Below, piece after piece: positions 1 to 64,000 of a stretch of DNA of 64,000 nucleotides. This DNA comes from a virus. Every line of letters begins with the position of its first letter. Within the stretch, counting starts at the first letter, position 1. The DNA is taken from UHGV virus genome UHGV-0293664. The stretch is one strand, 5' to 3'. A program made the translations under genes and the position numbers. Below the pieces are notes generated by a model. It saw only the letters and a program-made list of their open reading frames with translations. It was not told the origin of the DNA and did no database searches.

Positions 1-396
1 GTGTATAAAGATGGGAACATATTTCTTATTAAAACTTACGGTCACTCAGTAACAGCTAATGAGCCAATCGCCCTCGGGCCTACTGGTAACGACGATTTTT
101 TGAAGACGGTTGGGTGGGAGCCAAACAGAGACATAGCCAGAGCCGGGGATAAAATATCTGTCAATGATGAATTGAAAGTGGTAACAGCTCCAGTGCGTAG
201 CGATGGTGTTGGGTCTGCTGTTATAGGTATATCTCCAAGACTTAGAAAACCTATTGCCGCAGGGGACACCATGAAGATAATAACTCAATCTCCGAAGGGT
301 AGGTTTCATATCAGAGATATTTATAAAATTAAGCAAAAAGTCGATGCTATGCAAAAAGGTGATAATATAGTTATCAACTTCTTTGAGGATTTTTAA
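1..396 (+). CDS. Tail-module protein, probably truncated at window edge
   Basis: ORF in frame from position 1; stop TAA 394-396 two nt before next tail gene; no motif recognised. Confidence 0.45.
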   Translation: MYKDGNIFLIKTYGHSVTANEPIALGPTGNDDFLKTVGWEPNRDIARAGDKISVNDELKVVTAPVRSDGVGSAVIGISPRLRKPIAAGDTMKIITQSPKGRFHIRDIYKIKQKVDAMQKGDNIVINFFEDF

Positions 397-397
397 G

Positions 398-949
398 ATG
401 ATCAGAGCGCCATTAGATAATTTATTTCTTGAAAAGCTGGAGCTTGATGGTGTTGAGATCTTAATTGCTGCAAAGCTGGAGCTACCGACAGGAACTGTCA
501 GGGTGTGCTCAGGCACTGGTGTTGTAGTAATTGAGGGGCAACATTTTATAGGGATAGGGGGATCAGCAACATTAACTGCTGTGTCTGAGAAAGATGCCAC
601 CAACTTCGGATCTGTGGTAGCAACATTAAACGGGTTTGATCCTAAGTATGTGGGTGATCTGCTGAAGACAGAGTATTCTGGTTGTCGTGCCACGTTGTAC
701 ATTACCGCTATGGAGAATGGTCTGCCTGTCACAACCAATGGCTTGTTTGACGGTCTTATAACAGATATGGCTATTCAGACAGGAGAGAATAGTGCTTTGT
801 CCATATCCATCTCTTCCATCTTCAACAGCTGGTTAAGAGGTTTTCCTTATCGGTACACTGAGGAAAGCCACAGCTCAAGAAACGATAACGACAGATTTTT
901 TAAATATGTGGATCAGGTGGCGAGCCGCCCGATCATTTGGGAGGTTTAA
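398..949 (+). CDS. Minor tail protein (tail-tip assembly module)
   Basis: ATG 398 just after upstream stop; stop overlaps next start (TAATG 947-951); sits upstream of gpJ-like gene. Confidence 0.55.
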   Translation: MIRAPLDNLFLEKLELDGVEILIAAKLELPTGTVRVCSGTGVVVIEGQHFIGIGGSATLTAVSEKDATNFGSVVATLNGFDPKYVGDLLKTEYSGCRATLYITAMENGLPVTTNGLFDGLITDMAIQTGENSALSISISSIFNSWLRGFPYRYTEESHSSRNDNDRFFKYVDQVASRPIIWEV

Positions 950-1374
950 TGAGCACACATCCTCGTTTAGTGGACTGGCAAGAAAGATTGTGGAAAGTGT
1001 TTGACGAAGAGGCCACCATACCTTTTGAATGGGGATTCCACGATTGTTGCACCTTTGCGGCTAAGTGTGTTGATGCCCAATACGGAACAGATTTTCTTTC
1101 TAACTTCGAAGGAACGTATAAAACAGAGTTGGAAAGCAAGAGATGGTGCATGCTTCATTTCAAAACCACACACCTGCCCACTATTTTTGATTTCTTTATG
1201 ACTCGGCTGGACACTCCTAAACAGGTTCAGCGTGGCGATATTGTTATCTTCAAAGGTCTGAACGGCCTCACAGCTGGTGTGTTCTGGAACAACCAGATTT
1301 GGGCGAAAGGTGATAAAGGGGTCTTTATGTTCGACATGAAAGATTCTATCGTTGTTGATGTCTGGAGGTATTAA
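949..1374 (+). CDS. Tail assembly protein, possibly NlpC/P60-like peptidase (gpK/gpI position)
   Basis: ATG 949; FEWGFHDCCTF Cys motif; stop overlaps start of gpJ-like gene. Confidence 0.45.
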   Translation: MSTHPRLVDWQERLWKVFDEEATIPFEWGFHDCCTFAAKCVDAQYGTDFLSNFEGTYKTELESKRWCMLHFKTTHLPTIFDFFMTRLDTPKQVQRGDIVIFKGLNGLTAGVFWNNQIWAKGDKGVFMFDMKDSIVVDVWRY

Positions 1375-4300
1375 TGCCAATTGCAATGATTGATAACATC
1401 GTTGCTTCTGCAAGATCTTCAAGTTATGACTGGAACGCATCCAAGGCAGCTCTGGCTGACAGCCTGAACACTGTTACCACCAGAACTCTGGATAAGATTT
1501 TTGAGGGCAACAAATCTTACAGAAGTCAGCAAGATAGACAAAAGCTTCTCAGATCTTCTGCTGCACCCTGCTCTGTAGTGTATGGGAAGACACGCACATC
1601 CGGATTGCTTGCGTTTTTGGAGCAGGACAGAGACAGAACCCTCCATTGTGCTATTGTTCTTGCCAATCATCCTCTAGAAGGTATAGAAGACATACTCATC
1701 GACGGTAATCCTATTTCCTCGTATGGAGATCTGGTATCGTGGGAGCTACATAACGACAGAAAAACATCTGATCCTTTCATGGGTACACACTGCCCATCAT
1801 GGTCACCTGACATGATAGGTAGAGGGATCAGTTGGCTACGTGCCAGCTTCAGGTTTGACCCTAACAAGTTTCCTTTTGGGTTGCCAAACGTTACACTCGT
1901 TAAGGTTGGTAAAAAATGCTATGATCCTCGCATCAGTAAAGAGGTGTATACCAATAACGCGGCCTTGGTGATTCTAGACTATTTAAGAACGTACCTTAAA
2001 TGTCCTGACGAAACCATCAACTGGGAGTCCTTCAAGGAGGCTGCTAACATATGCGACGAGGCGGTAAAAAACGCAGACGGAACCAGTGAGCGCCGATACA
2101 CCATTAATGGCGAGTTTGACATGGACGAGGCTCCGGCAAGCATTATGGCAGAAATGCTGAAAGCTTGTGGCGCAGATCTCAGCTATGTAGCTGGTAAGTA
2201 TGGTTTGCTGGTTGGTGCATACTATGGCCCGGCAACAATGACGCTGAGTGAGGATTGTGTCTGTGGTGAGGTTAAGATCTATCCGGAAGCCTCGTTTGAC
2301 AAAAGATCCAACACAATAACTGGCAGATTCACCAGTCCGACCAAAGGGTATTCTGAAACAGATTTTCCATCAGTGTTTGTCCCAGAGTGGATAGAGAAGG
2401 ATGGAGAAAGAAAGATAATCGATATAGACTACCGCTTTGTTACCAGCCCTTATCAAGCTCAGCGTGTTTCTGCAATATTTTTAAGACGTGCTAGAGCTGG
2501 CAGGATTATTGAAGTCACCTGCAATATGCGAGGTTTTAAATTTAAACCTGGCCGTTACGTTACAATGAATCTCCCAAGTATTGGTATAGTGGGCCAAGAA
2601 ATGAGGGTTCTTGAGTGGGAGTTCACCAAAAAGGGCGGTGTCAAGGTAAAACTTCGTCAAGATGCTAAAGAGTGGAATGATGCCACAGGGCAACTTCCGG
2701 ATTCTGGCGATGTAGATATTCCGATATCCCCATCCGGTGTAGCTCAACCGCAAAACTTCAGATACTCCGTCCTCCAAGCTGGGGAAATAACTCACGGTGT
2801 TCTGGCTTGGGACAACGTTGGGACTTACGCTCAAAATATTGTGCAGGTAAGAAAGAACGGAGAGATTGTTTGGACAGCACAGACAGTTGAGCAGTTTGTC
2901 CGAGTAGAAGGCTTGACCAAAGGGTCATACACAGCAACCGTGGTTGCAACATCCTATAAAGGTGGTGTATCTCCAGAAGCGTACTGCGAGTTTAACATTC
3001 AGGCACCTGAAGCTCCGGTTTCTGTAGAGGTTAAGCAGGGATATTTCGCTATCACCTTGATTCCGCATAGTAGGGATTTAGCAAGCGTAAGCACCCAGTA
3101 TGACTTTTGGACATCTGGTATGACAAGGTTGCCAGACACCAGTGATGCTACCGTTACTTCAAAAGCCACCCGTATGGGTGTTGGTTCAACTTGGACGTCT
3201 GAAGGTCTCCAGAACGATAAGGTTTATTATTGGTATATTCGAACCACAAACGCTTTTGGTAGCTCTCAGTTTGTAGAATGCGCTGCACGCTGCTATACCT
3301 CTATTGAGGATTTGATGCCTCAGATAGATGCTGAATTCAAAAAGACAGAAACTTATAAAGAGTTGATGAGCACTTTGGATTCCTCTATTGAAGAGGTTGA
3401 AAATCGTGTCACAGAACTTAACAGGTACATGGATGGTAGGGTAGATGAAGCGTTCCAACAACTTGGGGACAGAATAGGTGCGGTAGTTACAGAAACAACT
3501 CAGAAGTTTGAAGATGTCAATGGTAACATTACAGCGCTGGATAGGAAACTTGTTGCTGCACAGAACAAATTCACCAACGATCTGAACACTGAAAGTGGCA
3601 GACTGGCATCTCTGATCGAGACAACCAATAAAGCAACTACTGATCTTCTGAACAAAAAGACAGAGGCTTTAGATGAGAAATTGGTTGCCGCCAAAGGTGA
3701 GCTGGTAGAGCAGATAGAGGGAGTTGAGAGCGGGTATTTAGCCGGAGATAAAACTCTGGATGGTAAGATCAATACTCAGAGAACAGAACTTGACGCAAGC
3801 ATCTTGAGCACTAACCAGGCAACTGTGGATCTTTTGAACAGGACATCTGAAACTCTGGATCAAAAGATCAGTCAGACAAACGCGACGGTATCTAAAAACT
3901 ATACCACCCTGGATGGCAAGATAACCACCGCAAAAACTGACCTCAACACCTTGATTGCCAATACCAACAAGGCCACCACTGACTTGTTGAATCAGAAAAC
4001 ATCTGCACTGTCAGAGCAGATAACTTCTGCACGTGGGGAGATTTCTACCAACAAGCAGGCGATTGATGCTTTGGATGGAAAACTGACTTCCACAAAAACA
4101 GCGCTGGATGCTACAATTTCCGATACCAACAAAGCCACTGTGGACCTTATCAACGGCACAGCGTCAGCTATTCGTCAAGAACTTGCTGTTGCTAAGCAGG
4201 AGATCATTGATGATGTTGGGGATGTGTCCGAGATCAGGGCTGCAGTAGCTACAACATCTAAGGCTGTAACCGACTTGGAGGGTAAAGTAAATGCTCAGTG

Positions 4301-5213
4301 GGGTACAAAAATACAGGTGGACTCCGCAGGGAATAAATATGTTGCAGGTATCCAGTTGGGGATGGAAGGGTCTGGGGGCCAAGTTCAATCCTACTTCATG
4401 GTTAGCGCAAACAATTTTGCGGTATACAACCCCGGCAATGGAACAGCAACCCTTGCTTTCGCAATCAAGAACAACCAAGCGTTCTTGAAAGACGCTTTTA
4501 TAGAGAATGGCACGATCTCTTCTGCCAAGATCGCACAAGAAATTTCGTCAAACAACTACGATGGCAACGGGTACCATAAATACGGTTGGTATATTAACAA
4601 GAACGGGCACGCCCAATTTATGGATGTGTGGGTGAAAGGCAACATCAACGCCAGTTCTGGTAACTTCACAGGGGCAGTTAACGCCACTAGTGGTACCTTC
4701 CGTGGGGATGTTTATGCCAACAATGGTAGCTTTAGGGGCACCATAGATGCAACCGGAGGTACCTTCCGTGGGCGTGTAGAAGCTTCTGTTATCCGCGCTA
4801 ACCAGTTCGAAGGTGCAATTGTTGCACACAGGACTTACGGAGATTGTGCTCCAGTATATAACTCCCGGCAAAGGGTTTGCCGTTGGAGGTGGAGATATGT
4901 GGACAACGTGCAAGGCCAAGGTAAAAACGTAACATTCTTCTTTAAACTGAACGGTACTCGTGCCAACTCTCAACTAAATGCGTGGATAGCTGGTCACCAA
5001 CTACTTGCTGGCAAGAAGTACGGAAACGATAACGATGGCATGTGTGCAGTTGGGATAACAGGTCTAGGTGAACAAACTATAGACATTATTATCGAGATTT
5101 ACACACCATGGTCAACAGGGAACGTGACAGGCATTACAATATCTTGTCCTACAGTCGTTGTAAGTCGTTCTAACTCAAGTTTCCAAGGTCCTTGGAATGA
5201 GTCTCACGACTAA
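1374..5213 (+). CDS. Central tail fibre / host-specificity protein (lambda gpJ-like) with inserted coiled-coil repeat segment
   Basis: 1279 aa; GYFAITLIPH, YYWYIRTTNAFGSSQFVE and YVAGIQLGMEG segments align to lambda J from memory; periodic TTDLLN/ATVDLLN repeats. Confidence 0.85.
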   Translation: MPIAMIDNIVASARSSSYDWNASKAALADSLNTVTTRTLDKIFEGNKSYRSQQDRQKLLRSSAAPCSVVYGKTRTSGLLAFLEQDRDRTLHCAIVLANHPLEGIEDILIDGNPISSYGDLVSWELHNDRKTSDPFMGTHCPSWSPDMIGRGISWLRASFRFDPNKFPFGLPNVTLVKVGKKCYDPRISKEVYTNNAALVILDYLRTYLKCPDETINWESFKEAANICDEAVKNADGTSERRYTINGEFDMDEAPASIMAEMLKACGADLSYVAGKYGLLVGAYYGPATMTLSEDCVCGEVKIYPEASFDKRSNTITGRFTSPTKGYSETDFPSVFVPEWIEKDGERKIIDIDYRFVTSPYQAQRVSAIFLRRARAGRIIEVTCNMRGFKFKPGRYVTMNLPSIGIVGQEMRVLEWEFTKKGGVKVKLRQDAKEWNDATGQLPDSGDVDIPISPSGVAQPQNFRYSVLQAGEITHGVLAWDNVGTYAQNIVQVRKNGEIVWTAQTVEQFVRVEGLTKGSYTATVVATSYKGGVSPEAYCEFNIQAPEAPVSVEVKQGYFAITLIPHSRDLASVSTQYDFWTSGMTRLPDTSDATVTSKATRMGVGSTWTSEGLQNDKVYYWYIRTTNAFGSSQFVECAARCYTSIEDLMPQIDAEFKKTETYKELMSTLDSSIEEVENRVTELNRYMDGRVDEAFQQLGDRIGAVVTETTQKFEDVNGNITALDRKLVAAQNKFTNDLNTESGRLASLIETTNKATTDLLNKKTEALDEKLVAAKGELVEQIEGVESGYLAGDKTLDGKINTQRTELDASILSTNQATVDLLNRTSETLDQKISQTNATVSKNYTTLDGKITTAKTDLNTLIANTNKATTDLLNQKTSALSEQITSARGEISTNKQAIDALDGKLTSTKTALDATISDTNKATVDLINGTASAIRQELAVAKQEIIDDVGDVSEIRAAVATTSKAVTDLEGKVNAQWGTKIQVDSAGNKYVAGIQLGMEGSGGQVQSYFMVSANNFAVYNPGNGTATLAFAIKNNQAFLKDAFIENGTISSAKIAQEISSNNYDGNGYHKYGWYINKNGHAQFMDVWVKGNINASSGNFTGAVNATSGTFRGDVYANNGSFRGTIDATGGTFRGRVEASVIRANQFEGAIVAHRTYGDCAPVYNSRQRVCRWRWRYVDNVQGQGKNVTFFFKLNGTRANSQLNAWIAGHQLLAGKKYGNDNDGMCAVGITGLGEQTIDIIIEIYTPWSTGNVTGITISCPTVVVSRSNSSFQGPWNESHD

Positions 5214-5217
5214 CAGT

Positions 5218-5246
5218 AAAGCCCCGCTTCGGCGGGGTTTATTTTT
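5218..5246 (+). terminator. Rho-independent terminator
   Basis: CCCCGC-TTCG-GCGGGG hairpin followed by T-run. Confidence 0.8.
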
Positions 5247-5255
5247 ATGCTCAGA

Positions 5256-5284
5256 TTGACTATTGTTACAAAATTTGGTAAAAT
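5256..5284 (+). promoter_or_regulatory. sigma70-like promoter
   Basis: TTGACT, 17-nt spacer, TAAAAT. Confidence 0.55.
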
Positions 5285-5317
5285 ACCTTGTAGAGATTTT
5301 CATACCGGAGGAGTGAC

Positions 5318-6808
5318 GTGGCTAAGTATGGATTGACAGAGGCTGGTTTCGTTATACCAACCCTAAATGACCTAATCGTTGAAACTAAGCAAAGCCTGAT
5401 CCGTGCTTTTGGCGAAAACTTCAACGTACAGAGTAACTCCGTTGCAGATAAGCTGACCACTATCTTCAACGAGCGAGAGTATCAACTTATTCTTATGGCA
5501 GCATCTGTATACGCATCACAGACGCTGTATGGGGCAGAAGGTATTTACCTGGATGAGCTTCTTGGAAGACAAGGTATTTACCGAAGAGGCCGTTCTAAAT
5601 CATCAGGTACCTGCCAGTTGACAATCAACACAACTGTGCCGTACAATATGATTTACGATTCCAAAACTTACACACTGGACAGTGGGAACTTTGTTCTTAG
5701 CAATGACGTGCAGGTAGCGGGAAATCTTATTGCTCATAGGATAAACGCTCCAGATCTAAGAATTGGGAAATACAACTTTCAAATTACCAACCAGACAGAT
5801 GGAAGTATCAAAACAAAAAGTCTGGTTTTAACAGATAAGGCTCTGGACTCTTCTGATCTGCCAAGCTTTTACGGAGAGATTAAGCAGTTCATTGTCGATA
5901 ATACAACCCTGTTGAACGACGATTTGATTCAGATCGATATGTTGACAGGAACGTTGTGGATAGGGTACAATTCGAATCTTGATCAAGTTGGACTTAATAG
6001 TAGAGTAGATTTCAGGGTATCCCCGATTGTAGGGGAAAGAACTATTACCCTGGATGTTATCGCTAACGAGGCTGGTGAGCTGTCAAGAGAGGCAGAAACC
6101 GTGACAACAATGTCGCCTACTCCCAGCGGATTTATCAAACTCACCAACCGAGAAAGATTCAATGAGGGTAGGGATGTTGAGAAAGACTCAGAGTATCGCT
6201 TAAGAGCTTCCAGCACAAAACAGTTAACATCTAAGGCTACCCGTCCTGCAATCCTTAGCGCTGTAAGCGAGGTGAAAGGTGTTGAGAAAGTGAGAGTGTT
6301 CTCCAACAACACCGATAAAACTGATGCTAAAGGTATACCTCCTTACAAGTTCCAAGTGGTTGTGTTTGGTGGTGCAACGGAAGACATTTGCCAAGCACTT
6401 TACCAAACTATAGCCTGCACGAACAGGACTTATGGTAATATTTTCTACGATGTCACTACATCTGACGGTCAAACTGAAAGAATTTATTACTCCAAGGCAA
6501 ATACCTACCGCCTAGATGTAAGAATTACCTACTCCGGTGCTGCGCTTTCCACAACCGAAAAAGATGCCATTACAGAGGCCCTTTTGCATGTTGTTAACGG
6601 ACTAGATGTTGCAGATACGTTGTACAATATCCAATTGGTCGGTGCTGCATCTGCTGCTGTGTCGATAGGCAGATTTAATAGACTGGTAATTCAAGTTAAA
6701 CCAGTAGGAGCTTCTGATGAAGCTTACACTACAAACGATATTGTTGCGAACATGACCGAGGTGTTTGACCTCGACGAAAGTAATATAACTTTCCAACAAA
6801 CTATTTAA
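5318..6808 (+). CDS. Tail/baseplate structural protein
   Basis: 496 aa; GTG start with GGAGGAG RBS; located in tail module. Confidence 0.5.
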   Translation: MAKYGLTEAGFVIPTLNDLIVETKQSLIRAFGENFNVQSNSVADKLTTIFNEREYQLILMAASVYASQTLYGAEGIYLDELLGRQGIYRRGRSKSSGTCQLTINTTVPYNMIYDSKTYTLDSGNFVLSNDVQVAGNLIAHRINAPDLRIGKYNFQITNQTDGSIKTKSLVLTDKALDSSDLPSFYGEIKQFIVDNTTLLNDDLIQIDMLTGTLWIGYNSNLDQVGLNSRVDFRVSPIVGERTITLDVIANEAGELSREAETVTTMSPTPSGFIKLTNRERFNEGRDVEKDSEYRLRASSTKQLTSKATRPAILSAVSEVKGVEKVRVFSNNTDKTDAKGIPPYKFQVVVFGGATEDICQALYQTIACTNRTYGNIFYDVTTSDGQTERIYYSKANTYRLDVRITYSGAALSTTEKDAITEALLHVVNGLDVADTLYNIQLVGAASAAVSIGRFNRLVIQVKPVGASDEAYTTNDIVANMTEVFDLDESNITFQQTI

Positions 6809-6819
6809 GGCGGCGAGAT

Positions 6820-7506
6820 ATGGCAGAGATTAAGTCGGATGTTAACCACATCCACACTCTGCCAGATTTTGTTCAGGGAGGTCTTGACTACCTGCCTGGA
6901 GATTTTCTGGCTGAGAAGGTTAATTTAGTCACATTCTTAACCGTGTACCTTAAAAGGTTGGAGGATGTTGATAAGATGCTGGTAGGTTTGGCTGAAGGAA
7001 GATTGCTTAACAATGCCAGCGGAAGATACCTTGACGAGGTTGGTAATCAACTTGGTATTCTTAGGAATGGACTTTCAGATGCTGATTTTCGTGCCACACT
7101 AATTATTCAGCAGGCCGCAGCATCAAGGGGCGGGACTCGCGAAGATGTCATCTCCACCTTGCGACAATTGTTCGGAAGAGACAATTTCGATACGTGGAAA
7201 GGAGACAACTTCCGGTTTGACATAAATATTAGAAAAACTTGCTTTGACATATTGCAGTCTATCGATCAGATCTTAGATATGCTACCATTGCCTTGTCATT
7301 TGCGTCTTACAGAATCGCAAGGGCAAGCTTTTGGTTTTGAAGGGGACTCTACAGCTCTTGGCTTCGGATCAGTGTGGGAAGAAAACCAATTCGGAGTTGG
7401 TGGGCTGGCTACTTTGCTGTATGTTCCTGACGTAAGACCTGATTGGGACACCACAACCATTTATTGTGAAAGTATTACAGTAAACGCAACTAGACAGGAG
7501 GGTTAA
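6820..7506 (+). CDS. Tail/baseplate structural protein
   Basis: 228 aa; RBS present; stop/start coupled to next gene. Confidence 0.5.
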   Translation: MAEIKSDVNHIHTLPDFVQGGLDYLPGDFLAEKVNLVTFLTVYLKRLEDVDKMLVGLAEGRLLNNASGRYLDEVGNQLGILRNGLSDADFRATLIIQQAAASRGGTREDVISTLRQLFGRDNFDTWKGDNFRFDINIRKTCFDILQSIDQILDMLPLPCHLRLTESQGQAFGFEGDSTALGFGSVWEENQFGVGGLATLLYVPDVRPDWDTTTIYCESITVNATRQEG

Positions 7507-9578
7507 TGGCAACAGCTGTTTTTAAACCTTACCGTGATTACTCTACAATGGCTGCACAGTTTCATTACCGCACAGTTCAGGATACTGCCGTTCCTGGTAG
7601 GGATTATGATCATGTTGAGGGCGATGTAACTATCCCAGTCGGGGCAACCAGTATTGAGATTCCGGTGGAAATTGTTGACAAATTGCCCAACAGATTGCCA
7701 AGAAGCTTCTTTATGGAGTTTTCATCAAAATCTCAAGGGGTGATGATTGGGACACAAAGGGCGAAATGTACAATAGTTTCAGATGAGAATCTTGACAGGA
7801 TATCTTGGGATACTGTCGAGGAGAGAATGTTCCACCCAAGATATTGGGTTACAAATACTCAGCAGACTGAAAGTACCTGTATTGTTGCAGATAACAACTG
7901 TTGTATTAACCGTTTAGTGTCAAGAACATATGGAGGTGTGGCTGGGTGCATTTGGGAAACAGTTGACAAGTATGACCATTTCGGTATTGGGTTTGATGAT
8001 CACTATGAGATGAGAAACACCAAGCTTTGGTTCAGAATGTCAATAACCAACGCCAGCAACTTCTCCACTCCTGAAAAGATGATTATGACTGTAGACCTTG
8101 TTGATGGCACAATCATCTATGTTCCTTTAGCTCAATATGCTGTCAGCATCTCAGAGGATAAGAATGTTGCAGAAATTCATATTGATTTTGAGGACTGCGT
8201 CGGGATGGACCAGAACAACAACATGATGGGTGTTGATCCTCGGCAGGTGAGAAGGATTTTAATACCGCTCATGCCTAAAGACTGGGTAAGTAATAGCACA
8301 GACCCGAGAACGGAAAATGTAGAGTGTGAGTTGCGCCTAGATTTGCTTCAGCCAGACACAGGCTGGAAAATGATGCAACTTAACAATATTCAGGTGAGAG
8401 AGCACGACGTTGGGATCTGCACCGCATATGACGATATGTGGAACGTATCTCCTTTAAGGGTGTTGAACAATATCAAGCGTCTGGGCTATACCGGAACCAT
8501 AAACCATTATGTTGGTATGAGTCATTATTATGACTACACATGGTCAGGAACCCAATGGTCTATAAACAGAACAGGAGCGCTAAACGCTGCAGCTTATAAA
8601 TGGCATGATGATTTTATGTACAATGCCAAACGACATAACTTCGACGTTATGCAATCTGTAAGTTTTGAGCTTTTCAGCGATGCCTGCCCGTTGGAATGGA
8701 CCCAAAGAGACTGGAACGATAACTATGCTAAAACAGGCTATACGCCTTGTAGTTACCTCCTATCTCCAACCATTGAAGAGGGTATGAATTTCCTTACTGC
8801 AGTATTTAAGAATTTTGCATCAGCCGCTATGAGAAACAATCTGCCAGTGATTATGCAGATTGGTGAACCGTGGTGGTGGTTCAATACCGATACTCGTAAG
8901 CCTTGTATTTATGACTACCCTACAAAACAGGCGTTTTATGATGAGACTGGTGAATATGCACTAGACATTGGGACTATTGACGATCCTAAAACTGGCGGTG
9001 TTTATGACAAGTATGTAGCATTTTGTCGTGGTAAGCTTGGCGCTCGTATTGCGGCTATTTCAAAGGCAATAAAGGCACACGCTGCATCAGCTCAGATGAC
9101 AGCTCTGCTGTTTTTCCCAACCATTATGGAAACCGAGCTTACGCAAAAGCTGAACCTTGCTGACCAATATAAAAAAGAAGCAGGTGCTCTTGATTTCTTC
9201 TGCACTGAGTGCTACGATTGGGTGATGCAGGGAGGTATTGAAAAGGCAAAAGAGTCTGTAAACATACCTATCGTTAAGTTAGGTTGGCAACCGTCTGAAA
9301 TACAATACCTTGCAGGGTTCGTTCCTAGCAAAGAGCTTGCTCCGGTATATGGCTACGACCCAACCAGGAATTACCAAGAATTTTTATGGAGATGTATCTG
9401 CGGAAACATGGCAACCATAGAGTATAGATACCCTGAGGTAAAACAGTATGTGTGGGCATACCCGCAAGTAATGTCTGACAGCATCACTGTTACCGCTAGG
9501 GATTCTACCGTGCTTCATATAGGGCAGGTTGCTCTGAAAGGGTATGTAGAAGATGTTGTCCCGCCAGACTTCTCATAA
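7506..9578 (+). CDS. Tail/baseplate structural protein
   Basis: 690 aa; ATGA-type coupling with upstream gene. Confidence 0.5.
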   Translation: MATAVFKPYRDYSTMAAQFHYRTVQDTAVPGRDYDHVEGDVTIPVGATSIEIPVEIVDKLPNRLPRSFFMEFSSKSQGVMIGTQRAKCTIVSDENLDRISWDTVEERMFHPRYWVTNTQQTESTCIVADNNCCINRLVSRTYGGVAGCIWETVDKYDHFGIGFDDHYEMRNTKLWFRMSITNASNFSTPEKMIMTVDLVDGTIIYVPLAQYAVSISEDKNVAEIHIDFEDCVGMDQNNNMMGVDPRQVRRILIPLMPKDWVSNSTDPRTENVECELRLDLLQPDTGWKMMQLNNIQVREHDVGICTAYDDMWNVSPLRVLNNIKRLGYTGTINHYVGMSHYYDYTWSGTQWSINRTGALNAAAYKWHDDFMYNAKRHNFDVMQSVSFELFSDACPLEWTQRDWNDNYAKTGYTPCSYLLSPTIEEGMNFLTAVFKNFASAAMRNNLPVIMQIGEPWWWFNTDTRKPCIYDYPTKQAFYDETGEYALDIGTIDDPKTGGVYDKYVAFCRGKLGARIAAISKAIKAHAASAQMTALLFFPTIMETELTQKLNLADQYKKEAGALDFFCTECYDWVMQGGIEKAKESVNIPIVKLGWQPSEIQYLAGFVPSKELAPVYGYDPTRNYQEFLWRCICGNMATIEYRYPEVKQYVWAYPQVMSDSITVTARDSTVLHIGQVALKGYVEDVVPPDFS

Positions 9579-9590
9579 TCAGGAGATAAA

Positions 9591-10631
9591 ATGTCAAAAC
9601 CTAGTTTTCCATTAGAGATTTGGGCAGAGGAGGATCAGGTTCTGCCTAACACCCACAGACAGAACAGGCTACGCCCGATTGATGATTTGTGGAGAAAAGG
9701 TTGGGATCTTGGTCAAAAGCCATCCTGTGAAGAACTTAACTATATTTTCAATATGCTCGGGACTTGGGCAAAATACATTGCTGACGAGCAGATCCCCGCT
9801 CAAGAAGGCCGCTATCTGGTACGTGATAATAACTTGAGTGATCTTTTAAACATCCCTGTTGCCCGTAGAAACCTTGGAATTATTACTAAGGAAGAGGCAG
9901 ACGCCAGGTATGTAAAAGTTACAGGTGATACAATGACAGGCCCATTGGGTTTGCAACGTATCAACTTTAAAGCTGCCGAGACAGATAAGGCTTGGATAGA
10001 GACAACTATTGGCCCAGATAAGACAACTCTTGACTTTGGGTTAAGTGATAATATTGGGGCGTTCGATGATGGTGGCACATCTACAGTGGATGCGTTCCGT
10101 TGGAGATTCCAGCCAACTCAGCCGGACATTAATCCAGAGTTCACTTTAATGTACCTGAACGCAATCACGGCTAATCGTGCGTTGTTGAAAGTGGTGGGCA
10201 ATGTTGAAGTTGTTGATAACATGCGGTGTAATAACCTCACCATTAGTAGCACAGCAACATTCACTAACTGCAATGTAGCCAGTCAGTTGACAGCTGGGTC
10301 AGTATATGTCAATGGCGGTGCAAGTTGTGATAGTATGGTTGTAAGAAGCCAGCATTGTGTTGTCGGTAACAGAAATGTGGTGCGCTCTGTGAATGGAGTG
10401 ACGGCTAACGGCAACGGCGATGTAACGATCACCATCCCACAGACAGGTGTACAGGATATCAGAATCGGTGCAAGACTTGTTGATGGCGTTTCTGAATCTC
10501 CAATCCGCAACGGATACGTTGTCACAGGTTGGCATTTTGGTGACAAAAAAGAGATGCGTGGTTCAACTTACTGGGCAGGACCTTTACAAAAACTTGTAAA
10601 TGGTCAATGGATCACTGTTAATTATGCATAG
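9591..10631 (+). CDS. Tail fibre / receptor-binding protein, paralog A
   Basis: 346 aa; N-term MSKPSFPLEIWA and C-term KLVNGQWITVNYA shared with 11646..12689. Confidence 0.65.
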   Translation: MSKPSFPLEIWAEEDQVLPNTHRQNRLRPIDDLWRKGWDLGQKPSCEELNYIFNMLGTWAKYIADEQIPAQEGRYLVRDNNLSDLLNIPVARRNLGIITKEEADARYVKVTGDTMTGPLGLQRINFKAAETDKAWIETTIGPDKTTLDFGLSDNIGAFDDGGTSTVDAFRWRFQPTQPDINPEFTLMYLNAITANRALLKVVGNVEVVDNMRCNNLTISSTATFTNCNVASQLTAGSVYVNGGASCDSMVVRSQHCVVGNRNVVRSVNGVTANGNGDVTITIPQTGVQDIRIGARLVDGVSESPIRNGYVVTGWHFGDKKEMRGSTYWAGPLQKLVNGQWITVNYA

Positions 10632-10645
10632 ATCGGAGGACTAGC

Positions 10646-11230
10646 ATGAAAATACTTCAAGAGTTTAAACTTTACCAACCGGGATCTGGCGAATACCACG
10701 CCAACAAGGAAACCAAGGAGCTGACCCCTCAAGAGGTTGAGGACTACACCGCATACACTGGGTATTTTTTACGTAATGATGATGGCGATTGGTATGTGCA
10801 GTCACGAACATTACGACAAGAAAATCCGGGTTGTATCTTCCTACTTGTTGACGAGAAAGGAATTCTTAAGACATCTACAGAAGAACCTGATGCCTTATGG
10901 CCTGCTCCAGGTCTTCGTGTGGTTATCGCCAAAAAAGAAGAGGTACCAGAAAACATTATGCTTCACCACGACGCTTTGCGTTTAGTTGGTGATGAATTTG
11001 TCACAGATAATGAATTCTTTGTTCAACAGGCAGAGGGTGTCATAGAGACAGAACTTGCTTGGGCTACTGCTAGACTTGGTGCCTATCAAGACATGATTGA
11101 CCTTGAATATGATCTTACTGATGACCAGAAACGTAACATCAGAGATTTGAAAATGTACAGGGTAAAACTTCTTGAAATAGATACATCTAAAGCCCCTGAC
11201 ATTTTCTTCCCGGAGCGACCTACCCTCTAA
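10646..11230 (+). CDS. Hypothetical protein, possible fibre accessory/chaperone
   Basis: 194 aa; RBS GGAGGA; between the two fibre paralogs. Confidence 0.45.
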   Translation: MKILQEFKLYQPGSGEYHANKETKELTPQEVEDYTAYTGYFLRNDDGDWYVQSRTLRQENPGCIFLLVDEKGILKTSTEEPDALWPAPGLRVVIAKKEEVPENIMLHHDALRLVGDEFVTDNEFFVQQAEGVIETELAWATARLGAYQDMIDLEYDLTDDQKRNIRDLKMYRVKLLEIDTSKAPDIFFPERPTL

Positions 11231-11241
11231 GAGGAGGTGTT

Positions 11242-11556
11242 GTGGAGTTGGATTTGGCGGCATTGTACGGTATCTGTATGGGTACCGTTGTCCCGATCTG
11301 TGTATGGGCTTTCAACCAGTGGCACACCAAATGGAAAGGCATTTCCCAGAGGTTGGATGAACTGGAGAAAGACCTCATCTTAGTGAAAAATAGTATGGTT
11401 ACAAAAGATAGACTTGATTCCGTTATCGAGACCCGGTTAAGCAAGCTAGAGGCCGATATTAACGACCTTAAGCAGGATGTCAGGACAGATGTCTCCGGCA
11501 TCCGAGCTGATGTACAAAAGATTTTGCACATGCTCGTAGAGCATAGTAAAAGGTAA
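11242..11556 (+). CDS. Small membrane-anchored coiled-coil protein
   Basis: 104 aa; GTG start; N-terminal hydrophobic helix then heptad-like region. Confidence 0.45.
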   Translation: MELDLAALYGICMGTVVPICVWAFNQWHTKWKGISQRLDELEKDLILVKNSMVTKDRLDSVIETRLSKLEADINDLKQDVRTDVSGIRADVQKILHMLVEHSKR

Positions 11557-11564
11557 ACAAAGGT

Positions 11565-11600
11565 CAGAACGGAAAGGACTCCGTTCTTGCATTTTGTTCT
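11565..11600 (+). terminator. Rho-independent terminator
   Basis: CAGAACGG...CCGTTCTT stem followed by T-rich tract. Confidence 0.6.
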
Positions 11601-11645
11601 CTAAAGTGTTAAAATAGTCCTAAGGAATTTTCTCAGGAGAACGCG

Positions 11646-12689
11646 ATGACTAAACCAGTTATCCCTCTTGATATTTGGGCCAATCAGGATGTTGTGCTTG
11701 AAAATACGGGAGAGTTGAATAAATCTCAACCAAAAAAAGAAGAGAGATTGAAAGGTTGGGATATGACACAAAGAATGGCATGTGAAGTTGTTAACTTTGA
11801 ACTTCACATGCTTTCTGCGTGGTTGAAGCATTTAACAGAAGATGTTGTCCCAGGATGGGATAATAGATTCTTAAGGGTCACTAATAACCTAGCAGACGTT
11901 CCAGACAAAGCTGCTGCACGTCAAGTTCTCAATGTATACTCACCTGAAGAAATGGACGATCTATATGTTGACAAGTCTGGAGACATAATGACTCAGACTC
12001 AAACTTTAGGTCTTCAAAGAATCGAGTTTGCATCTGCGTCAACAGACAGTGCGGCAATATACACCACCATAACTCCAGACAAGACGACGATGGATTTCTG
12101 GATTATGGACAACATCGGTGGTGCTGACGGCACAGACCTTGATGATCCTTCTCACCAAATAGACGGGTTCCGTTGGAGATTTCAACCTTCTGGTGGGCAG
12201 CCTGTGTTTTCGGCTATGAAGCTCAATGCTATAACTGCCAACCGTGCAAGACTGGCTATCCAAGGAAATCTTGAATGTAACGATGCAAAAAGTTCCTCTG
12301 CAAATGCCAATGCGGTCACGATACCAAGAGCCACTGTTAACGGACAACAATCCTGCGGAAGCGCTCAAATAGGTGGAAGAGTTGATTGTAACGATGAAAC
12401 CGTTAGGGGCCAATATGCAACCGTTGGTGGAAGAAACGTGGTCCGCAGGGTAAATGGTAACAGCGCAGACGGTAGTGGTAACCTTACTATCCCTATGCCT
12501 AGCAGAGGGGTTGATGATGTAAGGATAGCGAACCGTTTCAAAACCACCTACAGAGAGTCAAGAGTCTACCCTGGACATGTGATGTGCTCTGGTAACTACG
12601 CCTATAAACACCCTTATCAAGGTGATTACTGGACAGGTGCTATCCAAAAACTTGTAAATGGTCAATGGATCACTATATCTTATGCTTAA
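11646..12689 (+). CDS. Tail fibre / receptor-binding protein, paralog B
   Basis: 347 aa; N-term MTKPVIPLDIWA and C-term KLVNGQWITISYA shared with 9591..10631. Confidence 0.65.
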   Translation: MTKPVIPLDIWANQDVVLENTGELNKSQPKKEERLKGWDMTQRMACEVVNFELHMLSAWLKHLTEDVVPGWDNRFLRVTNNLADVPDKAAARQVLNVYSPEEMDDLYVDKSGDIMTQTQTLGLQRIEFASASTDSAAIYTTITPDKTTMDFWIMDNIGGADGTDLDDPSHQIDGFRWRFQPSGGQPVFSAMKLNAITANRARLAIQGNLECNDAKSSSANANAVTIPRATVNGQQSCGSAQIGGRVDCNDETVRGQYATVGGRNVVRRVNGNSADGSGNLTIPMPSRGVDDVRIANRFKTTYRESRVYPGHVMCSGNYAYKHPYQGDYWTGAIQKLVNGQWITISYA

Positions 12690-12700
12690 AAAGAGGGTAA

Positions 12701-12967
12701 ATGAAACTAACTCAGTTTTTATGGGGACTGGTTGCGGCATCTGATGACCCTACGAAAGTGTCCCAATCTAAGCTATGGTCGAACATAGGTATGGCGGTGA
12801 TGACTGGGGTGTTTATTCATATGGGGTATAATGATACGCTTCCTGAATGGTATGCGTGGATATACGCGCCTTCAGTAGCTTGCCCCCAGCTTATTAGCAA
12901 ATTCATCTCGCTCCGGTGGGGTTGCCAGCACCCTGACCACGTTAAAAACGAAGAGCAAAAAGCTTAA
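12701..12967 (+). CDS. Small membrane protein
   Basis: 88 aa; two or three hydrophobic segments; RBS AAGAGGG. Confidence 0.45.
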   Translation: MKLTQFLWGLVAASDDPTKVSQSKLWSNIGMAVMTGVFIHMGYNDTLPEWYAWIYAPSVACPQLISKFISLRWGCQHPDHVKNEEQKA

Positions 12968-12976
12968 GGAGAAATC

Positions 12977-14722
12977 ATGGCGCAAGACATGACAAGCTTT
13001 GAGCAGGCGGTAGATCAAGTAATTGTTGATTCTGAACGTTTGCACCTGATTGTCAACGGTAACGCTGTGGATGAAGTTGTCGTAGAGGATGGGACCACCA
13101 TCCCTACGGTACGAAAAGCCATGCTTGACACCCTTTATTTTAAAACGCCACCGATCCCTTGGGCGTATGGTGCATCCACAACAGTTTTTAACCAGCTGTA
13201 CGAGTTTAAGGGGGACACAGGCCCTCAGTGGTGGTACGCTCCCGCAGCATCAAAATCTAACCCGGTTAGAATGCCAGCAGATCCTTCACAATCTCCAAAC
13301 TGGAGATTATATACAGATTCTGCAGTAATGGCAAAATACTACGCAAAACTTAACAGTCCGAGGTTCGAAGGTGACCCGCGAGTACCGACACCTCCAATGG
13401 ACGACAAATCCGAGTCTATAGCAAACACAGAGTTTGTTGTTGACTACGTGGATAGCATATTTGAAGCCATGGAGGGGATGAAAGTTACTGTAGGGTCTTT
13501 GGTGGTAAAAGGTCTTACAGAACTTGCTAACACCATAGTTGGTGGCACACTCACCCTACATGGGCCTGTTAATGGAGCAGATTCTACTGCACGCTTCAGG
13601 AACCTAATCCTCACGGCAAACACTTCTACACTTACTTTTGCGTGGAGCGATCCTAAGCATGCAGACTGGAGAAGTACAGAGCTGCAGCCTCATGAAGTGT
13701 CCACCCACAGGATTATAGCTGACACTATAACTTCTGGGAAACCAGTGGCTAATAATAACGATGTGCATTTTGATGGTCTAGGTAATAACTTTTTTGACTA
13801 CGTGTACATTCGTGGTAATGCCATGAAGGCAGCAACCGAACCGACATTGCAGGTAGATGGAACCACCAGGGTTAAGAACCTTGAGGTGACAGGTACTGTT
13901 ACAGGAATAACCTACTCTGTCGATGGCACCATGATCTACCCTAGCTATATTGAAAGCACGGGGGACGCATTAATAAATGGTGATTTAGAAGTTGGCGGAT
14001 CTGTAGTTATTCGAGGTACAGCCTCTATCCAAAACATAGCTCTGAATACCTTAAGAGTCAATGAGCGTGCAACTTTTGAAGGAGAAGGGCTTGCAGCCAA
14101 TAAAGGTACAATTACCGAGCTGACCACCACCACTCTAACTGCAACAACTGCAAACTCTGAAAACTGCAACGTTACCAGAAACTTGCAGGTAAATGGGGAT
14201 GTTAGTTTAAACGCAGCAGGTACTGGCACCACCTACCTGCACAACCTTGAAATATCCGGCACAGTGACTGGGTGGCTGCCAGACTTCTCTAATGTCAACT
14301 TTGTTTGTAATGGCATTAACTCTAGCGGTAAGATAACCACCTCTCAAGGAATTGAAGCTGGTAAAACCATTACTGCCCCTACTTTCCACGCAGGGAAGGT
14401 AGATTTTGATTTAGAGGAGGTTGACGCGTCCAGTGGGACATGGACACCTAACGGGCAGGCCAGTATGTATGTTGTCCACGCGAAAGGGGATTTTACAATA
14501 GGACAGTGGCCTGGGACATCAGCGGAAGATAAACCTTATCCATTCACTGCAGTTATCTATGTAATTCAGGATGCTGTAGGTCACAACGTGACTTTGCACG
14601 ATAAGTATGCCATCCTGTCGGCAACACCTGTTATTAACAACAAGGCTAACAGTGTTACCTTGCTGCAATTAACGTATTGTGGTGTTGGTGATATTGTAGA
14701 CGTAGTAATTGCACAACGTTAA
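12977..14722 (+). CDS. Tail fibre or tailspike protein
   Basis: 581 aa; Thr/Gly/Asn-rich repetitive beta-type sequence. Confidence 0.55.
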   Translation: MAQDMTSFEQAVDQVIVDSERLHLIVNGNAVDEVVVEDGTTIPTVRKAMLDTLYFKTPPIPWAYGASTTVFNQLYEFKGDTGPQWWYAPAASKSNPVRMPADPSQSPNWRLYTDSAVMAKYYAKLNSPRFEGDPRVPTPPMDDKSESIANTEFVVDYVDSIFEAMEGMKVTVGSLVVKGLTELANTIVGGTLTLHGPVNGADSTARFRNLILTANTSTLTFAWSDPKHADWRSTELQPHEVSTHRIIADTITSGKPVANNNDVHFDGLGNNFFDYVYIRGNAMKAATEPTLQVDGTTRVKNLEVTGTVTGITYSVDGTMIYPSYIESTGDALINGDLEVGGSVVIRGTASIQNIALNTLRVNERATFEGEGLAANKGTITELTTTTLTATTANSENCNVTRNLQVNGDVSLNAAGTGTTYLHNLEISGTVTGWLPDFSNVNFVCNGINSSGKITTSQGIEAGKTITAPTFHAGKVDFDLEEVDASSGTWTPNGQASMYVVHAKGDFTIGQWPGTSAEDKPYPFTAVIYVIQDAVGHNVTLHDKYAILSATPVINNKANSVTLLQLTYCGVGDIVDVVIAQR

Positions 14723-14729
14723 TATATCT

Positions 14730-14757
14730 AACCGCTCCTGACGGGGCGGTTTTCTTA
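14730..14757 (+). terminator. Rho-independent terminator
   Basis: ACCGCTCC-TGAC-GGGGCGGT hairpin followed by TTTTCTT. Confidence 0.75.
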
Positions 14758-14770
14758 TCTGGAGAACACA

Positions 14771-17700
14771 ATGCTTCCAATCCCTTTGCTAAAACTTGGT
14801 CGTCATTTCCTCGATAAGAGGGGTGGAATTAAGGAACTTGCTGTTCTGTCATACCCAATAGACAACAGTGATGGCACAAGCACTACAGTATCCTATGTAA
14901 ATAGTTTAGCTATACTTTTTGATGATGGTCAACTCAATATCACGGGCTATAACAGGTTCGGAGAGTGCCGCACTGGGGGTCTTGACACGATAAACTACCC
15001 CAACGAGGCTGCCTGGAACGTTGATCATGTGTGGAGAGCAGACCGTGCGTTTGTGATCCGAACTTTTGATAACCAGTTTTTCTACATCGGCTGCACTGCA
15101 GGGCTTATTGGGTCTGATGCTGCAGGCGGTAATGATGTTTGTGTAAGAGAGTGGACACCTCTTCCTGAACAGATCGTTAAAGGGTTGCACCTTGACACCC
15201 ACCCAGAGCGCCTTATTGAAGTAATGGGCGGTATTAACAACACTATCTGGGTTATTGCAGAGGCAGAAGGCACTGGCATACTTAACCTGTATGGATCTGG
15301 TAACAACACCTACGGATCTTTGCATGTAGATAAAAATCAGCATGCAACCCCTGTAAAGATCGGTGAGACATCGGAAAATCCTGAAACAGGCCCTTGGAAA
15401 AACCCAAGCATCAACTGCGAGGTGCATGACAACTCTGTTATTTTCGGTGGTCCTAGAGGTTTCTGGATTGCTGGATACGACTTTCTGAGAAATAACAGTA
15501 GAAACGATCTTGTTTGGCCTCCTGTGCAGATTACTCGTAACGATTTGAGGGGCATTCCTGCAGATGAGGAGTGGAAAGGGTTTATGTGTGGTCCTAACGG
15601 GGCAATAATTGCCACACAGAGGATGCATAGACCCGATGACCAGCAGCTTGTTAACGTATTCTACGGGCAAGACGTTTGGGGAGATGACACATGGCGTTCC
15701 TTAAATATCACCTACACCCATGAGGTAATAATGGCTCGTGGGTACGGCACAAGTGGCATTTTCTTCAATAATGGCACTAAGCAGTATCGTGGATTCTCTC
15801 GCAACTTGTGTAATGATATTGGCGCACAATCTGCAAACAATAGCCCTAGGGCCAATTTTATCCACTATCAAGCTCTTGCTACAGCTAAATATGTTGAGCA
15901 ACGCCTGCCAGTTAGCTGGACAGAGAGTGTTTATTTCCAAGGCATCCACAGGGAAGGTTTCTTAGGAACCTTTACTGTTGTTAATGGTAAACTTTGGTGG
16001 TCAGGCATCCCAAGGGGGAGTTTTGCAGGCTCTAACAACCTGTTTGGCGGCAGACTTAATAGTCAGGGGTTCACAGAGGTTCCTGAGAATTGGTATAAAA
16101 ATGTCCCAGTAGACAGTTGGGATGTTGATGATATTTTCGACGTTAACGGTGTTAGCAGCGTTAGCAATATTTACATTGGTGACACGGTCAAGATGAAATT
16201 GAAGCCTCAGCCAGAAGGGGCTACGTTCATTATTGACAAGATTGAACTGGTAAATGCTGCAGGCACGGTTGTTACAGATGCAAATTACCAATTCTCCACC
16301 AACTGGAACCACGGCGGGGCCAATGAAGTTGTTGTTACCCAGTATAACAGAAATGTTAACAGACGTGGCCTGTACTCTGTAAAAATAACTTATCATGACA
16401 AGCATGGCACAGGCAGAACCCATACGACAAGGACTTTGAACTGGAACACCATAGTTCCTGCGTATCCGTCTAACGGCAAGTGGCATACCGTTGGTAGAAA
16501 CAAGCAGTTCCATGTTAACGATACTGTATACTTTGGGCTGAATGGTACTCAGCCTGCAGTAGAAGGTGATACATCATATATGGTCCGACTCCACAGAATG
16601 GATGCTGGATCAGTCACTTACGATGTTACCCAAGAGATTTATGATCAGAGAAGAAATACCTACAACAACTTGGTGCAGACACAGGCCGTATGGGAGTTCA
16701 ACCCTAACGGCAGAGGTGGTAAAATGTTGCAGGTTAACGAGCAAAACGGAACGTCGTTAACTGTCCACAAACACCCAGACCCTTGGCCTGATCCTGGAAA
16801 ACCTCACCCAGGCGCTCGTACGCTGAAAATTGTCAGCCATGATGTAGGATATTTCGGAATACGCTGGGAAGCTACAGTAAGGTATGCCGACGGGACAACA
16901 AACAACATAGGGATTACACTTGGTGGCACCAGTGAAGATAACTCGCTGAAAATTGCCTACACTCCTAGAGGTATATCTATTGACAATATGGATGTTGTTC
17001 GCAATGGTTACGGCGATGTGAATGTCAAAGTTACTCTTGGCGAACATCTTGGTGGGGAAAGGATCATCATGTATGCTTTTGATCATGACCCGCGTACCAA
17101 CGGAACTTATGCAAATCAGGCATGGAGTTACCTGATAAATGCACCTGGGCCGAATACTAAAGAGTTCTACTACGGCATGAAGCGAGATGTGTGCAAGAAA
17201 ACAGGAACACATGACTGGATTGCTATCTGCGTTAAAGATGAGCGCACAGCTTGGGATGAGCCTGTTAACAGATGGTTCATAGGTATTCCTACCAGAAGTG
17301 ATAAGTATGTCGCAGAATATATTGTATGCATGGGCGGTACCAACCTGAACATGTGTTGGAACGAGGATGCAAACAAATACTCTGATTATGACTATATGAG
17401 GGACTACTCTTGTAATCAGTGGTTTAACCAATCAACAGGATACCCTCCACGTCAGGCGAGAGTAAACCCTGCAATCTTCACAGATACGCAGGTTTTCTTG
17501 ACAAAACAGGCCAACAAGGTTCAGACCTTCAAGAATAAATACGATCCTAACAAGTGGTTCTACAACTGTTACGGCGCATTTTTCTGGGGACCTGGTGAGT
17601 TACCTGGTGGAGGATCTTGCTTGAATGAGGCAACTTACGCCAGTGACTACATCATGGGGCAGGTCAAGAAGTATAAGATAATCCCCGGTCCTGAGACTCT

Positions 17701-20398
17701 GGGCAATGCCGTTGACCCTTATATCATCATGACTGCACTGAGATCAAACATGGACGGGACATCCATGTCTATGCAAATTCCGGTAACAAACGGGTACAAA
17801 CGTGTTGTGATGATCATTAAGTGCGACTTAATAGGTAAACAAGTTCTTGCAGAAAACGGGACATCCACACATCCTTTTGAGATTGCTCTGCACTATCAGT
17901 TTGCTGACTCGCCTTTTGCAGGTGATAAGAGAATATCTGATACAGATGCACAGCGTTGTAAGAAAGTATTGTTGGGTGCAGGTTGGTGGTGGTATGAGTT
18001 TGATTTAACAGACAAATTCACCGACACGTCTAAAGTTGTAACAGGACTTCGTCTAGACCTTGGCGAGAACATGCACAAAGCTGTTTGTGATGGCACCTAT
18101 GGTGACCCTACAATATACCTAAAATATATTTCTTTTGAGCATCCGGAAGATGTTGTCTACGGTCCAAAACTGAGATTGTTTGGCAGTTGGATTGCAAAAG
18201 ATAGGGTAGGCATGGGTAAGAAGGTGAGAGGGTTCTTGGTTGATGCAGGAACAGAAGACATGCTGGTTAATGCAGTATGGCCTGAATTACCTGGGACTCA
18301 GTGGAACAACTCAGCCAAATCTATAAACTGGTTTAACATCCACAGGGCTATGTGGACCACTAACTGCTACTTGTGGAGAGAGCTTAACGATCAGGCTTTT
18401 GGCTTCAGTGATGGCAGGAGGATGGCGATCATTTGCTGGACAACGCTGCAAAGATGCTATGACCATGACTACGAGATTGGTGGTAGGGCATGGAAAAATA
18501 TCAGGGACAGAATCATAACCAATTTTGCAGACGACAACGGTGGTGGAGCACATAACTTTGGCACAAGCCGACTTATCCATTTGAATGGATCCTCGGCCTA
18601 CAAGAAAGAAGGTTACTCAGGGTCCATGATCGAGTGGGGTCTGGTGAAAGATGCTCGCGTATTGATGGGCCAGCAACTTGCTGCCGCAATAGGCCCAAGC
18701 GCAGTGCAGTCGGTTAAACCAGCGTGGTTCGATATCCCATTGTGGTCACCAGGAACACCGGGAACTGCTGCAATCAACCCTACCACTGGGGATCTAGAAA
18801 TATCCTGGGAGGACTTGAAGCAGGTCGGTGGTTGGGATAAAACGGGGTATCAGGTCCAGTGGTGGAGGGCTGATGGATCTTTAGCCTCTGATGAGTTTGT
18901 TAAGGACAATTTCTACACCATGTCCTCTGCAAAAGCACAGCAATTATTTGGTCAGGCCACTCCGTCAACGATCACCATGTCTATGTGCTGTAAAGACAAC
19001 AGGACTGGAGCTTTGGGGCCAAGGGTTGCTAAGGTTTTCTCAGGTATTAAATGGAATCTCCCTGTTCAAAGTGTTTCATGGAAGCAAATAGGTGATAACA
19101 AGCTGCTGGTTACCCCTGCCTGTCAGTTCAACGCAACTCTTAACGTTGATCCTGCTGTTGCGGCAAACTCAGCTAAAGCTTCTGACTTCTCTGTGTCTAA
19201 CACTGCTATGGCAGATGTGAGGAAGATTGACACACTGAACGCCAGAATTACCTGTAAAAACACTTATGGCACATTCCAAATCATCAACAACTTCACAGAT
19301 GCTGATTCTAAGGTAGTAAGGACAGCAAGCCAGACTCTGAGTTTAGGGACTCTGGCCTATGCGGCCCTGATCACCGAACAGTCGGCAACACTCCAAGGAG
19401 GCGGTGTAGGCAAGTCCATTGCAACACCTGTGTGGAAGCCGAATGAGTGGGTTGTGTTTGATTTGACTGTGGACTTCTCCAGTGATAATAACTGGACATG
19501 GGTAAGGAATTGTTTGTCACAGTTGATGGGCGGTCCAAGCTCCATTAGCGATAGTCACGACTCTACTGACCCGAGCGTGTTCCAGGTGGGTAAAACTCAC
19601 CCAGAGACTGGAGAAACGTTGCCTGACAGGAAGTATGCTTTGGTTTGCATCTCTTACGGGAAGGCAGATGTCACCTTCTCAGGGACACACACTTATAACG
19701 GAACCTACAACTTCTCAAGGAAGTATAGTCTCAAAGCAGGGAACATTGTAGACGAGGTTGGTGTGCTGTATAATCCAGGTAACGGCATAGGGATTGTGGG
19801 TGGTCAACTGCAGATGCAGGAACCTTCTATTACACCTTCCAACGTATCCGGGATTAGAAAGACTTGGGAAAGTAGTAATACCAACATTGCAACAGTGGAT
19901 GCCACCACAGGACTGGTAACATTTAAAGCCACTGGGAATGTCACCATAAAGTTTGTAGTTACAGATGATGCAGGCCGCAAAACGTCTTCAACATCATTCA
20001 CTGTCAAACAGATGGCACCTCAGTGGTTTATTTGGGAAGGAAATCCTCTTGACGGGGCTTACCCTAGACCTGCAGGAACGTCTAATATGAGGGTCTTTAC
20101 CGGTCCGGTCATGAACAATCCGACCACAACCACCAACCCTACATTTTTTGGTGCTTACATACCTGAAATCATTGGCCTACCAAGGAACCAGATACAACTG
20201 CTTTTCGGAGCAGGTGTTGATGGTCTAGCCACCTTTGGGTACAGTGACAACATTGATGCAGCCAGAAGCTCGGGTTGGATTGGATTTAAGTTCCAGTGGA
20301 ACCCTGGTGGTAGAACATTAGGTCTTGCAAGCATAGGTGTTATGCTACCTGGTAACCAGCAATACCATCTCGAAGCTTATACAAACTTCCCTAGTTAA
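14771..20398 (+). CDS. Giant tail fibre / adhesin-like structural protein with Ig-like domain
   Basis: 1875 aa; Trp/Asn/Gly-rich; Big_2-like segment near residue 1700 (TGLVTFKATGNVTIKFVVTDDAGRK). Confidence 0.6.
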   Translation: MLPIPLLKLGRHFLDKRGGIKELAVLSYPIDNSDGTSTTVSYVNSLAILFDDGQLNITGYNRFGECRTGGLDTINYPNEAAWNVDHVWRADRAFVIRTFDNQFFYIGCTAGLIGSDAAGGNDVCVREWTPLPEQIVKGLHLDTHPERLIEVMGGINNTIWVIAEAEGTGILNLYGSGNNTYGSLHVDKNQHATPVKIGETSENPETGPWKNPSINCEVHDNSVIFGGPRGFWIAGYDFLRNNSRNDLVWPPVQITRNDLRGIPADEEWKGFMCGPNGAIIATQRMHRPDDQQLVNVFYGQDVWGDDTWRSLNITYTHEVIMARGYGTSGIFFNNGTKQYRGFSRNLCNDIGAQSANNSPRANFIHYQALATAKYVEQRLPVSWTESVYFQGIHREGFLGTFTVVNGKLWWSGIPRGSFAGSNNLFGGRLNSQGFTEVPENWYKNVPVDSWDVDDIFDVNGVSSVSNIYIGDTVKMKLKPQPEGATFIIDKIELVNAAGTVVTDANYQFSTNWNHGGANEVVVTQYNRNVNRRGLYSVKITYHDKHGTGRTHTTRTLNWNTIVPAYPSNGKWHTVGRNKQFHVNDTVYFGLNGTQPAVEGDTSYMVRLHRMDAGSVTYDVTQEIYDQRRNTYNNLVQTQAVWEFNPNGRGGKMLQVNEQNGTSLTVHKHPDPWPDPGKPHPGARTLKIVSHDVGYFGIRWEATVRYADGTTNNIGITLGGTSEDNSLKIAYTPRGISIDNMDVVRNGYGDVNVKVTLGEHLGGERIIMYAFDHDPRTNGTYANQAWSYLINAPGPNTKEFYYGMKRDVCKKTGTHDWIAICVKDERTAWDEPVNRWFIGIPTRSDKYVAEYIVCMGGTNLNMCWNEDANKYSDYDYMRDYSCNQWFNQSTGYPPRQARVNPAIFTDTQVFLTKQANKVQTFKNKYDPNKWFYNCYGAFFWGPGELPGGGSCLNEATYASDYIMGQVKKYKIIPGPETLGNAVDPYIIMTALRSNMDGTSMSMQIPVTNGYKRVVMIIKCDLIGKQVLAENGTSTHPFEIALHYQFADSPFAGDKRISDTDAQRCKKVLLGAGWWWYEFDLTDKFTDTSKVVTGLRLDLGENMHKAVCDGTYGDPTIYLKYISFEHPEDVVYGPKLRLFGSWIAKDRVGMGKKVRGFLVDAGTEDMLVNAVWPELPGTQWNNSAKSINWFNIHRAMWTTNCYLWRELNDQAFGFSDGRRMAIICWTTLQRCYDHDYEIGGRAWKNIRDRIITNFADDNGGGAHNFGTSRLIHLNGSSAYKKEGYSGSMIEWGLVKDARVLMGQQLAAAIGPSAVQSVKPAWFDIPLWSPGTPGTAAINPTTGDLEISWEDLKQVGGWDKTGYQVQWWRADGSLASDEFVKDNFYTMSSAKAQQLFGQATPSTITMSMCCKDNRTGALGPRVAKVFSGIKWNLPVQSVSWKQIGDNKLLVTPACQFNATLNVDPAVAANSAKASDFSVSNTAMADVRKIDTLNARITCKNTYGTFQIINNFTDADSKVVRTASQTLSLGTLAYAALITEQSATLQGGGVGKSIATPVWKPNEWVVFDLTVDFSSDNNWTWVRNCLSQLMGGPSSISDSHDSTDPSVFQVGKTHPETGETLPDRKYALVCISYGKADVTFSGTHTYNGTYNFSRKYSLKAGNIVDEVGVLYNPGNGIGIVGGQLQMQEPSITPSNVSGIRKTWESSNTNIATVDATTGLVTFKATGNVTIKFVVTDDAGRKTSSTSFTVKQMAPQWFIWEGNPLDGAYPRPAGTSNMRVFTGPVMNNPTTTTNPTFFGAYIPEIIGLPRNQIQLLFGAGVDGLATFGYSDNIDAARSSGWIGFKFQWNPGGRTLGLASIGVMLPGNQQYHLEAYTNFPS

Positions 20399-20410
20399 CA
20401 AGAGGAAAAT

Positions 20411-20440
20411 AAAAAGGGGCCGTTTGGCCCCTTTCTTTTT
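20411..20440. terminator. Bidirectional rho-independent terminator between convergent operons
   Basis: A-run, GGGGCC-GTTT-GGCCCC hairpin, T-run. Confidence 0.8.
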
Positions 20441-20444
20441 ATAA

Positions 20445-20645
20445 TTAGTAATATTCCCAACACGACCCATCTTCAGACGGCTGGACACGCTTACCTTCAT
20501 GATCGACATAGGTGTAACCACAGCCTTCACAGATAACAGGTGCCGCATAACCTTCCTTCCACTGCTTCTCCGTGATCAATCCTTTCAGATCTCCGCAGTC
20601 ACGACCAAACAACTCTTCAGAACAGTCTTTACAAAAATCAGCCAT
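20445..20645 (-). CDS. Small zinc-ribbon-like protein
   Basis: 66 aa; CxxC...C...CxxC pattern. Confidence 0.45.
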   Translation of the reverse strand: MADFCKDCSEELFGRDCGDLKGLITEKQWKEGYAAPVICEGCGYTYVDHEGKRVQPSEDGSCWEYY

Positions 20646-20714
20646 CTCTATCAGTCTCCATATTTAACCAATCTGTATTACATATTGCCGAAGAAACAGT
20701 ATTTCATTTCATCA

Positions 20715-20933
20715 TTACAGATCTCCAACAACTTCCCAAATACCCCAGTGAGCATCCATATCCTTGATAAAGTATCTTTCTCCACGGTTTGTCCACACAC
20801 CTATCCCAACTTTACCATCTATCCCATTGTATACATCTGCCTCATACTCTTTGCCCGGTGTAAAGTGTACACCCATCATAAGGGCTGTTATTCCGTTAGG
20901 ATTTTTAAATTTAACAAATTTTACTTTGCTCAT
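20715..20933 (-). CDS. Small hypothetical protein
   Basis: 72 aa; shares IKDxDxxWG-type motif with small proteins near the polymerase gene. Confidence 0.45.
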   Translation of the reverse strand: MSKVKFVKFKNPNGITALMMGVHFTPGKEYEADVYNGIDGKVGIGVWTNRGERYFIKDMDAHWGIWEVVGDL

Positions 20934-20934
20934 A

Positions 20935-21264
20935 TTACTTAATCCTTGCAGTTACAGTAGCGCTATACCCCATGTAGTTATGAGACATAAAGAATGTAAG
21001 CCCTTTAAGTTCAGGATTCTTTCTAAGAAATCGTTTCAATTTTCGAATGCAATTAACACCATGATCATAGTTTGAGAAATTAAATTTAATACCCTGCTCT
21101 ATCATAGTGCACACTTCTTCATGGGTATGCCATTGTCTATCGTGGTCACAAAACCAGTAACCAATACTTTCTTTTTCTTGGATATGCAACCCCCAAAATA
21201 CTTTATGCATTGGATATTTTGGTTTTCTACCATGATAATGTAGTTTAATATTCACATGTGCCAT
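20935..21264 (-). CDS. Hypothetical protein
   Basis: 109 aa; His/Cys-rich; 1-nt gap to downstream gene. Confidence 0.45.
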   Translation of the reverse strand: MAHVNIKLHYHGRKPKYPMHKVFWGLHIQEKESIGYWFCDHDRQWHTHEEVCTMIEQGIKFNFSNYDHGVNCIRKLKRFLRKNPELKGLTFFMSHNYMGYSATVTARIK

Positions 21265-21434
21265 TTTTTTGTTACTCCGTTCTGTATCTGTGATAATGAG
21301 AATAGCAAACTGGAGTGTGTGCTGTCAACAACATTTTTTAAGCGTTTTGGGGAAGTTTTTTGAAAGGTGGGTGTAATCACAAGAGGGGGTAGAGTTATTG
21401 AAGGCACAGGCCTCGTTTGAGGCCTTAAAACAGA

Positions 21435-21815
21435 TTATGATGCTTTGACGTAGCGCTCTGACAAAGCTGGGAAGCCAAAAGCAGCACCTACACTGCCGTA
21501 CGCTATCCACCATTGAAGTTCATCGTGACACCATTTTCCGATCAGAAAGGTGCTGGGGTAGCGGGTCAATATTTTGGCATAAGCTTTAGGGTCTGCATCC
21601 TCTGGGATAATGATGCTTGGAACATCTTTGTTATGACCACAGCAGCAGTTTAGAGTTTTCAATCCTGCCGCCCATAGACTCATGATAGGCTTAGCCATGC
21701 ACTTATCAAGGCACACACGTTTTTTGCCGTCTCGAAGTTTTTTAGGCACATCAACGATAACATTTGGATGCTTGGCACCTTTCACTTTCCAATTATAGGA
21801 TTTACACTTGCACAT
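21435..21815 (-). CDS. Cys-rich hypothetical protein
   Basis: 126 aa; CxC...C...CCCGH cluster; GGAG RBS 9 nt upstream. Confidence 0.45.
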   Translation of the reverse strand: MCKCKSYNWKVKGAKHPNVIVDVPKKLRDGKKRVCLDKCMAKPIMSLWAAGLKTLNCCCGHNKDVPSIIIPEDADPKAYAKILTRYPSTFLIGKWCHDELQWWIAYGSVGAAFGFPALSERYVKAS

Positions 21816-21941
21816 TTAATCAGTCTCCGTCTAGAAAGCTCTGTAACTAAAATGATGCACAAAACTACCTAGCAATGCAATCTTATGCCTGCGGTGAGTT
21901 AAGTGCGCTACAGGGACTCCTGTTGCGTTTTAAGGCATATT

Positions 21942-22112
21942 TTACTTAAAGTCTTTATCACCTGCCACGATTGCATGAATCCACTCATTGTGATGCTTAA
22001 TAGCGGTGAGATGTAACATGATGTAGTGATCGTCATTGCCAAACATGGTATGATAGGCTTTGGCAGCATTTTGATATAACTTCCACATCAGGTAATAATA
22101 TCTTCGCCTCAT
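21942..22112 (-). CDS. Small hypothetical protein
   Basis: 56 aa ORF below track cutoff; ATG with GGAG about 10 nt upstream. Confidence 0.3.
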   Translation of the reverse strand: MRRRYYYLMWKLYQNAAKAYHTMFGNDDHYIMLHLTAIKHHNEWIHAIVAGDKDFK

Positions 22113-22117
22113 GGCTC

Positions 22118-22582
22118 TTACTCCGGTTCAGGATCTGGGTAATCTTCAATAATAAAGGGCCATCCGTTCCGCTTAGCCTCAGACTTATACTCGATCTCCT
22201 TCATTGCAAACTCTAACTGATTCTTAGCCGGAATACATGCCGGAGAATCATCAATCCAGATATCTGGGTAGATATCAAACTGCGCCAGATAGGCTGCCTT
22301 CTGAACACCCCCAGTATAAAACACACCAACATCAAGCTCCTTGCGCCAATACTCAATGTCTACATTGTCTTGAGTAATGAATCGGGAAGTCACAAGGTAG
22401 ACTGTCCACCCCTCCTTCTTCAGATCCCTGATCAGGCGGGAGAAGATGAAAGGGCTCGCATTAAACGTTCCATCAAAGTCAATGGCAATGATGTGCGTGC
22501 CGTGGCGAGTCTCATATGGATTGCTCGTGGTAAGATTGCTGTAGTTAAAAGGAACTTCTTCCCCGCAGTAGCTGTAGTCCAT
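22118..22582 (-). CDS. HAD-family phosphatase (5'-nucleotidase-like)
   Basis: IIAIDFDGTF motif I (DxDxT); start ATG 22582 preferred over in-frame GTG 22588. Confidence 0.6.
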   Translation of the reverse strand: MDYSYCGEEVPFNYSNLTTSNPYETRHGTHIIAIDFDGTFNASPFIFSRLIRDLKKEGWTVYLVTSRFITQDNVDIEYWRKELDVGVFYTGGVQKAAYLAQFDIYPDIWIDDSPACIPAKNQLEFAMKEIEYKSEAKRNGWPFIIEDYPDPEPE

Positions 22583-22584
22583 AT

Positions 22585-22860
22585 TCACACCTTCTCGTTG
22601 ATAAATTTACGGGCGGTTTGGTGAGTTGTTTCTGCTGTCTTCAGAATGATGTTAATTTTATTGTCAAGATCATTCATCTCTGCAGTTAATTCAGGAATCT
22701 CTCCGGCGTGCATAGTGAAATCATACATAGACATGCCCAGAATCTCATTGATGCGGCGGTTGCATTCTGCAGCACGCTGGTTCATTTTCCAAGCTAACAC
22801 CAAAGCCTCCTGCGTAGCCTCTAGTGCAAAATCTAATACGTCGGCCTCTTCTTTCGTCAT
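22585..22860 (-). CDS. Hypothetical helical protein
   Basis: 91 aa; ATG start. Confidence 0.45.
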   Translation of the reverse strand: MTKEEADVLDFALEATQEALVLAWKMNQRAAECNRRINEILGMSMYDFTMHAGEIPELTAEMNDLDNKINIILKTAETTHQTARKFINEKV

Positions 22861-22917
22861 GTCAGTCTCTCCTGTTGTATTGTTGGTAGGTGTATGAATA
22901 CCTTATAACTCACCTTT

Positions 22918-23484
22918 TTATTCAAACTGCAATAGTAAATCCACCACCGCGCTAGGTCTGTCAACAAATTCCCCTGGTCCACATGCCCATAAAGGGTATC
23001 CGTCTACATACCGCCAAATCCAACCTGCAGTGTGGAGTTCGAGCAGGGCAGTACCGTCCTTACTGTCAACCACTCTTTCCCACAGTGTCGGGCAGCGAAG
23101 CTTGAGGATCGGATCCCCTCCCTTATACCCGTCCATGTAGATACCCATTGCAAAGTTCAGCATCATCTTTTTGTGCACCGATCTCTTACTGAGAGTGCTC
23201 ATCACTTCCTCTTTGTGAATGTTTGTAAGCTTCTCCTTGGCTATCCGCAGATCGTTGCAACCATTGTTCAGCAAATCTTCTAGACACCTGATCCGAAGGT
23301 CGTGAATGTCTTTGTCGTGTACCGTTGGCACAGGGTCGTAGCGGTATAGCACTGTTGATACAAGGTTGCTCGGGTGTGGGTCTGACAGCAACCCATAACC
23401 CCAATACTCTTCTGTATCTGAAAGGACAAGACACCCAATGTCTCTGTCAAGCTTTCCTGTGTTGTAAGCCACATTGACCGCCAT
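22918..23484 (-). CDS. Hypothetical protein
   Basis: 188 aa; ATG start. Confidence 0.45.
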   Translation of the reverse strand: MAVNVAYNTGKLDRDIGCLVLSDTEEYWGYGLLSDPHPSNLVSTVLYRYDPVPTVHDKDIHDLRIRCLEDLLNNGCNDLRIAKEKLTNIHKEEVMSTLSKRSVHKKMMLNFAMGIYMDGYKGGDPILKLRCPTLWERVVDSKDGTALLELHTAGWIWRYVDGYPLWACGPGEFVDRPSAVVDLLLQFE

Positions 23485-23486
23485 GA

Positions 23487-23732
23487 CTATAGCTCCACTA
23501 GCAAAGTGCTTTCAAAGTGCCGTTCATGCAGACCGTTGTAAGGGACCACCTCCACAACGCCATCACGAACATATGGGGTCATCATAGTGGTATAATCTCC
23601 AAACGGGTTGGTATTGTCACTAACCACAACCACCTTCTGCCCTTCCTTGGCAGAGTGCCAAATAGATCTGCACTTCATCAGGTGTTCGAGAGCTCCAGGT
23701 AAAATTTTGTTACGTTCTTTACGGGTCTTCAT
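23487..23732 (-). CDS. Hypothetical protein
   Basis: 81 aa; 2-nt gap to downstream gene. Confidence 0.45.
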   Translation of the reverse strand: MKTRKERNKILPGALEHLMKCRSIWHSAKEGQKVVVVSDNTNPFGDYTTMMTPYVRDGVVEVVPYNGLHERHFESTLLVEL

Positions 23733-24178
23733 AACAGGTATAGCTCCTTATGAAAGTGATCTTTTAATTTCTCACTGAGAAACTTCTTGATACCTTCCTC
23801 TAAAGTGTTTTCGATGTAGTCCAGCTTAACTGCTTCGATAGACATATCATAGATCGCCAGCTCTAAGCTGTCAAGTCCCATCATAGCATGAACCATAAGA
23901 TTTTCATCTTCAGATACATTCAGGGGACTTCCTATAACATCTGGAGGCAGAATAGTTTCCCAATTATTCTGGGTGGTAGTTCTCCCCCCCTCTGCTTTAC
24001 GGCGCAGTTCGAATGTGTTCTTAGTATAGAACACTTCATAAGAAACGATACGACTGTCGCTCTCATAATAAACGAAGTTCAGGTAGGAGCCTAGCCGCAG
24101 TCGGCAAACTTCCACCCCAAACCATTGTTTCTTATAAGAATTCAGGCTAATGCTGTCGCATTCACGTTTGCTCAACAC
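23729..24178 (-). CDS. Hypothetical protein
   Basis: 149 aa; GTG start with AGGAGA RBS. Confidence 0.45.
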   Translation of the reverse strand: MLSKRECDSISLNSYKKQWFGVEVCRLRLGSYLNFVYYESDSRIVSYEVFYTKNTFELRRKAEGGRTTTQNNWETILPPDVIGSPLNVSEDENLMVHAMMGLDSLELAIYDMSIEAVKLDYIENTLEEGIKKFLSEKLKDHFHKELYLL

Positions 24179-24194
24179 GGCTCTCTCCTTTTTG

Positions 24195-24428
24195 TTAATC
24201 TTCGTAAATCAGGATTTCTGCTTTAGGTTTTCGTGCTTTCAGATCCAGCTCTATCCAATGCACCATGGCTGTTTCAAGAAAAACAGCCTGGATGCATCCG
24301 TCCTCAGCGTGCCCTACCAACATAACAAGATCTTCACCTTCGTCATCTGCATCACGAACATACAGAATCTCTCCAGATTCAAAGTCTTTCACAACCTGAT
24401 TGCTGGATAATTTACGAATTTTTGCCAT
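24195..24428 (-). CDS. Small protein, tandem paralog 4 (most divergent)
   Basis: 77 aa; last of four head-to-tail small genes. Confidence 0.5.
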   Translation of the reverse strand: MAKIRKLSSNQVVKDFESGEILYVRDADDEGEDLVMLVGHAEDGCIQAVFLETAMVHWIELDLKARKPKAEILIYED

Positions 24429-24429
24429 A

Positions 24430-24693
24430 TCAGAAACCCTCTAAAAAGCTCTTGTAGAAAACAATCTCAGTGTCCACACCAGTCACAATCTTGTCGTTCC
24501 TGATTTCATCGGTAAGATAGGTGTCAAAACGCAGAACCTGTGTGGTGTTGTCACACATCCACTCAGCTGTGACCATTGCGAAAATCTTAGCATCTTCATT
24601 ATCCGGTGTAAATGTTACCACCTCACCGCATTTAAACTTTTCGATAGGTTGAGTGTTAGCTTTCGGCTCTGCGATAGTGATTTTTGTGGTCAT
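24430..24693 (-). CDS. Small protein, tandem paralog 3
   Basis: 87 aa; CGEVV and FD motifs shared with neighbours; start overlaps upstream stop. Confidence 0.5.
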   Translation of the reverse strand: MTTKITIAEPKANTQPIEKFKCGEVVTFTPDNEDAKIFAMVTAEWMCDNTTQVLRFDTYLTDEIRNDKIVTGVDTEIVFYKSFLEGF

Positions 24694-24956
24694 TATTCTC
24701 CTCCTTGTTTTGAATAGCTTGTCTCTCCAAGGATGGTAATTTTGGTATCAAGCTCTGTAACTTTCATGTTTGGTGGCAGATCGTACAACTCCTTATTTTC
24801 TAAATCGAACCCCCACACACAATGTTCTCCTGTTTTGACAATCATAACTATGTTTTGAATGCCGTCTCCGTCGCAACTTACCACGGTCCCACACGGAAAA
24901 CTATCTGCACGCTTTTTGTTCTTCACCTTAGAATTGAATACAATGCTAGTAGCCAT
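24693..24956 (-). CDS. Small protein, tandem paralog 2
   Basis: 87 aa; MAT...K.KK...GTVV...WGFDL...VTELD...ILGE shared with paralog 1. Confidence 0.55.
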   Translation of the reverse strand: MATSIVFNSKVKNKKRADSFPCGTVVSCDGDGIQNIVMIVKTGEHCVWGFDLENKELYDLPPNMKVTELDTKITILGETSYSKQGGE

Positions 24957-25219
24957 TATTGTTCCTCCACCATAACTTCGCCAAGAATTTCTATGCAGGC
25001 ATCCATTTCTGTAACAACCAAGGTGTGAGGTAGTTCTGCAAACACCTTTCTGAACAGGTCAAATACCCCAACATATATGTTTGCAGGATGTGATTTTACA
25101 ACAAGTGCTGTATTCACATCCCCAAGTTCATCAACAAACATCACCACAGTGCCTGGAGCTACTGAAGACAGATACTTCTTAGTTTTACGGTTTGATGCAA
25201 ATTTTAACTCTGTTGCCAT
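24956..25219 (-). CDS. Small protein, tandem paralog 1
   Basis: 87 aa; AAGGAGG RBS; same length and motifs as paralog 2. Confidence 0.55.
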   Translation of the reverse strand: MATELKFASNRKTKKYLSSVAPGTVVMFVDELGDVNTALVVKSHPANIYVGVFDLFRKVFAELPHTLVVTEMDACIEILGEVMVEEQ

Positions 25220-25234
25220 AAATAATCTCCTCCT

Positions 25235-26716
25235 TTATTTAGCGTACTCGATTAATTCCACAGTTTTCCCAAAGCTCGGGATATAATTTTTATTATACCC
25301 CTCGGTGAGAACCCATAAAGTATCGTACTTTTTCCACTTGTTGTCAACAGCCTTTTGTTCAAAGTTATGCTCAAAGTATAGGTCGGTCAGGACGATGACA
25401 TCTTTTGCATTCGGTATATTGGCATCCAGATACTCGAACACGCAAGCAGCTGTTGTGCCCCATGTTGAGTGGACCTCATAGTTGATCATCTCATCTATGT
25501 TACCGCGAGTGTATACTTTAACCTCTCCAACCTCAGTTGACCAACAGAACATTGTAACCTTAAACTCTTTATACAGATTGCACAATCCGGTGATTTCATT
25601 GAACATTTTCTTTAAAGTTCTTTGAGAGATCGAGCCAGAAACGTCTAAAGCCACCACAATATCTATGGTGTTTTCCGGATTACGACCAGGAACAATAACG
25701 TGCTGGTTCTTGTTTATAGCCCCAACTTTTCGCATTGTGCTGGTCAAAGACCCAGATCGGCGACCAGGTTTTCTGTAGGTCAGTTCAGCCTTTCGTTTAG
25801 ACAACATGCGTTGCTTAATGATATCTATATAGTTGATTACAGGCTTGCCTCTGTTCTTGACAAACTCACGCACCGCCTCAGGGCAACGACCTCCGGAAGC
25901 TTGCATTGCTGCCTCCAGCATGTCACCAGAATCCTGCATGGCCTGATCTTTATCAGATTGGCTGATTACAGGTTGTGGCCGATCATACCCCATAGCCTTC
26001 CCAAGATCATCGCTGGTGCCACCGTTCCCGCTCATGTGATCATCGGTTTGTCGCTTATCTCCTTGGGAGTTATCACCTTTACCGCTCTTACTTTTACCGT
26101 TATTTTGATCTCTTTGCCTATCAAGAACTGCATAGACGTTCTCAGCAATCCATCCATGAAACTTCATGTCGCAGTAGCAGCTGGCTAAGAAACCAAAAGG
26201 CTTACCTTTTACGAACGTAGTGCTTTTCCCCTTCGGGAAGAAAACACAAGGGGGCTTGCTAAAGTCAACCACAAGACCTGTGTTGATAACGTGATCACAA
26301 GCAATATTGAACAGTTCCGGCTCAAAGCTTTTGCCACGGACCAGGTGATCACAGATAATATGCCCCACCTCATGTGACAGAAGGAAAGCCACCTCTTTCA
26401 CAGATTTGGGGGAATAGAAAACTTCAGCCATCTCAAACTGCTCTCCAGTTAGAGAGGCCTTGAGAATAGCCTTGCGTTCATCAGCCAACCCCATAATGAA
26501 CTCAGGACTGTAATAGATGCGTTTATGGTCGGTTGCCATGGTGGAGCACCATGTGTGGTTTTCTACGAACTGTAACCCTGACAGCAGTGTGCCATAAAAC
26601 GGCAGCTTTTCAAGGAGATACATACGTGCAGCCTGTAACATTCTCAGGGCATCATCTTTCTGTGAGGCAATGATTTCTGAACTTCTGCTATCCATTAAAA
26701 CTCCAGAAGGGGCCAT
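25235..26716 (-). CDS. vWA-domain protein with N-terminal zinc-metallopeptidase motif
   Basis: 493 aa; HEVGH (HExxH) and VVALDVSGSIS (MIDAS DxSxS). Confidence 0.7.
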   Translation of the reverse strand: MAPSGVLMDSRSSEIIASQKDDALRMLQAARMYLLEKLPFYGTLLSGLQFVENHTWCSTMATDHKRIYYSPEFIMGLADERKAILKASLTGEQFEMAEVFYSPKSVKEVAFLLSHEVGHIICDHLVRGKSFEPELFNIACDHVINTGLVVDFSKPPCVFFPKGKSTTFVKGKPFGFLASCYCDMKFHGWIAENVYAVLDRQRDQNNGKSKSGKGDNSQGDKRQTDDHMSGNGGTSDDLGKAMGYDRPQPVISQSDKDQAMQDSGDMLEAAMQASGGRCPEAVREFVKNRGKPVINYIDIIKQRMLSKRKAELTYRKPGRRSGSLTSTMRKVGAINKNQHVIVPGRNPENTIDIVVALDVSGSISQRTLKKMFNEITGLCNLYKEFKVTMFCWSTEVGEVKVYTRGNIDEMINYEVHSTWGTTAACVFEYLDANIPNAKDVIVLTDLYFEHNFEQKAVDNKWKKYDTLWVLTEGYNKNYIPSFGKTVELIEYAK

Positions 26717-26728
26717 TGGCCCCTGTTA

Positions 26729-27718
26729 TTATTTAACGTGTTTGAAAATACCTGCCAACTCGGTCATTGTCATGCGGGTGGTCTTCATAAGATCTGTCAT
26801 AGCTTTCTCCATAATTGGGGATACTACCATAAAGTTTCCTTTAGTGAAACCTTTATTCCAGTCGGTCACCAACAGTGGTTTAAGTCCAGCTCCGAGACGT
26901 TCACCAGTTAAAGCACAACATTTTCGAATGTATGTGCTCTTAAACTGGCTGAATGACAGATCCACTTTCATACCTGCATCGTAGAACGTCTGGCAATAGA
27001 AAGTGTAAGCTTTGGCAATCTCAACATCGTCAGGCAGTGCAGGAACCTCTTCTGTAAGCTCTTCTTCGACCCCTTGAGGCTCTTTTTCCTCTTCGTAAGC
27101 CTGTTGCGTCATCTCTTCAATCTCCTCTACTACAGGCTCGTTTACAATGTCAGAAATGTGCTTGTTGGCTCCACGATTAGCCATGAAGTTTTTAAAATCC
27201 TGCATTGGTGACATATCTTCCTCCCATTCTTCGTCAAAGAGTGCCAGTTTATCCTCTTCCGTTCCATATTGCAAGATGAAATCTTCAAAAGTGTAATCAC
27301 CTTTCAATTTCTCCATACGCTCTTCGCTCAGGTGGAGCATCATCTGCTGGACAATTTTTCGATCAGTTTTGTCTTTAATCAAGACTGCGGTCTTTTTATC
27401 TACCAGACAGTCCTTTAGAGAGTTGCATCTCAACCCTACCACACAACAGTTATCAACCGCATAAGGGCCTTCATCATCTATCCGCTCTAGAGATGGGTAG
27501 AAAGGATTTCCCAGTCCGTTTTCATCCGTGTGCATGTCGAAAGGTATAAGGGTATAGTCGCATACTCCATCTCCTAAAAGTTTTTTACCAAATAGGAGAT
27601 ATTCTTCCCATGACAGGTTGAACTCTATATCTCGTTTCCGTGCATTATTCTGTTTGCGTCTGTATTTTTTGAGCAAGCGCTCTAACTCTTCTGGTGTATA
27701 ATATTTTTCAAGATTCAT
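26729..27718 (-). CDS. Putative HNH-like (endonuclease VII-type) nuclease with acidic linker
   Basis: FNLSWEEYLLF...C...ERIDDEGPYAVDNCCVV module, weaker second copy; ATG 27718 preferred over in-frame TTG 27784. Confidence 0.4.
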   Translation of the reverse strand: MNLEKYYTPEELERLLKKYRRKQNNARKRDIEFNLSWEEYLLFGKKLLGDGVCDYTLIPFDMHTDENGLGNPFYPSLERIDDEGPYAVDNCCVVGLRCNSLKDCLVDKKTAVLIKDKTDRKIVQQMMLHLSEERMEKLKGDYTFEDFILQYGTEEDKLALFDEEWEEDMSPMQDFKNFMANRGANKHISDIVNEPVVEEIEEMTQQAYEEEKEPQGVEEELTEEVPALPDDVEIAKAYTFYCQTFYDAGMKVDLSFSQFKSTYIRKCCALTGERLGAGLKPLLVTDWNKGFTKGNFMVVSPIMEKAMTDLMKTTRMTMTELAGIFKHVK

Positions 27719-27749
27719 GAGTTGTCTCTTGTGCTCTGTGGGTGGAGAA

Positions 27750-27778
27750 ATCTTACCAAGGGCCTGGGAAGATGTCAA
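27750..27778 (-). promoter_or_regulatory. sigma70-like promoter for leftward operon
   Basis: On minus strand TTGACA, 17-nt spacer, TAAGAT. Confidence 0.5.
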
Positions 27779-27791
27779 CCTCAAAAACGTG

Positions 27792-27820
27792 TTGACTTTA
27801 CTCTAAATCCTCGATATAGT
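27792..27820 (+). promoter_or_regulatory. sigma70-like promoter for rightward operon
   Basis: TTGACT, 17-nt spacer, TATAGT. Confidence 0.6.
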
Positions 27821-27860
27821 GCACCCATTCGAAAGAAAACTAGCATAGGAGTACTTATTC

Positions 27861-28760
27861 ATGGCAAATCTTAACAGTTTTAGCACCAGGTGGCAACAGG
27901 ATATAACAACCAATCTTTCAGCTGGAGATATCCTTTCTGCAATTTACGAGGCTTTGGATGATAAAGCTACTTCAAGATCGGTTTGTACTAATCCGCTAAT
28001 TCCTATAGTGATGAAGGTAATTGAGCGGAGGTTGGTATCCGGGTCTGATAAGTGGACATACCTTGATAATGGAGGGCATACTTACTCCAACGGATATGTT
28101 GATATAAAAGTGGAATACGCAGTATCATACCGCCGGAGCGGTTCTGTAACTTTCAACTTCTCTGGAGGTTTTCGATCTCTGGCTACTTCACCTTTTGTTT
28201 CCTCAGAGGAGAAGTATGAGCTGCCATTTCTTTGGATGATGGCTAACGCGACAGGAAAAACCCCCGTTAGCATCCGAGTAAAATACAACTACAACGGATC
28301 TAGTAAGATCTATGCCGAAAGTGCCTCAGCAAGTTTTTATTTTGTGATGGGGGATGGAATCCTCAAACATATAAAGATGTGCGATATGCATGATGTTATA
28401 AATGAAGTGACTGATAAGAATGTTCTAGTGAAAGACCTCAATAATTTTTATACACCTGGAGACTATTACGTCAACCGCCCACTGTGCATCTTTAATGCCG
28501 CACACCCTTTAGGTGAGTATTTGATCGCCAATAGCGATATTGCCAATAACCGCTTCGAGGTAGCAAGAGTACAGAATGAGGTATTGACATCTTGCAAGAG
28601 CGGTGATAAGTTTACCGAAGAAGAGATGGGTGTTTTAGAAATGATGGGATATAAGTGTAGCCTTTGGGTAGATGAGGTGTTTAATGACTGCATCTATGGA
28701 CAGGATATTTACCCGTTAAAGAAGTATACTGATTCCAGTTTAATTTACGCGGAGATTTGA
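27861..28760 (+). CDS. Hypothetical protein
   Basis: 299 aa; AGGAG RBS. Confidence 0.55.
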   Translation: MANLNSFSTRWQQDITTNLSAGDILSAIYEALDDKATSRSVCTNPLIPIVMKVIERRLVSGSDKWTYLDNGGHTYSNGYVDIKVEYAVSYRRSGSVTFNFSGGFRSLATSPFVSSEEKYELPFLWMMANATGKTPVSIRVKYNYNGSSKIYAESASASFYFVMGDGILKHIKMCDMHDVINEVTDKNVLVKDLNNFYTPGDYYVNRPLCIFNAAHPLGEYLIANSDIANNRFEVARVQNEVLTSCKSGDKFTEEEMGVLEMMGYKCSLWVDEVFNDCIYGQDIYPLKKYTDSSLIYAEI

Positions 28761-28762
28761 CT

Positions 28763-29035
28763 ATGATGAAGTCATGTGGTAGTGTATATTATGTTGGTGA
28801 GAATGTTCAGGCAGACAGCGTGTGGAAATCCATTAAGTCTACCACCGACGATGCCTTCTTGAGCGGGTTATGTTTTCCCAGCCCTGGGGACACTCTCCCT
28901 TACCCTGGAGATTTTGTTGTCAACAAGATGGACGGTTATACCGTGTGCCTGATGGTTGAAAAAATCTTTTTAGACACTAGACACAATCACCGTCTTGTGT
29001 TAAAATTTCAAGAATGTAAAATGACAATTGCCTAA
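28763..29035 (+). CDS. Small hypothetical protein
   Basis: 90 aa; ATG 28763 preferred over track TTG 28757. Confidence 0.45.
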   Translation: MMKSCGSVYYVGENVQADSVWKSIKSTTDDAFLSGLCFPSPGDTLPYPGDFVVNKMDGYTVCLMVEKIFLDTRHNHRLVLKFQECKMTIA

Positions 29036-29048
29036 GGAGGCCTTGCCT

Positions 29049-29405
29049 ATGTCTAAAGTTACGTATCGTGCAGCTATTTACTGCAATGAACACCCAATCA
29101 ATAATGATGGTCACTGCCTTTTTAAAGAAAATCAGTTGGGCTGTATTGTCCTCCCTGATGAAGGGAAAGGTTATCTGATTGCATTGACAGGGTTTGAGCC
29201 TGAAGCTTTGGAAGCCAATCTGGACTACCTGGTAGAAGAGGGTGCTGCAGACCTGGTTGCCAATGGCCTCTCCATAAACCTTGACGAAGTGGAGCGCTTC
29301 ATGGGCAATTACCGTGTAGTGCGTGAGTTTACTATCGAGGTGGAAACTCCAGAGTGGGGTAGCCCTGAAACTAATACCGAAGAAAAAGAAGAGGAGGTAG
29401 AATAA
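29049..29405 (+). CDS. Small acidic protein
   Basis: 118 aa; ATG 29049 with AAGGAGG RBS; Glu-rich C-terminus. Confidence 0.5.
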   Translation: MSKVTYRAAIYCNEHPINNDGHCLFKENQLGCIVLPDEGKGYLIALTGFEPEALEANLDYLVEEGAADLVANGLSINLDEVERFMGNYRVVREFTIEVETPEWGSPETNTEEKEEEVE

Positions 29406-29662
29406 TGAAAGTGCAGATTTTGACTAATGCCGAGAAGATGTTTATTGAAGATACACCTTTTGAAGCTGGTGAGCTACAGTTCGTTTATTTTGTTGACTTA
29501 GATAAGGTGTTCCCTGCACTGAATCTGGGTCTGGATGAAGTTCCTCATAAGGTTTTGTGCCAAGTTGTTCGTGCTTTAGCGGCAGATGGGGAGTTCCACA
29601 CTCTTGAAGATATCCAGACCTACGGGTATCTTGAACTACAACGAGAAGAAGAGGTGGATTGA
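29405..29662 (+). CDS. Small acidic protein
   Basis: 85 aa; TAATG overlap with upstream gene. Confidence 0.5.
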   Translation: MKVQILTNAEKMFIEDTPFEAGELQFVYFVDLDKVFPALNLGLDEVPHKVLCQVVRALAADGEFHTLEDIQTYGYLELQREEEVD

Positions 29663-29664
29663 TA

Positions 29665-30045
29665 ATGGCCCGATGGAAGACAACGGTTGACCTGCATGAT
29701 CAGTGGTTAGGACGCATCACTGAAGACGGGAAACTAGTAGAGTGGGACAATAAACATGTCAGCGAGTTGGCAAGTATTGTGGCTGGCAAGTTACGCTCCA
29801 AGTTCCCTGAACAACTGGATCCTGATAATTCAAAGTTCGATCCTGAGTTGGAGGATGTTGTATACTACTTCGATACCGTGGATGACTACGATGCGTGGTT
29901 TGCAGCACGGGAGCTTTACCCACAAGGCTCCGCTATGCGTCAGATGGAAGAAGATTATCCTCCGTGCGAGCAATTCAATAGCGCAATGACTTGCCTCTAT
30001 GATTGGGCAGATAAGAACCTTGTCTGGATCCGGACTGCATTCTAG
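29665..30045 (+). CDS. Small acidic protein
   Basis: 127 aa; ATG 29665 with GAGGTGG RBS. Confidence 0.5.
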   Translation: MARWKTTVDLHDQWLGRITEDGKLVEWDNKHVSELASIVAGKLRSKFPEQLDPDNSKFDPELEDVVYYFDTVDDYDAWFAARELYPQGSAMRQMEEDYPPCEQFNSAMTCLYDWADKNLVWIRTAF

Positions 30046-30051
30046 CAGGCT

Positions 30052-30354
30052 GTGGCAAGGATGCCACTTAAAAGAGTAATAAGCATGTTATACCAGAAAC
30101 ACAAACTTTGTGCAGAAAAAGAGTTAAATTTTGACAAAGTTATCCACAGATATTGTTATGGGAAAACCGGAAGACAACTAAGAAGGTGTACCCCAACATT
30201 CTTTCACCCCAGTAGACGGCTAAGTCCTGAAGAAGCAACAGCAGAAAGGGTTGCATACAACTGGGAAGTTGTGTACGATATTGACAGATCCGATGTGGCA
30301 TCTGTTTTGGAAAACTTTGAAAACACTTACACACAAGTAGAGGACTTTTACTAA
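30052..30354 (+). CDS. Hypothetical protein
   Basis: 100 aa; start uncertain (GTG 30052 or ATG 30061); stop overlaps AAA gene start. Confidence 0.4.
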   Translation: MARMPLKRVISMLYQKHKLCAEKELNFDKVIHRYCYGKTGRQLRRCTPTFFHPSRRLSPEEATAERVAYNWEVVYDIDRSDVASVLENFENTYTQVEDFY

Positions 30355-31538
30355 TGTCAAGAAACGTATTTGAAAGTGGTCAAATCACTGTCCGTGAGTT
30401 GCCAGCTATCATTCAGTTTGCCCAGCGTCATAACCGATCTGTCCTGATTTTAGGACCAATGGGCGTGGGGAAGAGCCAGGTGATGAAGCAGATTGCCGAT
30501 AATATGTTCGGTGAGCGAGATGACAACCTGGTTGACGTGCGACTGTCAGATAAAGATCCTGCCGACTTATCTGGGCTACCTATCCCTGTAGAAGCGGATG
30601 GAACTACACGTACAGTGTTTGCAATTCCAGAATTCTGGCCTGCAGATCCAGACTGGAGCGGGATTATCTTTCTGGATGAGCTTACTCATGCAGATAACTA
30701 TCTACAAAAGGTTGCAATGCAGATTATGCTCGACCACAAGTGCGGCACCTATGCATTCCCTAAAGGCTCTGTTTTTGTGGCTGCGGGTAACCGTTCTACA
30801 GATGGTGCGGTTCTTTCGGCGCTCGAAGCCCCTCTGGCTAACCGTTTTATCATTGTAGAAGTTACAAGCAATGCAGAGGTGTTTATTGAGGACTACGCAT
30901 TCCTTAATGGGGTGCATTCCTCTGTAATTGGGTATCTGAAAAGAGTTCCATCAGCTATCGATAATTATGAGGCTATGGCTGAGATTAATTGTCCATCTTT
31001 TGCCACACCGCGATCTTGGGTTGCTGCATCTGACATCTTGCACGATTTTGACAGCGGTATTATTTCTGACGCTATGGCCCGTGTTCTTCTGCAAGGTGCT
31101 ATTGGTCACACTGCAGCGGTAGAGATCTGGACCTACCACACCAAGAAACGCAACTTACCGGAAATCGGTCGGATTATGGCAGGGGGTTGCAAAGAATACG
31201 TAGGTCCTAAACAGCCAGACATTTTGTGGATTCTTGGATCTGAAGGTTGTATCGCTATTCGTAATATGATGGAAAATGCAAGTATCTCCGACGAAGATCT
31301 TGTCAGCTGCGTGGCAAACTTCCTCGATTTCCTTTGGGAAAACTTCAAAGACGAGAACCGAGATTTTGTATTCTCAGTCTTTATGGCGATGATGAAACCT
31401 AATGCCTTAGGAAATGCCTTGCTTATCGGTAAAGGGCGTGACAAGATTGTTGCTCAGCTGATCAAAGCATACCCAAACCTGATGAAGATTGTAAAAGAGT
31501 TTGGTGAAGAGTTTAGCGCCATTTTGGCTAAAGCTTAA
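30354..31538 (+). CDS. AAA+ ATPase, MoxR/CobS-like
   Basis: Walker A LILGPMGVGKSQ, Walker B IIFLDELTHA. Confidence 0.7.
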   Translation: MSRNVFESGQITVRELPAIIQFAQRHNRSVLILGPMGVGKSQVMKQIADNMFGERDDNLVDVRLSDKDPADLSGLPIPVEADGTTRTVFAIPEFWPADPDWSGIIFLDELTHADNYLQKVAMQIMLDHKCGTYAFPKGSVFVAAGNRSTDGAVLSALEAPLANRFIIVEVTSNAEVFIEDYAFLNGVHSSVIGYLKRVPSAIDNYEAMAEINCPSFATPRSWVAASDILHDFDSGIISDAMARVLLQGAIGHTAAVEIWTYHTKKRNLPEIGRIMAGGCKEYVGPKQPDILWILGSEGCIAIRNMMENASISDEDLVSCVANFLDFLWENFKDENRDFVFSVFMAMMKPNALGNALLIGKGRDKIVAQLIKAYPNLMKIVKEFGEEFSAILAKA

Positions 31539-31547
31539 GGGGGTTGT

Positions 31548-31928
31548 ATGGCTAAAGTAGGTAAGCGGGGAAACTACCTGGTGGTATTGACCGAGGAGCC
31601 AGAGAAGGAGTACGAATGCAGCTCCACTTGCGTGATCGATATCCGAGAAAAAGATGTAGATGAAATCTGGTTTGAAATATTAGACGCTTGCGACAGCAGT
31701 GATTATTTCTTCATCTATGTCAACGATAAGGCTGGGTTCTTCCATGACGACGGAGAGTTGCCGTATGAAATCTATGAACTTGTAGAGGCTTGCCATCGCG
31801 GAGATGCGGAGTTGTTTGGCCTACGGCTGAAAAGCGGTAAATTCTTCTATCAAGATGAGTGCATGAATCTTCATAACTTTGTAGAGGGAACTTGCAACGA
31901 TGGAGAGATTTTGGCACACTACGATTAA
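31548..31928 (+). CDS. Small acidic protein
   Basis: 126 aa; Asp/Glu-rich. Confidence 0.5.
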   Translation: MAKVGKRGNYLVVLTEEPEKEYECSSTCVIDIREKDVDEIWFEILDACDSSDYFFIYVNDKAGFFHDDGELPYEIYELVEACHRGDAELFGLRLKSGKFFYQDECMNLHNFVEGTCNDGEILAHYD

Positions 31929-31937
31929 TTTCTAAGA

Positions 31938-31965
31938 CACCCCGCTTCGGCGGGGATTTTCTATT
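31938..31965 (+). terminator. Rho-independent terminator
   Basis: CCCCGC-TTCG-GCGGGG hairpin then T-rich tract; same hairpin as at 5218. Confidence 0.7.
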
Positions 31966-31975
31966 TGGAGTTATT

Positions 31976-32476
31976 GTGAAAATTAAGATCTTTGCTATTA
32001 TTTTGAGCGCATTTTTATCGCTGCCTGTTGTTGCAGCACCAAAACAAAAAGTATATCATACTTGCAAGCCCTCAGATACTAAGGAAAACATTCTGGCATG
32101 CAATATCTACAGGGAAGCTAGAGGGGATGGCACGATGGGTATGCTGGCATCTGGGTTTGCCACACTAAACAGGAAATCTCACCCCAAATACCCAGACACT
32201 ATAAGAAAGATCGTCTACCAACCTAACCAGTTTTCGTGGACAAACCACGGCAAAACTTTTAAGGTGACAGAAAAAGATTCATGGGATCACGCTAAAAGTC
32301 TTGCAAAGATGCTTCTAAAGGTCTATAATAACAACCATGTTGCATACATGGCTATGGATATAACAGGTGGAGCAACACACTACCATACAACCAAAGTACG
32401 ACCGAAATGGGCAAAAAAGATGCAGAGGACAGCTCAATTCGGGAACCATATCTACTACAAGGAGCGCAATAAATGA
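31976..32476 (+). CDS. Secreted cell-wall hydrolase, SleB-like
   Basis: GTG start after GGAG; signal-peptide-like N-terminus; YREARGDG...NR...YQPNQFSW motif. Confidence 0.55.
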   Translation: MKIKIFAIILSAFLSLPVVAAPKQKVYHTCKPSDTKENILACNIYREARGDGTMGMLASGFATLNRKSHPKYPDTIRKIVYQPNQFSWTNHGKTFKVTEKDSWDHAKSLAKMLLKVYNNNHVAYMAMDITGGATHYHTTKVRPKWAKKMQRTAQFGNHIYYKERNK

Positions 32477-34455
32477 TCGTAAACAGTAATGAAACTAAAG
32501 CGGTACTGACCGGGAATATGGAGGTCACCAGGGGCTCAATTTCTCTGAACAAAGAGACTTTTGGGCTAATCATTAAAGGGATTTACGAAGATAAGGTGCT
32601 GGCAAGCTGCCGTGAACCAATCTTCAATGCTGTGGACTCCCATGTTGAGTCTGGACGGGGTGATGTACCGATCATCATTCACTCTCCTACAGACCTTGAA
32701 CCATACTTCTTTGTGCAGGACGTTGGATTGGGCATGTCAGAAGAGATGGTCCGTAACACTTTCATGAACCTCGGGGAGTCAACCAAGCGCAACAGCAACG
32801 CCCTGGTTGGCAATAAAGGTGTTGGTTCAAAGGCCCCGTTCAGCATGGTGGACACTTTCGATGTGATCAGTGTGCACAATGGGGTTGAAAGCACATATCT
32901 ATTGTTCTTGGATCAGGGTATCCCAAACGTTACCAAGATCCGCGAGCGGAAGACCGAAGAGCACAATGGGGTAAAAGTTCAGTTCCATGTTAAGAAAGAG
33001 CATGTTCTGAAATATCGCACTGCTATTGCGTCATGCCTACGCTATGCAAAGTTTCCGTTTACCGTTACCGACCCTATGACCAGTAAGATGCTGGAAGGTG
33101 ACAAGGTTGAGGCGCAGTATCACTACGAGAAGGATGGTTGGAAAATGACCATCCTGAAAGGTTATACCAGCTCTGATGAGAGCCGTGTGGTGATGGGACA
33201 CCAACCTTACCGCTCTAAGTTCCTGGAAACATTGACAGACTACCCTGCAATCTGTGTGGAGATCCCTATCGGGGATTGCAATATTAACCCTGGGCGCGAA
33301 TGGACCATAGAGGGTCACGACGATGGTGGATTCCAAGAGCGTCTGGAGGCTTTTGTCAAAGAGGGTATCCGTCTTCGTGGGGCAGAAGTTGTTGCGGAAT
33401 TGGAAACAGCAAAAACATCCTCAGAAGCACGCGAAATGATGAAGAACAGCGGAGTGTTCGGGCACATCTTCGGTAAGAATTTTATGTGGGAACGATGGGA
33501 AGAGACAGGCCTAGGAAATTTGGGGGACTGTGAGATCTTCGCTGGCGGCTTAAATAAAGGCCGCATAGGTTACGCTTGTTACGGAAAGGTAGAATTCTTA
33601 CGGGGAGTCTATTTAGTATTTAACGACGGAGACGGCAAATATAACCGAAATAAGTGTAACTACTTAAGCGAGATCACCGGACGCAACGTTTTCTATTGCC
33701 GGAACACGGATCTGGTGAAAGAGTTTAAAGAGGCGGCACACCATCCGTTCTTTGCAGATACGATCAAATTGTTATCAGAGCTCCCTCGCCGACCTGCGAA
33801 GAAAGGTGAAACAAAAACTCATTATGAGCCAGGCTATTGGGTTAAAAAACTTGAGGATGATGGTTACTTCCGTCGTGAGCGTATTACTAAGGCAGAGTTC
33901 AAGAAGATTAAGCACTGCATTCCTTATGAGGGCGATATCCAACGTGGAAGTTGTTGGCTGGGACAGCTGAGTAACATCTACCAGCAAAATTATGACCGTG
34001 TGCGTGCGGCACTCCAAATTCCTGAAGGTGAAGATCTGTACTTGGTATCAGAATCTCGTCTGCTTTGGACTGATCCTGATTGCCAGTATGTTACAGAGAA
34101 GAGTGTGGAACATTTGTTGAAAGAGGATGCTTGGAAATTCTTACTGACTCGCGCAGCAAATGAAACCTCATATGACAGCCTGTATAGACAATTAGGGAAA
34201 ATTATCCCCATGCAAGATTTTGGAAATTATCGGCCACATTTCCACAAGTGGGAAGGTAACACCGCGTGGAAGCACAGTGAGCTAAATCATCGTGCCAAAA
34301 TCTTAATCGCCAACCGAGTTAAGTGCGGGAAGGCCTATATTGCAAGATTGGAAAAGAAATATCCACTTTTGAAGCATGTGGGCTTGAAATATTGGGACAC
34401 TCCTGCTATGATTGAATACCGTGAACTGATTGATACAAAGAATAACACCAACTAA
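32473..34455 (+). CDS. rIIA: rIIA-like protein with GHKL ATPase domain
   Basis: REPIFNAVDSH resembles T4 rIIA RELITNMIDAH; DVGLGM and GNKGVGSKA G-boxes. Confidence 0.6.
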   Translation: MIVNSNETKAVLTGNMEVTRGSISLNKETFGLIIKGIYEDKVLASCREPIFNAVDSHVESGRGDVPIIIHSPTDLEPYFFVQDVGLGMSEEMVRNTFMNLGESTKRNSNALVGNKGVGSKAPFSMVDTFDVISVHNGVESTYLLFLDQGIPNVTKIRERKTEEHNGVKVQFHVKKEHVLKYRTAIASCLRYAKFPFTVTDPMTSKMLEGDKVEAQYHYEKDGWKMTILKGYTSSDESRVVMGHQPYRSKFLETLTDYPAICVEIPIGDCNINPGREWTIEGHDDGGFQERLEAFVKEGIRLRGAEVVAELETAKTSSEAREMMKNSGVFGHIFGKNFMWERWEETGLGNLGDCEIFAGGLNKGRIGYACYGKVEFLRGVYLVFNDGDGKYNRNKCNYLSEITGRNVFYCRNTDLVKEFKEAAHHPFFADTIKLLSELPRRPAKKGETKTHYEPGYWVKKLEDDGYFRRERITKAEFKKIKHCIPYEGDIQRGSCWLGQLSNIYQQNYDRVRAALQIPEGEDLYLVSESRLLWTDPDCQYVTEKSVEHLLKEDAWKFLLTRAANETSYDSLYRQLGKIIPMQDFGNYRPHFHKWEGNTAWKHSELNHRAKILIANRVKCGKAYIARLEKKYPLLKHVGLKYWDTPAMIEYRELIDTKNNTN

Positions 34456-34465
34456 GGAGACCAAG

Positions 34466-35671
34466 ATGATTTTCATCTACGAACATTTCAAAACTCGTAA
34501 AGAAGCACGTGACCGCCGTGCAGAACTTGAGAAGAAGGGTTTCACATGTGCCATTGAGAAAGGTGATACAACCTGGACACTAGCAGTTGGTGCCCCAGAG
34601 CTGTTCGATCCTGACCGTGACAGCGTCTGCTACACCCGTGAGGATTTTGAAACCCGTGAAGAGGCCCGTTTATTTCGATATGGGCTGGAAGATAACGGTA
34701 AGTACGCCATGATCTTAGACTTAGGCGAAGGTTCCGTTAAACGTTGGGGCGTGGTATACCCACTGTGTGTTGTTCACGGTGTGGGGTTCACTGGTGTAGC
34801 AATCAAGTCAGAAGAACCTTTAGTAGAAGTCAAAGATCCGGTGCTGGAGGTGGTGAGCAGTGTGTCTCAGCAACAGACTCGAAGCATCGAGCCTTTGGTA
34901 GTTATTTGCGGAGAACTCCTCCAGATCACCTGCAACGAAGGCATTTTTGAAATTCGCCGCAGTGAAAGTGAGGAAGTTTACCAGAAAGTCTTTGACCATA
35001 TCTCTGTTCAGGAATATGACGAGGCAATTGGTGAAATCCTTGTCTGGCTGGAACGCAAGAATGAGTTCACCACACTTGCAGACAACTTGATCATGAAAGA
35101 TGGCAAGCTCTACTACTACGGCGTAGAGATGCGATCCACTATTGCAAAGAAAATTGAGAAAGACTATGCAGACGGAACATTGGATGACCGCTATGTGAAA
35201 TTCCTCGTTCGACTGCTACGCAATCCATCTGCAAAATCTGTAAACATGCTCTACGATTTTATGCAGGCCAATGATATTCAGATTGCAGAAGATGGTCGAA
35301 TCATTTGCTACAAAGGCGTTCAGTTTAACGGCAGCAAGTGGGTGGATTGGCACAGTGGTAAAGTCCCACAATACCAAGGTGCTTTTGTATCCATGCCTCG
35401 TAACTTTGTAGAGGATGATCCTGAAGCTGCGTGCTCCTATGGCTTACACTGCGCCAGCAAAGAGTATGCAAAGAGCTACGGCACTGTAATGACTGTTATG
35501 GTTGACCCTGCAGATGTGGTTAGTGTGCCATACCAACACAATAGCGCTAAGTGCCGTGCATGCCGCTATGAGATTGTGGTAGCTCCGGAAGCACGCAAGG
35601 ACGGCGACCCGATTGAATACGTGGTTGACCGAGACGGTAACACTATCGACATTCTTTACGAGGAGGCGTAA
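34466..35671 (+). CDS. Putative rIIB-like protein
   Basis: 401 aa directly downstream of rIIA-like gene; call is positional only. Confidence 0.35.
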   Translation: MIFIYEHFKTRKEARDRRAELEKKGFTCAIEKGDTTWTLAVGAPELFDPDRDSVCYTREDFETREEARLFRYGLEDNGKYAMILDLGEGSVKRWGVVYPLCVVHGVGFTGVAIKSEEPLVEVKDPVLEVVSSVSQQQTRSIEPLVVICGELLQITCNEGIFEIRRSESEEVYQKVFDHISVQEYDEAIGEILVWLERKNEFTTLADNLIMKDGKLYYYGVEMRSTIAKKIEKDYADGTLDDRYVKFLVRLLRNPSAKSVNMLYDFMQANDIQIAEDGRIICYKGVQFNGSKWVDWHSGKVPQYQGAFVSMPRNFVEDDPEAACSYGLHCASKEYAKSYGTVMTVMVDPADVVSVPYQHNSAKCRACRYEIVVAPEARKDGDPIEYVVDRDGNTIDILYEEA

Positions 35672-37041
35672 TGGAAAAAGGGCAGTATGATGTAGGCACA
35701 GATGCTGCCCTTGTTGCAATCATGAGCGGTGAGAATGTCTTCGTTTCAGGACCCGCAGGTTGTGGGAAGACGTACCTCATCAACATGATCCAGTCAATGT
35801 ATGGAGACTCTTGCATAACGGTTGCCCCGACAGGGGTAGCCGCTTTAAACGTTAATGGAGCAACAGCACACCGAACCTTCGATCTTGCAGCAGGTGTGAG
35901 CATGGAGTCAGACTGGACCGCAATAAGGGCAAAAACAGCAAAGCCTTTGAAAAGCAAGGCATTTACCATCCTAATTATCGATGAAATCTCTATGATCCGT
36001 GCTGATAAGTTTATAGAGATGGATAGGAAACTCCGCTTCCTTCGAAAAAATGACAAACCTTTCGGAGGCATACAGGTCATATTGTTTGGCGATTTTTACC
36101 AGGCACCTCCTGTTGTCTCTTCTATGGAGAAGGAGGCCTACTTCAACTTCTACCACACAGACCTATGTTGCTATACCGAATCTTGGAAAGAGCTTGACCT
36201 TCACAACATAGCCCTAATAGACCAGTTCCGACAGGAGTCTATTCGATTTGCCACAATGCTCAACTGTGTTCGTGAGGGTCGTCGCATAAAAGAGGTTGTA
36301 GCAGAACTTAATGCTCGCTGTTACAAAGGCGGTGTACCAACAGACGCTCTCACAATTTGCGCCACCAACAAACAAGCAGAGGAAGTGAACAGAAGGTTCT
36401 ATGATGCCATCAACGCCCCAGAGAAGGTATACACTGGTGAAATGAAGGGTAAGTTTCCCTCCACCCTGCCAGTGGAGCAGGAGATGAAGTTGAAAATTGG
36501 CATGAAAGTTATGATAACCGCCAACGATGTTGACCCGACGCACAAAGTACCTTATTATGTTAACGGAACACGTGCCACAATTGTTAAATTTAAGAACAAG
36601 GCGGTGGTGGTAGAGCTTGAAGATGGAACACAGGTTGACATAGAGCAGAGGTTGTGGGAGAATAACGAGTATAAGCCATCTCAGAGATACAACATTGCAG
36701 AAAGGAAGATGGAGAAGTTTATAGAGAGGGTAGTGATTGGGTCATACAAGCAACTTCCTCTGAAATCTGGGTACGCCGTAACATCTCATAAAAGTCAAGG
36801 ACTTACGTTAGATTGTTACAACCTAGACCTTGGAAAGAACGGAGCTTTCTCTCCTGGTATGACGTATGTTGCTTTGAGTAGAGTTAAGACAATACAAGGA
36901 ATAAACTTGTTGCGTCCACTAAGAGAGGTTGACATTATTGTTGACCCGCGAGTCGTAGAGTTTTACAATACAACATTCCCTGACTTAGACAAAATTGTCA
37001 GGAAAGATTTTGAAACCAGAGCAGAAGAGGGGGACGTATGA
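35671..37041 (+). CDS. Pif1/RecD/Dda-like SF1 DNA helicase
   Basis: Walker A GPAGCGKTY; ILIIDEISM; TSHKSQGLT; ALSRV motifs. Confidence 0.75.
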   Translation: MEKGQYDVGTDAALVAIMSGENVFVSGPAGCGKTYLINMIQSMYGDSCITVAPTGVAALNVNGATAHRTFDLAAGVSMESDWTAIRAKTAKPLKSKAFTILIIDEISMIRADKFIEMDRKLRFLRKNDKPFGGIQVILFGDFYQAPPVVSSMEKEAYFNFYHTDLCCYTESWKELDLHNIALIDQFRQESIRFATMLNCVREGRRIKEVVAELNARCYKGGVPTDALTICATNKQAEEVNRRFYDAINAPEKVYTGEMKGKFPSTLPVEQEMKLKIGMKVMITANDVDPTHKVPYYVNGTRATIVKFKNKAVVVELEDGTQVDIEQRLWENNEYKPSQRYNIAERKMEKFIERVVIGSYKQLPLKSGYAVTSHKSQGLTLDCYNLDLGKNGAFSPGMTYVALSRVKTIQGINLLRPLREVDIIVDPRVVEFYNTTFPDLDKIVRKDFETRAEEGDV

Positions 37042-37379
37042 GTTTGTGGAGAAATATCGTTAACTACGTGTGTGGCAATCCAACCCCTGAAGAGAAGGAT
37101 GTTGTGATTCACGATTTTACTAAAAGATCTCGTGAAAAAGATCTACTGCTAACAAAGGTGACTGATAAAGATCCCGCAGTAGGGGACTGGGCAGGTTTTG
37201 CATTTACATCGGACAAATACACCTTTAACAAAGGTGACTACCTTGTTGTGGATTTTAACGAAGACATTGAGGGTGCTGAACCTTACTATCAGACCCTTAT
37301 TGTTGCAGGGTGTGTTGATCTCTCTGCAGGTATGCACAGTTTGATTCTTTTTGAGCTTGACTCTGAAGACCTTGAGTAG
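37038..37379 (+). CDS. Hypothetical protein
   Basis: 113 aa; ATGA-type overlap with helicase stop. Confidence 0.5.
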   Translation: MSLWRNIVNYVCGNPTPEEKDVVIHDFTKRSREKDLLLTKVTDKDPAVGDWAGFAFTSDKYTFNKGDYLVVDFNEDIEGAEPYYQTLIVAGCVDLSAGMHSLILFELDSEDLE

Positions 37380-37395
37380 TAAGATGTGAGTCTAA

Positions 37396-37413
37396 AGGGG
37401 AGGCACTCCTCCC
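37396..37413 (+). promoter_or_regulatory. Leader or attenuator hairpin
   Basis: GGGGAGG-CACT-CCTCCCC followed by ACAAAAA, no T-run. Confidence 0.35.
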
Positions 37414-37439
37414 CACAAAAACTAAGGAAGCACTAAACG

Positions 37440-37742
37440 ATGAAACGTTATAAACCATACACTTTTGAAATCGATTTCGAACTTGACGATATGTTTACTG
37501 TGGAGGCTCAGGCAGTTGTCCAGTTGCCAGACCCGGAGTGCCGTGATTCTGATGTTGACTATTACGGATTTAGACAAATTACCGATGTGCATGTTTACCA
37601 CAACGGTGAAGAGGTGGACTTCTACAAATTGCCAAACGATATGCGCCACTCAATTTACAAACGTGCAGCCCGTGAACTAGATTCCTATCTGGATGCAGCG
37701 ACGACAGCAGCTGCATTTGCCGAAGAAGTGGGAGGTTTCTGA
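37440..37742 (+). CDS. Small acidic protein
   Basis: 100 aa; Asp/Glu-rich. Confidence 0.5.
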   Translation: MKRYKPYTFEIDFELDDMFTVEAQAVVQLPDPECRDSDVDYYGFRQITDVHVYHNGEEVDFYKLPNDMRHSIYKRAARELDSYLDAATTAAAFAEEVGGF

Positions 37743-38137
37743 TGATTACAGGTGTGAAGATTATCCAATACCACTTAACTAAATTGGAAGATGCTGAAAA
37801 AGAGCTTGCAGAAGTTCTGAACAGTGGATATACTTTGCTATCATGCGCCTGCTCAGACACCTACGCTGTGTGGACACTTACCCGGAAGGAAGAGCCTGCA
37901 TGGATCTTGGTGCCAAACCCTAAGATTATTAGTGAGGTGGATGACTACCCCCAGGACGGCCTGCCAGAAGGCTGGGAAGTATGGGAAGGTGGTGAAAACC
38001 CTGCACCAGGTAAGTGGGTAAAATACAAACTACGTAGTGGTGCACAGTACGCTGACTACTCTGATGACCTAGACTGGAGTCATTCTTCACCAGGATCATC
38101 TGCAAGTTCATATGATATCGTTGCTTTTCAGGAATAA
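37742..38137 (+). CDS. Hypothetical protein
   Basis: 131 aa; ATGA overlap with upstream gene. Confidence 0.5.
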   Translation: MITGVKIIQYHLTKLEDAEKELAEVLNSGYTLLSCACSDTYAVWTLTRKEEPAWILVPNPKIISEVDDYPQDGLPEGWEVWEGGENPAPGKWVKYKLRSGAQYADYSDDLDWSHSSPGSSASSYDIVAFQE

Positions 38138-38149
38138 GGAGAGAGCGCT

Positions 38150-38632
38150 ATGTCAGATTTTATGTGGAAAGTAGGCTATGCCACTCCTGAAATGTGTGAG
38201 GCTTGCTTTGTGAAAATAGGCCGCGAGGATATCGACAAAGTGATCCTTAAGTTTCGTGATGTAGCTGTGATCGGCAACCGAGTGCTTAAGCACTTAAAGA
38301 ATCTGAAGCTAACCAAAAAGAAGTTCTTCGGACTTTTCGAAGAGAAAGTTGATGCTTGGACCCATTGCATTCAGGAAGCGAAATCTCACTACAGTGCTAT
38401 CGTTACTCCAGAACGGGTAGCTAAGATGGAAGGATTCATCAACAGCACAGAATTTGAGTGTCTGAAAGCTGCACTCGATAGTTATCCGAAATGCCTCAAG
38501 CACTTGGACAAGTATGTAGAAAAGGATGGGGAAATGTATCTCACCCTAGACGCATATTATGAGATGCAAGAAATTTTAAATTTAGATTTGACATTGGTAT
38601 CCACCGAGTATACAATAGGTATCCGGGTTTAA
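38150..38632 (+). CDS. Hypothetical protein
   Basis: 160 aa; AAGGAGAGAG RBS. Confidence 0.5.
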   Translation: MSDFMWKVGYATPEMCEACFVKIGREDIDKVILKFRDVAVIGNRVLKHLKNLKLTKKKFFGLFEEKVDAWTHCIQEAKSHYSAIVTPERVAKMEGFINSTEFECLKAALDSYPKCLKHLDKYVEKDGEMYLTLDAYYEMQEILNLDLTLVSTEYTIGIRV

Positions 38633-38637
38633 CACTA

Positions 38638-38666
38638 GGCCCTGCCCGAAAGGGTGGGGCTTTTTG
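38638..38666 (+). terminator. Rho-independent terminator
   Basis: CCCTGCCC-GAAA-GGGTGGGG hairpin then TTTTT; duplicated at 49350. Confidence 0.75.
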
Positions 38667-38683
38667 CATTAGGAGACAGCAAA

Positions 38684-39295
38684 TTGAAATTTATATACAA
38701 AGAACACTACCACAAAGGTGTTGTGTGGAGTCTATTTGACGGGTCTGGTGGTGCAGTCATTGACTGGGCAAAAGCTGGGTACCTGTGCCTGTGCTTTAAT
38801 GCAGAAGGTGCTGATCACGGCAGTTATGCAGAGGTGATCACCGATCATCCCAACATTCACTATGTTGATTATTGGATTGACCCATGGTTCCCTCAGGAAA
38901 CTTTTTGCATGTACCCAGCTCCAGACTTTATTCTTGCATTTCCTCCGTGCACGCATTTAGCGGTGTCAGGTGCTGCACATTTTAAGAAAAAGCTGGCTAA
39001 GGACCCCCTGATCCAAATTAATGCTGTAAAGGATGCTCGGGTTGCGGAAGAGCTGGGAGAGATTTACGATTGCCCGTGGCATGTAGAGAATCCTGTGGGT
39101 GTTATGTCCACACTGTGGCGCAAACCTGTCCCGCAAATAGTTGACGTGGTTAGCGGGTATTCCATGCAACACGCCAAGCTGGGTGGAAAGAGTGCAAGAA
39201 CGAAGATGATTCGAAGCCTCACACCACGTGGCTGGGCAAAAGCCGTATTCTTAGCAAACGAGCCTGTAGTAAGGAGCAGAATTAATGGGAAGTAA
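38684..39295 (+). CDS. Small C5-cytosine methyltransferase-like protein
   Basis: TTG start after AGGAGA; motif I LFDGSGG, motif IV-like FPPCT, motif VI-like HVENP; about 203 aa, no obvious target-recognition domain. Confidence 0.5.
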   Translation: MKFIYKEHYHKGVVWSLFDGSGGAVIDWAKAGYLCLCFNAEGADHGSYAEVITDHPNIHYVDYWIDPWFPQETFCMYPAPDFILAFPPCTHLAVSGAAHFKKKLAKDPLIQINAVKDARVAEELGEIYDCPWHVENPVGVMSTLWRKPVPQIVDVVSGYSMQHAKLGGKSARTKMIRSLTPRGWAKAVFLANEPVVRSRINGK

Positions 39296-41363
39296 ATTTA
39301 TGGCATCTGCATACAACCGTTTCGGCGAGCCAAACCCGAAAGCAACTAAGTATAAAAGTGGGGGAAGTGTGAAACGAGACTATCGTGATGAAAAAGAAGT
39401 TGAAACTGTAGAGACTGTTTTAGAAAATACTAAAATTGTCCCTGTCCCACAACAGAATATCGGTCTGATGGCTGCACAATATTTTGGTGTGCGATCAGCA
39501 TTGTCCCAAGAAGACGGTGTGACAGTCACTGCAACATATTTCCCATATTACGACCGCTACGGAAATCTGTCCGGTTTCAAAAAGCGTGACTGGACTATTC
39601 CTAAAGAGCAAAGGGGCCATTTCTCCGTTGTTGGCATCGTAAAGGCCAACTCCCAGATGTTTGGTCAAAAGCTGTGTGCATCTTCCAACAACCGTAAGCA
39701 GATCAACGTTTGTGAGGGAGAAGGTGATGTTATTGCAGCATGGCAGGCTGCATATCAGATACAAGTAAAAGGGATTCTCACCAATGCTAAAGCCCCGGCA
39801 AAGGTGAAGCAGTGGGCTAAAGAGGTCCAGGACGGGATCGATGCAGTTATCAACGGCGGTGATCTGGCAGGAAAACCCTGCCTGCCTTTTGTTGGAATTA
39901 ACTGTGGATGTGCAAACGCAGTAGATACTTTTGCAAACAATGAGAAGTTTATCCGTAGCTATGGAACAGTTGTGCTGGCAATGGATAACGATGCAGCTAA
40001 CGAGGTAGAGAAGCAAAAACACGTCATTAAAGGTGTTGAGGCCACGCACAATATCGCAGCATTTTTAATGGCTGATAACGTTTACCACGTAGAATACCCT
40101 GGTGAAGTAAACGACCCTGACGGTGTAAAAGATATCCGAGACATGCTGAAGGCTAAAAAGCTGGAAGATATTGTCAACATGTTCCGGCATCCTGTTAAAT
40201 ATGTGCCTGATGCTGTGTCGGATTTAGAAGACTTCTCTATCGAGTCTTTGCGGAAAAAGACTTCCAACGGGGTAGATATCAGTGCAGAGTTCCCAAAACT
40301 GCAAAAAATGCTAAAAGGCTTGCACAAAGGGACACTTGTAATGCTTACAGGTCCATCAGGCGGCGGTAAAACAACCGTGGCTAAAAAACTGGAACACTGT
40401 ATTGCAAGATACCTAATGGACCCGACATGCCAGAAGGCTGATGACTATGAAGAGGATGATCGTCTATGTATGATCCATCTTGAGGAGGACCCAGAGGAAG
40501 CAATTAACTCCTTGTATGCAAACCAGTTAGGGTTTGATGTTAAAGAGTTTGTTGAAGATCCTAGCCAGTTTTTAACTGATCAAGAACACGCAGAGATTCA
40601 CCAATCATGGGCAAAAGCTGGAAAAATCAAAGTGTTCAAACATTTCGGATCTATTCCGGTGGACGAGTTGATTACCAAGCTTAAGCAAATGGTTTGCCTG
40701 TACCATTGCCGTTATATTGTGCTGGATCACCTGTCCATGGTAATTTCAGGGCTTAATGTTAAGGATGAGCGAAAAGAACTGGACATGGCTATGACTCAGC
40801 TGGCTGCGTTTTGTAAGCAGTTTAACGTGTTTATCTTGGTGATCGCTCACCTCAAACGTACAGAGATTGTGCCTCCTAAGGACAAGGATGGTAACCCGTT
40901 ACCTTTCTGGTATCCTGTGCGAAAAGAGAATTTGCGAGGATCGGCGGGGCTTGAACAGTTGAGTTGGGTAGTCATAGGTGTCGAGGCCGAAGAAATGGTG
41001 GATCGTTCTCGTGGACGTGTCCGTCTGGTAGGTCTTAAAAACCGTCCAGCAAAAACTCTAGGTATTGCTGACACTTTGGTTATGGACCCGCACACAGGTA
41101 AGTTCCATGATGCCAGTAATTGGTACTGGGACAAAGAAATGCAAATGTTTACAGACGGAGAAGGTGGGGAGGTTGTTTGGAGACCTCAGGCTATGTTTGA
41201 GGATCAGGAGCATGCAGTTGTAGAAACACCTATGGGCAAGGTTGTGGCTGATAAGGTTGTAACTCCTACTGTTAAGTCTGTTGACACGCAGGAAGACCTC
41301 CAGTACGATGATCCATCCTCTGACCCGGTCCCCGGTTTTGAGGATGATGAAACGCCTTTTTAA
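39285..41363 (+). CDS. Primase-helicase (TOPRIM plus DnaB-like)
   Basis: CEGEGD and AMDNDAANE TOPRIM-like; Walker A GPSGGGKTT; acidic C-terminus EDDETPF. Confidence 0.75.
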   Translation: MGSKFMASAYNRFGEPNPKATKYKSGGSVKRDYRDEKEVETVETVLENTKIVPVPQQNIGLMAAQYFGVRSALSQEDGVTVTATYFPYYDRYGNLSGFKKRDWTIPKEQRGHFSVVGIVKANSQMFGQKLCASSNNRKQINVCEGEGDVIAAWQAAYQIQVKGILTNAKAPAKVKQWAKEVQDGIDAVINGGDLAGKPCLPFVGINCGCANAVDTFANNEKFIRSYGTVVLAMDNDAANEVEKQKHVIKGVEATHNIAAFLMADNVYHVEYPGEVNDPDGVKDIRDMLKAKKLEDIVNMFRHPVKYVPDAVSDLEDFSIESLRKKTSNGVDISAEFPKLQKMLKGLHKGTLVMLTGPSGGGKTTVAKKLEHCIARYLMDPTCQKADDYEEDDRLCMIHLEEDPEEAINSLYANQLGFDVKEFVEDPSQFLTDQEHAEIHQSWAKAGKIKVFKHFGSIPVDELITKLKQMVCLYHCRYIVLDHLSMVISGLNVKDERKELDMAMTQLAAFCKQFNVFILVIAHLKRTEIVPPKDKDGNPLPFWYPVRKENLRGSAGLEQLSWVVIGVEAEEMVDRSRGRVRLVGLKNRPAKTLGIADTLVMDPHTGKFHDASNWYWDKEMQMFTDGEGGEVVWRPQAMFEDQEHAVVETPMGKVVADKVVTPTVKSVDTQEDLQYDDPSSDPVPGFEDDETPF

Positions 41364-41378
41364 TGTTTAACAAAGAGT

Positions 41379-41403
41379 GGGAGGGGTAGTACAACCGCCT
41401 CCC
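41379..41403 (+). promoter_or_regulatory. Hairpin, possible weak terminator or leader structure
   Basis: GGGAGG...CCTCCC stem followed by CTTT. Confidence 0.3.
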
Positions 41404-41421
41404 CTTTAAGGAGAACACTTC

Positions 41422-42156
41422 ATGAACGAGTTCAGAGATCACTGTGTAGCCAATCACTTGTGGTCAGAGATATTGGAGTATGACGGTCAAAATCTTTTTT
41501 GGAAGATAGACATTCTGGCAGGTAGCGGTGTAGGATATGTTAAAACTTCAGCAGGCTCTAGAGCTGACAAGGGGCAAGATGCTGATGGCAGGCCTGTGGT
41601 CAGTCTAGGAAAGCATTGCACTAAAGGTGCCCACGTCATAATTTGGGAAATGTTTAACGGTCCTGTACCGGAAGGGTATGAGGTTGACCACATCAAGGAG
41701 ATAAGAGAAACAGGTGGTGTGGCTGATAACAGTATTCAAAATTTGCAACTGCTCGAGCCTACAGATAACAAAAAGAAAAGTTGCAAGATACCTCGTAGTA
41801 ACAACAAGTCTGGTAGGGTCGGGGTGCACTATTCTGAAGAAAGAGAGGCATGGATAGCTCAAGGCACAGATTCTGCAGGTGAAAGAGTCTGGCTAGGCCA
41901 GTACAGAACTTTTGAAGAGGCAGAGTGGGCAAGAAAGTTCTTCGAAGATAATGGTTTTTCGCACAAGAGTGGAAGAGCCGTGCAGTATAATAACACCAGC
42001 GGTTGCTCAGGGGTGAATTGGGATAAAACCCATGAAAGATGGGTAGCCAGAATTTATGTAGATGGTAAAAGGAAATGCCTTGGGTATTTCAAGAACAGAG
42101 AAGATGCAATAGCTGCAAGAAAGAGTGCTGAGAAGAAACAGGAGGAGACAGTATGA
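41422..42156 (+). CDS. HNH homing endonuclease with AP2 DNA-binding domains
   Basis: EVDHIKEIRETGGVADNSIQNLQLL HNH motif; two AP2-like repeats; inserted between primase-helicase and polymerase. Confidence 0.7.
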   Translation: MNEFRDHCVANHLWSEILEYDGQNLFWKIDILAGSGVGYVKTSAGSRADKGQDADGRPVVSLGKHCTKGAHVIIWEMFNGPVPEGYEVDHIKEIRETGGVADNSIQNLQLLEPTDNKKKSCKIPRSNNKSGRVGVHYSEEREAWIAQGTDSAGERVWLGQYRTFEEAEWARKFFEDNGFSHKSGRAVQYNNTSGCSGVNWDKTHERWVARIYVDGKRKCLGYFKNREDAIAARKSAEKKQEETV

Positions 42157-44930
42157 GTAATTGGTGCTTCGACTTGGAGGCCTCCGGGCTTTTGGAAGAC
42201 CCAGATCTTTATTATCACTGCGGTCTGTTTAAAGAGCTGAATAAGAACCGTTTTATGCTGTTCCTTCCTCTAAATGACCGCACACACTACTCCGAGGAGG
42301 ATATAGAGAAGGCTAAGAACTTTATTCTGGCAAAGAAAACTCTTTATAAAGATTTTGAAGTTCGCATAGCAGATTTTTCGGAGTTGGAAGGTTGGCTTAC
42401 AGGCAATTCCGACTGGTCACCAACAGCTTTGAACTGCCATAACTGCTACAGTTATGACTTTATGCTAATGGAAAGATTGTCCGGTATTCATTTTGATATG
42501 TTCCGTGATCCTAAATGCATGGGGACTATCAACGACCACCAGGTTAACCTGTTTGATACGTTGGCGATGAGCCGAATCTTGTGGCCTGATCGCCCTTTAC
42601 CAAAAGGTTGTCCGGACTCTGTATTCAACCCGGTTACTAAGAAAATGCAGCCTGTTGGTCCTCACGGCCTTATGGCATGGGGCTACGCCCTTGGTAACCA
42701 GAAAGTTCAAATTGATGACTGGCGTGATCTTCCGTTGTGGAAGTATGTGGATCGTGTATTCGAGGACGTTATCATCCAAGAGCTGCTCTGGAAAGAGCTG
42801 GTAGCGGAATCAAAAGGTGTATTCTACGGCAAATCTGACATGCAGAACTTTATGTACGATCCTGCCAAAGAGAAGCCGAAAGGGTTCAAGAAGATCACCT
42901 GGAAGAACGCATTACGCCGAGGCATGCTGCAGCACTTCCTGATGGAGCTGCAGGCCCGTCAGGGTGTGTATTTCGACATAGATGGAGCTATTGCTTTACG
43001 TGACCGTTGCGATGCGTGGATGAAAGAGATCGCTGATCGTGTTGAACCTCAACTTCCTTTAAAAGAGTTGTCAATGTCTCAGCGGCCCAAGTTCCCTGAA
43101 AAGCCGTTTAACCAAGATGGGACAATCTCCAATAATGGTTGGAAATGGTTAAAAGATAAGCTTGGCTATCCTGTGGACATGAGCGCTTTAGAGTTCAAAG
43201 CCCCGCCTAAGCGAGCATTTACCTCCACAGGGGATGTCAGTAAGATGGGGATAAAGTGGTGTGAAGAGATGGGCTGCAAAGACCCAGATAAGATGGCTGA
43301 TTTCTTGAGAGGCTATATTAAGGGCACCTCCACACCACAACCTTTACCTAAAGAGCTAATGGATCAGGCAATAAGTGATCTACAGCAGAAGCGAATGCCG
43401 GACTGCAAGATACCTATGAAAATCAGCAATCAGGACGACATTAAGAGATACCTGATCAGTGCTGGTTGGCTTCCGACAATGTGGAGAACTAAGGATGTAA
43501 CTAAAGACAGCAAGAAGAAAGCTCTACCTGATGCAGATGTTGATGCACGAGTGTATGCATATATGGACGAGCTTTTAGAGTCAGAGTATTGTGACCTAAT
43601 TATCAACTTCTGGAACAAAACTGATGCTAAGTTCCAGACAACCGTGCACAAGTTCCGAAGCTTTCCTAACTCTGAAAGGATTAAAAAGGAAGTATTCGGG
43701 AAAATACGTAGAAAAGCTAGGACACTTATTACTTCTCCGCAGCTGAAAGATACGTTTGGACACCTATGCCCGAATCTTGAAAAATTGAACGGGGAGATGG
43801 CTAAAGATATCGTCTTGTGGTTATCATTGCGAAACCGCAGATCGGTCCTTGATCCAATCAAGGAGGATAAGGTTGATACTGGTCTTCTTAATCACCCACG
43901 TTTGAAGATTGACCATAAGCTTCCGGCTAAAAGCTCTGGATTAACAAACACTTCCAGACAGAAACACAGTATTTGTGCAAACATGCCTAAACCATCTCCT
44001 AAAGTGGTTATGGGTAAAGAGATGCGCAGTCTGTGGGGTGTTCCTCCAGGATACTTTGAGATCGGTATTGACGGGTCCAACTTAGAGCAGCTTATCGGGG
44101 CTTGGGGTGCCTTTGAGTTCGACAACGGCTTGTATTATGATGTTGTAAGTAACGGGGACGCACACCAAAACAATGCTGAGGCATATACAAAAGTAGCAGG
44201 CAGAGAGGTGTCTCGTAACGACGGTAAACCTATCACGTATGGGGTTATGTATGGGGCACAAAAAGACAAAGTTGCAGACATGCTGGATATCTCCCCAGAG
44301 TTGGGACAAAGGGTAATCGATGCACTTTGGGATGCCAACCCCGGTCTTAAGGGGCGTAAAGAAGATCTGGAGAAATTCTGGGAAGCAACGGGTAAGAAGT
44401 TTATCTACTCTTTTGATGGTCATGCTATCTGGACCCGATCTAAACACTCTTTACTTAATGCATACCAACAGAATGGTGGTGCATCGTTGTGTGACTTAGT
44501 TGGGATACTCATGCACCACCAAATGGTGAAGCGCGGGTGGTACGATGAAGGTGTTCGTCGTATTATTTATTACCATGACGAATATCAGCTTCAAGTCCCT
44601 GACACACCTAAGTATAAGACTGTGTACACCTTCGACACAATTGAAGAACTGGAAGCATTTAAGGCAGAGCAGGAGGCCAAACTTCATGTGTTCGACGGTC
44701 ATAAGTACAAAAAGGCACGCAAGGATGAGGACGGAAACGAAGTGGTTGACAGAGACGGAAACACGGTGTACGATCCTATCCTGAACGATGACGGAAAGCT
44801 TGAACTTATCTGGAGCCCTGTGGGTGAAATGGTGGTGCATTGCTTCTGGCAAGCTTCTAAAATGATGGGAGTCCCGTTCCAGATCACAGGTGAATACTTG
44901 TGCGGTCGTAATTGGGGTGATTGTCACTAA
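42153..44930 (+). CDS. Family A DNA polymerase with 3'-5' exonuclease domain
   Basis: Exo I FDLEASG; K...YGVMYG motif B-like; YYHDE motif C-like. Confidence 0.8.
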   Translation: MSNWCFDLEASGLLEDPDLYYHCGLFKELNKNRFMLFLPLNDRTHYSEEDIEKAKNFILAKKTLYKDFEVRIADFSELEGWLTGNSDWSPTALNCHNCYSYDFMLMERLSGIHFDMFRDPKCMGTINDHQVNLFDTLAMSRILWPDRPLPKGCPDSVFNPVTKKMQPVGPHGLMAWGYALGNQKVQIDDWRDLPLWKYVDRVFEDVIIQELLWKELVAESKGVFYGKSDMQNFMYDPAKEKPKGFKKITWKNALRRGMLQHFLMELQARQGVYFDIDGAIALRDRCDAWMKEIADRVEPQLPLKELSMSQRPKFPEKPFNQDGTISNNGWKWLKDKLGYPVDMSALEFKAPPKRAFTSTGDVSKMGIKWCEEMGCKDPDKMADFLRGYIKGTSTPQPLPKELMDQAISDLQQKRMPDCKIPMKISNQDDIKRYLISAGWLPTMWRTKDVTKDSKKKALPDADVDARVYAYMDELLESEYCDLIINFWNKTDAKFQTTVHKFRSFPNSERIKKEVFGKIRRKARTLITSPQLKDTFGHLCPNLEKLNGEMAKDIVLWLSLRNRRSVLDPIKEDKVDTGLLNHPRLKIDHKLPAKSSGLTNTSRQKHSICANMPKPSPKVVMGKEMRSLWGVPPGYFEIGIDGSNLEQLIGAWGAFEFDNGLYYDVVSNGDAHQNNAEAYTKVAGREVSRNDGKPITYGVMYGAQKDKVADMLDISPELGQRVIDALWDANPGLKGRKEDLEKFWEATGKKFIYSFDGHAIWTRSKHSLLNAYQQNGGASLCDLVGILMHHQMVKRGWYDEGVRRIIYYHDEYQLQVPDTPKYKTVYTFDTIEELEAFKAEQEAKLHVFDGHKYKKARKDEDGNEVVDRDGNTVYDPILNDDGKLELIWSPVGEMVVHCFWQASKMMGVPFQITGEYLCGRNWGDCH

Positions 44931-44946
44931 TGTAAACTATCAACAC

Positions 44947-45264
44947 ATGGAAGTGTTGTTGAGCAAAGAGGAGACTTTTATGGTAGTAGAACCAACAAAA
45001 ACATTTACATCCATGACTATTCCTGTTATTATGCAGGTGGAGTGTGTTCAGGTATCTCAAGTGTGGCCTGGCACCAAAATCCCGACAGGGCCTGATTTCT
45101 TTCAGGTTGGCAAAGTGTACAATGTCTGGAAGGCACCAGATTGTTACCCTTTCATCAAAGATGACCGTGGGATGCTGTGGTATCTTGGAAATGATTTGAC
45201 ACTGCACCTTGGGAATGCTATTATTGCAGTATTCAGACTTAACAAGAAGGAGACTGATCAATGA
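44947..45264 (+). CDS. Small protein, dispersed paralog family
   Basis: 105 aa from ATG 44947; IKDDRGMLWYL motif. Confidence 0.5.
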   Translation: MEVLLSKEETFMVVEPTKTFTSMTIPVIMQVECVQVSQVWPGTKIPTGPDFFQVGKVYNVWKAPDCYPFIKDDRGMLWYLGNDLTLHLGNAIIAVFRLNKKETDQ

Positions 45265-45488
45265 CGACTTTGGTTAAAGCTACCTTTGTAGAAGAAAAGA
45301 TGACAGACCTGTCATTCTTTAAAGAAGGAAAGACCTACGAGGTTTATTACGATAAAGCTCGTGCAAATAAAATGATTAAAGACGAGGAAGGGGTTGCCTG
45401 GCTTATCTCCCATCTGGCAAACGGTGAGTATCATATCTACGGAACCACCCTGCTTGCCAAGTTTGTAGCTGTTGAAGAGGACCTATGA
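45261..45488 (+). CDS. Small protein, dispersed paralog family
   Basis: 75 aa; ATGA overlap; IKDEEGVAWLI motif. Confidence 0.5.
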   Translation: MTTLVKATFVEEKMTDLSFFKEGKTYEVYYDKARANKMIKDEEGVAWLISHLANGEYHIYGTTLLAKFVAVEEDL

Positions 45489-45679
45489 AAGTAAAGTATC
45501 TGGCTGAGGGTATGAGTAGGTATTTCACCCTTGGTGAAGAATATTGGCCATTTACAAGCAACGGCGATGTCTACGTGAAAGATAATTTCGGCACGCCATG
45601 GTTTTTGCACTCTAACGGGTTAGGGTATTCTATTTATCGCAGTGCAATGAGCGACACAACCCTTGCAGAGTTTGTATAG
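45485..45679 (+). CDS. Small protein, dispersed paralog family
   Basis: 64 aa; ATGA overlap; VKDNFGTPWFL motif. Confidence 0.5.
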   Translation: MKVKYLAEGMSRYFTLGEEYWPFTSNGDVYVKDNFGTPWFLHSNGLGYSIYRSAMSDTTLAEFV

Positions 45680-45689
45680 AGGAGGTAGA

Positions 45690-46061
45690 ATGTTAGTAAA
45701 AGGTACTCACACAGTCAAACAGCGTATTGAAGTTGAGATTGATGATTGTGAGCTGAAGCATATTCTACGGTCATGCTCCAACGTTTTGCTCCTTGGTATT
45801 CTCCAGGAGCGAGCGGAGAACGAGTTCTTAAATGCATTGGCAGGCCGCCCTGGTGACTTCTGTGTGCGTAAGCGTGGTGACAACAAGTCATGGCTGTGGG
45901 AGATAGACGCAGAATGGGATTACCACAAAAATGAGGGTATAGATGAGCCTATTCGTGAATTGACAGACAAAGAGATTCAGATGTACAATGAAGTTTGTCA
46001 TTGGGCAAGACGTCAACAAATTTACCTCGACCCTGTGTGGATGATTGAAAATAGCCATTGA
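45690..46061 (+). CDS. Hypothetical protein
   Basis: 123 aa from ATG 45690 with GAGGAGG RBS. Confidence 0.5.
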   Translation: MLVKGTHTVKQRIEVEIDDCELKHILRSCSNVLLLGILQERAENEFLNALAGRPGDFCVRKRGDNKSWLWEIDAEWDYHKNEGIDEPIRELTDKEIQMYNEVCHWARRQQIYLDPVWMIENSH

Positions 46062-46086
46062 CAAGAAGTAAGATTAGATATAAGAT
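46058..46086 (+). promoter_or_regulatory. sigma70-like promoter
   Basis: TTGACA, 17-nt spacer, TAAGAT. Confidence 0.5.
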
Positions 46087-46137
46087 GCTTCACACAAACA
46101 GAGCGTTGATTTTTAAATAACTAAGGAGACTGCCAAG

Positions 46138-46392
46138 ATGAAAATTACTTTGAAGCCAGAATGCGTTGCAAATGACCGAGCTTTTAAAGATTGCACAGTC
46201 GGTGCAATTTATGAAGCGGAGTTTTGTGAGAACCCTCTGGTAAAAGCCCTTCTGGAAGAAGGGGCCCCTTTATCACAAGAAGAGATTGATGAGCTGGAAA
46301 ACTCAGCACAGTGCCTTACCTTTAAAGATGACGAAGGAGATTCTGTCTGGTGCACTGTTAATGAAGTAGTTTTTGTAAAACCTGAACATTAA
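46138..46392 (+). CDS. Small acidic protein
   Basis: 84 aa; AAGGAGA RBS; FKDDEGDSVWC motif. Confidence 0.5.
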   Translation: MKITLKPECVANDRAFKDCTVGAIYEAEFCENPLVKALLEEGAPLSQEEIDELENSAQCLTFKDDEGDSVWCTVNEVVFVKPEH

Positions 46393-46395
46393 TAC

Positions 46396-46424
46396 TTGAC
46401 AACAGTGATGGGGCCTAATATAAT
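46396..46424 (+). promoter_or_regulatory. Consensus sigma70 promoter
   Basis: TTGACA, 17-nt spacer, TATAAT; -10 flanked by GGGCC/GGCCC inverted repeat. Confidence 0.6.
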
Positions 46425-46455
46425 GGCCCTATCGAAACGAAAGGGGACCACAGCA

Positions 46456-46716
46456 ATGACCAAACAATATCAACGAATTAAAGCCAAGGTTAAGCCAGAC
46501 TATCTGGAAAAGGACTCTGCTTTTCGGGACTGCACAGCCGACAAAGTTTACACAGGGGCTGTCCTGTTGAACGATAAACTTGAAGTAGATGTGCTGGGTA
46601 AAGAGGCCGTTATCGAGGATGACAACGGTGACTGTGTTTTCTGCACCACACGGGAGCTAGAAGTCTTAGAATACTTCGGTGAAATCTTCAACTCCTTAGA
46701 CGACGAGGAAGCGTGA
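46456..46716 (+). CDS. Small acidic protein
   Basis: 86 aa from ATG 46456; track ORF start lies inside the promoter; IEDDNGDCVFC motif. Confidence 0.5.
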   Translation: MTKQYQRIKAKVKPDYLEKDSAFRDCTADKVYTGAVLLNDKLEVDVLGKEAVIEDDNGDCVFCTTRELEVLEYFGEIFNSLDDEEA

Positions 46717-47105
46717 TGAAAAATATTTGGGATATTGATATCTTTGAAGCCTCTAAGCTTGACGGTGCTGATGGAGTGATTATGGTGTCTGACGGCAAGG
46801 CAACACTAACTTCCGGAGATATCATCTATGCCTTGGACGAGCTGGCGCTTCTGAAATCTACCGGTAACACTTTGGAGGAGCGTCTTCAAGGCTTCGCTTT
46901 CAAAGAAGGTACAAATACCGCCATGATGTGCACCACACGGACAGTTCAGGTTGGTAACGGTGTCTATATGATCATTGCGGTGTGTCCTAAATTCAGCAAC
47001 GTCAACAAAGATGATGCTGACGCTGTCAACGATGTGGTTGTTCTCTTCGTGGGTGACGCTATGGCAGATCTGATGAATGCAGGAGAAGCAGCAAATGAAG
47101 ACTGA
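46713..47105 (+). CDS. Hypothetical protein
   Basis: 130 aa; ATGA overlap. Confidence 0.5.
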   Translation: MMKNIWDIDIFEASKLDGADGVIMVSDGKATLTSGDIIYALDELALLKSTGNTLEERLQGFAFKEGTNTAMMCTTRTVQVGNGVYMIIAVCPKFSNVNKDDADAVNDVVVLFVGDAMADLMNAGEAANED

Positions 47106-47397
47106 AAACATCACCCCCGCAGGGTTCTTAAAAGTATACCGTGAACTGCTATATACTACAGAGGACAGCGTTCTAGAGTATCCAGAATATCTTTTGCTGT
47201 ATAAGTATCTGCAGGAGGCTGGTGAAAATCTGCCAGTTAGTGCAGAAGGTGGTCCGAACTGGATATACAGCGCATGGAGAAAGGTTGACATTCTCCCAGA
47301 CCCAGGTAAAGATATGGTAGTTTGGCAGCTTATCAACAACATCGGGATTCCAATCTTTGATGAAGCTGTTAAAATCTATTTTGAACTTGACGATTAA
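47095..47397 (+). CDS. Hypothetical protein
   Basis: 100 aa from ATG 47095 with GGAGAAG RBS. Confidence 0.45.
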   Translation: MKTENITPAGFLKVYRELLYTTEDSVLEYPEYLLLYKYLQEAGENLPVSAEGGPNWIYSAWRKVDILPDPGKDMVVWQLINNIGIPIFDEAVKIYFELDD

Positions 47398-47414
47398 TAT
47401 CAGGAGACCTTAAG

Positions 47415-47660
47415 ATGACTGAAGTAGTTGCTCGCGCAGGACAGAAAGTACGTTGTGTTGAAGTAGGTTTTGGTGGCAAAGGGTGTCAAAACTTGACTCA
47501 AGGTAAGGAATACGCTGTTATTTCTGGTGGTGGCGACGAAAGTATTGTGTTCGAGGGCCACATCCTGGATGCTGAAAACTTTGAAATCTTTGACGACGAT
47601 GGGGATCCGATCACCTGCCTGCTGGACGGGAATTGGGGAACTTTTGAAGTGATTGGCTAA
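47415..47660 (+). CDS. Small protein, dispersed paralog family
   Basis: 81 aa; AGGAGA RBS; FDDDGDPITCL motif. Confidence 0.5.
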   Translation: MTEVVARAGQKVRCVEVGFGGKGCQNLTQGKEYAVISGGGDESIVFEGHILDAENFEIFDDDGDPITCLLDGNWGTFEVIG

Positions 47661-47743
47661 CAAATACCTATTGTAATTTGCAGAAGGGGATGCTAAAATA
47701 GTGTCTCCTTTTATGTTGTTCAAATAAAATCGGAGATTCCATA

Positions 47744-48109
47744 ATGGAACAAATGAACGATCAAACGTCGGTTGCGATGAACGAGCAAGAACAACCTCAA
47801 GAATTTTTCTTAGGGTTAAGTAAAGATCAAGTGTCTCTTCTGCTAGTGCTTTCTTCTTTCATGGGAAGACTTCAGGAGCTTACACAACAGCCAGAGGCTG
47901 AACAATTATTCCAGGCTCTGCGTGAAGAAGAAAAATATCGTCGTTTGGACTATGCCTTAGGTTGGGTAGCTCAACAACGAGATATGCTGATGGCCCTCTC
48001 TGGGACCACAAGTTTTGCAATGGGCCTGTTGGCTCAAGTTCAGGACAAATTAATTCAAGCAGGGTTTGCACACACGGCAAACACTAACGAAGAACAAGGA
48101 GACAAATAA
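47744..48109 (+). CDS. Hypothetical protein
   Basis: 121 aa; stop overlaps SSB-like start. Confidence 0.5.
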   Translation: MEQMNDQTSVAMNEQEQPQEFFLGLSKDQVSLLLVLSSFMGRLQELTQQPEAEQLFQALREEEKYRRLDYALGWVAQQRDMLMALSGTTSFAMGLLAQVQDKLIQAGFAHTANTNEEQGDK

Positions 48110-49335
48110 TGAGCGTTATTCAACAATTCGCTAACCCGATGAATCCGCGTGAAACTGTTTTACTGGCTCACGGCATGATTAAACGTGTCAGCATCAAGCC
48201 TATCAAGGGTGCTGATCCTACAACAGGTATTAAAACCACTGTGTGGCAAGGTAAGAAAATTGAATCCAGCCACACCATCTCTTTACTGATTTCTGAACTG
48301 GATTCCTCTGATAACCTGCTTCAAGGTGGTGAAGAAGTTTGGATCAGTATGGGTGATAAGCTGCTTAAACCTGGTCATCAAGACTCTGTCTCTGTTAAAA
48401 TTGATGACAAGTGGGAAACCGTAACGCCGGGATGGATCGTAAATATCCCTTTGAAGGCAAACGAGCATAAAGGTAAGACCTATTACAAAGGCTCACTGGC
48501 TAAGATGGTCAAGCTGGGTGCAGGAGAGGCTCCAGCAGCGACTCAGCAGCAAAAACAGCAACAAGGTGCACAATCACAAGGCCAGAAGCAGAAACCTCAG
48601 CAGAATGCCAATCAGGACGTTTTACGCATCTATGGTGATGTGACTCAGATTGTTGGCAACGTGGTTACTGTTAATGACCACAAGATTGGCGAAGGTGCTA
48701 TGGTTGTCACTGATGAGCAGCTTAAAGACCTGGTGGTAGGTGGTCGTGTTGCAGCCATTGTTGACAAAGACACCGGAAACATTATCAGTGGTTTCAAAGC
48801 CTACCCACCTAAGGAAGAGAACGGCACTCAAGGCTCTGGTGGCAAGCGTAAATCCTCTTACGACCCTATCGGTGTGGAAACGGGGCATAGCATCAATGCG
48901 TTGCAGATCATCCTGGATCGCGGGTTTAAGGTAGACGACCCACTGGGCGTGGCTAAAACACTGCACGTAGTCACCATTGAGCTTAAGAAAGAGTATGCTC
49001 AAGCCACCAACCGAACTGAAGATGAAGTAGGTGCCAGTGTCGGTAATGCGGTGTTGAACGCTTGTCGCCGTATTGACAAGAAAACGAAAGTTGATGATTT
49101 TGCAGCGGCAATTACTGCAGAAGCAAAAGATGTCTTGACTAATCTGGCTGAGCCGTTGTACGATTGGATCAAGAACGGTGCTGGGTCAACTGACCATCAA
49201 GAACCTCAGGCTGCCAAACAGGAAGCAGCTCCACAGCAAAACACTGTAGACGCTCCTCCTGTAAATGATGAGGAAGATGACCCAATGGATCAGAATCCAG
49301 CACAGTACGCCTTTGATGATGACATCCCTTTTTAA
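48109..49335 (+). CDS. Single-stranded DNA-binding protein-like
   Basis: 408 aa; Gln-rich linker; C-terminal DDDIPF matches the E. coli SSB tail tip. Confidence 0.55.
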   Translation: MSVIQQFANPMNPRETVLLAHGMIKRVSIKPIKGADPTTGIKTTVWQGKKIESSHTISLLISELDSSDNLLQGGEEVWISMGDKLLKPGHQDSVSVKIDDKWETVTPGWIVNIPLKANEHKGKTYYKGSLAKMVKLGAGEAPAATQQQKQQQGAQSQGQKQKPQQNANQDVLRIYGDVTQIVGNVVTVNDHKIGEGAMVVTDEQLKDLVVGGRVAAIVDKDTGNIISGFKAYPPKEENGTQGSGGKRKSSYDPIGVETGHSINALQIILDRGFKVDDPLGVAKTLHVVTIELKKEYAQATNRTEDEVGASVGNAVLNACRRIDKKTKVDDFAAAITAEAKDVLTNLAEPLYDWIKNGAGSTDHQEPQAAKQEAAPQQNTVDAPPVNDEEDDPMDQNPAQYAFDDDIPF

Positions 49336-49349
49336 CAATTAGTTAACAT

Positions 49350-49378
49350 AGCCCTGCCCGAAAGGGTGGGGCATTTTT
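49350..49378 (+). terminator. Rho-independent terminator
   Basis: CCCTGCCC-GAAA-GGGTGGGG hairpin then T-run; same as 38638. Confidence 0.75.
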
Positions 49379-49397
49379 GTACAAGGAGATCTGAAAA

Positions 49398-49814
49398 ATG
49401 ACATTAGAAGATATCATTGTTAAACCTGAGAACTATGACCAATACAACCTGTCAACTCAATCTGTAGACCTCGGATGCGCCACAGTCAGTGCATGGCTGG
49501 TTAACGGAAAAGAGCTTGACGAGTGCCTGGAAGCACACATGTCGGTGAATAAATTTCTTGATGAAAATACCCACTGGCTAGAGGGTGCAGGAGTATATGC
49601 TTCATGGTTGGAGAGTATGGGATTCGACTACCAATCTGAAGAGGGGTGGTGGAGCTATTTAGCTATCTGCCCAGAGACGCTGCAATGCTTCATGAAATAC
49701 TCTGAAGATTTGGAGTACCGGGCGGTGGTTGATAGTGCTATTGCCCGTTATAGCCGTAAACCTTTTTCCCACGACATTAAAACTGTGGAAGAATTTGTTG
49801 AAGTTTTCTGTTGA
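49398..49814 (+). CDS. Hypothetical protein
   Basis: 138 aa; AAGGAGA RBS. Confidence 0.5.
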   Translation: MTLEDIIVKPENYDQYNLSTQSVDLGCATVSAWLVNGKELDECLEAHMSVNKFLDENTHWLEGAGVYASWLESMGFDYQSEEGWWSYLAICPETLQCFMKYSEDLEYRAVVDSAIARYSRKPFSHDIKTVEEFVEVFC

Positions 49815-49910
49815 CACAGGTTGAAAGGCGTGCAATTATAACTTCATATAACGGGAGGACGCGATGAACGAAGAAAACTGGGATGTATAACTAACAGGAG
49901 GCCACTGCCC

Positions 49911-50108
49911 ATGATTTATCGAATCCGTGTAAGAGAAGATGCACCAGGCTGTTACTTTGACTGGCGTGGGTGGTGGTTTCTCCACCCGATGGATGGACTC
50001 ACAGATAGAATGCTGGATGCTGCCCTTTATACAGATACCGACATAGAATATAATCTCTATCTGAAGGACGGTATAGATAACGGTCTATTTGAAGCAATTC
50101 CTGTGTAA
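49911..50108 (+). CDS. Small hypothetical protein
   Basis: 65 aa; AGGAGG RBS. Confidence 0.45.
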   Translation: MIYRIRVREDAPGCYFDWRGWWFLHPMDGLTDRMLDAALYTDTDIEYNLYLKDGIDNGLFEAIPV

Positions 50109-50176
50109 GAGACTGTGATAGCCATGTTTTATGATCTTCCTGTAGCACCACCACCTGTTGAACCCGGAGAACTAAG

Positions 50177-50602
50177 ATGACCTATGAAATGCCAAAACTG
50201 ATTCGTGACGATGCCCAAAACGCCCACACCTTTATCATGGGCAAACGCATGGATATTATTTGTCATAAAGATTTCTGGGAAGGAAGTTACTTCACAGAGT
50301 ATTTTGGTAAACTGGACAATGGTCTGCTGATCCAGTTCTACACCGATGCGGAAAACAACATTCACTGGGAGTTCGAAACTGAAGATATCCATAAACTTTT
50401 CACCTTCCTCGGTATTAAGGTTGAGGCCAAGTTTGAAGAAGGTGAGTGCGACGATTGTGGATTCTATGAGGTAACAGATTTCTATCTCCCGAGTGGTGAG
50501 AACCTTTACTATGAAAGCCACTTCGGTAACTCCAATATGCCACAGTGCTGGACTGAGTTTTTTGAAATTGCGGAAGAGGAGCTGGCATACCGTGATTATT
50601 GA
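50177..50602 (+). CDS. Hypothetical protein
   Basis: 141 aa; GGAG RBS. Confidence 0.5.
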   Translation: MTYEMPKLIRDDAQNAHTFIMGKRMDIICHKDFWEGSYFTEYFGKLDNGLLIQFYTDAENNIHWEFETEDIHKLFTFLGIKVEAKFEEGECDDCGFYEVTDFYLPSGENLYYESHFGNSNMPQCWTEFFEIAEEELAYRDY

Positions 50603-51050
50603 TACTGTAGAGGGGGATTTAATCTCCCTTTTTAAGAGCGGTGCTGGTCACCTGATCCACGGTTGCAACTGCTTCCACACAATGGGCAAGGGGATAGCAA
50701 AACAGATCGCCCGTGAGTTCCCTCAAGCACTGGCAGCTGACAAAGAGACCAGACATGGTTGCCTAAGTAAACTGGGCGCGTTCTCAAGATGGGAGCACTT
50801 ATCTCCGATAGGTATTGTCTACGGAATAAATCTGTATACTCAGTTCTACCCAGGGCCTAATGCTGAATATTTCTCAATCCTGAAAGGCTTTGAGCGAGTC
50901 AATGAGGTATTCGAGGGATCGACTTTACCATTCTACATCCCTAAGATCGGGTGCGGCATAGGCGGTTTGAAGTGGGAACACGTAGAGGACGTTATTAACC
51001 TTGCCACTTTCGACATAGATATTGTCGTGGTGGAGTACAAAAAGTGTTGA
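50592..51050 (+). CDS. Macro-domain (ADP-ribose binding/processing) protein
   Basis: GTG start after GAGGAG; GAGHLIHGCNCFHTMGKGIAKQI and IGCGIGG resemble macro-domain glycine-rich motifs. Confidence 0.5.
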   Translation: MIIDTVEGDLISLFKSGAGHLIHGCNCFHTMGKGIAKQIAREFPQALAADKETRHGCLSKLGAFSRWEHLSPIGIVYGINLYTQFYPGPNAEYFSILKGFERVNEVFEGSTLPFYIPKIGCGIGGLKWEHVEDVINLATFDIDIVVVEYKKC

Positions 51051-51075
51051 CGACAATCTTCTGAGGTGATATAGT
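51047..51075 (+). promoter_or_regulatory. sigma70-like promoter
   Basis: TTGACG, 17-nt spacer, TATAGT. Confidence 0.55.
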
Positions 51076-51104
51076 TTCCACAACAACTAAGAGAGGAGAG
51101 CACT

Positions 51105-51275
51105 GTGGAGACTAAAATCTTAATTCTTGCTGTGGTAGATACAACCGAAGGAGCTATATTCGAATCTGCAGGAGGGTATTTCTACCTACCATACGGAAAA
51201 AGAACTTCCGAGCCAAGTAAAGATTCAATCCTCAAAGTGTTCCCGTGTGCTTTCTGGCTGGAGATTTTGGTATAA
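51105..51275 (+). CDS. Small hypothetical protein
   Basis: 56 aa ORF below track cutoff; GTG start after AAGAGAGGAGAG. Confidence 0.3.
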   Translation: METKILILAVVDTTEGAIFESAGGYFYLPYGKRTSEPSKDSILKVFPCAFWLEILV

Positions 51276-51301
51276 GATTGCAGAGGATTTGGGAGAGAAT
51301 T

Positions 51302-51496
51302 ATGAGAAACAAGAAAGAACTTTACTCTGGTGAGTGGATCAACGATCAACAGGTGGGAGAGGTAACCTGCTTCCGATGTTTTACCAGGTACAATCTTAAA
51401 ACTGCACCAAAAAGTGTTCCAAAGACTGACGGTTATTACATAAAAGAACCTCATTGCCCAAAATGTAAATGCCGATTGTACTGGAGCAATCTGTAA
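51302..51496 (+). CDS. Small zinc-ribbon protein
   Basis: 64 aa; CFRC...CPKCKC pattern; GGAG RBS. Confidence 0.45.
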   Translation: MRNKKELYSGEWINDQQVGEVTCFRCFTRYNLKTAPKSVPKTDGYYIKEPHCPKCKCRLYWSNL

Positions 51497-51500
51497 GAGG

Positions 51501-51529
51501 TTGACATCTGAAAACTGCAGTGTATAATA
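51501..51529 (+). promoter_or_regulatory. Consensus sigma70 promoter
   Basis: TTGACA, 17-nt spacer, TATAAT. Confidence 0.6.
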
Positions 51530-51762
51530 TACGCATAAACTAACAGAGAGCGATGTATTATGGTAATTTTTAACCGGGATGGTATCATAGTTAGACAGCA
51601 CCCGTTCCTTGAATACTATCAAATTGAGCAATGGTGCTACGGGGATTGCAGTCACTCCTATGGACAAAGTTGGGGGGTATCGCACAGTTTTTGAATCAAC
51701 AGATCTTGACAAAGTAAGACAGAAAGTTTTAGAACTTCTTAACAACAAGTGAGTATCGTGCC

Positions 51763-52095
51763 ATGGTAACATTGGAAAGACGTAAAGCTATCGCCGCCAC
51801 ACTGGCAGACATCTTTTGGGATTGCAACTTAAAAGATACCCGAAATTGTGGCGCATCTGTAGATGTATTATTCCCACGGCCCACCATTGTTGCAATGGGC
51901 AACCTGCTCGATGTGGTATATGGAGCATGGGACAAGGAAGGTGGATTCTATATCTGGCAACCTGACTACGGGACCTGGAAAGAGGTTAGTGGTTCTGCGG
52001 ACTTCACTCCTGCAGAGGCTAAAATGGATGGCTGGAAAATCTATGTCGGTAACGACATGGAACTGAAAGGCGAAATTGTTTACTGGTTACCTTAA
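51763..52095 (+). CDS. Hypothetical protein
   Basis: 110 aa; weak RBS. Confidence 0.45.
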   Translation: MVTLERRKAIAATLADIFWDCNLKDTRNCGASVDVLFPRPTIVAMGNLLDVVYGAWDKEGGFYIWQPDYGTWKEVSGSADFTPAEAKMDGWKIYVGNDMELKGEIVYWLP

Positions 52096-52115
52096 GAAAG
52101 TGCAGGAGATAAAGT

Positions 52116-52361
52116 ATGAACAAAGGGTGGACATTTGTAGACGGCGTTAAAAACATGCCTCTAGGAAAGTATATTGTAGCCATGGCAGATGAGAATGGCA
52201 AGGTGGATTTCGGAGTTTGCGAGGTTGTTCTTGCAGGATCTGGTGACTATGCTCACAAAACTGGGATAATTAACGGTCATTTCTACTTTGATTACAACCC
52301 TGTTGTGGCGTATATGGCTATGCCAGAGTTAGAGCTCCCAAAGGAGGGTGCAGATGTTTAA
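52116..52361 (+). CDS. Small protein, dispersed paralog family
   Basis: 81 aa; CAGGAGA RBS; ADENGKVDFGVC motif. Confidence 0.5.
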   Translation: MNKGWTFVDGVKNMPLGKYIVAMADENGKVDFGVCEVVLAGSGDYAHKTGIINGHFYFDYNPVVAYMAMPELELPKEGADV

Positions 52362-52551
52362 GCTTAAATCTGCATGGAACATCGCTGTGGGGGACGAGAT
52401 CCGTATCCCAGGTGGAAAGACCATTATGAAGATATCTCGTATCGAGTACGAAGGTGATCGTGTATTTCATATCTTTGCAGAAGATGGTCGAGAAATTTAT
52501 ATACAGGCAGGCTCTCACATCTATATCTGTAAGAAAGGGGACGACAAATGA
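52354..52551 (+). CDS. Small hypothetical protein
   Basis: 65 aa from ATG 52354 with AAGGAGGG RBS. Confidence 0.45.
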   Translation: MFKLKSAWNIAVGDEIRIPGGKTIMKISRIEYEGDRVFHIFAEDGREIYIQAGSHIYICKKGDDK

Positions 52552-52880
52552 CAGAGATCATCGTTTCAACTGCAGGGTATGTATTCCTGACAATCATTGC
52601 GTTGGCTATTCTGGTGGCGGTGTATGGATTTGTTATCCTGCCTATTCTTGAGACATTTAGTTTGTGTCGGTGTTGGAGAAAAGCTTACGGACCACAACCG
52701 TGGAAAGACTGGTTCCATTTGGTGCGTATAGCGTTCTCTTATGCCTATGACCACTCTAGCAGTGCATGCGTAACTGGGTACCATGCCTACAACTGGAACT
52801 GGGAAGGGCTGGGGAGATGGACTGTTACAAAAACTATACCCTTACGGTTGTACAAAGGAAAGAACACACTGGGAGCCTGA
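52548..52880 (+). CDS. Small membrane protein
   Basis: 110 aa; two N-terminal hydrophobic helices; ATGA overlap. Confidence 0.5.
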   Translation: MTEIIVSTAGYVFLTIIALAILVAVYGFVILPILETFSLCRCWRKAYGPQPWKDWFHLVRIAFSYAYDHSSSACVTGYHAYNWNWEGLGRWTVTKTIPLRLYKGKNTLGA

Positions 52881-52909
52881 TATTTTAAGTTATCAGGTTG
52901 CCAGAGATC

Positions 52910-52945
52910 AGGAGGATTTCTAAAATGGATTTCCTCCTTTTGATA
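52910..52945 (+). terminator. Possible terminator at operon end
   Basis: AGGAGGA...TCCTCCT stem with 15-nt loop then TTTTG. Confidence 0.35.
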
Positions 52946-53191
52946 TTTTACCTGCCAGGATATTTTAAAATCCTTAGAAAATCAGAAAATGGATCGAAAA
53001 CTAAAATGGATTTTTCAGGGCAGGCACGACGAGATGAACCACTCATCCTGTCGTTTGCACCATATTCCAGACCACCATTACAGATTTCCCGCACATGCTT
53101 ACATCCTTCTACTGGAACTTCCTCCGCTTGCCCTTGACCTTTTATGGTAATAATCCAACCACTATCTTGAAGTTGCGATGCAGCTTTTCAG

Positions 53192-53354
53192 GTACTCGAT
53201 CTGTTTTTCGTTTCAAAGATTGAATTTTCTGAAAATTTTTCTCGATAAATTTCTCAGTACTCGATCTGTTTTTCGTTTTCTGAATCGGATTTTCTGGAAA
53301 TCGTTCCGGCTCTCGACCTGAAATTTTTGGGGACGAAATCGATTTTTCGTTTTC
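53192..53354. repeat. Iteron-like direct repeats, three copies
   Basis: Repeat unit TCGATYTKTTTTTCGTTTTC at 53192-53214, 53257-53280 and 53334-53354 in AT-rich non-coding DNA. Confidence 0.7.
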
Positions 53355-53481
53355 AGAAATGGATTTTTAAAATTTCTATATGGGAATATTTTATGGGATA
53401 CTGTTTTATAGGAAATTGTTACGGAGGGTAATTAGCGTGCTAATTAAATTTATGAAATGCGAGGAGTTCTCATTTAGAATT

Positions 53482-53500
53482 TTGAATGATAATCATTCTC
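53482..53500. promoter_or_regulatory. Fur-box-like palindrome A
   Basis: TTGAATGATAATCATTCTC matches 15 of 19 positions of the E. coli Fur consensus; contains perfect palindrome GAATGAT-A-ATCATTC. Confidence 0.4.
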
Positions 53501-53514
53501 GTTTGCAGAATAAC

Positions 53515-53538
53515 GGGCACCCCCGGTGATTGTCTCCC
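53515..53538. repeat. GC-rich conserved element, copy 1
   Basis: GGGCACCCCCGGTGATTGTCTCCC; related copies at 53655 and, inverted, 62331. Confidence 0.6.
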
Positions 53539-53617
53539 GGCCCCTGTTGCCCCGGCTTGTTATTATAGTATCACACAGGACAAAGAAAGCAAGGACTTTT
53601 TGCATAAATTTTTAGAC

Positions 53618-53636
53618 GATAATGATAATCGTTCTC
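53618..53636. promoter_or_regulatory. Fur-box-like palindrome B
   Basis: GATAATGATAATCGTTCTC matches 17 of 19 positions of the Fur consensus. Confidence 0.5.
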
Positions 53637-53654
53637 ATTTCATGCAGCGCCCAT

Positions 53655-53692
53655 CCCCGGTGGTTGTCTCCCCCGTCACCGGTGCCTGCCGT
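53655..53692. repeat. GC-rich conserved element, copy 2
   Basis: CCCCGGTGGTTGTCTCCCCCGTCACCGGTGCCTGCCGT; reverse complement of 62331-62378 is near-identical. Confidence 0.6.
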
Positions 53693-53844
53693 CCTTTCGA
53701 TATGTATATTGTGCCACCTGGCGGGGCCGCTGTCAACACTTTTCAAAAAATTTTTCTAACCTGATGCGCTAACCGTTGCAACCTGGCGGGGCCAGCCTGG
53801 CAGGTCCGCGTTATAAAGTAAACAGCTACGGAAGAGGTACAAAA

Positions 53845-53994
53845 ATGAAAGGTAATGCTACTCGCCTGGAAAATGTAGTAATTGATGATACGGAAGCTAT
53901 CGCCCTGGTCGAGAAGGTTGAAACGGAAGCGCGGGAACATAAAGAAGAGTACGAAAAAATGGTAGTTAACCTGGCGGGGGCGATTCTATCATAA
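53845..53994 (+). CDS. Small hypothetical protein
   Basis: 49 aa from ATG 53845 with GAAGAGG RBS; first gene after the non-coding island. Confidence 0.4.
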   Translation: MKGNATRLENVVIDDTEAIALVEKVETEAREHKEEYEKMVVNLAGAILS

Positions 53995-54013
53995 AAATAA
54001 TTTAAAATAATCG

Positions 54014-54042
54014 TTGACAGCTCGGACAGCTATTGTTATTCT
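54014..54042 (+). promoter_or_regulatory. sigma70-like promoter
   Basis: TTGACA, 17-nt spacer, TATTCT. Confidence 0.5.
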
Positions 54043-54094
54043 TATCCTCGCAAGGTGAACAACACCACACCAATTAACAGAGAGGATAAAAATC

Positions 54095-54292
54095 ATGAAC
54101 GCCTACGGAATTAAAGTACGTCGCAACACCCGCCAGGTGGTCACCGATCAAATGGTTTGCCGGGTGGATGTAACCATCAACAACGGGCAAGGCCTTTATA
54201 AATTTCGTCGCGGTCATAGCTATACCCTGCAGCAGCTTAATCGTTGCGCCCTGACAAAAGGTCAGATCAACCACTGGTTTAATAAAAAATAA
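54095..54292 (+). CDS. Small basic protein
   Basis: 65 aa; GAGAGGA RBS. Confidence 0.5.
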   Translation: MNAYGIKVRRNTRQVVTDQMVCRVDVTINNGQGLYKFRRGHSYTLQQLNRCALTKGQINHWFNKK

Positions 54293-54295
54293 ATA

Positions 54296-54324
54296 TTGAC
54301 ATGTAGTCTGAAACAAAATATACT
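54296..54324 (+). promoter_or_regulatory. sigma70-like promoter
   Basis: TTGACA, 17-nt spacer, TATACT. Confidence 0.6.
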
Positions 54325-54356
54325 GAAAGCACAAAAGACACTAAGAGGATAAAATC

Positions 54357-54755
54357 ATGAAAACCACAACCTTTAATTTTGACAATGCTAACTTCTCTTT
54401 TTCTGATGTTAAAAGCTGCCGCCGTGATCGCGGATTCTACAAGGCCTATAATCTGGTTGTCTTGGACGATGATAATAATTTGCACGAAGTAGCGGAGATC
54501 CGGTACTATGCCGCCGCCAGCGGTAACACTCACTACTGTGTATTTTGGATTCACGACAACAAGAACAATAAGTACGGTTATACTGGCGGCAAGGCGAGCG
54601 GTCACGGTTATGATAAAGCCAACGCTGCACTTGAAAGCGCATTAAGTGCCATGGGAATCACTGCCGACGGCTGGATCTATGAAGAAGAGTTTTTGGCGGC
54701 ACTTGCTAACCGCTTGGGCTATAAAAAGCACATTGTAACGTGCGCCCACGAATAA
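54357..54755 (+). CDS. Hypothetical protein
   Basis: 132 aa; AAGAGGA RBS. Confidence 0.55.
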   Translation: MKTTTFNFDNANFSFSDVKSCRRDRGFYKAYNLVVLDDDNNLHEVAEIRYYAAASGNTHYCVFWIHDNKNNKYGYTGGKASGHGYDKANAALESALSAMGITADGWIYEEEFLAALANRLGYKKHIVTCAHE

Positions 54756-54768
54756 AAAAAAAAAATTA

Positions 54769-54796
54769 TTGACACGCTGCAAAATTAAAGTAAACT
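54769..54796 (+). promoter_or_regulatory. sigma70-like promoter
   Basis: TTGACA, 16-nt spacer, TAAACT; followed by GGCGGGAATATTTCCCGCC leader palindrome. Confidence 0.5.
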
Positions 54797-54844
54797 AGAC
54801 ACAAAAGGCGGGAATATTTCCCGCCAACACAAAGGAAAAAGATC

Positions 54845-55249
54845 ATGAATAAGAACGTACGCCGCATCATGAACGAGTTGGCAAACGATGAAAAAATTAT
54901 TGACATGCATTTGATCAACATTTGCCGCCGTTGTGTAACATATAACAACCGCGCCGCAAAAGCGCGTGAGATGAACGCAAAAGGTACCTTAAAGCCATTC
55001 CAGGTGGTGGTAAAGGCCATTAAAGATGTAACTAATACGGCAAACCAGGTACAGGGGAACACCAACGAGAGTACCAATATTGATCCGTCTTACGTAATGA
55101 AACGGATCCGGACTTGCAAGAATAAAGAGCAGGTGTATAACGTCATAGATTGGCTGGACTCCCTGGGTGATGTGGTTTACAATAGGTTTTCTGCAGCTAT
55201 CGAGATCCAGCTTGACAGATTAGACGGGAAAGTACTAAAAACTTATTGA
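54845..55249 (+). CDS. Hypothetical protein
   Basis: 134 aa; AAGGAAAAAG RBS. Confidence 0.55.
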   Translation: MNKNVRRIMNELANDEKIIDMHLINICRRCVTYNNRAAKAREMNAKGTLKPFQVVVKAIKDVTNTANQVQGNTNESTNIDPSYVMKRIRTCKNKEQVYNVIDWLDSLGDVVYNRFSAAIEIQLDRLDGKVLKTY

Positions 55250-55252
55250 GTT

Positions 55253-55297
55253 TATTTTTAGATGGCCTTGACTTCAGGGCCATCAATAAAGTAAACT
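55253..55297 (+). promoter_or_regulatory. Promoter with -35 inside palindromic operator, copy 1
   Basis: GATGGCC-TTGACT-N-GGCCATC then TAAACT; near-identical copies at 55875 and 59620. Confidence 0.6.
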
Positions 55298-55329
55298 AAC
55301 CACAATTGAGCGGAAAAGGAGGCTTAAAG

Positions 55330-55449
55330 ATGAGCACTACACGCCAGCACACAAAGGTAACTATTATCGTTTGCATCATTGGTTACATCCTGGCGCAAAT
55401 GTTGATGAGTAGCGCCAACAGTTTTGCAAAATTTTTCTTAAATTTTTAA
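55330..55449 (+). CDS. Small hydrophobic peptide
   Basis: 39 aa ORF below track cutoff; AAAGGAGG RBS; one predicted transmembrane helix. Confidence 0.4.
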   Translation: MSTTRQHTKVTIIVCIIGYILAQMLMSSANSFAKFFLNF

Positions 55450-55478
55450 TTGACAAGCTAACCCAAATCGGTATACTT
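55450..55478 (+). promoter_or_regulatory. sigma70-like promoter
   Basis: TTGACA, 16-17-nt spacer, TATACT; followed by GGGAAAACTTCCC leader palindrome. Confidence 0.55.
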
Positions 55479-55528
55479 AAACACGTAAACGGGAAAACTT
55501 CCCAAAACACACAAAAGGAGAAAACACC

Positions 55529-55870
55529 ATGACTACTATGACCGCCGAAGAAAAAGCCCTGCAGATCGCCGCTCTGAAAAAACAGATCGCAGACCTTGAG
55601 AATAAGATCGATAACTTTGAAATCGACGAGGACAAGTACGACGAAAACTATGATGAATGGCTAGACGAGGTTTATGGCGAAATTATGATCGGAAACATTT
55701 CTTTTCTTCCGTCGCGTATCCTCAAGGAGTTAGATCCTATCGCTTACCGCTGCGGATTTAGCGACTACATCGACAGCCTGGATATTGAGGACGATGAAGA
55801 GTACCAAGAATTGCAGACAGAGATTGAAGAAGTGAAAGAAGAGCTTTCAAAGCTGGAAGAAAACGAGTAA
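55529..55870 (+). CDS. Strongly acidic coiled-coil protein, candidate DNA mimic
   Basis: 113 aa; runs of Asp/Glu (IDEDKYDENYDEWLDE, DIEDDEEYQELQTEIEE). Confidence 0.55.
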   Translation: MTTMTAEEKALQIAALKKQIADLENKIDNFEIDEDKYDENYDEWLDEVYGEIMIGNISFLPSRILKELDPIAYRCGFSDYIDSLDIEDDEEYQELQTEIEEVKEELSKLEENE

Positions 55871-55874
55871 AATT

Positions 55875-55919
55875 TATTTTTAGATGGCCTTGACTCCAGG
55901 GCCATCAATAAAGTAAACT
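55875..55919 (+). promoter_or_regulatory. Promoter with -35 inside palindromic operator, copy 2
   Basis: Near-identical to 55253-55297. Confidence 0.6.
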
Positions 55920-55960
55920 TTATACTGTTAACACTGAACTACTGCAAAGGAGTTAAAACC

Positions 55961-56206
55961 ATGGCAGCACTAATCACCAAGTATTATGCCCCTACTAACA
56001 CCAAAAGCGCCCGTATCATGGTAAAAGGCTTCGGACGTAAAAAGGTTTACACCTGGGATTATGCCTTAGATACGGAAGACAACTACACCAACGCGATGAC
56101 CGATTTTATTAATGAGCTGAACACGCGGATCTTGACAAATTATAAAATTACCGATATTGCCTATATAGGGGAAGGCGGGATCTGTTTTGTCGGTATCGTC
56201 AAATAA
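55961..56206 (+). CDS. Small hypothetical protein
   Basis: 81 aa; AAGGAG RBS. Confidence 0.5.
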   Translation: MAALITKYYAPTNTKSARIMVKGFGRKKVYTWDYALDTEDNYTNAMTDFINELNTRILTNYKITDIAYIGEGGICFVGIVK

Positions 56207-56281
56207 ACTATTTTTTCGGTGGTCCTGGCTGCAGGGCCATCTATAAAGATAATTTATTAACACCGTGAAAGGAGAAAGTAC

Positions 56282-56635
56282 ATGATCAGCGGGGCTAGTT
56301 TTATTATTGGCGCTATTGCTACGGCTTTAATTGTAAACAAGATCCAATCTAAAAACGAAAAAGATAGCAACGCGCTCACAGAATACCCATTTTGGGTATT
56401 CAACGACAACGAAGACTACATAATCAAGTACAAGAATGAGAAGGGCGACCAGGTAACACCGCGACCGATCCCGGCTTACAAAATGCAAGAAACACTATAC
56501 CGCCTAAAGGCTGGAGGCGCAAAAATCGTAGACTTTTGGGGATATGATTGCAAGGATCAGGAGGTTATAAAACGGCGTATCCGGGCGATTCAGGCAAATA
56601 TCGAGATCAGTAAGGGGGGAAGTTATGAAAATTAA
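56282..56635 (+). CDS. Small membrane-anchored protein
   Basis: 117 aa; N-terminal hydrophobic helix; AAAGGAGAAAG RBS. Confidence 0.5.
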   Translation: MISGASFIIGAIATALIVNKIQSKNEKDSNALTEYPFWVFNDNEDYIIKYKNEKGDQVTPRPIPAYKMQETLYRLKAGGAKIVDFWGYDCKDQEVIKRRIRAIQANIEISKGGSYEN

Positions 56636-56822
56636 TTTCGAAAAAATTGTAAAGCGCCCCCACGATTCCGAAGAGCTGCCGGAACGCCGCCAGCGCAACA
56701 ATAAACTGAATAAACCGAAAAGATTTGGGAAGATCTGGCGGAATCATTATGATCGTAAACTGCCTGGCCTACTCTTGGAACGTGAACGACAGGCGGAACG
56801 ATACCGCCACAAAGGCAAATAA
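56625..56822 (+). CDS. Small basic protein
   Basis: 65 aa; Arg/Lys-rich; overlaps upstream gene by 11 nt. Confidence 0.45.
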   Translation: MKINFEKIVKRPHDSEELPERRQRNNKLNKPKRFGKIWRNHYDRKLPGLLLERERQAERYRHKGK

Positions 56823-56828
56823 CAACCA

Positions 56829-56858
56829 ACGCCCCGCCATTGTGCGGGGCTTTTTATT
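56829..56858 (+). terminator. Rho-independent terminator
   Basis: CCCCGC...GCGGGG hairpin then TTTTTATTT. Confidence 0.75.
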
Positions 56859-57002
56859 TCTATCCTACGAATAGCGCCCCTGGTTGGTCCCACAAACGCC
56901 ACAAAAGCCCCTACCTATGCAATCCCCTTTCTTAGTCTGAAAACATCGCCCAGGGCCGTTTTATGGTGTTAAAAATAGCATTGACAGTGATTTTATTTAA
57001 AG

Positions 57003-57031
57003 CTTGACACCTTGGAATAGCCCAGATATAC
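57003..57031 (+). promoter_or_regulatory. sigma70-like promoter
   Basis: TTGACA, 17-nt spacer, TATACT. Confidence 0.6.
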
Positions 57032-57067
57032 TAACCACATCAAAGCAAGAAGGAAGGAGTAAACGCC

Positions 57068-57328
57068 ATGCGTAAATTAAAAAATTTTGATAAAGTCGAT
57101 ATTGTCCTGAATAATTTTTACTACTGCAATAATAAAGCCGTTTGGTGGCGTGATAGTTCCACCGATAAAGTTAAAGCGCGCTTTCTCCAGGGGCACTGGC
57201 AAGGCCGCCCAGTGATTAAGATCCTGGGGCAATCGGTAGCGTTTAAAAATTGCCGCCGTGTTGATGACGTTGAAGAGATTCTAAACATTTTACGCCACAA
57301 TAATTTAAAAAATAGTGTTGACAAGTAA
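57068..57328 (+). CDS. Small hypothetical protein
   Basis: 86 aa; AGGAAGGAG RBS. Confidence 0.5.
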   Translation: MRKLKNFDKVDIVLNNFYYCNNKAVWWRDSSTDKVKARFLQGHWQGRPVIKILGQSVAFKNCRRVDDVEEILNILRHNNLKNSVDK

Positions 57329-57346
57329 ATCTTGATAAGTATACTT
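57318..57346 (+). promoter_or_regulatory. sigma70-like promoter
   Basis: TTGACA, 17-nt spacer, ATACTT; followed by GGCGGGAAAACTTCCCGCC leader palindrome. Confidence 0.55.
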
Positions 57347-57402
57347 AAACACACAGGCGGGAAAACTTCCCGCCACTAACAAAGAAAATAGGAGAAAATA
57401 TC

Positions 57403-58026
57403 ATGACCACCGTTAACATTACCGCAGGTTACAATTTATCTTTCGACGTGCTGACCGACGAACAAAAAGAAAAAGCTATTGAAATGGTCCGCGAAAGAGA
57501 AGAACACAGCGGAGAGGATTTTTTCGCAGAAAGTGTAATTGAATATTATAAAGAACAAGTTTTTCCAGAGTACGGCCTTGAAGATACCGAAGTACATTGG
57601 TCCGGATTTTGGTGTCAAGGCGATGGCGCGTCAATTAGTGCTGAAAATGTAGACTTAGAAAAATTCTTGCGTAAAGTAAAGGCCCTGACCAAGTTCCGAT
57701 CAATTCGTCACTTGTTCGGCACAATGCACGATGGCGAGTTATCAGCCAGTATTGAACGCGACAAGTACAGCCATTACAGCCATGAAAACACTGTAAACGG
57801 ATACATTGATACCACCTGGATAAATCTGACCGCCAAACAAGAAAACAAAGTGGAAGACCTGGAAGAGCTGATCACCGAGACGGCACGGGAGCTATCCCGT
57901 AAGGTTTACGTAGACCTGGAGGAGGCCTATCTAGAACAGTTCACTACCGAAAACCTGATCGATCTTATTAAGGCTAATGATTGGCGGTTTGATGTAGATG
58001 AACATGGCGAGATGACTTTTTCATAA
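57403..58026 (+). CDS. Acidic protein, candidate anti-restriction or DNA-mimic protein
   Basis: 207 aa; Asp/Glu-rich throughout; no confident family assignment. Confidence 0.55.
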   Translation: MTTVNITAGYNLSFDVLTDEQKEKAIEMVREREEHSGEDFFAESVIEYYKEQVFPEYGLEDTEVHWSGFWCQGDGASISAENVDLEKFLRKVKALTKFRSIRHLFGTMHDGELSASIERDKYSHYSHENTVNGYIDTTWINLTAKQENKVEDLEELITETARELSRKVYVDLEEAYLEQFTTENLIDLIKANDWRFDVDEHGEMTFS

Positions 58027-58034
58027 ATAAAGTG

Positions 58035-58062
58035 TTGCAATAACCTAAAAACCTGCTATATT
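58035..58062 (+). promoter_or_regulatory. sigma70-like promoter
   Basis: TTGCAA, 16-nt spacer, TATATT; followed by GGGGCAAGACGTTTGCCCC hairpin. Confidence 0.45.
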
Positions 58063-58115
58063 AAAACTCAAGGGGCAAGACGTTTGCCCCCACACAAAAC
58101 AAAGAGGAAAACATC

Positions 58116-58496
58116 ATGAAAAACACTACTAAAGCTATTGACACCGTTATGTTTAACCTGGTTACCTTTCGCGAGGATATGAAAGATCTTCCGCGTGAAA
58201 CAGTGTGCGACCATATCGAAAACTATCGCAAACTAATCAAAAAGTTGCCTTTAAAACGTGATCAGTATGCGGCTAACGCCATGCTTAATGCCATGATCAA
58301 AAAGATGATCCAGTGTGATTTAACTCTGGCCTATGATTATGCAGGTGGTCGTTTTGCAGTATACAATCAGCCCGTGCCTGGTATGAGCACCACAGAAGAA
58401 TTGCACGCGTTAAATCTAAAACAAGACGTGTGGGATAGCATGCCTCGCGTGGTGGTATGGGTAGAAAGCGGGAAGATTTACGGCGATAATTTTTAA
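58116..58496 (+). CDS. Hypothetical protein
   Basis: 126 aa; AAGAGGAAAAC RBS. Confidence 0.55.
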   Translation: MKNTTKAIDTVMFNLVTFREDMKDLPRETVCDHIENYRKLIKKLPLKRDQYAANAMLNAMIKKMIQCDLTLAYDYAGGRFAVYNQPVPGMSTTEELHALNLKQDVWDSMPRVVVWVESGKIYGDNF

Positions 58497-58504
58497 TCAG
58501 ATAA

Positions 58505-58538
58505 CAGGCGGCGGCATATTTGCCGCCGCCTTATTGTT
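58505..58538 (+). terminator. Rho-independent terminator
   Basis: GGCGGCGGCA-TATT-TGCCGCCGCC hairpin then T-rich tract. Confidence 0.75.
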
Positions 58539-58566
58539 AAACAGAACTGCAAAAGAGGTACATAGA

Positions 58567-58938
58567 ATGGAATTTATTATTTTGGCTGTATTGGTTGCCT
58601 TGTTTAACGCCTGGATTGCTGGCAAGATGGGCAGATCCGCCTTTTTATGGTTTATTATATCTATTTTCCTGGGGGTGGTTGCAACTATTGTATTGGTTAT
58701 CCTTGCAATTGTTGACAAGGGGAATAATAGAAAGGGTAAAGTATTTTCAGACCTGTACGACGCTCAAACGTTTGTCAACGCATATTATAGTGATCTTCCA
58801 GTCTCCCTACGCTGCAGCCTGGCACAACAAGTTTTCGATGAGGCTAAAACCAGAGATCAAGCCCATGAGATATGTTTAACTGAGGCGGATCGCCTATTTG
58901 AGAGGAATAGAAAATATGTGGGCCAACCGTTTAAATAA
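58567..58938 (+). CDS. Membrane protein with two transmembrane helices
   Basis: 123 aa from ATG 58567 with AGAGG RBS; two long hydrophobic segments. Confidence 0.5.
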   Translation: MEFIILAVLVALFNAWIAGKMGRSAFLWFIISIFLGVVATIVLVILAIVDKGNNRKGKVFSDLYDAQTFVNAYYSDLPVSLRCSLAQQVFDEAKTRDQAHEICLTEADRLFERNRKYVGQPFK

Positions 58939-59161
58939 TGCCACGTTAATTAATCCCTTTAGTGAAGATTTGAAGCCAGCCGCCTGGCGTGATGGATTCA
59001 ATACCGAACGCTTTATTTTCAGGCCTGATCTTGAGGAATTTTATAACAATGGATCGAACAACGACAGAGATAATTTTTCTTGTGATGTGCGTGGTGATGG
59101 TACTCCTGGGGGCCATTGTAAACCACGTCACTACTACCAGGGGGAAAGGGGGAGACGATGA
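58916..59161 (+). CDS. Small hypothetical protein
   Basis: 81 aa from ATG 58916; overlaps upstream gene end. Confidence 0.4.
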   Translation: MWANRLNNATLINPFSEDLKPAAWRDGFNTERFIFRPDLEEFYNNGSNNDRDNFSCDVRGDGTPGGHCKPRHYYQGERGRR

Positions 59162-59277
59162 CACCCAAGGATAAGCCACGCACCAATAAGGCGCGCCGTG
59201 TTATGGTGTGGCTGGAGATCATCGCCCTTGAAATATTGCTAGGCGTAGGGATGTACTTTATCGCTGTAAGTAACTAA
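59158..59277 (+). CDS. Small hydrophobic peptide
   Basis: 39 aa ORF below track cutoff; GGGGGAGA RBS; ATGA overlap; one hydrophobic helix. Confidence 0.35.
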   Translation: MTPKDKPRTNKARRVMVWLEIIALEILLGVGMYFIAVSN

Positions 59278-59279
59278 GA

Positions 59280-59315
59280 ACGGCCCCCCGATCATGGGGG
59301 CCTATCTTTAAAAAA
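59280..59315 (+). terminator. Rho-independent terminator
   Basis: GGCCCCC...GGGGGCC hairpin, then A-run and T-run. Confidence 0.65.
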
Positions 59316-59332
59316 ATTTTTCTTCCGGGGTG

Positions 59333-59361
59333 TTGCAATCCGGTCCGGAATGTGGATAATA
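59333..59361 (+). promoter_or_regulatory. sigma70-like promoter
   Basis: TTGCAA, 17-nt spacer, ATAATA; TGTGGATAA overlaps the -10. Confidence 0.45.
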
Positions 59362-59415
59362 ACAATCAACGGGGAGCTAATCCCACCACCACAAAAACCA
59401 GAAAGGAGAAACAAA

Positions 59416-59616
59416 ATGAGCAACAATATCCGCGTTATTAACTTCAAAAAAGAAGAAAAAATTGCCGTGCTGATTGACGGTCAAGAAATCTTCAAGGGCG
59501 ACTATGAAGATCATCAAACGGCGATTAGTATCACCCGCGTGATTGGTTACCATAATTTCTACCCCCAAGGTGCTGAGGCAGCAGTTAAACGAATCAAAGA
59601 GATTGTAGGCCTGTAA
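59416..59616 (+). CDS. Small hypothetical protein
   Basis: 66 aa from ATG 59416 with AAAGGAGA RBS. Confidence 0.5.
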   Translation: MSNNIRVINFKKEEKIAVLIDGQEIFKGDYEDHQTAISITRVIGYHNFYPQGAEAAVKRIKEIVGL

Positions 59617-59619
59617 AAT

Positions 59620-59666
59620 TTATTTTTAGATGGCCTTGACTCCGGGGGCCATCAATAAAGTAAATT
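59620..59666 (+). promoter_or_regulatory. Promoter with -35 inside palindromic operator, copy 3
   Basis: GATGGCC-TTGACT-N-GGCCATC then TAAATT. Confidence 0.55.
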
Positions 59667-59708
59667 TAAACCCTGTTAAAATAATCAGTGCAAAAAGGAG
59701 TAATGATC

Positions 59709-60008
59709 ATGTTTATACCCGCCAATAATCTTTATTTCTTTGATGGTCAAATCGTAGACGGCGTGGAAGTTGAGATCACCGGGTGCCCTGGTGGTCAGGC
59801 TATGACTTTTCGGAATAATGCTTTTGATGATTCTCATATCGTTATGAGAATGGAAGTTACGAAGCTGGACGACAAGAAAACACTTATTGACTATTCTGTG
59901 AAAGATCATCCAGACTACCGCATGATCCATGGCGATTTGTGCAGTGTTGACCGTGACAAGGTGGGCGGCATTGTGATCGCTATTGTGAACGATGTTTTCT
60001 CAAACTAA
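59709..60008 (+). CDS. Small hypothetical protein
   Basis: 99 aa from ATG 59709, 8 nt after AAAGGAG; ATG 59703 also possible. Confidence 0.5.
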   Translation: MFIPANNLYFFDGQIVDGVEVEITGCPGGQAMTFRNNAFDDSHIVMRMEVTKLDDKKTLIDYSVKDHPDYRMIHGDLCSVDRDKVGGIVIAIVNDVFSN

Positions 60009-60025
60009 TTTCAGCAGGTGATTTT

Positions 60026-60376
60026 ATGAAAGTCAAACTATATTACCTTAATGAGCTTAACCCCCTTGCCCAGGTCCGCGCCCTGGCTAATACCTTGATT
60101 TGTGAGAAATCTGCATATTGTGTTGAGCTTAACGCCATGCGTGAACGTCTCAAAGGGGGTTACTTCGACATCCATGCTGCAATCAACGGCCTGAATATGG
60201 AATTTATACGCTTACGTAACAGCCGCCGGAATCTGGCAAGAATGGAACAAGATCCGGCCCACCTTCGTAAGCTGGTTATTGAAAATCATCTGATGTTTAA
60301 TGCCGAGGGTGATTATTACCATTTTCACCGCAAACGCTGGTACCGTGGCGGCAATACAGGCAAGAATGCAAAATAA
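60026..60376 (+). CDS. Hypothetical protein
   Basis: 116 aa; weak RBS. Confidence 0.45.
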   Translation: MKVKLYYLNELNPLAQVRALANTLICEKSAYCVELNAMRERLKGGYFDIHAAINGLNMEFIRLRNSRRNLARMEQDPAHLRKLVIENHLMFNAEGDYYHFHRKRWYRGGNTGKNAK

Positions 60377-60411
60377 GGCCCCAGGCAGGGCCTGCAGCGA
60401 TATAATCACAT

Positions 60412-60445
60412 AAAGGCTATGCGGTTGCATGGCCTTTATTATTTT
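60412..60445 (+). terminator. Rho-independent terminator
   Basis: AAAGGCTATGC...GCATGGCCTTT stem then ATTATTTT. Confidence 0.6.
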
Positions 60446-60493
60446 AGCGTTACAGCGACCCCCAAGGCGCTTAAAAAAATTTTAAAGAAGTAC

Positions 60494-60522
60494 TTGCATC
60501 AAGCCCTACAATATGGATAATA
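60494..60522 (+). promoter_or_regulatory. sigma70-like promoter
   Basis: TTGCAT, 17-nt spacer, ATAATA. Confidence 0.45.
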
Positions 60523-60577
60523 GGACGTGTCGGGGGGCGGCCCCCAATCATTAACCGGATAGATAGGAGTTAAAACC

Positions 60578-60862
60578 ATGGCTATTGTTACCGCTGGCGA
60601 TGTAGTAGAAATGGAAGCAAAATACTTAAAAGCGGGTATGCATATCCTACGCAACGATCTTGAACTGGTCCTGACAATGGTTGACTATAACCCAGGGCAA
60701 GATTATCCAAGTGTTGACTACTTTTTTAGGTATGTTGATGAAGAATTAAAAGAGGATGAGGCTTATCAGGGCGAATTCTGTAATTTCTTTTGCTCTGATG
60801 AGGTTGTAAAAGTTATCTATCAACCTGGCGTACCTTTCCCGTTGCACGCTATCAATAAATAA
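60578..60862 (+). CDS. Small acidic protein
   Basis: 94 aa; TAGGAG RBS. Confidence 0.5.
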   Translation: MAIVTAGDVVEMEAKYLKAGMHILRNDLELVLTMVDYNPGQDYPSVDYFFRYVDEELKEDEAYQGEFCNFFCSDEVVKVIYQPGVPFPLHAINK

Positions 60863-60917
60863 ACCTGGCGGGGCCGAAAAGGCCCCCAATTATGAAAATA
60901 AAGAGAGGTAAATCATC

Positions 60918-61151
60918 ATGATGGAACAAATTAAACGCGCTGAGGCTATTAATGGCAATGTGATCTACTTTGTCAGCAAAAACGAAAAAGGCGTACCATA
61001 TGCGGCGGTAATAGTACAGCCTGACGGTGATTATTGGTTTACTGTGTACGGCGCTTATTCTTTCGGGCGTCCGGTGCATGATAGAATTTTGAAAGTAGCG
61101 AACCCCACCGGGAAGAATATCACGGCAGAAAAATTTTTTGAAAATAATTGA
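60918..61151 (+). CDS. Small hypothetical protein
   Basis: 77 aa; AGAGAGG RBS. Confidence 0.5.
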   Translation: MMEQIKRAEAINGNVIYFVSKNEKGVPYAAVIVQPDGDYWFTVYGAYSFGRPVHDRILKVANPTGKNITAEKFFENN

Positions 61152-61176
61152 CAACGTTTTAAATTAGTTTAAGATG
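61148..61176 (+). promoter_or_regulatory. sigma70-like promoter
   Basis: TTGACA then TAAGAT; shares TAAGATGTATCACGTAGGG with promoter at 61997. Confidence 0.5.
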
Positions 61177-61232
61177 TATCACGTAGGGGAGACAAGCGCC
61201 CTATTAAACGCAACAGGAAGAGGATAAACACC

Positions 61233-61472
61233 ATGAAAAGCAATAAAGGTTATAACGGTTACAAAAACAAAACTCATTGGAATGTAAGCCTTTGGATTAA
61301 TAACGATGAGTCATTGTACCGGTTGGCCCAAGGCTTTATCAACGCTAATGCTAATCGTAATGATGCGGCGCGGGATATGATGCTTTTTCTGGAGCTAACC
61401 GGACAAGATAAGACCCCGGACGGCTTCAAGTACAGCACTACGGCGATCCGTGCCGCGATGGTTGGAATGTGA
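61233..61472 (+). CDS. Small hypothetical protein
   Basis: 79 aa; GGAAGAGGA RBS. Confidence 0.5.
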   Translation: MKSNKGYNGYKNKTHWNVSLWINNDESLYRLAQGFINANANRNDAARDMMLFLELTGQDKTPDGFKYSTTAIRAAMVGM

Positions 61473-61481
61473 TAAAATAGC

Positions 61482-61509
61482 TTGACACTGTTTTTTATTC
61501 TGGTATAGT
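61482..61509 (+). promoter_or_regulatory. sigma70-like promoter
   Basis: TTGACA, 16-nt spacer, TATAGT. Confidence 0.55.
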
Positions 61510-61651
61510 TTATCACATAGGACGGCACGACAGAGTACTACGGATTCGAGGGTGTCCGGTGCGGTGAACTTGCTCGCGACCTTAAGGAAGATCCAGACCT
61601 GGAAGATCTGCCCATCACCGTAAACGGGAAAACTTACGTAAACCGTTAACC

Positions 61652-61786
61652 ATGAGAAAGATAATCATCACCTTGGGGATTGTGGCGGGATCGCTGGCGC
61701 TCTTTCCCCTTATGGTTAGATATGTGCTGATCAGTATTGTCCTGATAGTTAGTGATTTATTGGAAACGGTTGGCACCTTGTTTTAA
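61652..61786 (+). CDS. Small hydrophobic peptide
   Basis: 44 aa ORF below track cutoff; almost entirely hydrophobic; weak RBS. Confidence 0.3.
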   Translation: MRKIIITLGIVAGSLALFPLMVRYVLISIVLIVSDLLETVGTLF

Positions 61787-61798
61787 AGAGCGGTAAAA

Positions 61799-61990
61799 AT
61801 GAATATCGAACAAGTTAGAAAGGTATTGGCGGTACTGCGTTATCATAATCATAGAAAGGTCATAGACGATCCTGATTATGTCGATTCAAGCCTGGAAGGG
61901 GATACACTACAAGCCATAAGCAACATGCAAGAATTGCTAAAGCGCATGACAGAGAAAAACAGATCTGATTATATAGGTGACGAGATCTAA
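61799..61990 (+). CDS. Small hypothetical protein
   Basis: 63 aa; weak RBS. Confidence 0.4.
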   Translation: MNIEQVRKVLAVLRYHNHRKVIDDPDYVDSSLEGDTLQAISNMQELLKRMTEKNRSDYIGDEI

Positions 61991-61996
61991 AATAGC

Positions 61997-62024
61997 TTGC
62001 ACAATGTATCTGATAGTGTAAGAT
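61997..62024 (+). promoter_or_regulatory. sigma70-like promoter
   Basis: TTGCAC then TAAGAT; paralogous to promoter at 61148. Confidence 0.45.
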
Positions 62025-62074
62025 GTATCACGTAGGGCGGCAATAGTGCCGCTCACAACTGGAAGGAAAACACC

Positions 62075-62278
62075 ATGACTACAGCTAACCGCCTGATCGC
62101 CGTCCTGAACAAAGCAAAGGCTAACCGCCTGGATGTTCAAATCAAAGAGCAAGCAAATGGCGAGATCCTTGCTACGGTGTCCGATGGCGGTTATGTATCG
62201 GAATCATTTTTATCAGGGAGCTTAGATCATCTTGTTTGGAAATTAGAAATTATCGTGGAGGATATGCAGATCATCTAA
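62075..62278 (+). CDS. Small hypothetical protein
   Basis: 67 aa; GGAAGGA RBS. Confidence 0.5.
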   Translation: MTTANRLIAVLNKAKANRLDVQIKEQANGEILATVSDGGYVSESFLSGSLDHLVWKLEIIVEDMQII

Positions 62279-62283
62279 TCTTT

Positions 62284-62318
62284 ACAAAACAGGGCTTGTT
62301 TTTATCCTGTTTTTTGTT
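62284..62318 (+). terminator. Possible rho-independent terminator
   Basis: AAAACAGG...CCTGTTTT stem with long loop then TTTTTGTT. Confidence 0.4.
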
Positions 62319-62330
62319 ATACTTGTTTCA

Positions 62331-62378
62331 CGGCAGGCACCTGGCGACGGGGGGAGACAATCACCGTGGGTGCCTGTC
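62331..62378. repeat. GC-rich conserved element, copy 3 (inverted)
   Basis: Reverse complement aligns closely with 53655-53692; GGCAGGCACC...GGTGCCTGTC can form about a 10-bp stem. Confidence 0.6.
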
Positions 62379-62399
62379 ATGTAAGAACTATAAAAACCG

Positions 62400-62428
62400 T
62401 TGACATCTGCCAGGGGGTGGGGTAACAT
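62400..62428 (+). promoter_or_regulatory. sigma70-like promoter
   Basis: TTGACA, 17-nt spacer, TAACAT. Confidence 0.5.
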
Positions 62429-62482
62429 TTATCTTGAAGGGGCAAAAGTGCCCACACAACAACCAGAAGAGAGGAAAACATT

Positions 62483-62755
62483 ATGTCAAGCTGGATTAAT
62501 CAAGAAGTCGAATCACGTTTTAATGCTATTTGGGATCTCATCGAAAAAGAGGACGGAACATCAAGCCCCTACCTCAACAATTTGGAATTCCATTTTGTGG
62601 AAGCGATGAACGCAGAACATGATCACGAAGGTGGTGCGGATGAATTCGCTAAAGGATATGGCTTCAACAATGCCAACGAAATGATCGAGGCGGTTGTACT
62701 CCAGGCTGAGGAAGATTATCAATTAAAAACGCTTGAATTCTGCCGCCGTAAGTAA
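62483..62755 (+). CDS. Small acidic protein
   Basis: 90 aa; AGAGAGGAAAAC RBS. Confidence 0.5.
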   Translation: MSSWINQEVESRFNAIWDLIEKEDGTSSPYLNNLEFHFVEAMNAEHDHEGGADEFAKGYGFNNANEMIEAVVLQAEEDYQLKTLEFCRRK

Positions 62756-62817
62756 TAAGATAATGACACGGGCCAAAAGGCCCACTAAACAAAAACCACA
62801 TAAAGAGGAAAAACATC

Positions 62818-63081
62818 ATGAAACGCCTTGATCAGCTCAAATTAGTTCAATATATGGCTTATCGTGTTCTTGAAGTCCAGAAAGGTAGCAAAAAAGAGGT
62901 TTGCGAGAAAGCTTATAAGATCTTCACTCGCAAAAAAGATGACTGGATGCTACGCCAGACCAAAAAGGCTGACATCTTGGGGTACCTGGAAGAAGAGATC
63001 CGACTTGAAGAGCAAGAAGAGATCCGCCGTAGTGAGGCAGATTATCAGGCCGCTTGGGAAAACTGGATGAGCAACAAATAA
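62818..63081 (+). CDS. Small hypothetical protein
   Basis: 87 aa; AAGAGGAAAAAC RBS. Confidence 0.5.
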   Translation: MKRLDQLKLVQYMAYRVLEVQKGSKKEVCEKAYKIFTRKKDDWMLRQTKKADILGYLEEEIRLEEQEEIRRSEADYQAAWENWMSNK

Positions 63082-63100
63082 TACAACAAGGTGCACGGTC

Positions 63101-63117
63101 AGGGGCTTAAAGCCCCT
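63101..63117 (+). terminator. Hairpin, possible weak terminator
   Basis: AGGGGCT-TAA-AGCCCCT; no clear T-run; same core as 63663 hairpin. Confidence 0.35.
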
Positions 63118-63146
63118 TGATCACATAAAAATTATGCTATCCCTGG

Positions 63147-63175
63147 TTGACAGGGATCGGCAGTTTTGCTATATT
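63147..63175 (+). promoter_or_regulatory. sigma70-like promoter
   Basis: TTGACA, 17-nt spacer, TATATT. Confidence 0.6.
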
Positions 63176-63224
63176 CTTTTTTGAAGGGAAGTTGTAAGAA
63201 AATTAACTAAGAGGTAAAAACACC

Positions 63225-63644
63225 ATGAACATTAAATCTAATAATCCGGCATATAGCTTTGATAACGCTTTTTGTCACGGTCCGGCGGCGAAAGGATTCG
63301 AAATCGATGGTAAACTAATTATTGTCAATGTTGACGGGGAAGAGGTTGCAGTATATCCGGTGGCAGACGTAAAAAGCCGTTTACAATGCCGCATGGATGT
63401 TACCGCCTATCAGCTTGATCCGGTCCGCATAGTTGCCCTGGTCCTGGAGGAAGAAATTAAAGCCATGCACCATAGCAACAGGTTTATTGGTGACGCTCAG
63501 GATAATATGAAGGTGTGCCGCCATAAAGTTAATGAAGTGCTTAAAGAGTACGGCTATAAGGATTTAATGATCAAGCGTGATGAAAAATTCCGCTACCGTA
63601 ACGACCTGGCAAATCGGATTTTTGAAATATACGAATCATTATAA
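63225..63644 (+). CDS. Hypothetical protein
   Basis: 139 aa; AAGAGGTAAAAAC RBS. Confidence 0.55.
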   Translation: MNIKSNNPAYSFDNAFCHGPAAKGFEIDGKLIIVNVDGEEVAVYPVADVKSRLQCRMDVTAYQLDPVRIVALVLEEEIKAMHHSNRFIGDAQDNMKVCRHKVNEVLKEYGYKDLMIKRDEKFRYRNDLANRIFEIYESL

Positions 63645-63662
63645 TTTCTTAACTGAATTATC

Positions 63663-63690
63663 AAGGGGCTTAAAGGCCCCTTTCTTTTTG
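63663..63690 (+). terminator. Rho-independent terminator
   Basis: AAGGGGC-TTAAAG-GCCCCTT hairpin then TTTCTTTTT. Confidence 0.7.
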
Positions 63691-64000
63691 TCTGCTCTTC
63701 TCCTACCATAAACGGCCCTACCTGGCAAGTGGAATAATTGACTAGCCATCAATCCCACACACTGTACAAATATACATGGAAAATAACTATTGCATAATTT
63801 TTCATTGTGTGGTAGCAAGTCCATTTTTACCCGTTTTCTCTCCCAAAATTGCACGTAATGCCGCTATTGCACAAATTTTAACCTGATGCACATCTCCAAT
63901 ATCTTGTCAACAACTAAAAATCTTTATAAGTCATACACTTACACAGCATCGAAAGCGTGTTCTACGCGAAAAATCGAGTATAACTATAGCCGCCAGATCT

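Follow-up and report, generated by a model that had tools for sequence, protein, structure and literature searches.

The DNA analyzed here (the window, a stretch of 64,000 nucleotides from UHGV virus genome UHGV-0293664) belongs to an rV5-like coliphage (Vequintavirus), that is, to a strictly lytic E. coli phage of the rV5 type, and the region of interest is 90–94% identical to many such phages. All real genes around this region are on the plus strand and enclose a non-coding island of ∼960 nt (52881–53844), the only large one of the phage, which we delimited by the inconsistency of gene calls, the list of open reading frames, and the sequence itself. Annotators of related genomes have called between zero and eight small ORFs within the island, varying from genome to genome, and in the genome paper on rV5, it is shown as a box labeled “non-coding” without further comment (PMC3606486). 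Upstream, Pfam assigns a PIF1-type helicase (35671–37041), a DnaB-type primase-helicase (39285–41363), and a family A DNA polymerase (42153–44930), and the island follows these replication genes at a distance of ∼8 kb. Small early-type genes, each with its own strong promoter, are located downstream. The left half of the island (52881–53480) carries strand-specific repeat families that are kept across genera, and the G+C content at 53200–53500 is 32%. A scan for tRNA and tmRNA genes returned zero matches. Zero matches were likewise obtained when 5,426 E. coli genomes were searched with the region by blastn; it has thus not been copied recently from a host locus.

The ORF at 53486–53764, which had been judged as probably not coding, behaves accordingly in related genomes. 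It is truncated in two relatives (53 amino acids are left in phita32 and 7 in MiataMamis), its C terminus switches frame in others, and substitutions are distributed evenly over the three codon positions (13/14/16, p = 0.85). Truncations, frame changes, and substitution spread together rule out a coding reading of this ORF.

The original prediction was built on two 19-mers in the right half of the island that resemble the enterobacterial Fur consensus GATAATGATAATCATTATC. Both are present where they had been placed; TTGAATGATAATCATTCTC (53482–53500) matches the consensus at 15 of 19 positions and GATAATGATAATCGTTCTC (53618–53636) at 17 of 19, and 0.01 matches to the classical 19-mer are expected from shuffled sequence. 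Centered on the true dyads, the sites become box A (AATGATAATCATTCTCGTT, 53485–53503), which scores 25.2 bits with a position weight matrix derived from E. coli, and box B (AATGATAATCGTTCTCATT, 53621–53639), which scores 25.5 bits and is the best site of the window. Each box differs by one mismatch from the 19-bp palindrome AATGAKAATNATTMTCATT, and all remaining 19-mers of the 64 kb differ from it by at least four. The 7-1-7 core of the palindrome has 6 matches with up to two mismatches versus 1.25 expected, and only boxes A and B match it with a single mismatch.

Both boxes are accompanied by an overlapping register 6 bp to the left, a weaker one at 53479–53497 for box A (11.4 bits) and one at 53615–53633 for box B (16.0 bits), where both registers together make up the classical GATAATGATAATCGTTCTC. 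Overlapping registers offset by 6 bp are the layout described for Fur site clusters (PMC2189734), and boxes A and B show this clustered arrangement of Fur operators. In box A, the outer hexamer TTGAAT (53482–53487) and the 3′ flank extend the site to a cluster of the F-F-x-R-R type. Judged by sequence, the hexamers TTGAAT and ATTTGC appear to be better explained as outer Fur hexamers of this layout than as a −35 element. A degenerate third box, AATGCGAGGAGTTCTCATT (53456–53474, 12.5 bits), precedes box A by exactly 29 bp on the left and is the remnant of a box array known from relatives.

The matrix was obtained by an unsupervised search for palindromic 19-mers in 12 Fur-target promoter regions of E. 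coli K-12 MG1655 (fepA-fes, fepD-entS, fepB-entC, fhuA, fecI, fecA, cirA, fiu, tonB, exbB, feoA, and ryhB) with no phage input, and its consensus is AATGATAATAATTATCATT. When scored in a leave-one-out manner, the 12 E. coli sites reach 11.7–24.4 bits (median 19.0), less than either phage box. Boxes A and B are the only positions of the 64-kb window with ≥18 bits, and scores of ≥22 bits are reached at only 4 positions in 164 kb of E. coli DNA. Scores below genomic background had been named as an outcome that would speak against Fur; since the boxes outscore the host sites and stand alone at ≥18 bits, the opposite was found. At individual host operators, the resemblance extends to 18 of 19 positions between the E. 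coli ryhB operator AATAATAATCATTCTCATT and the phage consensus and to 17 of 19 positions between the E. coli fhuA operator TATAATAATCATTCTCGTT and box A.

The exact palindrome of the relatives, AATGAGAATNATTCTCATT, occurs at at least 120 bacterial loci from many phyla in a scan that covered one genome per species. Among the matches listed, this phage-type palindrome immediately precedes fur, feoA, TonB-receptor, and iron-transporter genes. By Pfam, the 150 first flanking ORFs among the matches listed comprise iron-type solute-binding proteins (9), FUR (8), TonB-receptor Plug (8), FeoA (7), ECF sigma factors (5), ZnuA (4), and FTR1 (3); 148 control ORFs located >2 kb away at loci among the same listed matches comprise zero FUR, Plug, or FeoA. 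Matrix scores, bacterial genomic context, and conservation across phage genera (see below) thus identify the palindromes as Fur-type, as had been proposed, and of the highest quality. By matrix score, overlapping registers, and bacterial gene context, they fall into the Fur-operator class, and it is likely that they serve as operators for host Fur. A phage-encoded Fur was dropped as a candidate because no Fur homologue is recognizable in any Vequintavirinae record; for the same reason, the binder would be the Fur of the host.

Each box is followed by a conserved GC-rich element, the other component of the original prediction. The cores CGGTGATTGTCTCCC (53524–53538) and CGGTGGTTGTCTCCC (53658–53672) lie 20 and 18 nt 3′ of boxes A and B, respectively, and both are part of a 21-nt direct repeat with 90% identity (repeat family D6). 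The spacing between box and element is fixed in all genera, and the boxes are physically coupled to the conserved element. Unit A (53506–53556), as defined by distant blastn and alignments, consists of a conserved block (CA)GAATAACGGGCA (53506–53519), a variable spacer of 5 nt (53520–53524), a second conserved block GGTGATTGTCTCC (53525–53537), and a short GC hairpin in which CCGG at 53538–53541 pairs with CCGG at 53553–53556. Its pattern reads GAAT-RR-C-R-GGCA, five variable bases, and GGTG-W-TTGTCTC. Unit B (53640–53700) is a paralogue of unit A, as seen from the direct repeat and from alignment with other genera, where its position is that of a conserved “block B.” It contains the block GGTGGTTGTCTCC (53659–53671) and a possible stem formed by CCGGTG (53657–53662) and CACCGG (53677–53682).

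The likeness of GGTGATTTGCTACC to GGTGATTGTCTCC prompted us to consider a link to the ToxI/pseudo-ToxI system of phiTE, and the island adjoins homologues of phiTE_078/079. This link was rejected, as the phiTE escape locus is located elsewhere, and no 36-nt tandem repeat of the pseudo-ToxI type is found in the island.

Conservation in related phages had been put forward as a check of the prediction, and the box with ∼45 nt of GC-rich sequence is indeed kept across all genera of the Vequintavirinae. In distant blastn searches, this element shows 80–90% identity in Seunavirus, Mydovirus, Certrevirus, Henunavirus, and Serratia phages and ∼70% identity in Phapecoctavirus. In the relatives, it always lies in a large non-coding gap, and its flanks do not align. 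The relatives possess 1–4 boxes of 18–27 bits. PVP-SE1 and Hena1 have a single box, and arrays of 2–4 boxes with a start-to-start spacing of 29 bp are found in EC152, KpS8, CR3, CB7, phiTE, Kashira, and anhysbys. Box A is kept in all relatives and box B within Vequintavirus, whereas the other genera carry the second unit without a Fur box. In 8 Vequintavirus genomes, unit B is invariant except in phita32, and the segment 53440–53740 is almost invariant within this genus, compared with many substitutions and indels to its right.

The module is also found in phages outside this subfamily. A jumbo-phage contig of 347–410 kb contains two inverted copies, each with its unit pointing away from the box and each faced by an inward-pointing TATAAT. 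In a 29.6-kb contig (L270), the 55 nt of this module are all that resembles any GenBank phage at the nucleotide level. Both contigs carry the module in non-coding DNA. An initial viral scan and a metagenome scan were too loose; besides mostly chance matches, they contained ∼12 true new copies. Some GenBank records begin within the island, one of them with 80-bp end repeats. Circular permutation is known for the genomes of phiTE and PVP-SE1, and the records do not share a common start point, indicating that these starts probably reflect an assembly convention rather than a genome terminus or packaging site.

The suggestion that the boxes might control a small RNA fared less well. No Rfam family was matched in the window at the gathering score or at E values up to 10, nor at E ≤ 1 in six relatives, and no intrinsic terminator follows unit A or unit B in the window; a weak terminator-like site is located after block B in PVP-SE1. 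RNAalifold gave no consensus structure for unit A (−3.2 kcal/mol), energies of single-sequence folds are unremarkable (z = +0.8 to −2.0), and neither strand folds better across lineages when plus- and minus-strand energies are compared. A structured RNA for unit A gained no support from these three comparisons. Wobble pairs give conflicting hints, as the block B stem of Hena1 and a stem in L048 use G·U on the plus strand only, whereas two substitutions in unit B of phita32 keep pairing on the minus strand only. By eye, the 4-bp GC stem after GTCTC changes in sequence yet retains its pairing in five lineages.

The best sigma-70 matches of the region are leftward promoters that face the two units; the original prediction had missed them, as it had the 29-bp box arrays of the relatives and the reading of TTGAAT and ATTTGC as outer Fur hexamers. 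The promoter facing unit A (53565–53592, minus strand), read from the sequence, is TTGCTT-16-TG-a-TACTAT with a predicted start at ∼53558, and the promoter facing unit B (53708–53736, minus strand), found by promoter scan, is TTGACA-17-CACAAT with a TG before the −10 element and a predicted start at ∼53701. Their position is kept in four genera. At the unit A homologue and at block B, respectively, CR3 has TTGCAA-17-TATATT and TTGACG-17-CATAAT, PVP-SE1 has TTGATC-16-TATTAT and TTGCAA-17-TATAGT, and Hena1 has TTGACC-17-GATAAT and TTGACA-18-TATTCT.

Rightward promoters are less clear. Before unit B, a −35 element TTGCAT had been noticed with the Fur-like site over the −10 element, and TTGCAT-18-GATAAT can be read there (53600–53629, plus strand, start ∼53636). 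This candidate Fur-repressed promoter agrees with the consensus at 8 of 12 positions, is under the threshold of the promoter scan, and is kept in Vequintavirus. The counterpart at unit A, also read from the sequence, is TTGAAT-18-CAGAAT (53482–53511, plus strand, start ∼53518) with the same 8/12 agreement. Its assignment is weak because the second base of the −10 element (CAGAAT) can be A, G, or T and is G or T in six to ∼12 lineages. An alternative for unit A, ATGAAA-17-TAGAAT (53452–53480, plus strand), came from the promoter scan. On the minus strand of unit A, GAGACA (from TTGTCTC) and TATTCT (from AGAATA) form a candidate with 18-nt spacing and 8/12 agreement that would start on the Fur box and is absent from unit B. 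Candidate promoters that overlap the boxes can thus be read on both strands, each with only 8/12 consensus positions and with a key position that is not conserved. A sigma-54 reading of GGGCAC-N5-GTG was rejected by eye, as the −12 GC is missing.

We consider a Fur-gated, and thus iron-gated, transcription cassette that is read rightward the best explanation of this arrangement, although we hold it with slightly less than even confidence. The cassette would consist of a Fur box cluster, ∼45 nt of conserved GC-rich sequence, and a sigma-70 promoter pointing back at the box, in this order. In iron-replete cells, Fe2+-Fur dimers of the host would fill the boxes in their overlapping registers. Fur at the boxes would silence the overlapping, weak rightward promoters of units A and B and would also obstruct leftward transcripts. 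Upon iron starvation, Fur would leave the boxes, and short GC-rich non-coding transcripts could be made from ∼53518 and ∼53636. These transcripts would overlap, in antisense, the 5′ ends of those that start leftward at ∼53558 and ∼53701, so that Fur release would shift the balance of convergent transcription across the island with iron. Operator quality, conservation, the coupling of box and unit, the lack of coding in the region, and the conserved leftward promoters are direct results, whereas occupancy by Fur, the promoter under control, the RNAs with their role, and the use of the switch to the phage are inferred.

Instead of rightward transcription, Fur might govern transcription that runs leftward and enters the left half of the island with its repeats, a reading that we regard as rather unlikely. 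Bound Fur would then occlude the GAGACA-18-TATTCT promoter and block the stronger one upstream of it, and the left half might serve as a packaging site or as a replication origin that is activated by transcription. The quality and conserved position of the leftward promoters fit this reading, as does the variable 5-nt block of unit A, which would be the spacer of a promoter between neighboring blocks that are fixed. The left half also holds the strand-specific repeat families shared between genera, and the island adjoins the replication gene module. The repeats, the low G+C content at 53200–53500, and the leftward promoters that point into the repeats might hint at an origin. The two phita32 substitutions that pair on the minus strand only point in the same direction. 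However, GAGACA-18-TATTCT has only 8 of 12 consensus positions, the last T of its −10 element is C or A in ∼12 lineages, and unit B lacks this −10 element altogether. Fur does not usually repress from a position such as +57 to +75, which also counts against the leftward reading. Consensus sites for DnaA (TTWTNCACA) and IHF (WATCAANNNNTTR) are absent from 52850–53900, and the skew of rV5 changes only at switches of transcription direction, of which there is none here (PMC3606486). When both directions are considered together, it is probable that the boxes gate transcription of the cassette attached to them.

Regulation of phage promoters would not be required at all if the boxes acted as a decoy, with phage boxes replicated to hundreds of copies titrating host Fur as in a Fur titration assay, derepressing iron uptake, and feeding iron-dependent phage enzymes. 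The boxes match the best host operators in strength and form arrays of up to four in relatives, and infection by a virulent Pseudomonas phage leads to strong induction of the siderophore and heme uptake genes of its host (PMC5563952). A decoy, however, would need neither the fixed spacing nor the directional coupling to the unit, which are kept even in the inverted copies, and several genera carry just one box (PVP-SE1 and Hena1). Given the abundance of Fur, one to four sites in each genome would make a weak sponge, and we consider this function improbable. Still less probable is that a phage protein, such as an early regulator, a replication initiator, or the small terminase, binds the palindromes in a nucleoprotein complex and that their likeness to Fur sites results from convergence or mimicry. 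Most genes of these phages are without known function, and regular 29-bp arrays next to other repeat families resemble the layouts of iterons or packaging sites. Yet the boxes beat the host sites on the host matrix at every informative position, and the match holds across seven host genera and unrelated phage lineages, whereas a phage-specific pair of protein and site would be expected to drift. Moreover, the identical sequence serves as an operator of the Fur regulon across bacteria among the matches listed. Finally, short palindromes are common in AT-rich phage DNA, and the boxes might be chance AT-rich palindromes or a functionless relic duplication. The shuffled-sequence expectation for the classical 19-mer and the presence of only two ≥18-bit sites in the 64 kb argue against this. 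The high identity across genera between non-aligning flanks and the near-invariance within Vequintavirus effectively refute it, leaving it extremely improbable.

Compared with enterobacterial Fur operators, such as those of ryhB and fhuA of E. coli K-12, the boxes exhibit the same 19-bp inverted repeat, the same overlapping registers 6 bp apart, and a comparable overlap with −10-like hexamers. In contrast to the E. coli operators, they lie in a non-coding island of a strictly lytic phage, are not followed by an iron gene, and come with a conserved GC-rich element and a promoter that opposes them; the arrays of the relatives are spaced by 29 bp rather than phased contiguously by 6 bp. With tandem units in which a Fur box directly precedes a short non-coding segment, the locus resembles PrrF1/PrrF2 of Pseudomonas and RyhB, but it differs from them in having no sequence or covariance-model match, no Rho-independent terminator, and no supported structure. 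The PVP-SE1 unit shares 12 nt (TTGTCTCGCGAT) with positions −7 to +5 of ryhB; with p ∼0.001 against shuffles and phage copies that are not mutually independent, this identity is a lead only.

ColE1 RNA I/RNA II and pR/pL of coliphage 186 are control cassettes with convergent promoters and antisense RNA. As in these systems, the promoters proposed here face each other across a short segment with starts ∼40–65 bp apart. The likeness consists in the predicted complementary 5′ ends of the transcripts and is an analogy, not a homology. Unlike in ColE1 and 186, a host metalloregulator would control one of the two sides. On neither side of the cassette did we identify a replication primer, toxin, or repressor gene.

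To our knowledge, phage-borne Fur boxes are known only before stx1 and sitABCD, which are accessory genes carried by temperate phages. The stx1 gene of Shiga-toxin phages is Fur-regulated cargo. For sitABCD of lambdoid prophages, a Fur box is likewise found on phage DNA (PMC6969025). The present boxes share with both that a Fur box on phage DNA would tie a phage-borne function to host iron. Whereas stx1 and sitABCD are accessory protein-coding genes of prophages, the boxes described here belong to a core, subfamily-wide, non-coding control region of a virulent phage. In the literature, we found neither a link between rV5-like phages and Fur nor a transcript map for the island.

The fixation of host-grade Fur sites in a conserved non-coding control region of virulent phages suggests that these phages read or manipulate the iron status of their hosts. 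Such phages are common in therapy and biocontrol (rV5, PVP-SE1, CR3, phiTE, and the KpS8 type of Klebsiella). If Fur binds the boxes, phage behavior in iron-rich broth should not be the same as in the gut, serum, or plant tissue, where iron is scarce, and this affects the extent to which tests in the laboratory foretell efficacy in the host. Binding would also provide a simple, testable way into an island of ∼1 kb to which genome papers give no more than the label “non-coding,” and it might be the mechanism behind reports of some lytic phages turning on iron-uptake genes of the host. A more far-reaching possibility, which we consider doubtful, is that the module constitutes a portable “iron sensor” of a lytic subfamily and at least two unrelated lineages, in which Fur operators are wired to a non-coding RNA switch with convergent promoters. 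In that case, early development or origin firing would be tuned to host iron, or Fur would be drained such that more iron is imported, and the module would represent the first input of a host metalloregulator to the core program of virulent phages.

Arrays of two to four Fur boxes recur in relatives from six genera (L003, L005, L006, L008, L010 and L011), with an exact start-to-start spacing of 29 bp. The same spacing separates two boxes in the window, the degenerate box starting at 53456 and Fur box A starting at 53485. Whereas host Fur clusters usually show a contiguous 6-bp phasing, the phage arrays are built on the 29-bp spacing instead.

The combination of a Fur box and the GC-rich unit that follows it is also found in unrelated phages. 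Two jumbo-phage contigs (L025 and L287; 347 and 410 kb) each carry two copies of this module in inverted, divergent orientation, ∼45 bp apart. Each copy is faced by an inward-pointing TATAAT, and one copy is directly adjoined by the terminator of a convergent gene. The contig OCVR010000615.1 (L270) is phage-like and novel outside the module: at the nucleotide level, it resembles GenBank phages only in the 55-nt box and unit (region 5350–5409). This contig further contains two clusters of Fur-type sites, ∼1.1 kb apart.

In the GenBank records of Salmonella phage R7 (L004 and L138) and Enterobacter phage EC152 (L005), the first nucleotide lies 69 and 254 nt left of the Fur box, respectively. Both ends of the R7 record carry 80-bp repeats annotated as “attL/attR”; these are probably an assembly overlap and not true termini. 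One end of the metagenome contig L362 (5132 nt) falls exactly within the variable 5-nt spacer of unit A (53520–53524), after GGGCA, where an inverted 17-nt copy of 53198–53214 is attached. The opposite end has a similar inverted 20-mer, and both inverted copies are probably assembler artefacts. Separately, 16–17 “Campylobacter phage” records (H14, H24, H29, H30, H34 and others), with Campylobacter jejuni given as the host, show 90–97% identity to the E. coli rV5-like region; these host labels look doubtful.

To the right of unit B (53640–53700), the motif CCTGGCGGGG(CC), in the form (T/A)ACCTGGCGGGGCC, occurs three times (53717–53726, 53782–53791 and 53970–53979), with one copy contained in a small ORF (53845–53994). 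The motif can form a CTGGC/GCCAG hairpin. The left half of the island (52881–53480; G+C ∼32%) is densely filled with repeat families, all on the plus strand only. These comprise a 50-nt module (three copies in 53192–53380, at spacings of 65 and 74 nt), GATATTT (three copies, at 52879, 52942 and 52959), and AAATGGWTTT (three copies, at 53004, 53357 and 52923). Other genera share these kinds of repeats. This half of the island may act as an origin or a packaging site, or it may hold sites for regulators. A small ORF that closely precedes the island (50493–51050) gives a weak match to the Macro domain (E = 3e-6), covering only 32 residues.

Unit A of phage PVP-SE1 (L007) contains TTGTCTCGCGAT, which is identical to positions −7 to +5 of E. 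coli ryhB, the gene of a Fur-repressed small RNA (L390, 46013–46024). The hairpin that follows next starts with GCGA and ends with UCGC in both the PVP-SE1 unit and ryhB. This resemblance could be due to chance or to a remote ryhB-like ancestry.

Follow-up and report, generated by a model that had tools for sequence, protein, structure and literature searches.

What function is served by the short palindrome between promoter and ribosome-binding site in the leaders of many small genes at 54–63.7 kb of the window, a 64,000-nt stretch of an rV5-like phage (Vequintavirus) with 94% identity to phage Gotham? A sequence-only reading had offered two options, a stabilizing 5' RNA hairpin and an operator, and the shared leader that it described is real. 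The exact motif GGGAANNNTTCCC (GGGAA-N3-TTCCC) has three matches in the window where 0.07 are expected, and three or more were reached in none of 100 shuffles. Each match follows a near-consensus sigma-70 promoter, lies 10–13 nt 3' of the -10 box and 19–28 nt 5' of a Shine–Dalgarno (SD) sequence and ATG, and is followed by an A/C-rich spacer. The initiation region, described as AAAACACC-ATG, was also borne out, as AAACAYCATG occurs six times (0.52 expected), and each copy marks the start of a plus-strand gene in the 55.5–63.2 kb interval.

The first palindrome, GGCGGGAATATTTCCCGCC, had been placed at 54801 and is in fact at 54807–54825, in the cassette of a 134-aa ORF (54769–54847, + strand; -35 TTGACA 54769–54774, 16-nt spacer, -10 TAAACT 54791–54796, SD AAGGA 54832–54836, ATG 54845). 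Its hairpin, GGCGGGAA-TAT-TTCCCGCC, starts 10 nt after the -10 box and is the minimum free energy (MFE) and centroid structure at -14.6 kcal/mol (z -3.9). The second, GGGAAAACTTCCC, was found where expected, at 55491–55503 (GGGAA-AAC-TTCCC), 13 nt after the -10 box of the 113-aa ORF cassette (55450–55531, +; TTGACA 55450–55455, 16-nt spacer, TATACT 55472–55477, SD GGAG 55517–55520, ATG 55529), and folds weakly, at about -5.5 kcal/mol (z -0.7). The third, GGCGGGAAAACTTCCCGCC, previously put at about 57359, is present with coordinates now of 57356–57374; it forms GGCGGGAA-AAC-TTCCCGCC (-14.6 kcal/mol, z -2.9) 10 nt after the -10 box of the 207-aa ORF cassette (57318–57405, +; TTGACA 57318–57323, 16-nt spacer, TATACT 57340–57345, SD AGGAG 57390–57394, ATG 57403). 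The cassettes at 55450 and 57318 are 74% identical over 66 nt (repeat family D3; D1, D4 and D9 are the other repeat families among the cassettes).

These three leaders are a subset of at least 11 in the window with the same layout, among which unrelated stems occur (GGGGAGG/CCTCCCC, GGGGCAA/TTGCCCC, GGGCC/GGCCC, GCGGCA/TGCCGC). Further class-1 cassettes, all on the + strand, precede a 126-aa ORF (58035–58118; TTGCAA-16-TATATT; GGGGCAA-GACGT-TTGCCCC at 58072–58090, -12.1 kcal/mol; ATG 58116), a 94-aa ORF (60494–60580; TTGCAT-16-GATAAT; GGGGG-GCGG-CCCCC at 60532–60545; ATG 60578), a 67-aa ORF (61997–62077; TTGCAC-16-TAAGAT; GGGCGGCA-ATAG-TGCCGCTC at 62035–62054, -15 kcal/mol; ATG 62075), a 90-aa ORF (62400–62485; TTGACA-17-TAACAT; GGGCA-AAAG-TGCCC at 62440–62453; ATG 62483) and an 87-aa ORF (62733–62820; TTGAAT-17-TAAGAT; GGGCC-AAAA-GGCCC at 62770–62783; ATG 62818). 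The hairpin has decayed to a 4-bp stem (59372–59384) before a 66-aa ORF (59333–59418; TTGCAA-16-GATAAT; ATG 59416), is weak before a 79-aa ORF (61148–61235; TTGACA-16-TAAGAT; stem 61183–61188/61199–61204, -7.2 kcal/mol, z -0.1; ATG 61233), and has lost its 3' arm at the promoter at 63147. Outside the main cluster, the likeness noted for 37396–37442 extends to the layout and not to the stem: the 100-aa ORF cassette (37357–37442; TTGACT-17-TAAGAT; ATG 37440) carries GGGGAGG-CACT-CCTCCCC at 37397–37414, 11 nt after the -10 box (-15.8 kcal/mol, z -3.4). The suggestion of one control signal, or operator, acting across the whole genome is therefore not sustained, because only three leaders share GGGAA-N3-TTCCC while the one at 37397 and at least seven others have unrelated stems. 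Alternating with class-1 cassettes within 54769–57403 are cassettes of a second type (repeat family D1), in which the hairpin loop contains the -35 box. The proteins encoded downstream of the cassettes belong neither to a Pfam family nor to a PHROG of named function.

A GC hairpin without a T-run was found in 24 of 50 gene-upstream regions at 36–64 kb, compared with 8.4 ± 2.4 in dinucleotide shuffles (maximum 16 in 300). A stricter test gave a weaker signal: among 52 promoter-like sites with 10 or more of the 12 consensus bases, 5 had a hairpin starting 8–13 nt after the -10 box, against a background of 3.2% (binomial P = 0.025), with one of the five, at 38588, belonging to a true terminator. 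Among 97 cassettes from 14 loci, with 49 distinct hairpin sequences, the hairpin starts at this distance in 93, most often at 10–11 nt. The 25 nt 5' of the -35 box are 73% A+T (background 56%). Class-1 leaders measure 48–57 nt and hairpin-less leaders 29–36 nt in five of nine cases and 41–52 nt in the other four, so that class-1 leaders look as if a hairpin of ∼20 nt had been added to the 5' end of a shorter leader. In all of the strong cases both the MFE and the centroid prediction for the leader give this hairpin (-9 to -16 kcal/mol), and the SD and ATG are unpaired in most folded leaders. Leaders contain 54% A, 18% C, 17% G and 11% T, the surrounding region having 26% T, and RN[A/U]UU motifs number 0.60 per 100 nt in leaders versus 2.47 in adjacent coding sequence.

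Orthologous leaders in relatives have a hairpin at the same place, with a different stem sequence and loop length. For the 134-aa gene, orthologues carry GGCGGGAA-TAT-TTCCCGCC, GGCGGTTGA-TAC-TCAGCCGCC or GGCGGGA-AACA-TCCCGCC; for the 94-aa gene, the stem of the window is replaced in MiataMamis and L003 by GGAGGT-GAT-GCCTCC. The 126-aa gene has GGCGGGCGAG-ACG-TTTGCCCGCC in phage WM and GGCGGGAAA-TGG-TTTCCCGCC in phi92-like phages, and the ORF of 66 aa, whose hairpin is decayed in the window, has full stems in rV5 (GGGGA-GCTAA-TCCCC) and WM (GGGGAG-ACA-CTCCCC). Because the hairpin sequence changes while pairing persists, selection appears to act on pairing and not on one operator sequence. The same cassette layout is found in phi92-like phages (Justusliebigvirus), in Av-05 (Avunavirus) and in jumbo phage BF17, where 17 kb hold 17 cassettes.

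Homology between close relatives breaks at -35 boxes (56981–56986 and 61153), inside leaders and at flanking hairpins. In the 79-aa ORF cassette homology gives out precisely at 61153, the final base of the -35 box. Upstream of the 87-aa ORF, Gotham, rV5 and L002 have other sequence in place of this promoter and hairpin, and homology resumes within the leader at ACCACATAAAGAGGA. Relatives also differ by cassette-sized indels (61978–62282 and 63089–63656), the first of which, comprising a cassette and the 67-aa ORF, is absent from Gotham, rV5, MiataMamis and L003.

The most likely interpretation of these sequence patterns is that each palindrome forms the stem-loop of a compact cassette for early-gene expression, of the type called PeSL (promoter-early stem-loop) and known from the T4-type phages RB49/phi1, PST/T4 and nt-1/KVP40 (Arbiol et al. 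2010, PMC2839356; Comeau et al. 2014, PMC4122927). As judged from sequence, the window cassettes have the testable features of PeSLs: an AT-rich region, near-consensus sigma-70 promoter, G-run/loop/C-run stem-loop, SD and ATG within ∼60–100 bp, present in many copies in a region of small ORFan genes and located at indel or replacement boundaries between close relatives. A stem-loop downstream of the -10 box is one of five published PeSL subclasses, the window's second cassette type matches another, and RB49 leaders are likewise A/C-rich and U-poor. The published PeSLs, however, are in Straboviridae, whereas the carriers here are Vequintavirinae, with Stephanstirmvirinae and Asteriusvirus relatives, and none of seven papers found to mention PeSLs concerns these phages; the cassettes thus extend an already described type of element to another group of phages. 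We saw no sequence similarity between the window cassettes and RB49 PeSLs, and the hairpin, which in RB49 is mostly inside the promoter, is here mainly 8–13 nt after the -10 box and inside its own predicted transcript.

We give roughly an even chance to a fuller reading, in which early mRNAs are both stabilized and insulated by the hairpin, acting as an RNA stem-loop at their 5' end, and gene shuffling is driven by the repetition of the cassette. An AT-rich stretch and a near-consensus sigma-70 promoter, presumably used by host RNA polymerase, are followed by a GC-rich hairpin whose 5' arm is rich in purines and whose 3' arm is rich in pyrimidines, a U-poor, A/C-rich spacer predicted to be unstructured, a strong SD, the A-rich AAAACAYC and the ATG. 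From the usual -10-to-start distance we infer a start ∼7 nt after the -10 box, which would put the hairpin 1–6 nt from the mRNA 5' end; the searched literature contains no mapped transcription start for any rV5-like phage. RppH and RNase E require an unpaired 5' end, which such a stem-loop would withhold from them; it may also prevent its GC-rich segment from base-pairing to the ribosome site, and the U-poor leader would offer few RNase E sites and leave the ribosome site open. In RNA reading through from an upstream gene, the hairpin could be a barrier to 3' exonucleases. Because ∼60–90 nt recur many times, the cassettes could also serve as homology patches for insertion, deletion and swapping of small ORFan genes between phages.

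The stabilizing hairpin is thus the one of the two original options that best fits the predicted 5' position, the folds, the open SD and the pairing kept in orthologues. In E.coli, 5'-terminal stem-loops stabilize the ompA and papA mRNAs (Emory, Bouvet, Arnold, Bricker, Belasco; cited in PMC3997798) by keeping RppH and RNase E from the 5' end (PMC3997798). The phage leaders resemble these in having a stable hairpin a few nt from the (predicted) 5' end and an accessible ribosome site after it. The ompA leader, however, is 133 nt long with two hairpins, whereas the phage leaders, at 48–57 nt, have one each. Counting against 5' protection are the weak or decayed hairpins at 55491, 59372 and 61183, and the promoter at 63147 indicates that the hairpin is dispensable for some genes. 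Inactivation of RppH touches only about 10% of E.coli mRNAs. Comparisons of which strand carries the structure separated the two only slightly: internal mismatches were G.T in 11 cases and A.C in 4 (P = 0.12), or 9 and 5 in a second count (P = 0.42), a comparison of stem length gave 25 versus 22, and folding favored the sense over the antisense strand by -0.75 kcal/mol (Wilcoxon P = 0.025, sign test P = 0.10). The RB49 hairpins inside promoters lie outside their own transcripts, and if function is shared, that function would not be 5' protection.

The position of the RB49 hairpins, which can act only on read-through RNA, favors instead an attenuator or terminator that stops or dampens polymerase arriving from upstream promoters, so that each small gene would depend chiefly on its own promoter, with early transcription kept from spilling downstream. 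This is the role first proposed for PeSLs, whose authors name the stem-loop a terminator/attenuator and report one lacZ assay in which such a stem-loop reduced expression to the same degree as rrnB T1 (PMC2839356, PMC4122927). The window also contains an intergenic hairpin of the same style, GGGGCC-GAAAA-GGCCCC (60870–60886, +), before a 77-aa ORF, with no T-run and no recognizable sigma-70 promoter; a phi92-like orthologue has a TTGACA promoter and GGCGGGAAATGGTTTCCCGC in its place. We nevertheless consider this explanation unlikely. The cassette hairpins share with intrinsic (Rho-independent) terminators only a short, GC-rich, intergenic stem: they have an A/C-rich tail and no U-tract, at most two T being found in the next 8 nt for 73 of 83 distinct promoter-proximal hairpins, and they are anchored to the -10 box and not to a preceding stop codon. 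The region does use canonical terminators with T-runs at other sites; two of these, at 59282–59302 and 60410–60439, lie 31 nt 5' of the 66-aa ORF cassette and 55 nt 5' of the 94-aa ORF cassette, respectively, where a second terminator would be redundant. Termination of the cassette's own transcript was rejected on the same T counts and because an efficient terminator 3' of the predicted start would abort that transcript.

A sequence-specific binding site, in which the GGCGGGAA-loop-TTCCCGCC family is read by a factor, of phage or host origin, that turns some of the early genes on or off, either as a DNA operator centered near +13 or as an RNA hairpin, seems to us quite unlikely. It would account for the core CGGGAA..TTCCCG that recurs in Vequintavirus, Justusliebigvirus and Asteriusvirus, and for the many BF17 hairpin loops that read NGG. 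It draws further on the phi92-like phages, in which the 21-mer GGCGGGAAATGGTTTCCCGCC occurs four to six times per 12–15 kb locus (six in two of four loci), always 10–11 nt after a -10 box. Its copies are 97–98% identical in two loci and 83–85% in the other two (one copy with an inserted G), and each 20-nt flanking block is only 30–45% identical among copies; the higher identity, among six paralogous copies, is not what would be predicted if any hairpin would do. Gene conversion homogenizing repeated cassettes could, however, produce the same pattern. Only 3 of the at least 11 window hairpins belong to the GGCGGGAA/TTCCCGCC family, whole stems are swapped between orthologues with pairing retained, and no candidate regulator was found. 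The position, which we take to resemble that of lacO, and the perfect 19-bp palindrome centered near +13 of a strong promoter recall an operator of that type, but the stems differ among cassettes and orthologues and the half-site gap varies from 3 to 5 nt, a variation that a dimeric DNA-binding protein would not be expected to tolerate. The freely varying loops (TAT, TGT, AAC, CAA, ACA, TAG, CAC and ATGGT) fit a hairpin and not a loop-reading RNA-binding protein. A lambda-type nut site (boxA + boxB) similarly places a small hairpin in an early leader near the promoter, but it occurs once per operon with a conserved GNRA-like pentaloop, whereas the cassette element, with variable loops of 3–5 nt, is at nearly every small gene; we found no boxA-like motif beside any leader and no N-like protein.

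It is improbable, in our judgment, that the palindromes and promoters persist solely because they mediate cassette exchange, as homology patches or as hairpin- or cruciform-prone DNA, with the stem-loop having no role in expression. The breakpoints and cassette-sized indels are as this account would have them, and the 94-aa gene hairpin of NHEP1 resembles a chimera of two variants. However, it leaves unexplained the narrow range of distances from the -10 box that four lineages and 49 distinct sequences share, and the survival of pairing through sequence turnover. Unrelated stems offer no homology to recombine, yet all are at the same place, and promoters and leaders alone would serve recombination equally well.

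It is very improbable that the hairpins halt antisense polymerase at T-rich sequence read on the minus strand, since, although a terminator scan flags minus-strand 57374–57356, 54825–54807 and 58091–58071 and the sense-strand segment 5' of the hairpin is 43% A, a usable minus-strand T-run is found at a minority of hairpins only, 54–64 kb has no minus-strand genes or strong minus-strand promoters, and the fixed -10-box distance is left unexplained.

The 54.0–58.5 kb part of the window is 93–94% identical to more than 100 rV5-like coliphages, with vB_EcoM_Gotham (Vequintavirus) as the best match, and 54–64 kb holds a run of small hypothetical genes on the + strand. In database records and the rV5 genome paper, the only features annotated in this run are predicted sigma-70 promoters and terminators; the paper counts 33 of the former and 20 of the latter and says nothing of leader hairpins. 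Judged by sequence, the cassettes that precede these genes are promoter-early stem-loop (PeSL)-type elements, a known kind of element in a new phage group. The proteins encoded downstream match no Pfam family and only PHROGs of 'unknown function', and are therefore ORFans. A 96-nt cassette found no match in 5,426 complete E. coli genomes, indicating that it is not host-derived. Scanning the entire window gave no match to an Rfam family at the gathering threshold, and no tRNA or tmRNA genes were found in it.

The sequence-only reading had described small-gene leaders built from a promoter, a short GGGAA/TTCCC palindrome and a common initiation region. Its three palindromes are present, at 54807–54825, 55491–55503 and 57356–57374, and the exact pattern GGGAANNNTTCCC occurs three times in the window compared with 0.07 copies expected by chance. 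The promoter placed before each of them is also borne out: the −10 box lies 10–13 nt upstream, and the boxes (TTGACA-16-TAAACT or TATACT) match the consensus at 10–11 of 12 bases. An SD sequence and ATG follow 19–28 nt 3′ of each palindrome, and the proposed initiation motif holds up as AAACAYCATG, which is present six times versus 0.52 expected, every copy at a gene start. The site at 37396–37442, which had been cited as the same arrangement, agrees in layout (hairpin 37397–37414) but has a different stem, GGGGAGG/CCTCCCC. An A12 homopolymer (54754–54765) starts at the preceding gene's stop codon and ends just short of the −35 box at 54769. Gotham has A10 and rV5 A5 here, and the homopolymer may be a variable UP-element-like tract.

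We listed the 110 nt upstream of each called gene and ran a generic scan for a −10 box, 5–15 nt, a stem of ≥5 bp lacking a T-run, 12–45 nt, an SD sequence and an ORF. Together these confirmed that the leader is shared and broadened the observation to at least 11 leaders in the window. Their stems are unrelated: GGGGCAA/TTGCCCC (58072), GGGGG/CCCCC (60532), GGGCGGCA/TGCCGCTC (62035), GGGCA/TGCCC (62440) and GGGCC/GGCCC (62770), with two decayed copies at 59372 and 61183. A hairpin with no T-run is found in 24 of 50 upstream regions, as against 8.4 ± 2.4 in shuffles; a stricter, promoter-anchored test gave P = 0.025. The 54.7–62.9 kb interval contains ten class-1 cassettes (sigma-70 promoter, GC hairpin 3′ of the −10 box, A/C-rich spacer, SD and ATG) and four class-2 cassettes, in which the −35 box lies in the hairpin loop, and the cassettes form the repeat families D1, D3, D4 and D9. 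Cassette promoters read TTGACA-16/17-TATACT, TAAACT or TAACAT (10–11 of 12 consensus bases), with weaker TTGCAA and TTGCAT variants also present. In RNA folding predictions the hairpin emerges for every leader as both the MFE and the centroid structure, and the ribosome site is unpaired in most; stems are 5–8 bp, with predicted energies of −5.5 to −16 kcal/mol. Hairpin-bearing leaders are 48–57 nt long, whereas five of the nine hairpin-less ones measure 29–36 nt and the other four 41–52 nt. Separately, a strong promoter (TTGACA-16-TATAGT) within 61482–61650 is followed by ∼140 nt with no ORF that includes CGTAAACGGGAAAACTTACGTAAAC (61619–61643), an 88% copy of the hairpin segment at 55484–55508. 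The homologous DNA lies within ORF171 in rV5, and the stretch probably represents a truncated gene or the scar of a recombination event, with a small-RNA source as a lesser possibility.

The same cassettes occur in the loci of Gotham, rV5, MiataMamis, NHEP1 and WM and in two IMG/VR contigs, and the layout is also dominant in the Justusliebigvirus phages KKE7M, ESCO8, Eryne and UAB_1, in Avunavirus Av-05 and in the jumbo phage BF17 (17 cassettes in 17 kb). Fourteen pooled loci yielded 97 cassettes with 49 distinct hairpins. The hairpin starts 8–13 nt 3′ of the −10 box in 93 of these 97; purines make up 87% of the 5′ arms and 13% of the 3′ arms, and the spacer is 54% A, 18% C, 17% G and 11% T, compared with a local T content of 26%. 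Orthologous leaders keep the position of the hairpin but change the hairpin itself. The leader of the 134-aa gene (cassette at 54769) exists as GGCGGGAA-TAT-TTCCCGCC, GGCGGTTGA-TAC-TCAGCCGCC or GGCGGGA-AACA-TCCCGCC, that of the 94-aa gene (60494) as GGGGG-GCGG-CCCCC or GGAGGT-GAT-GCCTCC, and that of the 126-aa gene (58035) with three different stems over Vequintavirus, phi92-like phages and BF17.

As MAFFT misplaces stems that differ in length, RNAalifold on the orthologue sets returned only one or two compensatory pairs for each family; stems are mostly invariant when 24 CGGGAA-family sequences are aligned without gaps. Four tests of the pairing strand (internal G·T versus A·C mismatches, sense versus antisense folding, a stem-length comparison and a symmetric mismatch tally) singled out neither strand, two of them being biased by the A/C-rich flanks. 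The hairpin sequences do not occur in the relevant papers of the literature searched, and the 115 IMG/VR stretches containing GGCGGGAANNNTTCCCGCC are nearly all in unrelated contigs and thus uninformative. The BF17 record (MW822008) carries the same ∼8 kb small-gene block at 1.7–9.4 kb and 364.6–372.3 kb (1757–9388 of fetched locus L134 and 21167–28798 of L139); this is a long direct repeat or else an artefact of assembly or terminal redundancy.

PeSLs were described for the T4-type phages RB49 and phi1 and later for PST and nt-1 (Arbiol et al. 2010, PMC2839356; Comeau et al. 2014, PMC4122927). They consist of an AT-rich region, a near-perfect sigma-70 promoter and a G-run/loop/C-run stem-loop, followed by SD and ATG; they recur before ORFans in hyperplastic regions and at indel boundaries, can form minicircles, and fall into five subclasses by stem-loop position. 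The window cassettes share each of these structural features: a near-consensus sigma-70 early promoter, AT-rich upstream DNA (73% A+T in the 25 nt before 11 cassettes versus 56% background, with visible A-run and T-run blocks), a stable GC stem-loop at the promoter, in the position of the published 'downstream of the -10' subclass, and an SD sequence plus start codon closing the motif on its 3′ side. They too are present in many copies in front of ORFans in a hyperplastic region, at boundaries of insertions, deletions and replacements between close relatives. The difference is one of the scope of description, T4-type myoviruses versus a Vequintavirus, rather than of element structure, and none of the seven PeSL papers in the literature searched deals with rV5-like or phi92-like phages. 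In RB49 most hairpins are embedded in the promoter, where they either sit between the two boxes or enclose the −10 box in their loop, and only about two follow the −10 box; the position that dominates here thus represents a minority subclass in RB49, the type phage. The PeSL concept of portable cassettes that express and shuffle ORFans thereby reaches at least three further groups of large coliphages (Vequintavirinae, Stephanstirmvirinae and Asteriusvirus), which suggests that the groups share, or have converged on, one way of expressing early genes in E. coli.

Several breakpoints relative to close relatives coincide with cassette parts. At TTGACA 56981–56986, tandem −35 boxes (56981 and 57004) precede a single −10 box (56981–57032); MiataMamis and the IMG/VR contig L003 have 543 bp and three small ORFs between the two boxes, and the arrangement looks like a deletion through recombination between promoters. 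Another breakpoint, at 61153, is the last base of a −35 box, and a third falls within the leader before 62818. Cassette-sized indels span 61978–62282 and 63089–63656. The latter, a promoter plus a 139-aa ORF, has a copy of the hairpin A(A)GGGGCTTAAAG(G)CCCCTT on either side (63098–63117 and 63661–63683), and Gotham and WM lack this cassette and have one hairpin only. For therapeutic rV5-like phages, cassette positions help to annotate transcription units as well as recombination breakpoints. About 20 records (within MG065635 and MG065656–MG065682) are named 'Campylobacter phage' with C. jejuni as host, yet they are 92–93% identical to this E. coli rV5-like sequence or, in some cases, match phi92-like phages; the host label looks doubtful. 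Three direct repeats of ∼50 nt (GTACTCGATCTGTTTTTCGTTT...) at 53192–53380, spaced by 65 and 74 nt, sit in an ORF-poor stretch (52.9–53.8 kb) drawn as a 'non-coding' box on the rV5 genome map, and may represent iterons or a regulatory array.

What the hairpin does is best accounted for by the 5′-end stabilizer proposed from the sequence, an explanation that we consider about as probable as all others together. If transcription starts ∼7 nt after the −10 box, as we assume, the stem would begin 1–6 nt from the 5′ end, where it would protect and insulate the early mRNA, and gene shuffling through the cassettes would be a second, DNA-level consequence; this combined model stands at roughly an even chance. 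Stabilizers of the ompA/papA type have few unpaired 5′ nucleotides, as the window leaders would under this assumption, and an accessible ribosome site, a feature that the leaders share according to folding prediction. U is scarce in the leaders, as are RN[A/U]UU motifs (0.60 versus 2.47 per 100 nt in the adjacent coding sequence). The hairpin-to-promoter distance is fixed, and genuine T-run terminators coexist with these hairpins, two of them immediately upstream of hairpin-bearing promoters. A rationale for 5′ protection would be offered by Srd-like decay of host mRNA: T4 Srd stimulates RNase E on host mRNA while phage mRNA is stabilized (PMC4980113), and a probable Srd homologue is mentioned in the rV5 genome paper. 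No such homologue was located or confirmed in the window, and a candidate gp11, the 'Srd-like' protein of rV5, matched nothing informative in Pfam or PHROGs.

The strongest rival is that of the PeSL authors, who interpret the stem-loop as an attenuator on the strength of one reporter assay, and attenuation is the only option for RB49-type hairpins within promoters. Classical termination, however, calls for a U-tract directly 3′ of the GC hairpin, and 73 of 83 distinct hairpins have at most two T in the next 8 nt; moreover, a terminator behind its own promoter would be self-defeating. These two points, together with the promoter-fixed position and the U- and RN[A/U]UU-poor leaders, favor a protective 5′-terminal stem-loop. 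Because the hairpin, unlike that of RB49, would lie inside its own transcript, the choice between 5′ protection or insulation and attenuation is reopened and can be tested with a 90-bp reporter; the literature searched yielded no study of transcription starts or of the transcriptome for either rV5-like or phi92-like phages. The cassettes are also ready-made parts for strong, context-insulated expression.

A sequence-specific binding site fares less well. The sequence-only reading had suggested an operator and a single genome-wide signal, neither of which is supported for this genome: an operator for a dimeric repressor would show equally spaced, conserved half-sites at every promoter under its control, but the window stems are unrelated, orthologues swap entire stems and the arm gap varies from 3 to 5 nt. 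This variable gap and stem turnover indicate a hairpin rather than a fixed operator. In favor of specific recognition is a 21-mer of phi92-like phages, GGCGGGAAATGGTTTCCCGCC, which occurs four to six times per 12–15 kb in loci L129–L132, always 10–11 nt after the −10 box. Its copies are 97–98% identical at six promoters in each of two of these four loci (L129 and L131; in L131 at 3374, 6076, 6956, 9633, 11278 and 12136) and 83–85% identical in L130 and L132, with flanks at 30–45%. A single copy is present in Vequintavirus NHEP1 (8951 of locus L127), and the phi92-type 20-mer was found in only two IMG/VR contigs, both phi92-like. We regard it as improbable that GGCGGGAA-loop-TTCCCGCC is a sequence-specific cis element that a conserved factor, of phage or host origin, recognizes in rV5-like, phi92-like and PBECO4/BF17-like coliphages alike. 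An RNA-binding protein might play this part by labelling the early mRNAs of the phage as 'self', which could matter while an Srd-like protein stimulates host mRNA decay.

Other candidates were set aside: lambda-type nut sites, which combine boxA with a boxB hairpin having a conserved 5-nt loop, since no CGCTCTT or GCTCTTTA (boxA) adjoins any leader and the loops are variable (3–5 nt); N4-type DNA-hairpin promoters, since sigma-70 promoters are present; CRISPR-repeat mimicry, on stem polarity; and CsrA sites, since the hairpin loops lack GGA. The E. coli type I-E CRISPR repeat differs in stem polarity from the cassette hairpins, and no virion RNA polymerase is known from rV5-like phages.

Alternating with these hairpin leaders is another type of cassette, present in four copies of ∼60 nt (55238–55297, 55860–55919, 56195–56254 and 59606–59665; 63–88% identity to the reference copy). 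Its order is stop codon, TTTATTTTTA, the palindrome GATGGCC-TTGACTYCRG-GGGCCATC, AATAAAGTAAACT, leader and ATG, with the −35 box TTGACT in the palindrome loop, and it corresponds to the PeSL subclass 'stem-loop overlapping the -35'. A canonical terminator was ruled out on both strands, the T-run being upstream of the hairpin. One further hairpin in the G-first style, GGGGCC-GAAAA-GGCCCC (60870–60886), has neither a sigma-70 promoter nor a T-run and lies directly 3′ of a stop codon. [quoted passage not shown]

Follow-up and report, generated by a model that had tools for sequence, protein, structure and literature searches.

An intercistronic hairpin repeated in the early region of an rV5-like Vequintavirus and its likeness to the PeSL cassettes of T4-type phages

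Introduction

The closest described counterparts of the element reported here are the PeSL (promoter-early stem-loop) cassettes of T4-type phages (Arbiol et al. 2010, PMC2839356; Comeau et al. 2014, PMC4122927). A PeSL starts at a stop codon in an AT-rich tract, carries sigma-70 boxes and a stem-loop with G-T pairs, and ends with a Shine-Dalgarno sequence and a start codon; in one subclass, the stem-loop overlaps the -35 box (PMC2839356, PMC4122927). Moreover, PeSLs mediate recombination-driven modular shuffling, in the form of indels and cassette replacements between close relatives (PMC2839356, PMC4122927). A second comparison is offered by the RNase III sites of the T7 early operon (R0.3, R0.5, R1, R1.1 and R1.3), which are near-identical hairpins located between early cistrons, right after the stop codons. 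When folded, they show a GC-rich upper stem of about 10 bp with G.U pairs, a loop of 4–5 nt, an internal loop and a lower stem, about two helical turns altogether, and the minor E. coli promoters B and C lie in two of the intergenic regions that hold these sites. To our knowledge, the T7 RNase III sites are not known to carry a promoter -35 box in the apical loop. In the N4-type hairpin promoters and the Frpo-like single-stranded DNA promoters the -35 box is rebuilt by the stem, whereas in the element described here it lies in the loop, and the sizes of stem and loop differ as well.

In the literature, we found no usable transcription start data for rV5 or Vequintavirus. Table S4 of the rV5 genome paper, with its 33 promoters and 20 terminators, does not include the element, and the Certrevirus paper describes sigma-70-like early promoters with no hairpin. 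Here we analysed a stretch of 64,000 nucleotides from the UHGV virus genome UHGV-0293664 (the window), which belongs to an rV5-like Vequintavirus with 93–95% identity to APECc02, slur16, HdK5, FFH2 and others. An earlier note on this DNA had described three near-identical promoters whose -35 hexamer sits inside a palindrome. The feature is real and non-random, and it is best read as a regulatory cassette of the PeSL kind, already known from other phages.

Results

Four copies of the element between small early genes

A pattern search with 3–6 nt allowed after TTGACT gave three near-identical copies in the window, all on the + strand (55261-55284, 55883-55906 and 59629-59653), where none is expected from shuffled sequence. 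The formula given for them in the earlier note, GATGGCC-TTGACT-N-GGCCATC, has no match when taken literally, even with 3 mismatches; the real gap after TTGACT is 4–5 nt. Thus the distance between the arms GATGGCC and GGCCATC is 10–11 nt, made of TTGACT plus 4 nt in copies 1 and 2 or plus 5 nt in copy 3, and the site reads TTTATTTTTA-GATGGCC-TTGACT-YC(R)G-GGCCATC-AATAAAGTAAAYT in copies 1–3. Aligning the copies together with their flanks, as the note had proposed, showed that the 5' flank TTTATTTTTA and the 3' flank AATAAAGTAAA are common to all three, so that the flanks are as repeated as the core. The repeat on the + strand therefore stands, and the count of three does not: a fourth, diverged copy, GGTGGTCCTGGCTGCAGGGCCATC at 56205-56256, had been missed and was found by a repeat search (about 56195-56254) and by a covariance model. 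The copies and their parts are as follows.

55248..55299, + strand: element copy 1, a 52-nt bipartite hairpin with an embedded predicted promoter (covariance model 77.3 bits)
55249..55258, + strand: 5' arm of the outer stem of copy 1, AGTTTATTTT, which pairs with 55288-55297
55261..55284, + strand: inner stem-loop of copy 1, GATGGCCTTG / loop ACTT / CAGGGCCATC, which holds the 7-bp palindrome
55268..55273, + strand: -35-like hexamer TTGACT of copy 1, with TT and G in the stem and A, C and T in the apical loop
55288..55297, + strand: 3' arm of the outer stem of copy 1, AAAGTAAACT, including the -10-like TAAACT (55292-55297)
55870..55921, + strand: element copy 2 (covariance model 77.0 bits), downstream gene 55961-56206
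55883-55906, 55890-55895 and 55914-55919, + strand: inner stem-loop, -35 and -10 of copy 2
56205..56256, + strand: element copy 4, diverged (covariance model 69.6 bits, fold -20.0 kcal/mol), downstream gene 56282-56635
56218-56241, + strand: inner stem of copy 4, GGTGGTCCTG/CAGGGCCATC, with G.U pairs
56248-56253, + strand: -10-like hexamer GATAAT of copy 4, in which the -35 has decayed to CTGGCT
59616..59668, + strand: element copy 3 (covariance model 70.2 bits), start of the downstream gene near 59704-59710
59629-59635 and 59647-59653, 59636-59641, 59661-59666, + strand: arms, -35 and -10 (TAAATT) of copy 3

All four copies are on the + strand and in gaps between co-directional small early ORFs, within one stretch of 4.4 kb (55248-59668). 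Each element starts 0–5 nt from the upstream stop codon, abutting or overlapping it, and ends about 20–25 nt before the RBS of the next ORF, with RBS and ATG 20–45 nt 3' of the element. Copy 1 begins at the TGA stop (55247-55249) of gene 54845-55249. In copies 2 and 3 the first base is also the final base of a TAA stop, 55870 for copy 2 (stop 55868-55870, gene 55529-55870) and 59616 for copy 3 (stop 59614-59616, gene 59350-59616), while the start of copy 4 falls inside the TAA stop (56204-56206) of gene 55961-56206. The covariance model found no further copy in the window or in the remaining ~74 kb of the genome, taken from the relative APECc02, and in the phi92-like locus it found only the transferred copy described below. 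Rfam covariance models gave no match at the elements up to E = 5. The E. coli genomes have no match to the element, and a host REP-like or prophage origin was rejected on this ground. A scan of IMG/VR with the 3' half of the element returned only one rV5-like contig and one chance match (L004), and after this poor yield the relatives for comparison were drawn from the GenBank phage collection. About 20 entries in GenBank that bear the name 'Campylobacter phage' (UNVERIFIED and unannotated, e.g. MG065644.1 and MG065655.1) are 92–97% identical to E. coli rV5-like phages over the same early region, and judging by this identity their host assignment looks doubtful.

Other repeated sequences were seen in the window. 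The 348-bp non-coding gap 53138-53485 contains three direct repeats of about 50 nt (GTACTCGATCTGTTTTTCGTTT...) at 53192-53241, 53257-53306 and 53331-53380, with 65–74-nt spacing and extensive predicted structure; from these features it looks like an iteron, origin or regulatory region, and the map in the rV5 paper includes a 'non-coding' box. The neighbouring ORFs 9591-10631 and 11646-12689, of about 346 aa each, have 3'-terminal segments that are 84–85% alike over 26–63 nt (10568-10630 / 12626-12688 and 10089-10114 / 12162-12187), and are probably paralogous tail-fibre-like genes. In addition, near-identical terminator hairpins occur in pairs at distant sites (38639-38665 and 49351-49377; 5222-5249 and 31940-31967; GCCCTGCCCGAAAGGGTGGGGCTTTTT and CCCCGCTTCGGCGGGG plus a T-run), so that regulatory hairpins are repeated elsewhere in the genome too.

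A bipartite hairpin on the sense strand

The 7-bp inverted repeat is present as the note had reported, and its pairing runs on well beyond these 7 bp: it is the core of a 52-nt bipartite hairpin with a 10-bp inner stem and a 10-bp outer stem, the latter formed by the AT-rich flanks with the '-10' included. In the + strand RNA, the outer stem is AU-rich, has 8–10 bp and pairs UUUAUUUU with AAAGUAAA. A 2x3 internal loop in the RNA fold separates it from the GC-rich inner stem of 10 bp, GAUGGCCUUG/CAGGGCCAUC, which includes one U.G pair and carries an apical loop of 4–5 nt. The + strand RNA folds with -20.2 kcal/mol (z about -5 to -6), copy 1 gave -20 to -25 kcal/mol (z -6.3), and copy 4 takes the same shape with -20.0 kcal/mol. 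The - strand RNA reaches only -8 to -14 kcal/mol, because the G.U pairs of the + strand turn into C.A mismatches, and the covariance model scores the four copies at 70–78 bits on the + strand versus 30–42 bits on the - strand. The DNA folds weakly (-11.6/-9.9 kcal/mol, and -6.9/-4.4 kcal/mol in case of copy 4), and a cruciform or another hairpin at the DNA level is held unlikely in view of these energies, especially that of copy 4.

The four orthologous sites of 16 related genomes and the copies of the window were aligned, which gave 32 distinct sequences, and RNAalifold on these sequences independently returned the same structure of 20 pairs. Over the 20 pairs, 98.6% of the cells are paired (n = 32), a value that none of 500 shuffles attained, and slid controls gave 36–61%; the covariation score over the 32 sequences is 0.217 versus 0.127 in shuffles, and the covariation stems from few events, namely the divergence of copy 4 from copies 1–3, the changes within copy 4, and the differences between copies 1 and 3. 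The outer stem (columns 3-12:45-54) is 97.5% paired, and four of its pairs have compensatory changes on both sides, namely 4:53 (AU/GC/GU), 5:52 (UA/CG), 7:50 (UA/AU/GU/GC) and 8:49 (AU/UA). The inner helix is 99.7% paired (n = 32), with changes that are one-sided only and always wobble-compatible (A-U to G.U, C-G to U.G, U.G to C-G). No double compensatory change was seen in it among the 32 sequences, which leaves room for a sequence-specific recognition of the inner stem.

Copy 4 deserves a separate description. In the relatives its arms are kept, and its loop and -10-like hexamer vary, with compensation: the -35 reads CTGGCT, CTGGTT or CTGGTA, and the -10-like hexamer drifts from GATAAT to GATAGT and GACAGT, with compensating changes in the partner arm. 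This pattern indicates that in copy 4 the hairpin is maintained rather than the promoter, and copy 4 is best regarded as an older paralogue in which the hairpin has been kept and the promoter largely lost.

Promoter-like hexamers inside the hairpin

In copies 1 and 2 the consensus scan placed TTGACT-N18-TAAACT at about 30 nt before the downstream RBS, with a score of 9/12, a class of match of which about half in the region are expected by chance; in copy 3 of the window the spacer is 19 nt, from an extra G in the loop. Copies 1–3 of the relatives all carry TTGAC, with one exception (TTGATAA in L003), loop positions 23–24 take any base, and position 6 of the hexamer is T, A, G or C, so that the element of HdK5 has a perfect TTGACA. 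Moreover, the U.G wobble formed by T22, with which TTGAC begins, persists throughout copies 1–3, although a C-G pair is tolerated there in copy 4. Both hexamers lie inside the hairpin, and pairing alone therefore explains their conservation in part; in copy 4 the hairpin persists without a -35. The -10 region AAAGTAAAYT has four perfect matches in the 64 kb, which are the three near-identical element copies and one hairpin-less promoter of the same early region. This promoter, and a second one that bounds the exchanged cassette described below, are listed here.

54769..54796, + strand: hairpin-less canonical early promoter TTGACA-N16-TAAACT with the exact AAAGTAAACT -10 region (54787-54796), used as comparison promoter
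55450..55477, + strand: canonical early promoter TTGACA-N16-TATACT, the left boundary of the cassette 55449-55923 found in phage KKE7M

A promoter of phage phi92, TTGCAA-N16-TAAACT, shares AATAAAGTAAACT and likewise lacks a hairpin, and the element of KKE7M stands exactly at the position of this phi92 promoter. The region as a whole is dense in strong sigma-70 promoters of the type TTGACA-N16/17-TATAYT (54296, 55450, 57004, 57318, 61482 and 63147) and has a few canonical terminators. From these sequence features we infer that copies 1–3 are sigma-70-type early promoters, in agreement with the reading of the earlier note, and the T-rich 5' arm of the outer stem of copy 1 would double as an AT-rich, UP-like promoter region. 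The annotations of the relatives differ from one another: copies 2 and 3 are annotated as promoter (a PhagePromoter prediction) in the GenBank record of Gotham, copies 4 and 3 as a 45-nt terminator in that of Murica, and the record of HdK5 has nothing annotated at the element sites.

The same early region contains a second cassette family, in which a GC hairpin (GGCGGGAAnnTTCCCGCC) lies in the 5' UTR, about 10 nt 3' of a canonical promoter TTGACA-N16/17-TATAYT and ahead of the RBS. Its sites are 54769-54825, 55450-55508 and 57318-57376 in the window and the phi92 locus L019 4527-8191, and in the early region of phi92 nearly every intergenic gap has this layout of promoter and 5'-UTR hairpin. 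These cassettes share with the element the early region, the position from stop codon to RBS and, in one case (54769-54796), the -10 context, and they too serve as crossover points, the left junction of KKE7M being inside such a promoter. They differ in that their hairpin is 3' of the -10 and in the promoter's own transcript, while the hairpin of the element is upstream of the predicted start.

Recombination between copies and cassette exchange

The suggestion of the earlier note that the copies could drive recombination is borne out by the relatives. Phage phiWec189 aligns to 53864-55297 and 55870-61153 of the window, and the two alignments overlap by 50 bp in its own coordinates. This overlap is a single hybrid element with the left flank of copy 1 and the right flank of copy 2, and the intervening 622 bp with two small genes are missing. 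A 200-nt probe across the hybrid junction also matches in one piece in ECP26, ECP32, ime and magaca. Thus a clean deletion between copy 1 and copy 2 is present in at least five relatives (phiWec189 and these four), and its carriers show two different left-flank haplotypes, which suggests recurrence or further recombination. Furthermore, loop variants are common to copies of one genome, for example ACC in copies 1 and 2 of HdK5 and V18, and this sharing suggests gene conversion.

A cassette exchange was found in KKE7M, a Justusliebigvirus (phi92-like, Stephanstirmvirinae), which carries 55449-55923 of the window at 94.9% identity amid an otherwise unrelated neighbourhood. The segment consists of a promoter, a 113-aa gene and copy 2, and stands in place of phi92 gp234. 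Its left crossover is inside the promoter spacer (TTGACAAGATAACTAAAAT|), and its right crossover is inside the -10 region, AATAAAGTAAA.

Not every rearrangement of the region is at an element. The lab-evolved rV5_ev146 (L002, LR699804.1) has one close copy left, with deletions of 54836-55341 and 56760-62358 (window coordinates). Neither deletion is bounded by a pair of elements, so this genome was rejected as evidence for element-driven recombination; at the junction of the first deletion there is an overlap of about 16 bp (microhomology). The two deletions took away about 0.5 kb and about 5.6 kb of early sequence together with element copies 1 and 3, so that these early genes and two elements are dispensable under laboratory conditions. 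A breakpoint at the element in O157 typing phage 4 was set aside as uninformative, being either a rearrangement or a join in a partial genome. The 116-aa ORF 60026-60376 (window 60002-60365) is absent from several relatives, including Gotham and O157 typing phage 4; the matches of many records end at about 60001-60022, and this polymorphism is not bounded by the element. In addition, the 5' UTR about 20 nt downstream of copy 3 (59670-59700) has two alleles among the relatives, ...AAAATAATCAGTGCAAAAAGGAG versus ...AAAATACCACGCAGTTAACAAGGAG (L010, L011, L012, L014 and L016 compared), around which the element and the downstream gene remain homologous.

Discussion

Comparison with the known systems

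The element resembles PeSLs in being repeated between the genes of an early region rich in ORFans (hyperplastic), and in its ends, with a stop codon and an AT-rich tract 5' of the -35 and a Shine-Dalgarno sequence and a start codon 3'. Sigma-70 boxes are found in the form of TTGACT-N18-TAAACT (9/12), except in copy 4 with its CTGGCT. A stable stem-loop with G-T pairs covers the -35, and is here supported by covariation. Recombination between copies is seen in the 622-bp deletion of at least five relatives and in the KKE7M exchange. There are also differences. The element occurs in Vequintavirus, whereas PeSLs occur in T4-type phages; it has four copies in 4.4 kb, while PeSLs number dozens; and its stem is not a polyG/polyC tract. 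Its hairpin is bipartite and wraps the entire promoter, so that the T-rich upstream tract pairs with the -10 region, and the covariation support for a sense-strand RNA is a further distinction. The element has no sequence homology to PeSLs and is placed with them by architecture, with its activities predicted here, whereas those of PeSLs were assayed.

As to the T7 sites, the element likewise forms a dsRNA hairpin of about 20 bp (10 + 10 bp) with an internal loop (2x3) between early cistrons. There is no sequence similarity between them, and RNase III cleavage of the element is proposed from this analogy. Moreover, individual promoters seem to be numerous among the early genes here, while the early genes of T7 form one long operon.

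Proposed role of the element and its alternatives

Taking these data together, we consider it likely that the element is a PeSL-type cassette, which combines an early promoter, a stem-loop acting on read-through RNA and a recombination linker. As DNA, copies 1–3 would serve as a host sigma-70 early promoter for the next small gene, composed of the T-rich upstream tract, the -35 TTGACN, an 18-nt spacer and the -10 TAAAYT. As RNA, read-through from the upstream gene would transcribe the 52 nt, which would then fold into the 20-bp bipartite hairpin from the stop codon on; since the predicted start is downstream of the hairpin, the hairpin would form only in RNA that reads through from the upstream gene. 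Its most likely role is to define the 3' end of the upstream message or to protect it. Two helical turns, an internal loop and a G.U-bearing GC-rich upper stem, as at the T7 intercistronic sites, lead us to infer attenuation and/or an RNase III-type processing in the internal loop as the putative function. In addition, the copies of about 50 nt are near-identical and thus act as homologous-recombination linkers, and recombination between them deletes or swaps the gene cassettes in between.

More tentatively, and as a possibility to which we would give a minor share of our confidence, the 52 nt may be under dual selection, as a duplex sigma-70 early promoter and as an insulating or RNase III-type processing hairpin in read-through RNA, and may be a portable linker across subfamilies. 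The kept U.G wobbles would then be a compromise between the promoter code and the RNA code, and the module would let gene cassettes move from Vequintavirinae to Stephanstirmvirinae.

A rather doubtful alternative is that the element is an RNA hairpin only, which would act between the cistrons of a polycistronic early transcript as an RNase III-type processing site, as an attenuator or by stabilising 3' ends; it would then resemble a sigma-70 promoter for no other reason than that its stem is AU-rich and TTGAC happens to fall in its loop. The 20-bp hairpin indeed accounts for the whole conserved unit, and its geometry (a 10-bp upper stem with G.U pairs, a 4-nt loop, an internal loop and a lower stem) fits the T7 early-operon RNase III sites. 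The hairpins begin at stop codons, in operons that have canonical promoters upstream and no intervening terminators, and copy 4 has kept the hairpin without a -35 and with a -10-like hexamer decayed to GACAGT under compensation by the partner arm. However, the A and C of TTGAC in the loop are fixed in copies 1–3, whereas the neighbouring loop bases take all four nucleotides, and these copies retain a U.G wobble at the initial T of TTGAC, where the structure would also accept C-G. Furthermore, the identical -10 region is in use in hairpin-less promoters, and the element of KKE7M replaces a bona fide promoter position, all of which speaks for a promoter within the hairpin.

That the element is an intrinsic (Rho-independent) terminator, as the Murica annotation of copies 3 and 4 with 45-nt terminators has it, is improbable. 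It is true that a stable GC-rich hairpin stands directly 3' of stop codons, and that the stem-loop of a PeSL cut reporter expression like a strong terminator (PMC2839356). However, the GC-rich hairpin is not followed immediately by a U-tract, the inner stem being followed by AAUAAAG and the full hairpin by at most three U's, and classical termination is therefore unlikely. The T-rich tract is on the wrong (5') side, and the consensus terminator scan misses the element sites, yet calls other terminators nearby. In HdK5 and rV5, terminators are annotated in the region and none of them at the element sites, and some genes just downstream have no other obvious promoters.

Least probable, and in our judgement very much so, is the palindromic operator proposed in the earlier note, at which a dimeric phage or host regulator would bind GATGGCC/GGCCATC, occlude the -35 and co-regulate the downstream genes: although the inner arms are extremely conserved in copies 1–3 of all 16 related genomes, with no double compensatory change, and the overlap with the -35 is a classical repressor position, the two half-sites are not symmetric at a fixed spacing (10 nt, but 11 nt in copy 3 of the window and in L003 copy 1, with a centre-to-centre distance of 17–18 bp that would be off helical phase for a simple dimer); copy 4 (GGTGGTCC) and FFH2 copy 1 (GATGGTC) are altered in one arm only, to wobble-compatible bases, and pair only via G.T wobbles, so that their half-sites are asymmetric as duplex DNA; and the complementarity extends into the covarying AU-rich outer stem, with a strong strand asymmetry in RNA fold energy and model score. 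Such spacing, wobbles, outer-stem compensation and strand asymmetry are characteristic of an RNA hairpin on the sense strand and not of a DNA palindrome that a protein recognises.

Significance

The PeSL-type reading resolves the conflict between the GenBank records of Gotham and Murica, which label one sequence 'promoter' and 'terminator', respectively. Being compact and supported by covariation, the element is well suited as a test case of nucleotides shared by a promoter and an RNA structure, and its copies are well-defined sites for engineering or deleting early accessory genes. A concrete transfer of a cassette into a phi92-like phage is documented. If the reading is true, the PeSL idea, namely that small promoter/stem-loop cassettes provide transcriptional insulation for early genes and serve as recombination linkers in modular gene shuffling, would extend from the T4-type phages to the rV5-like group, which is widely used in therapy and biocontrol.
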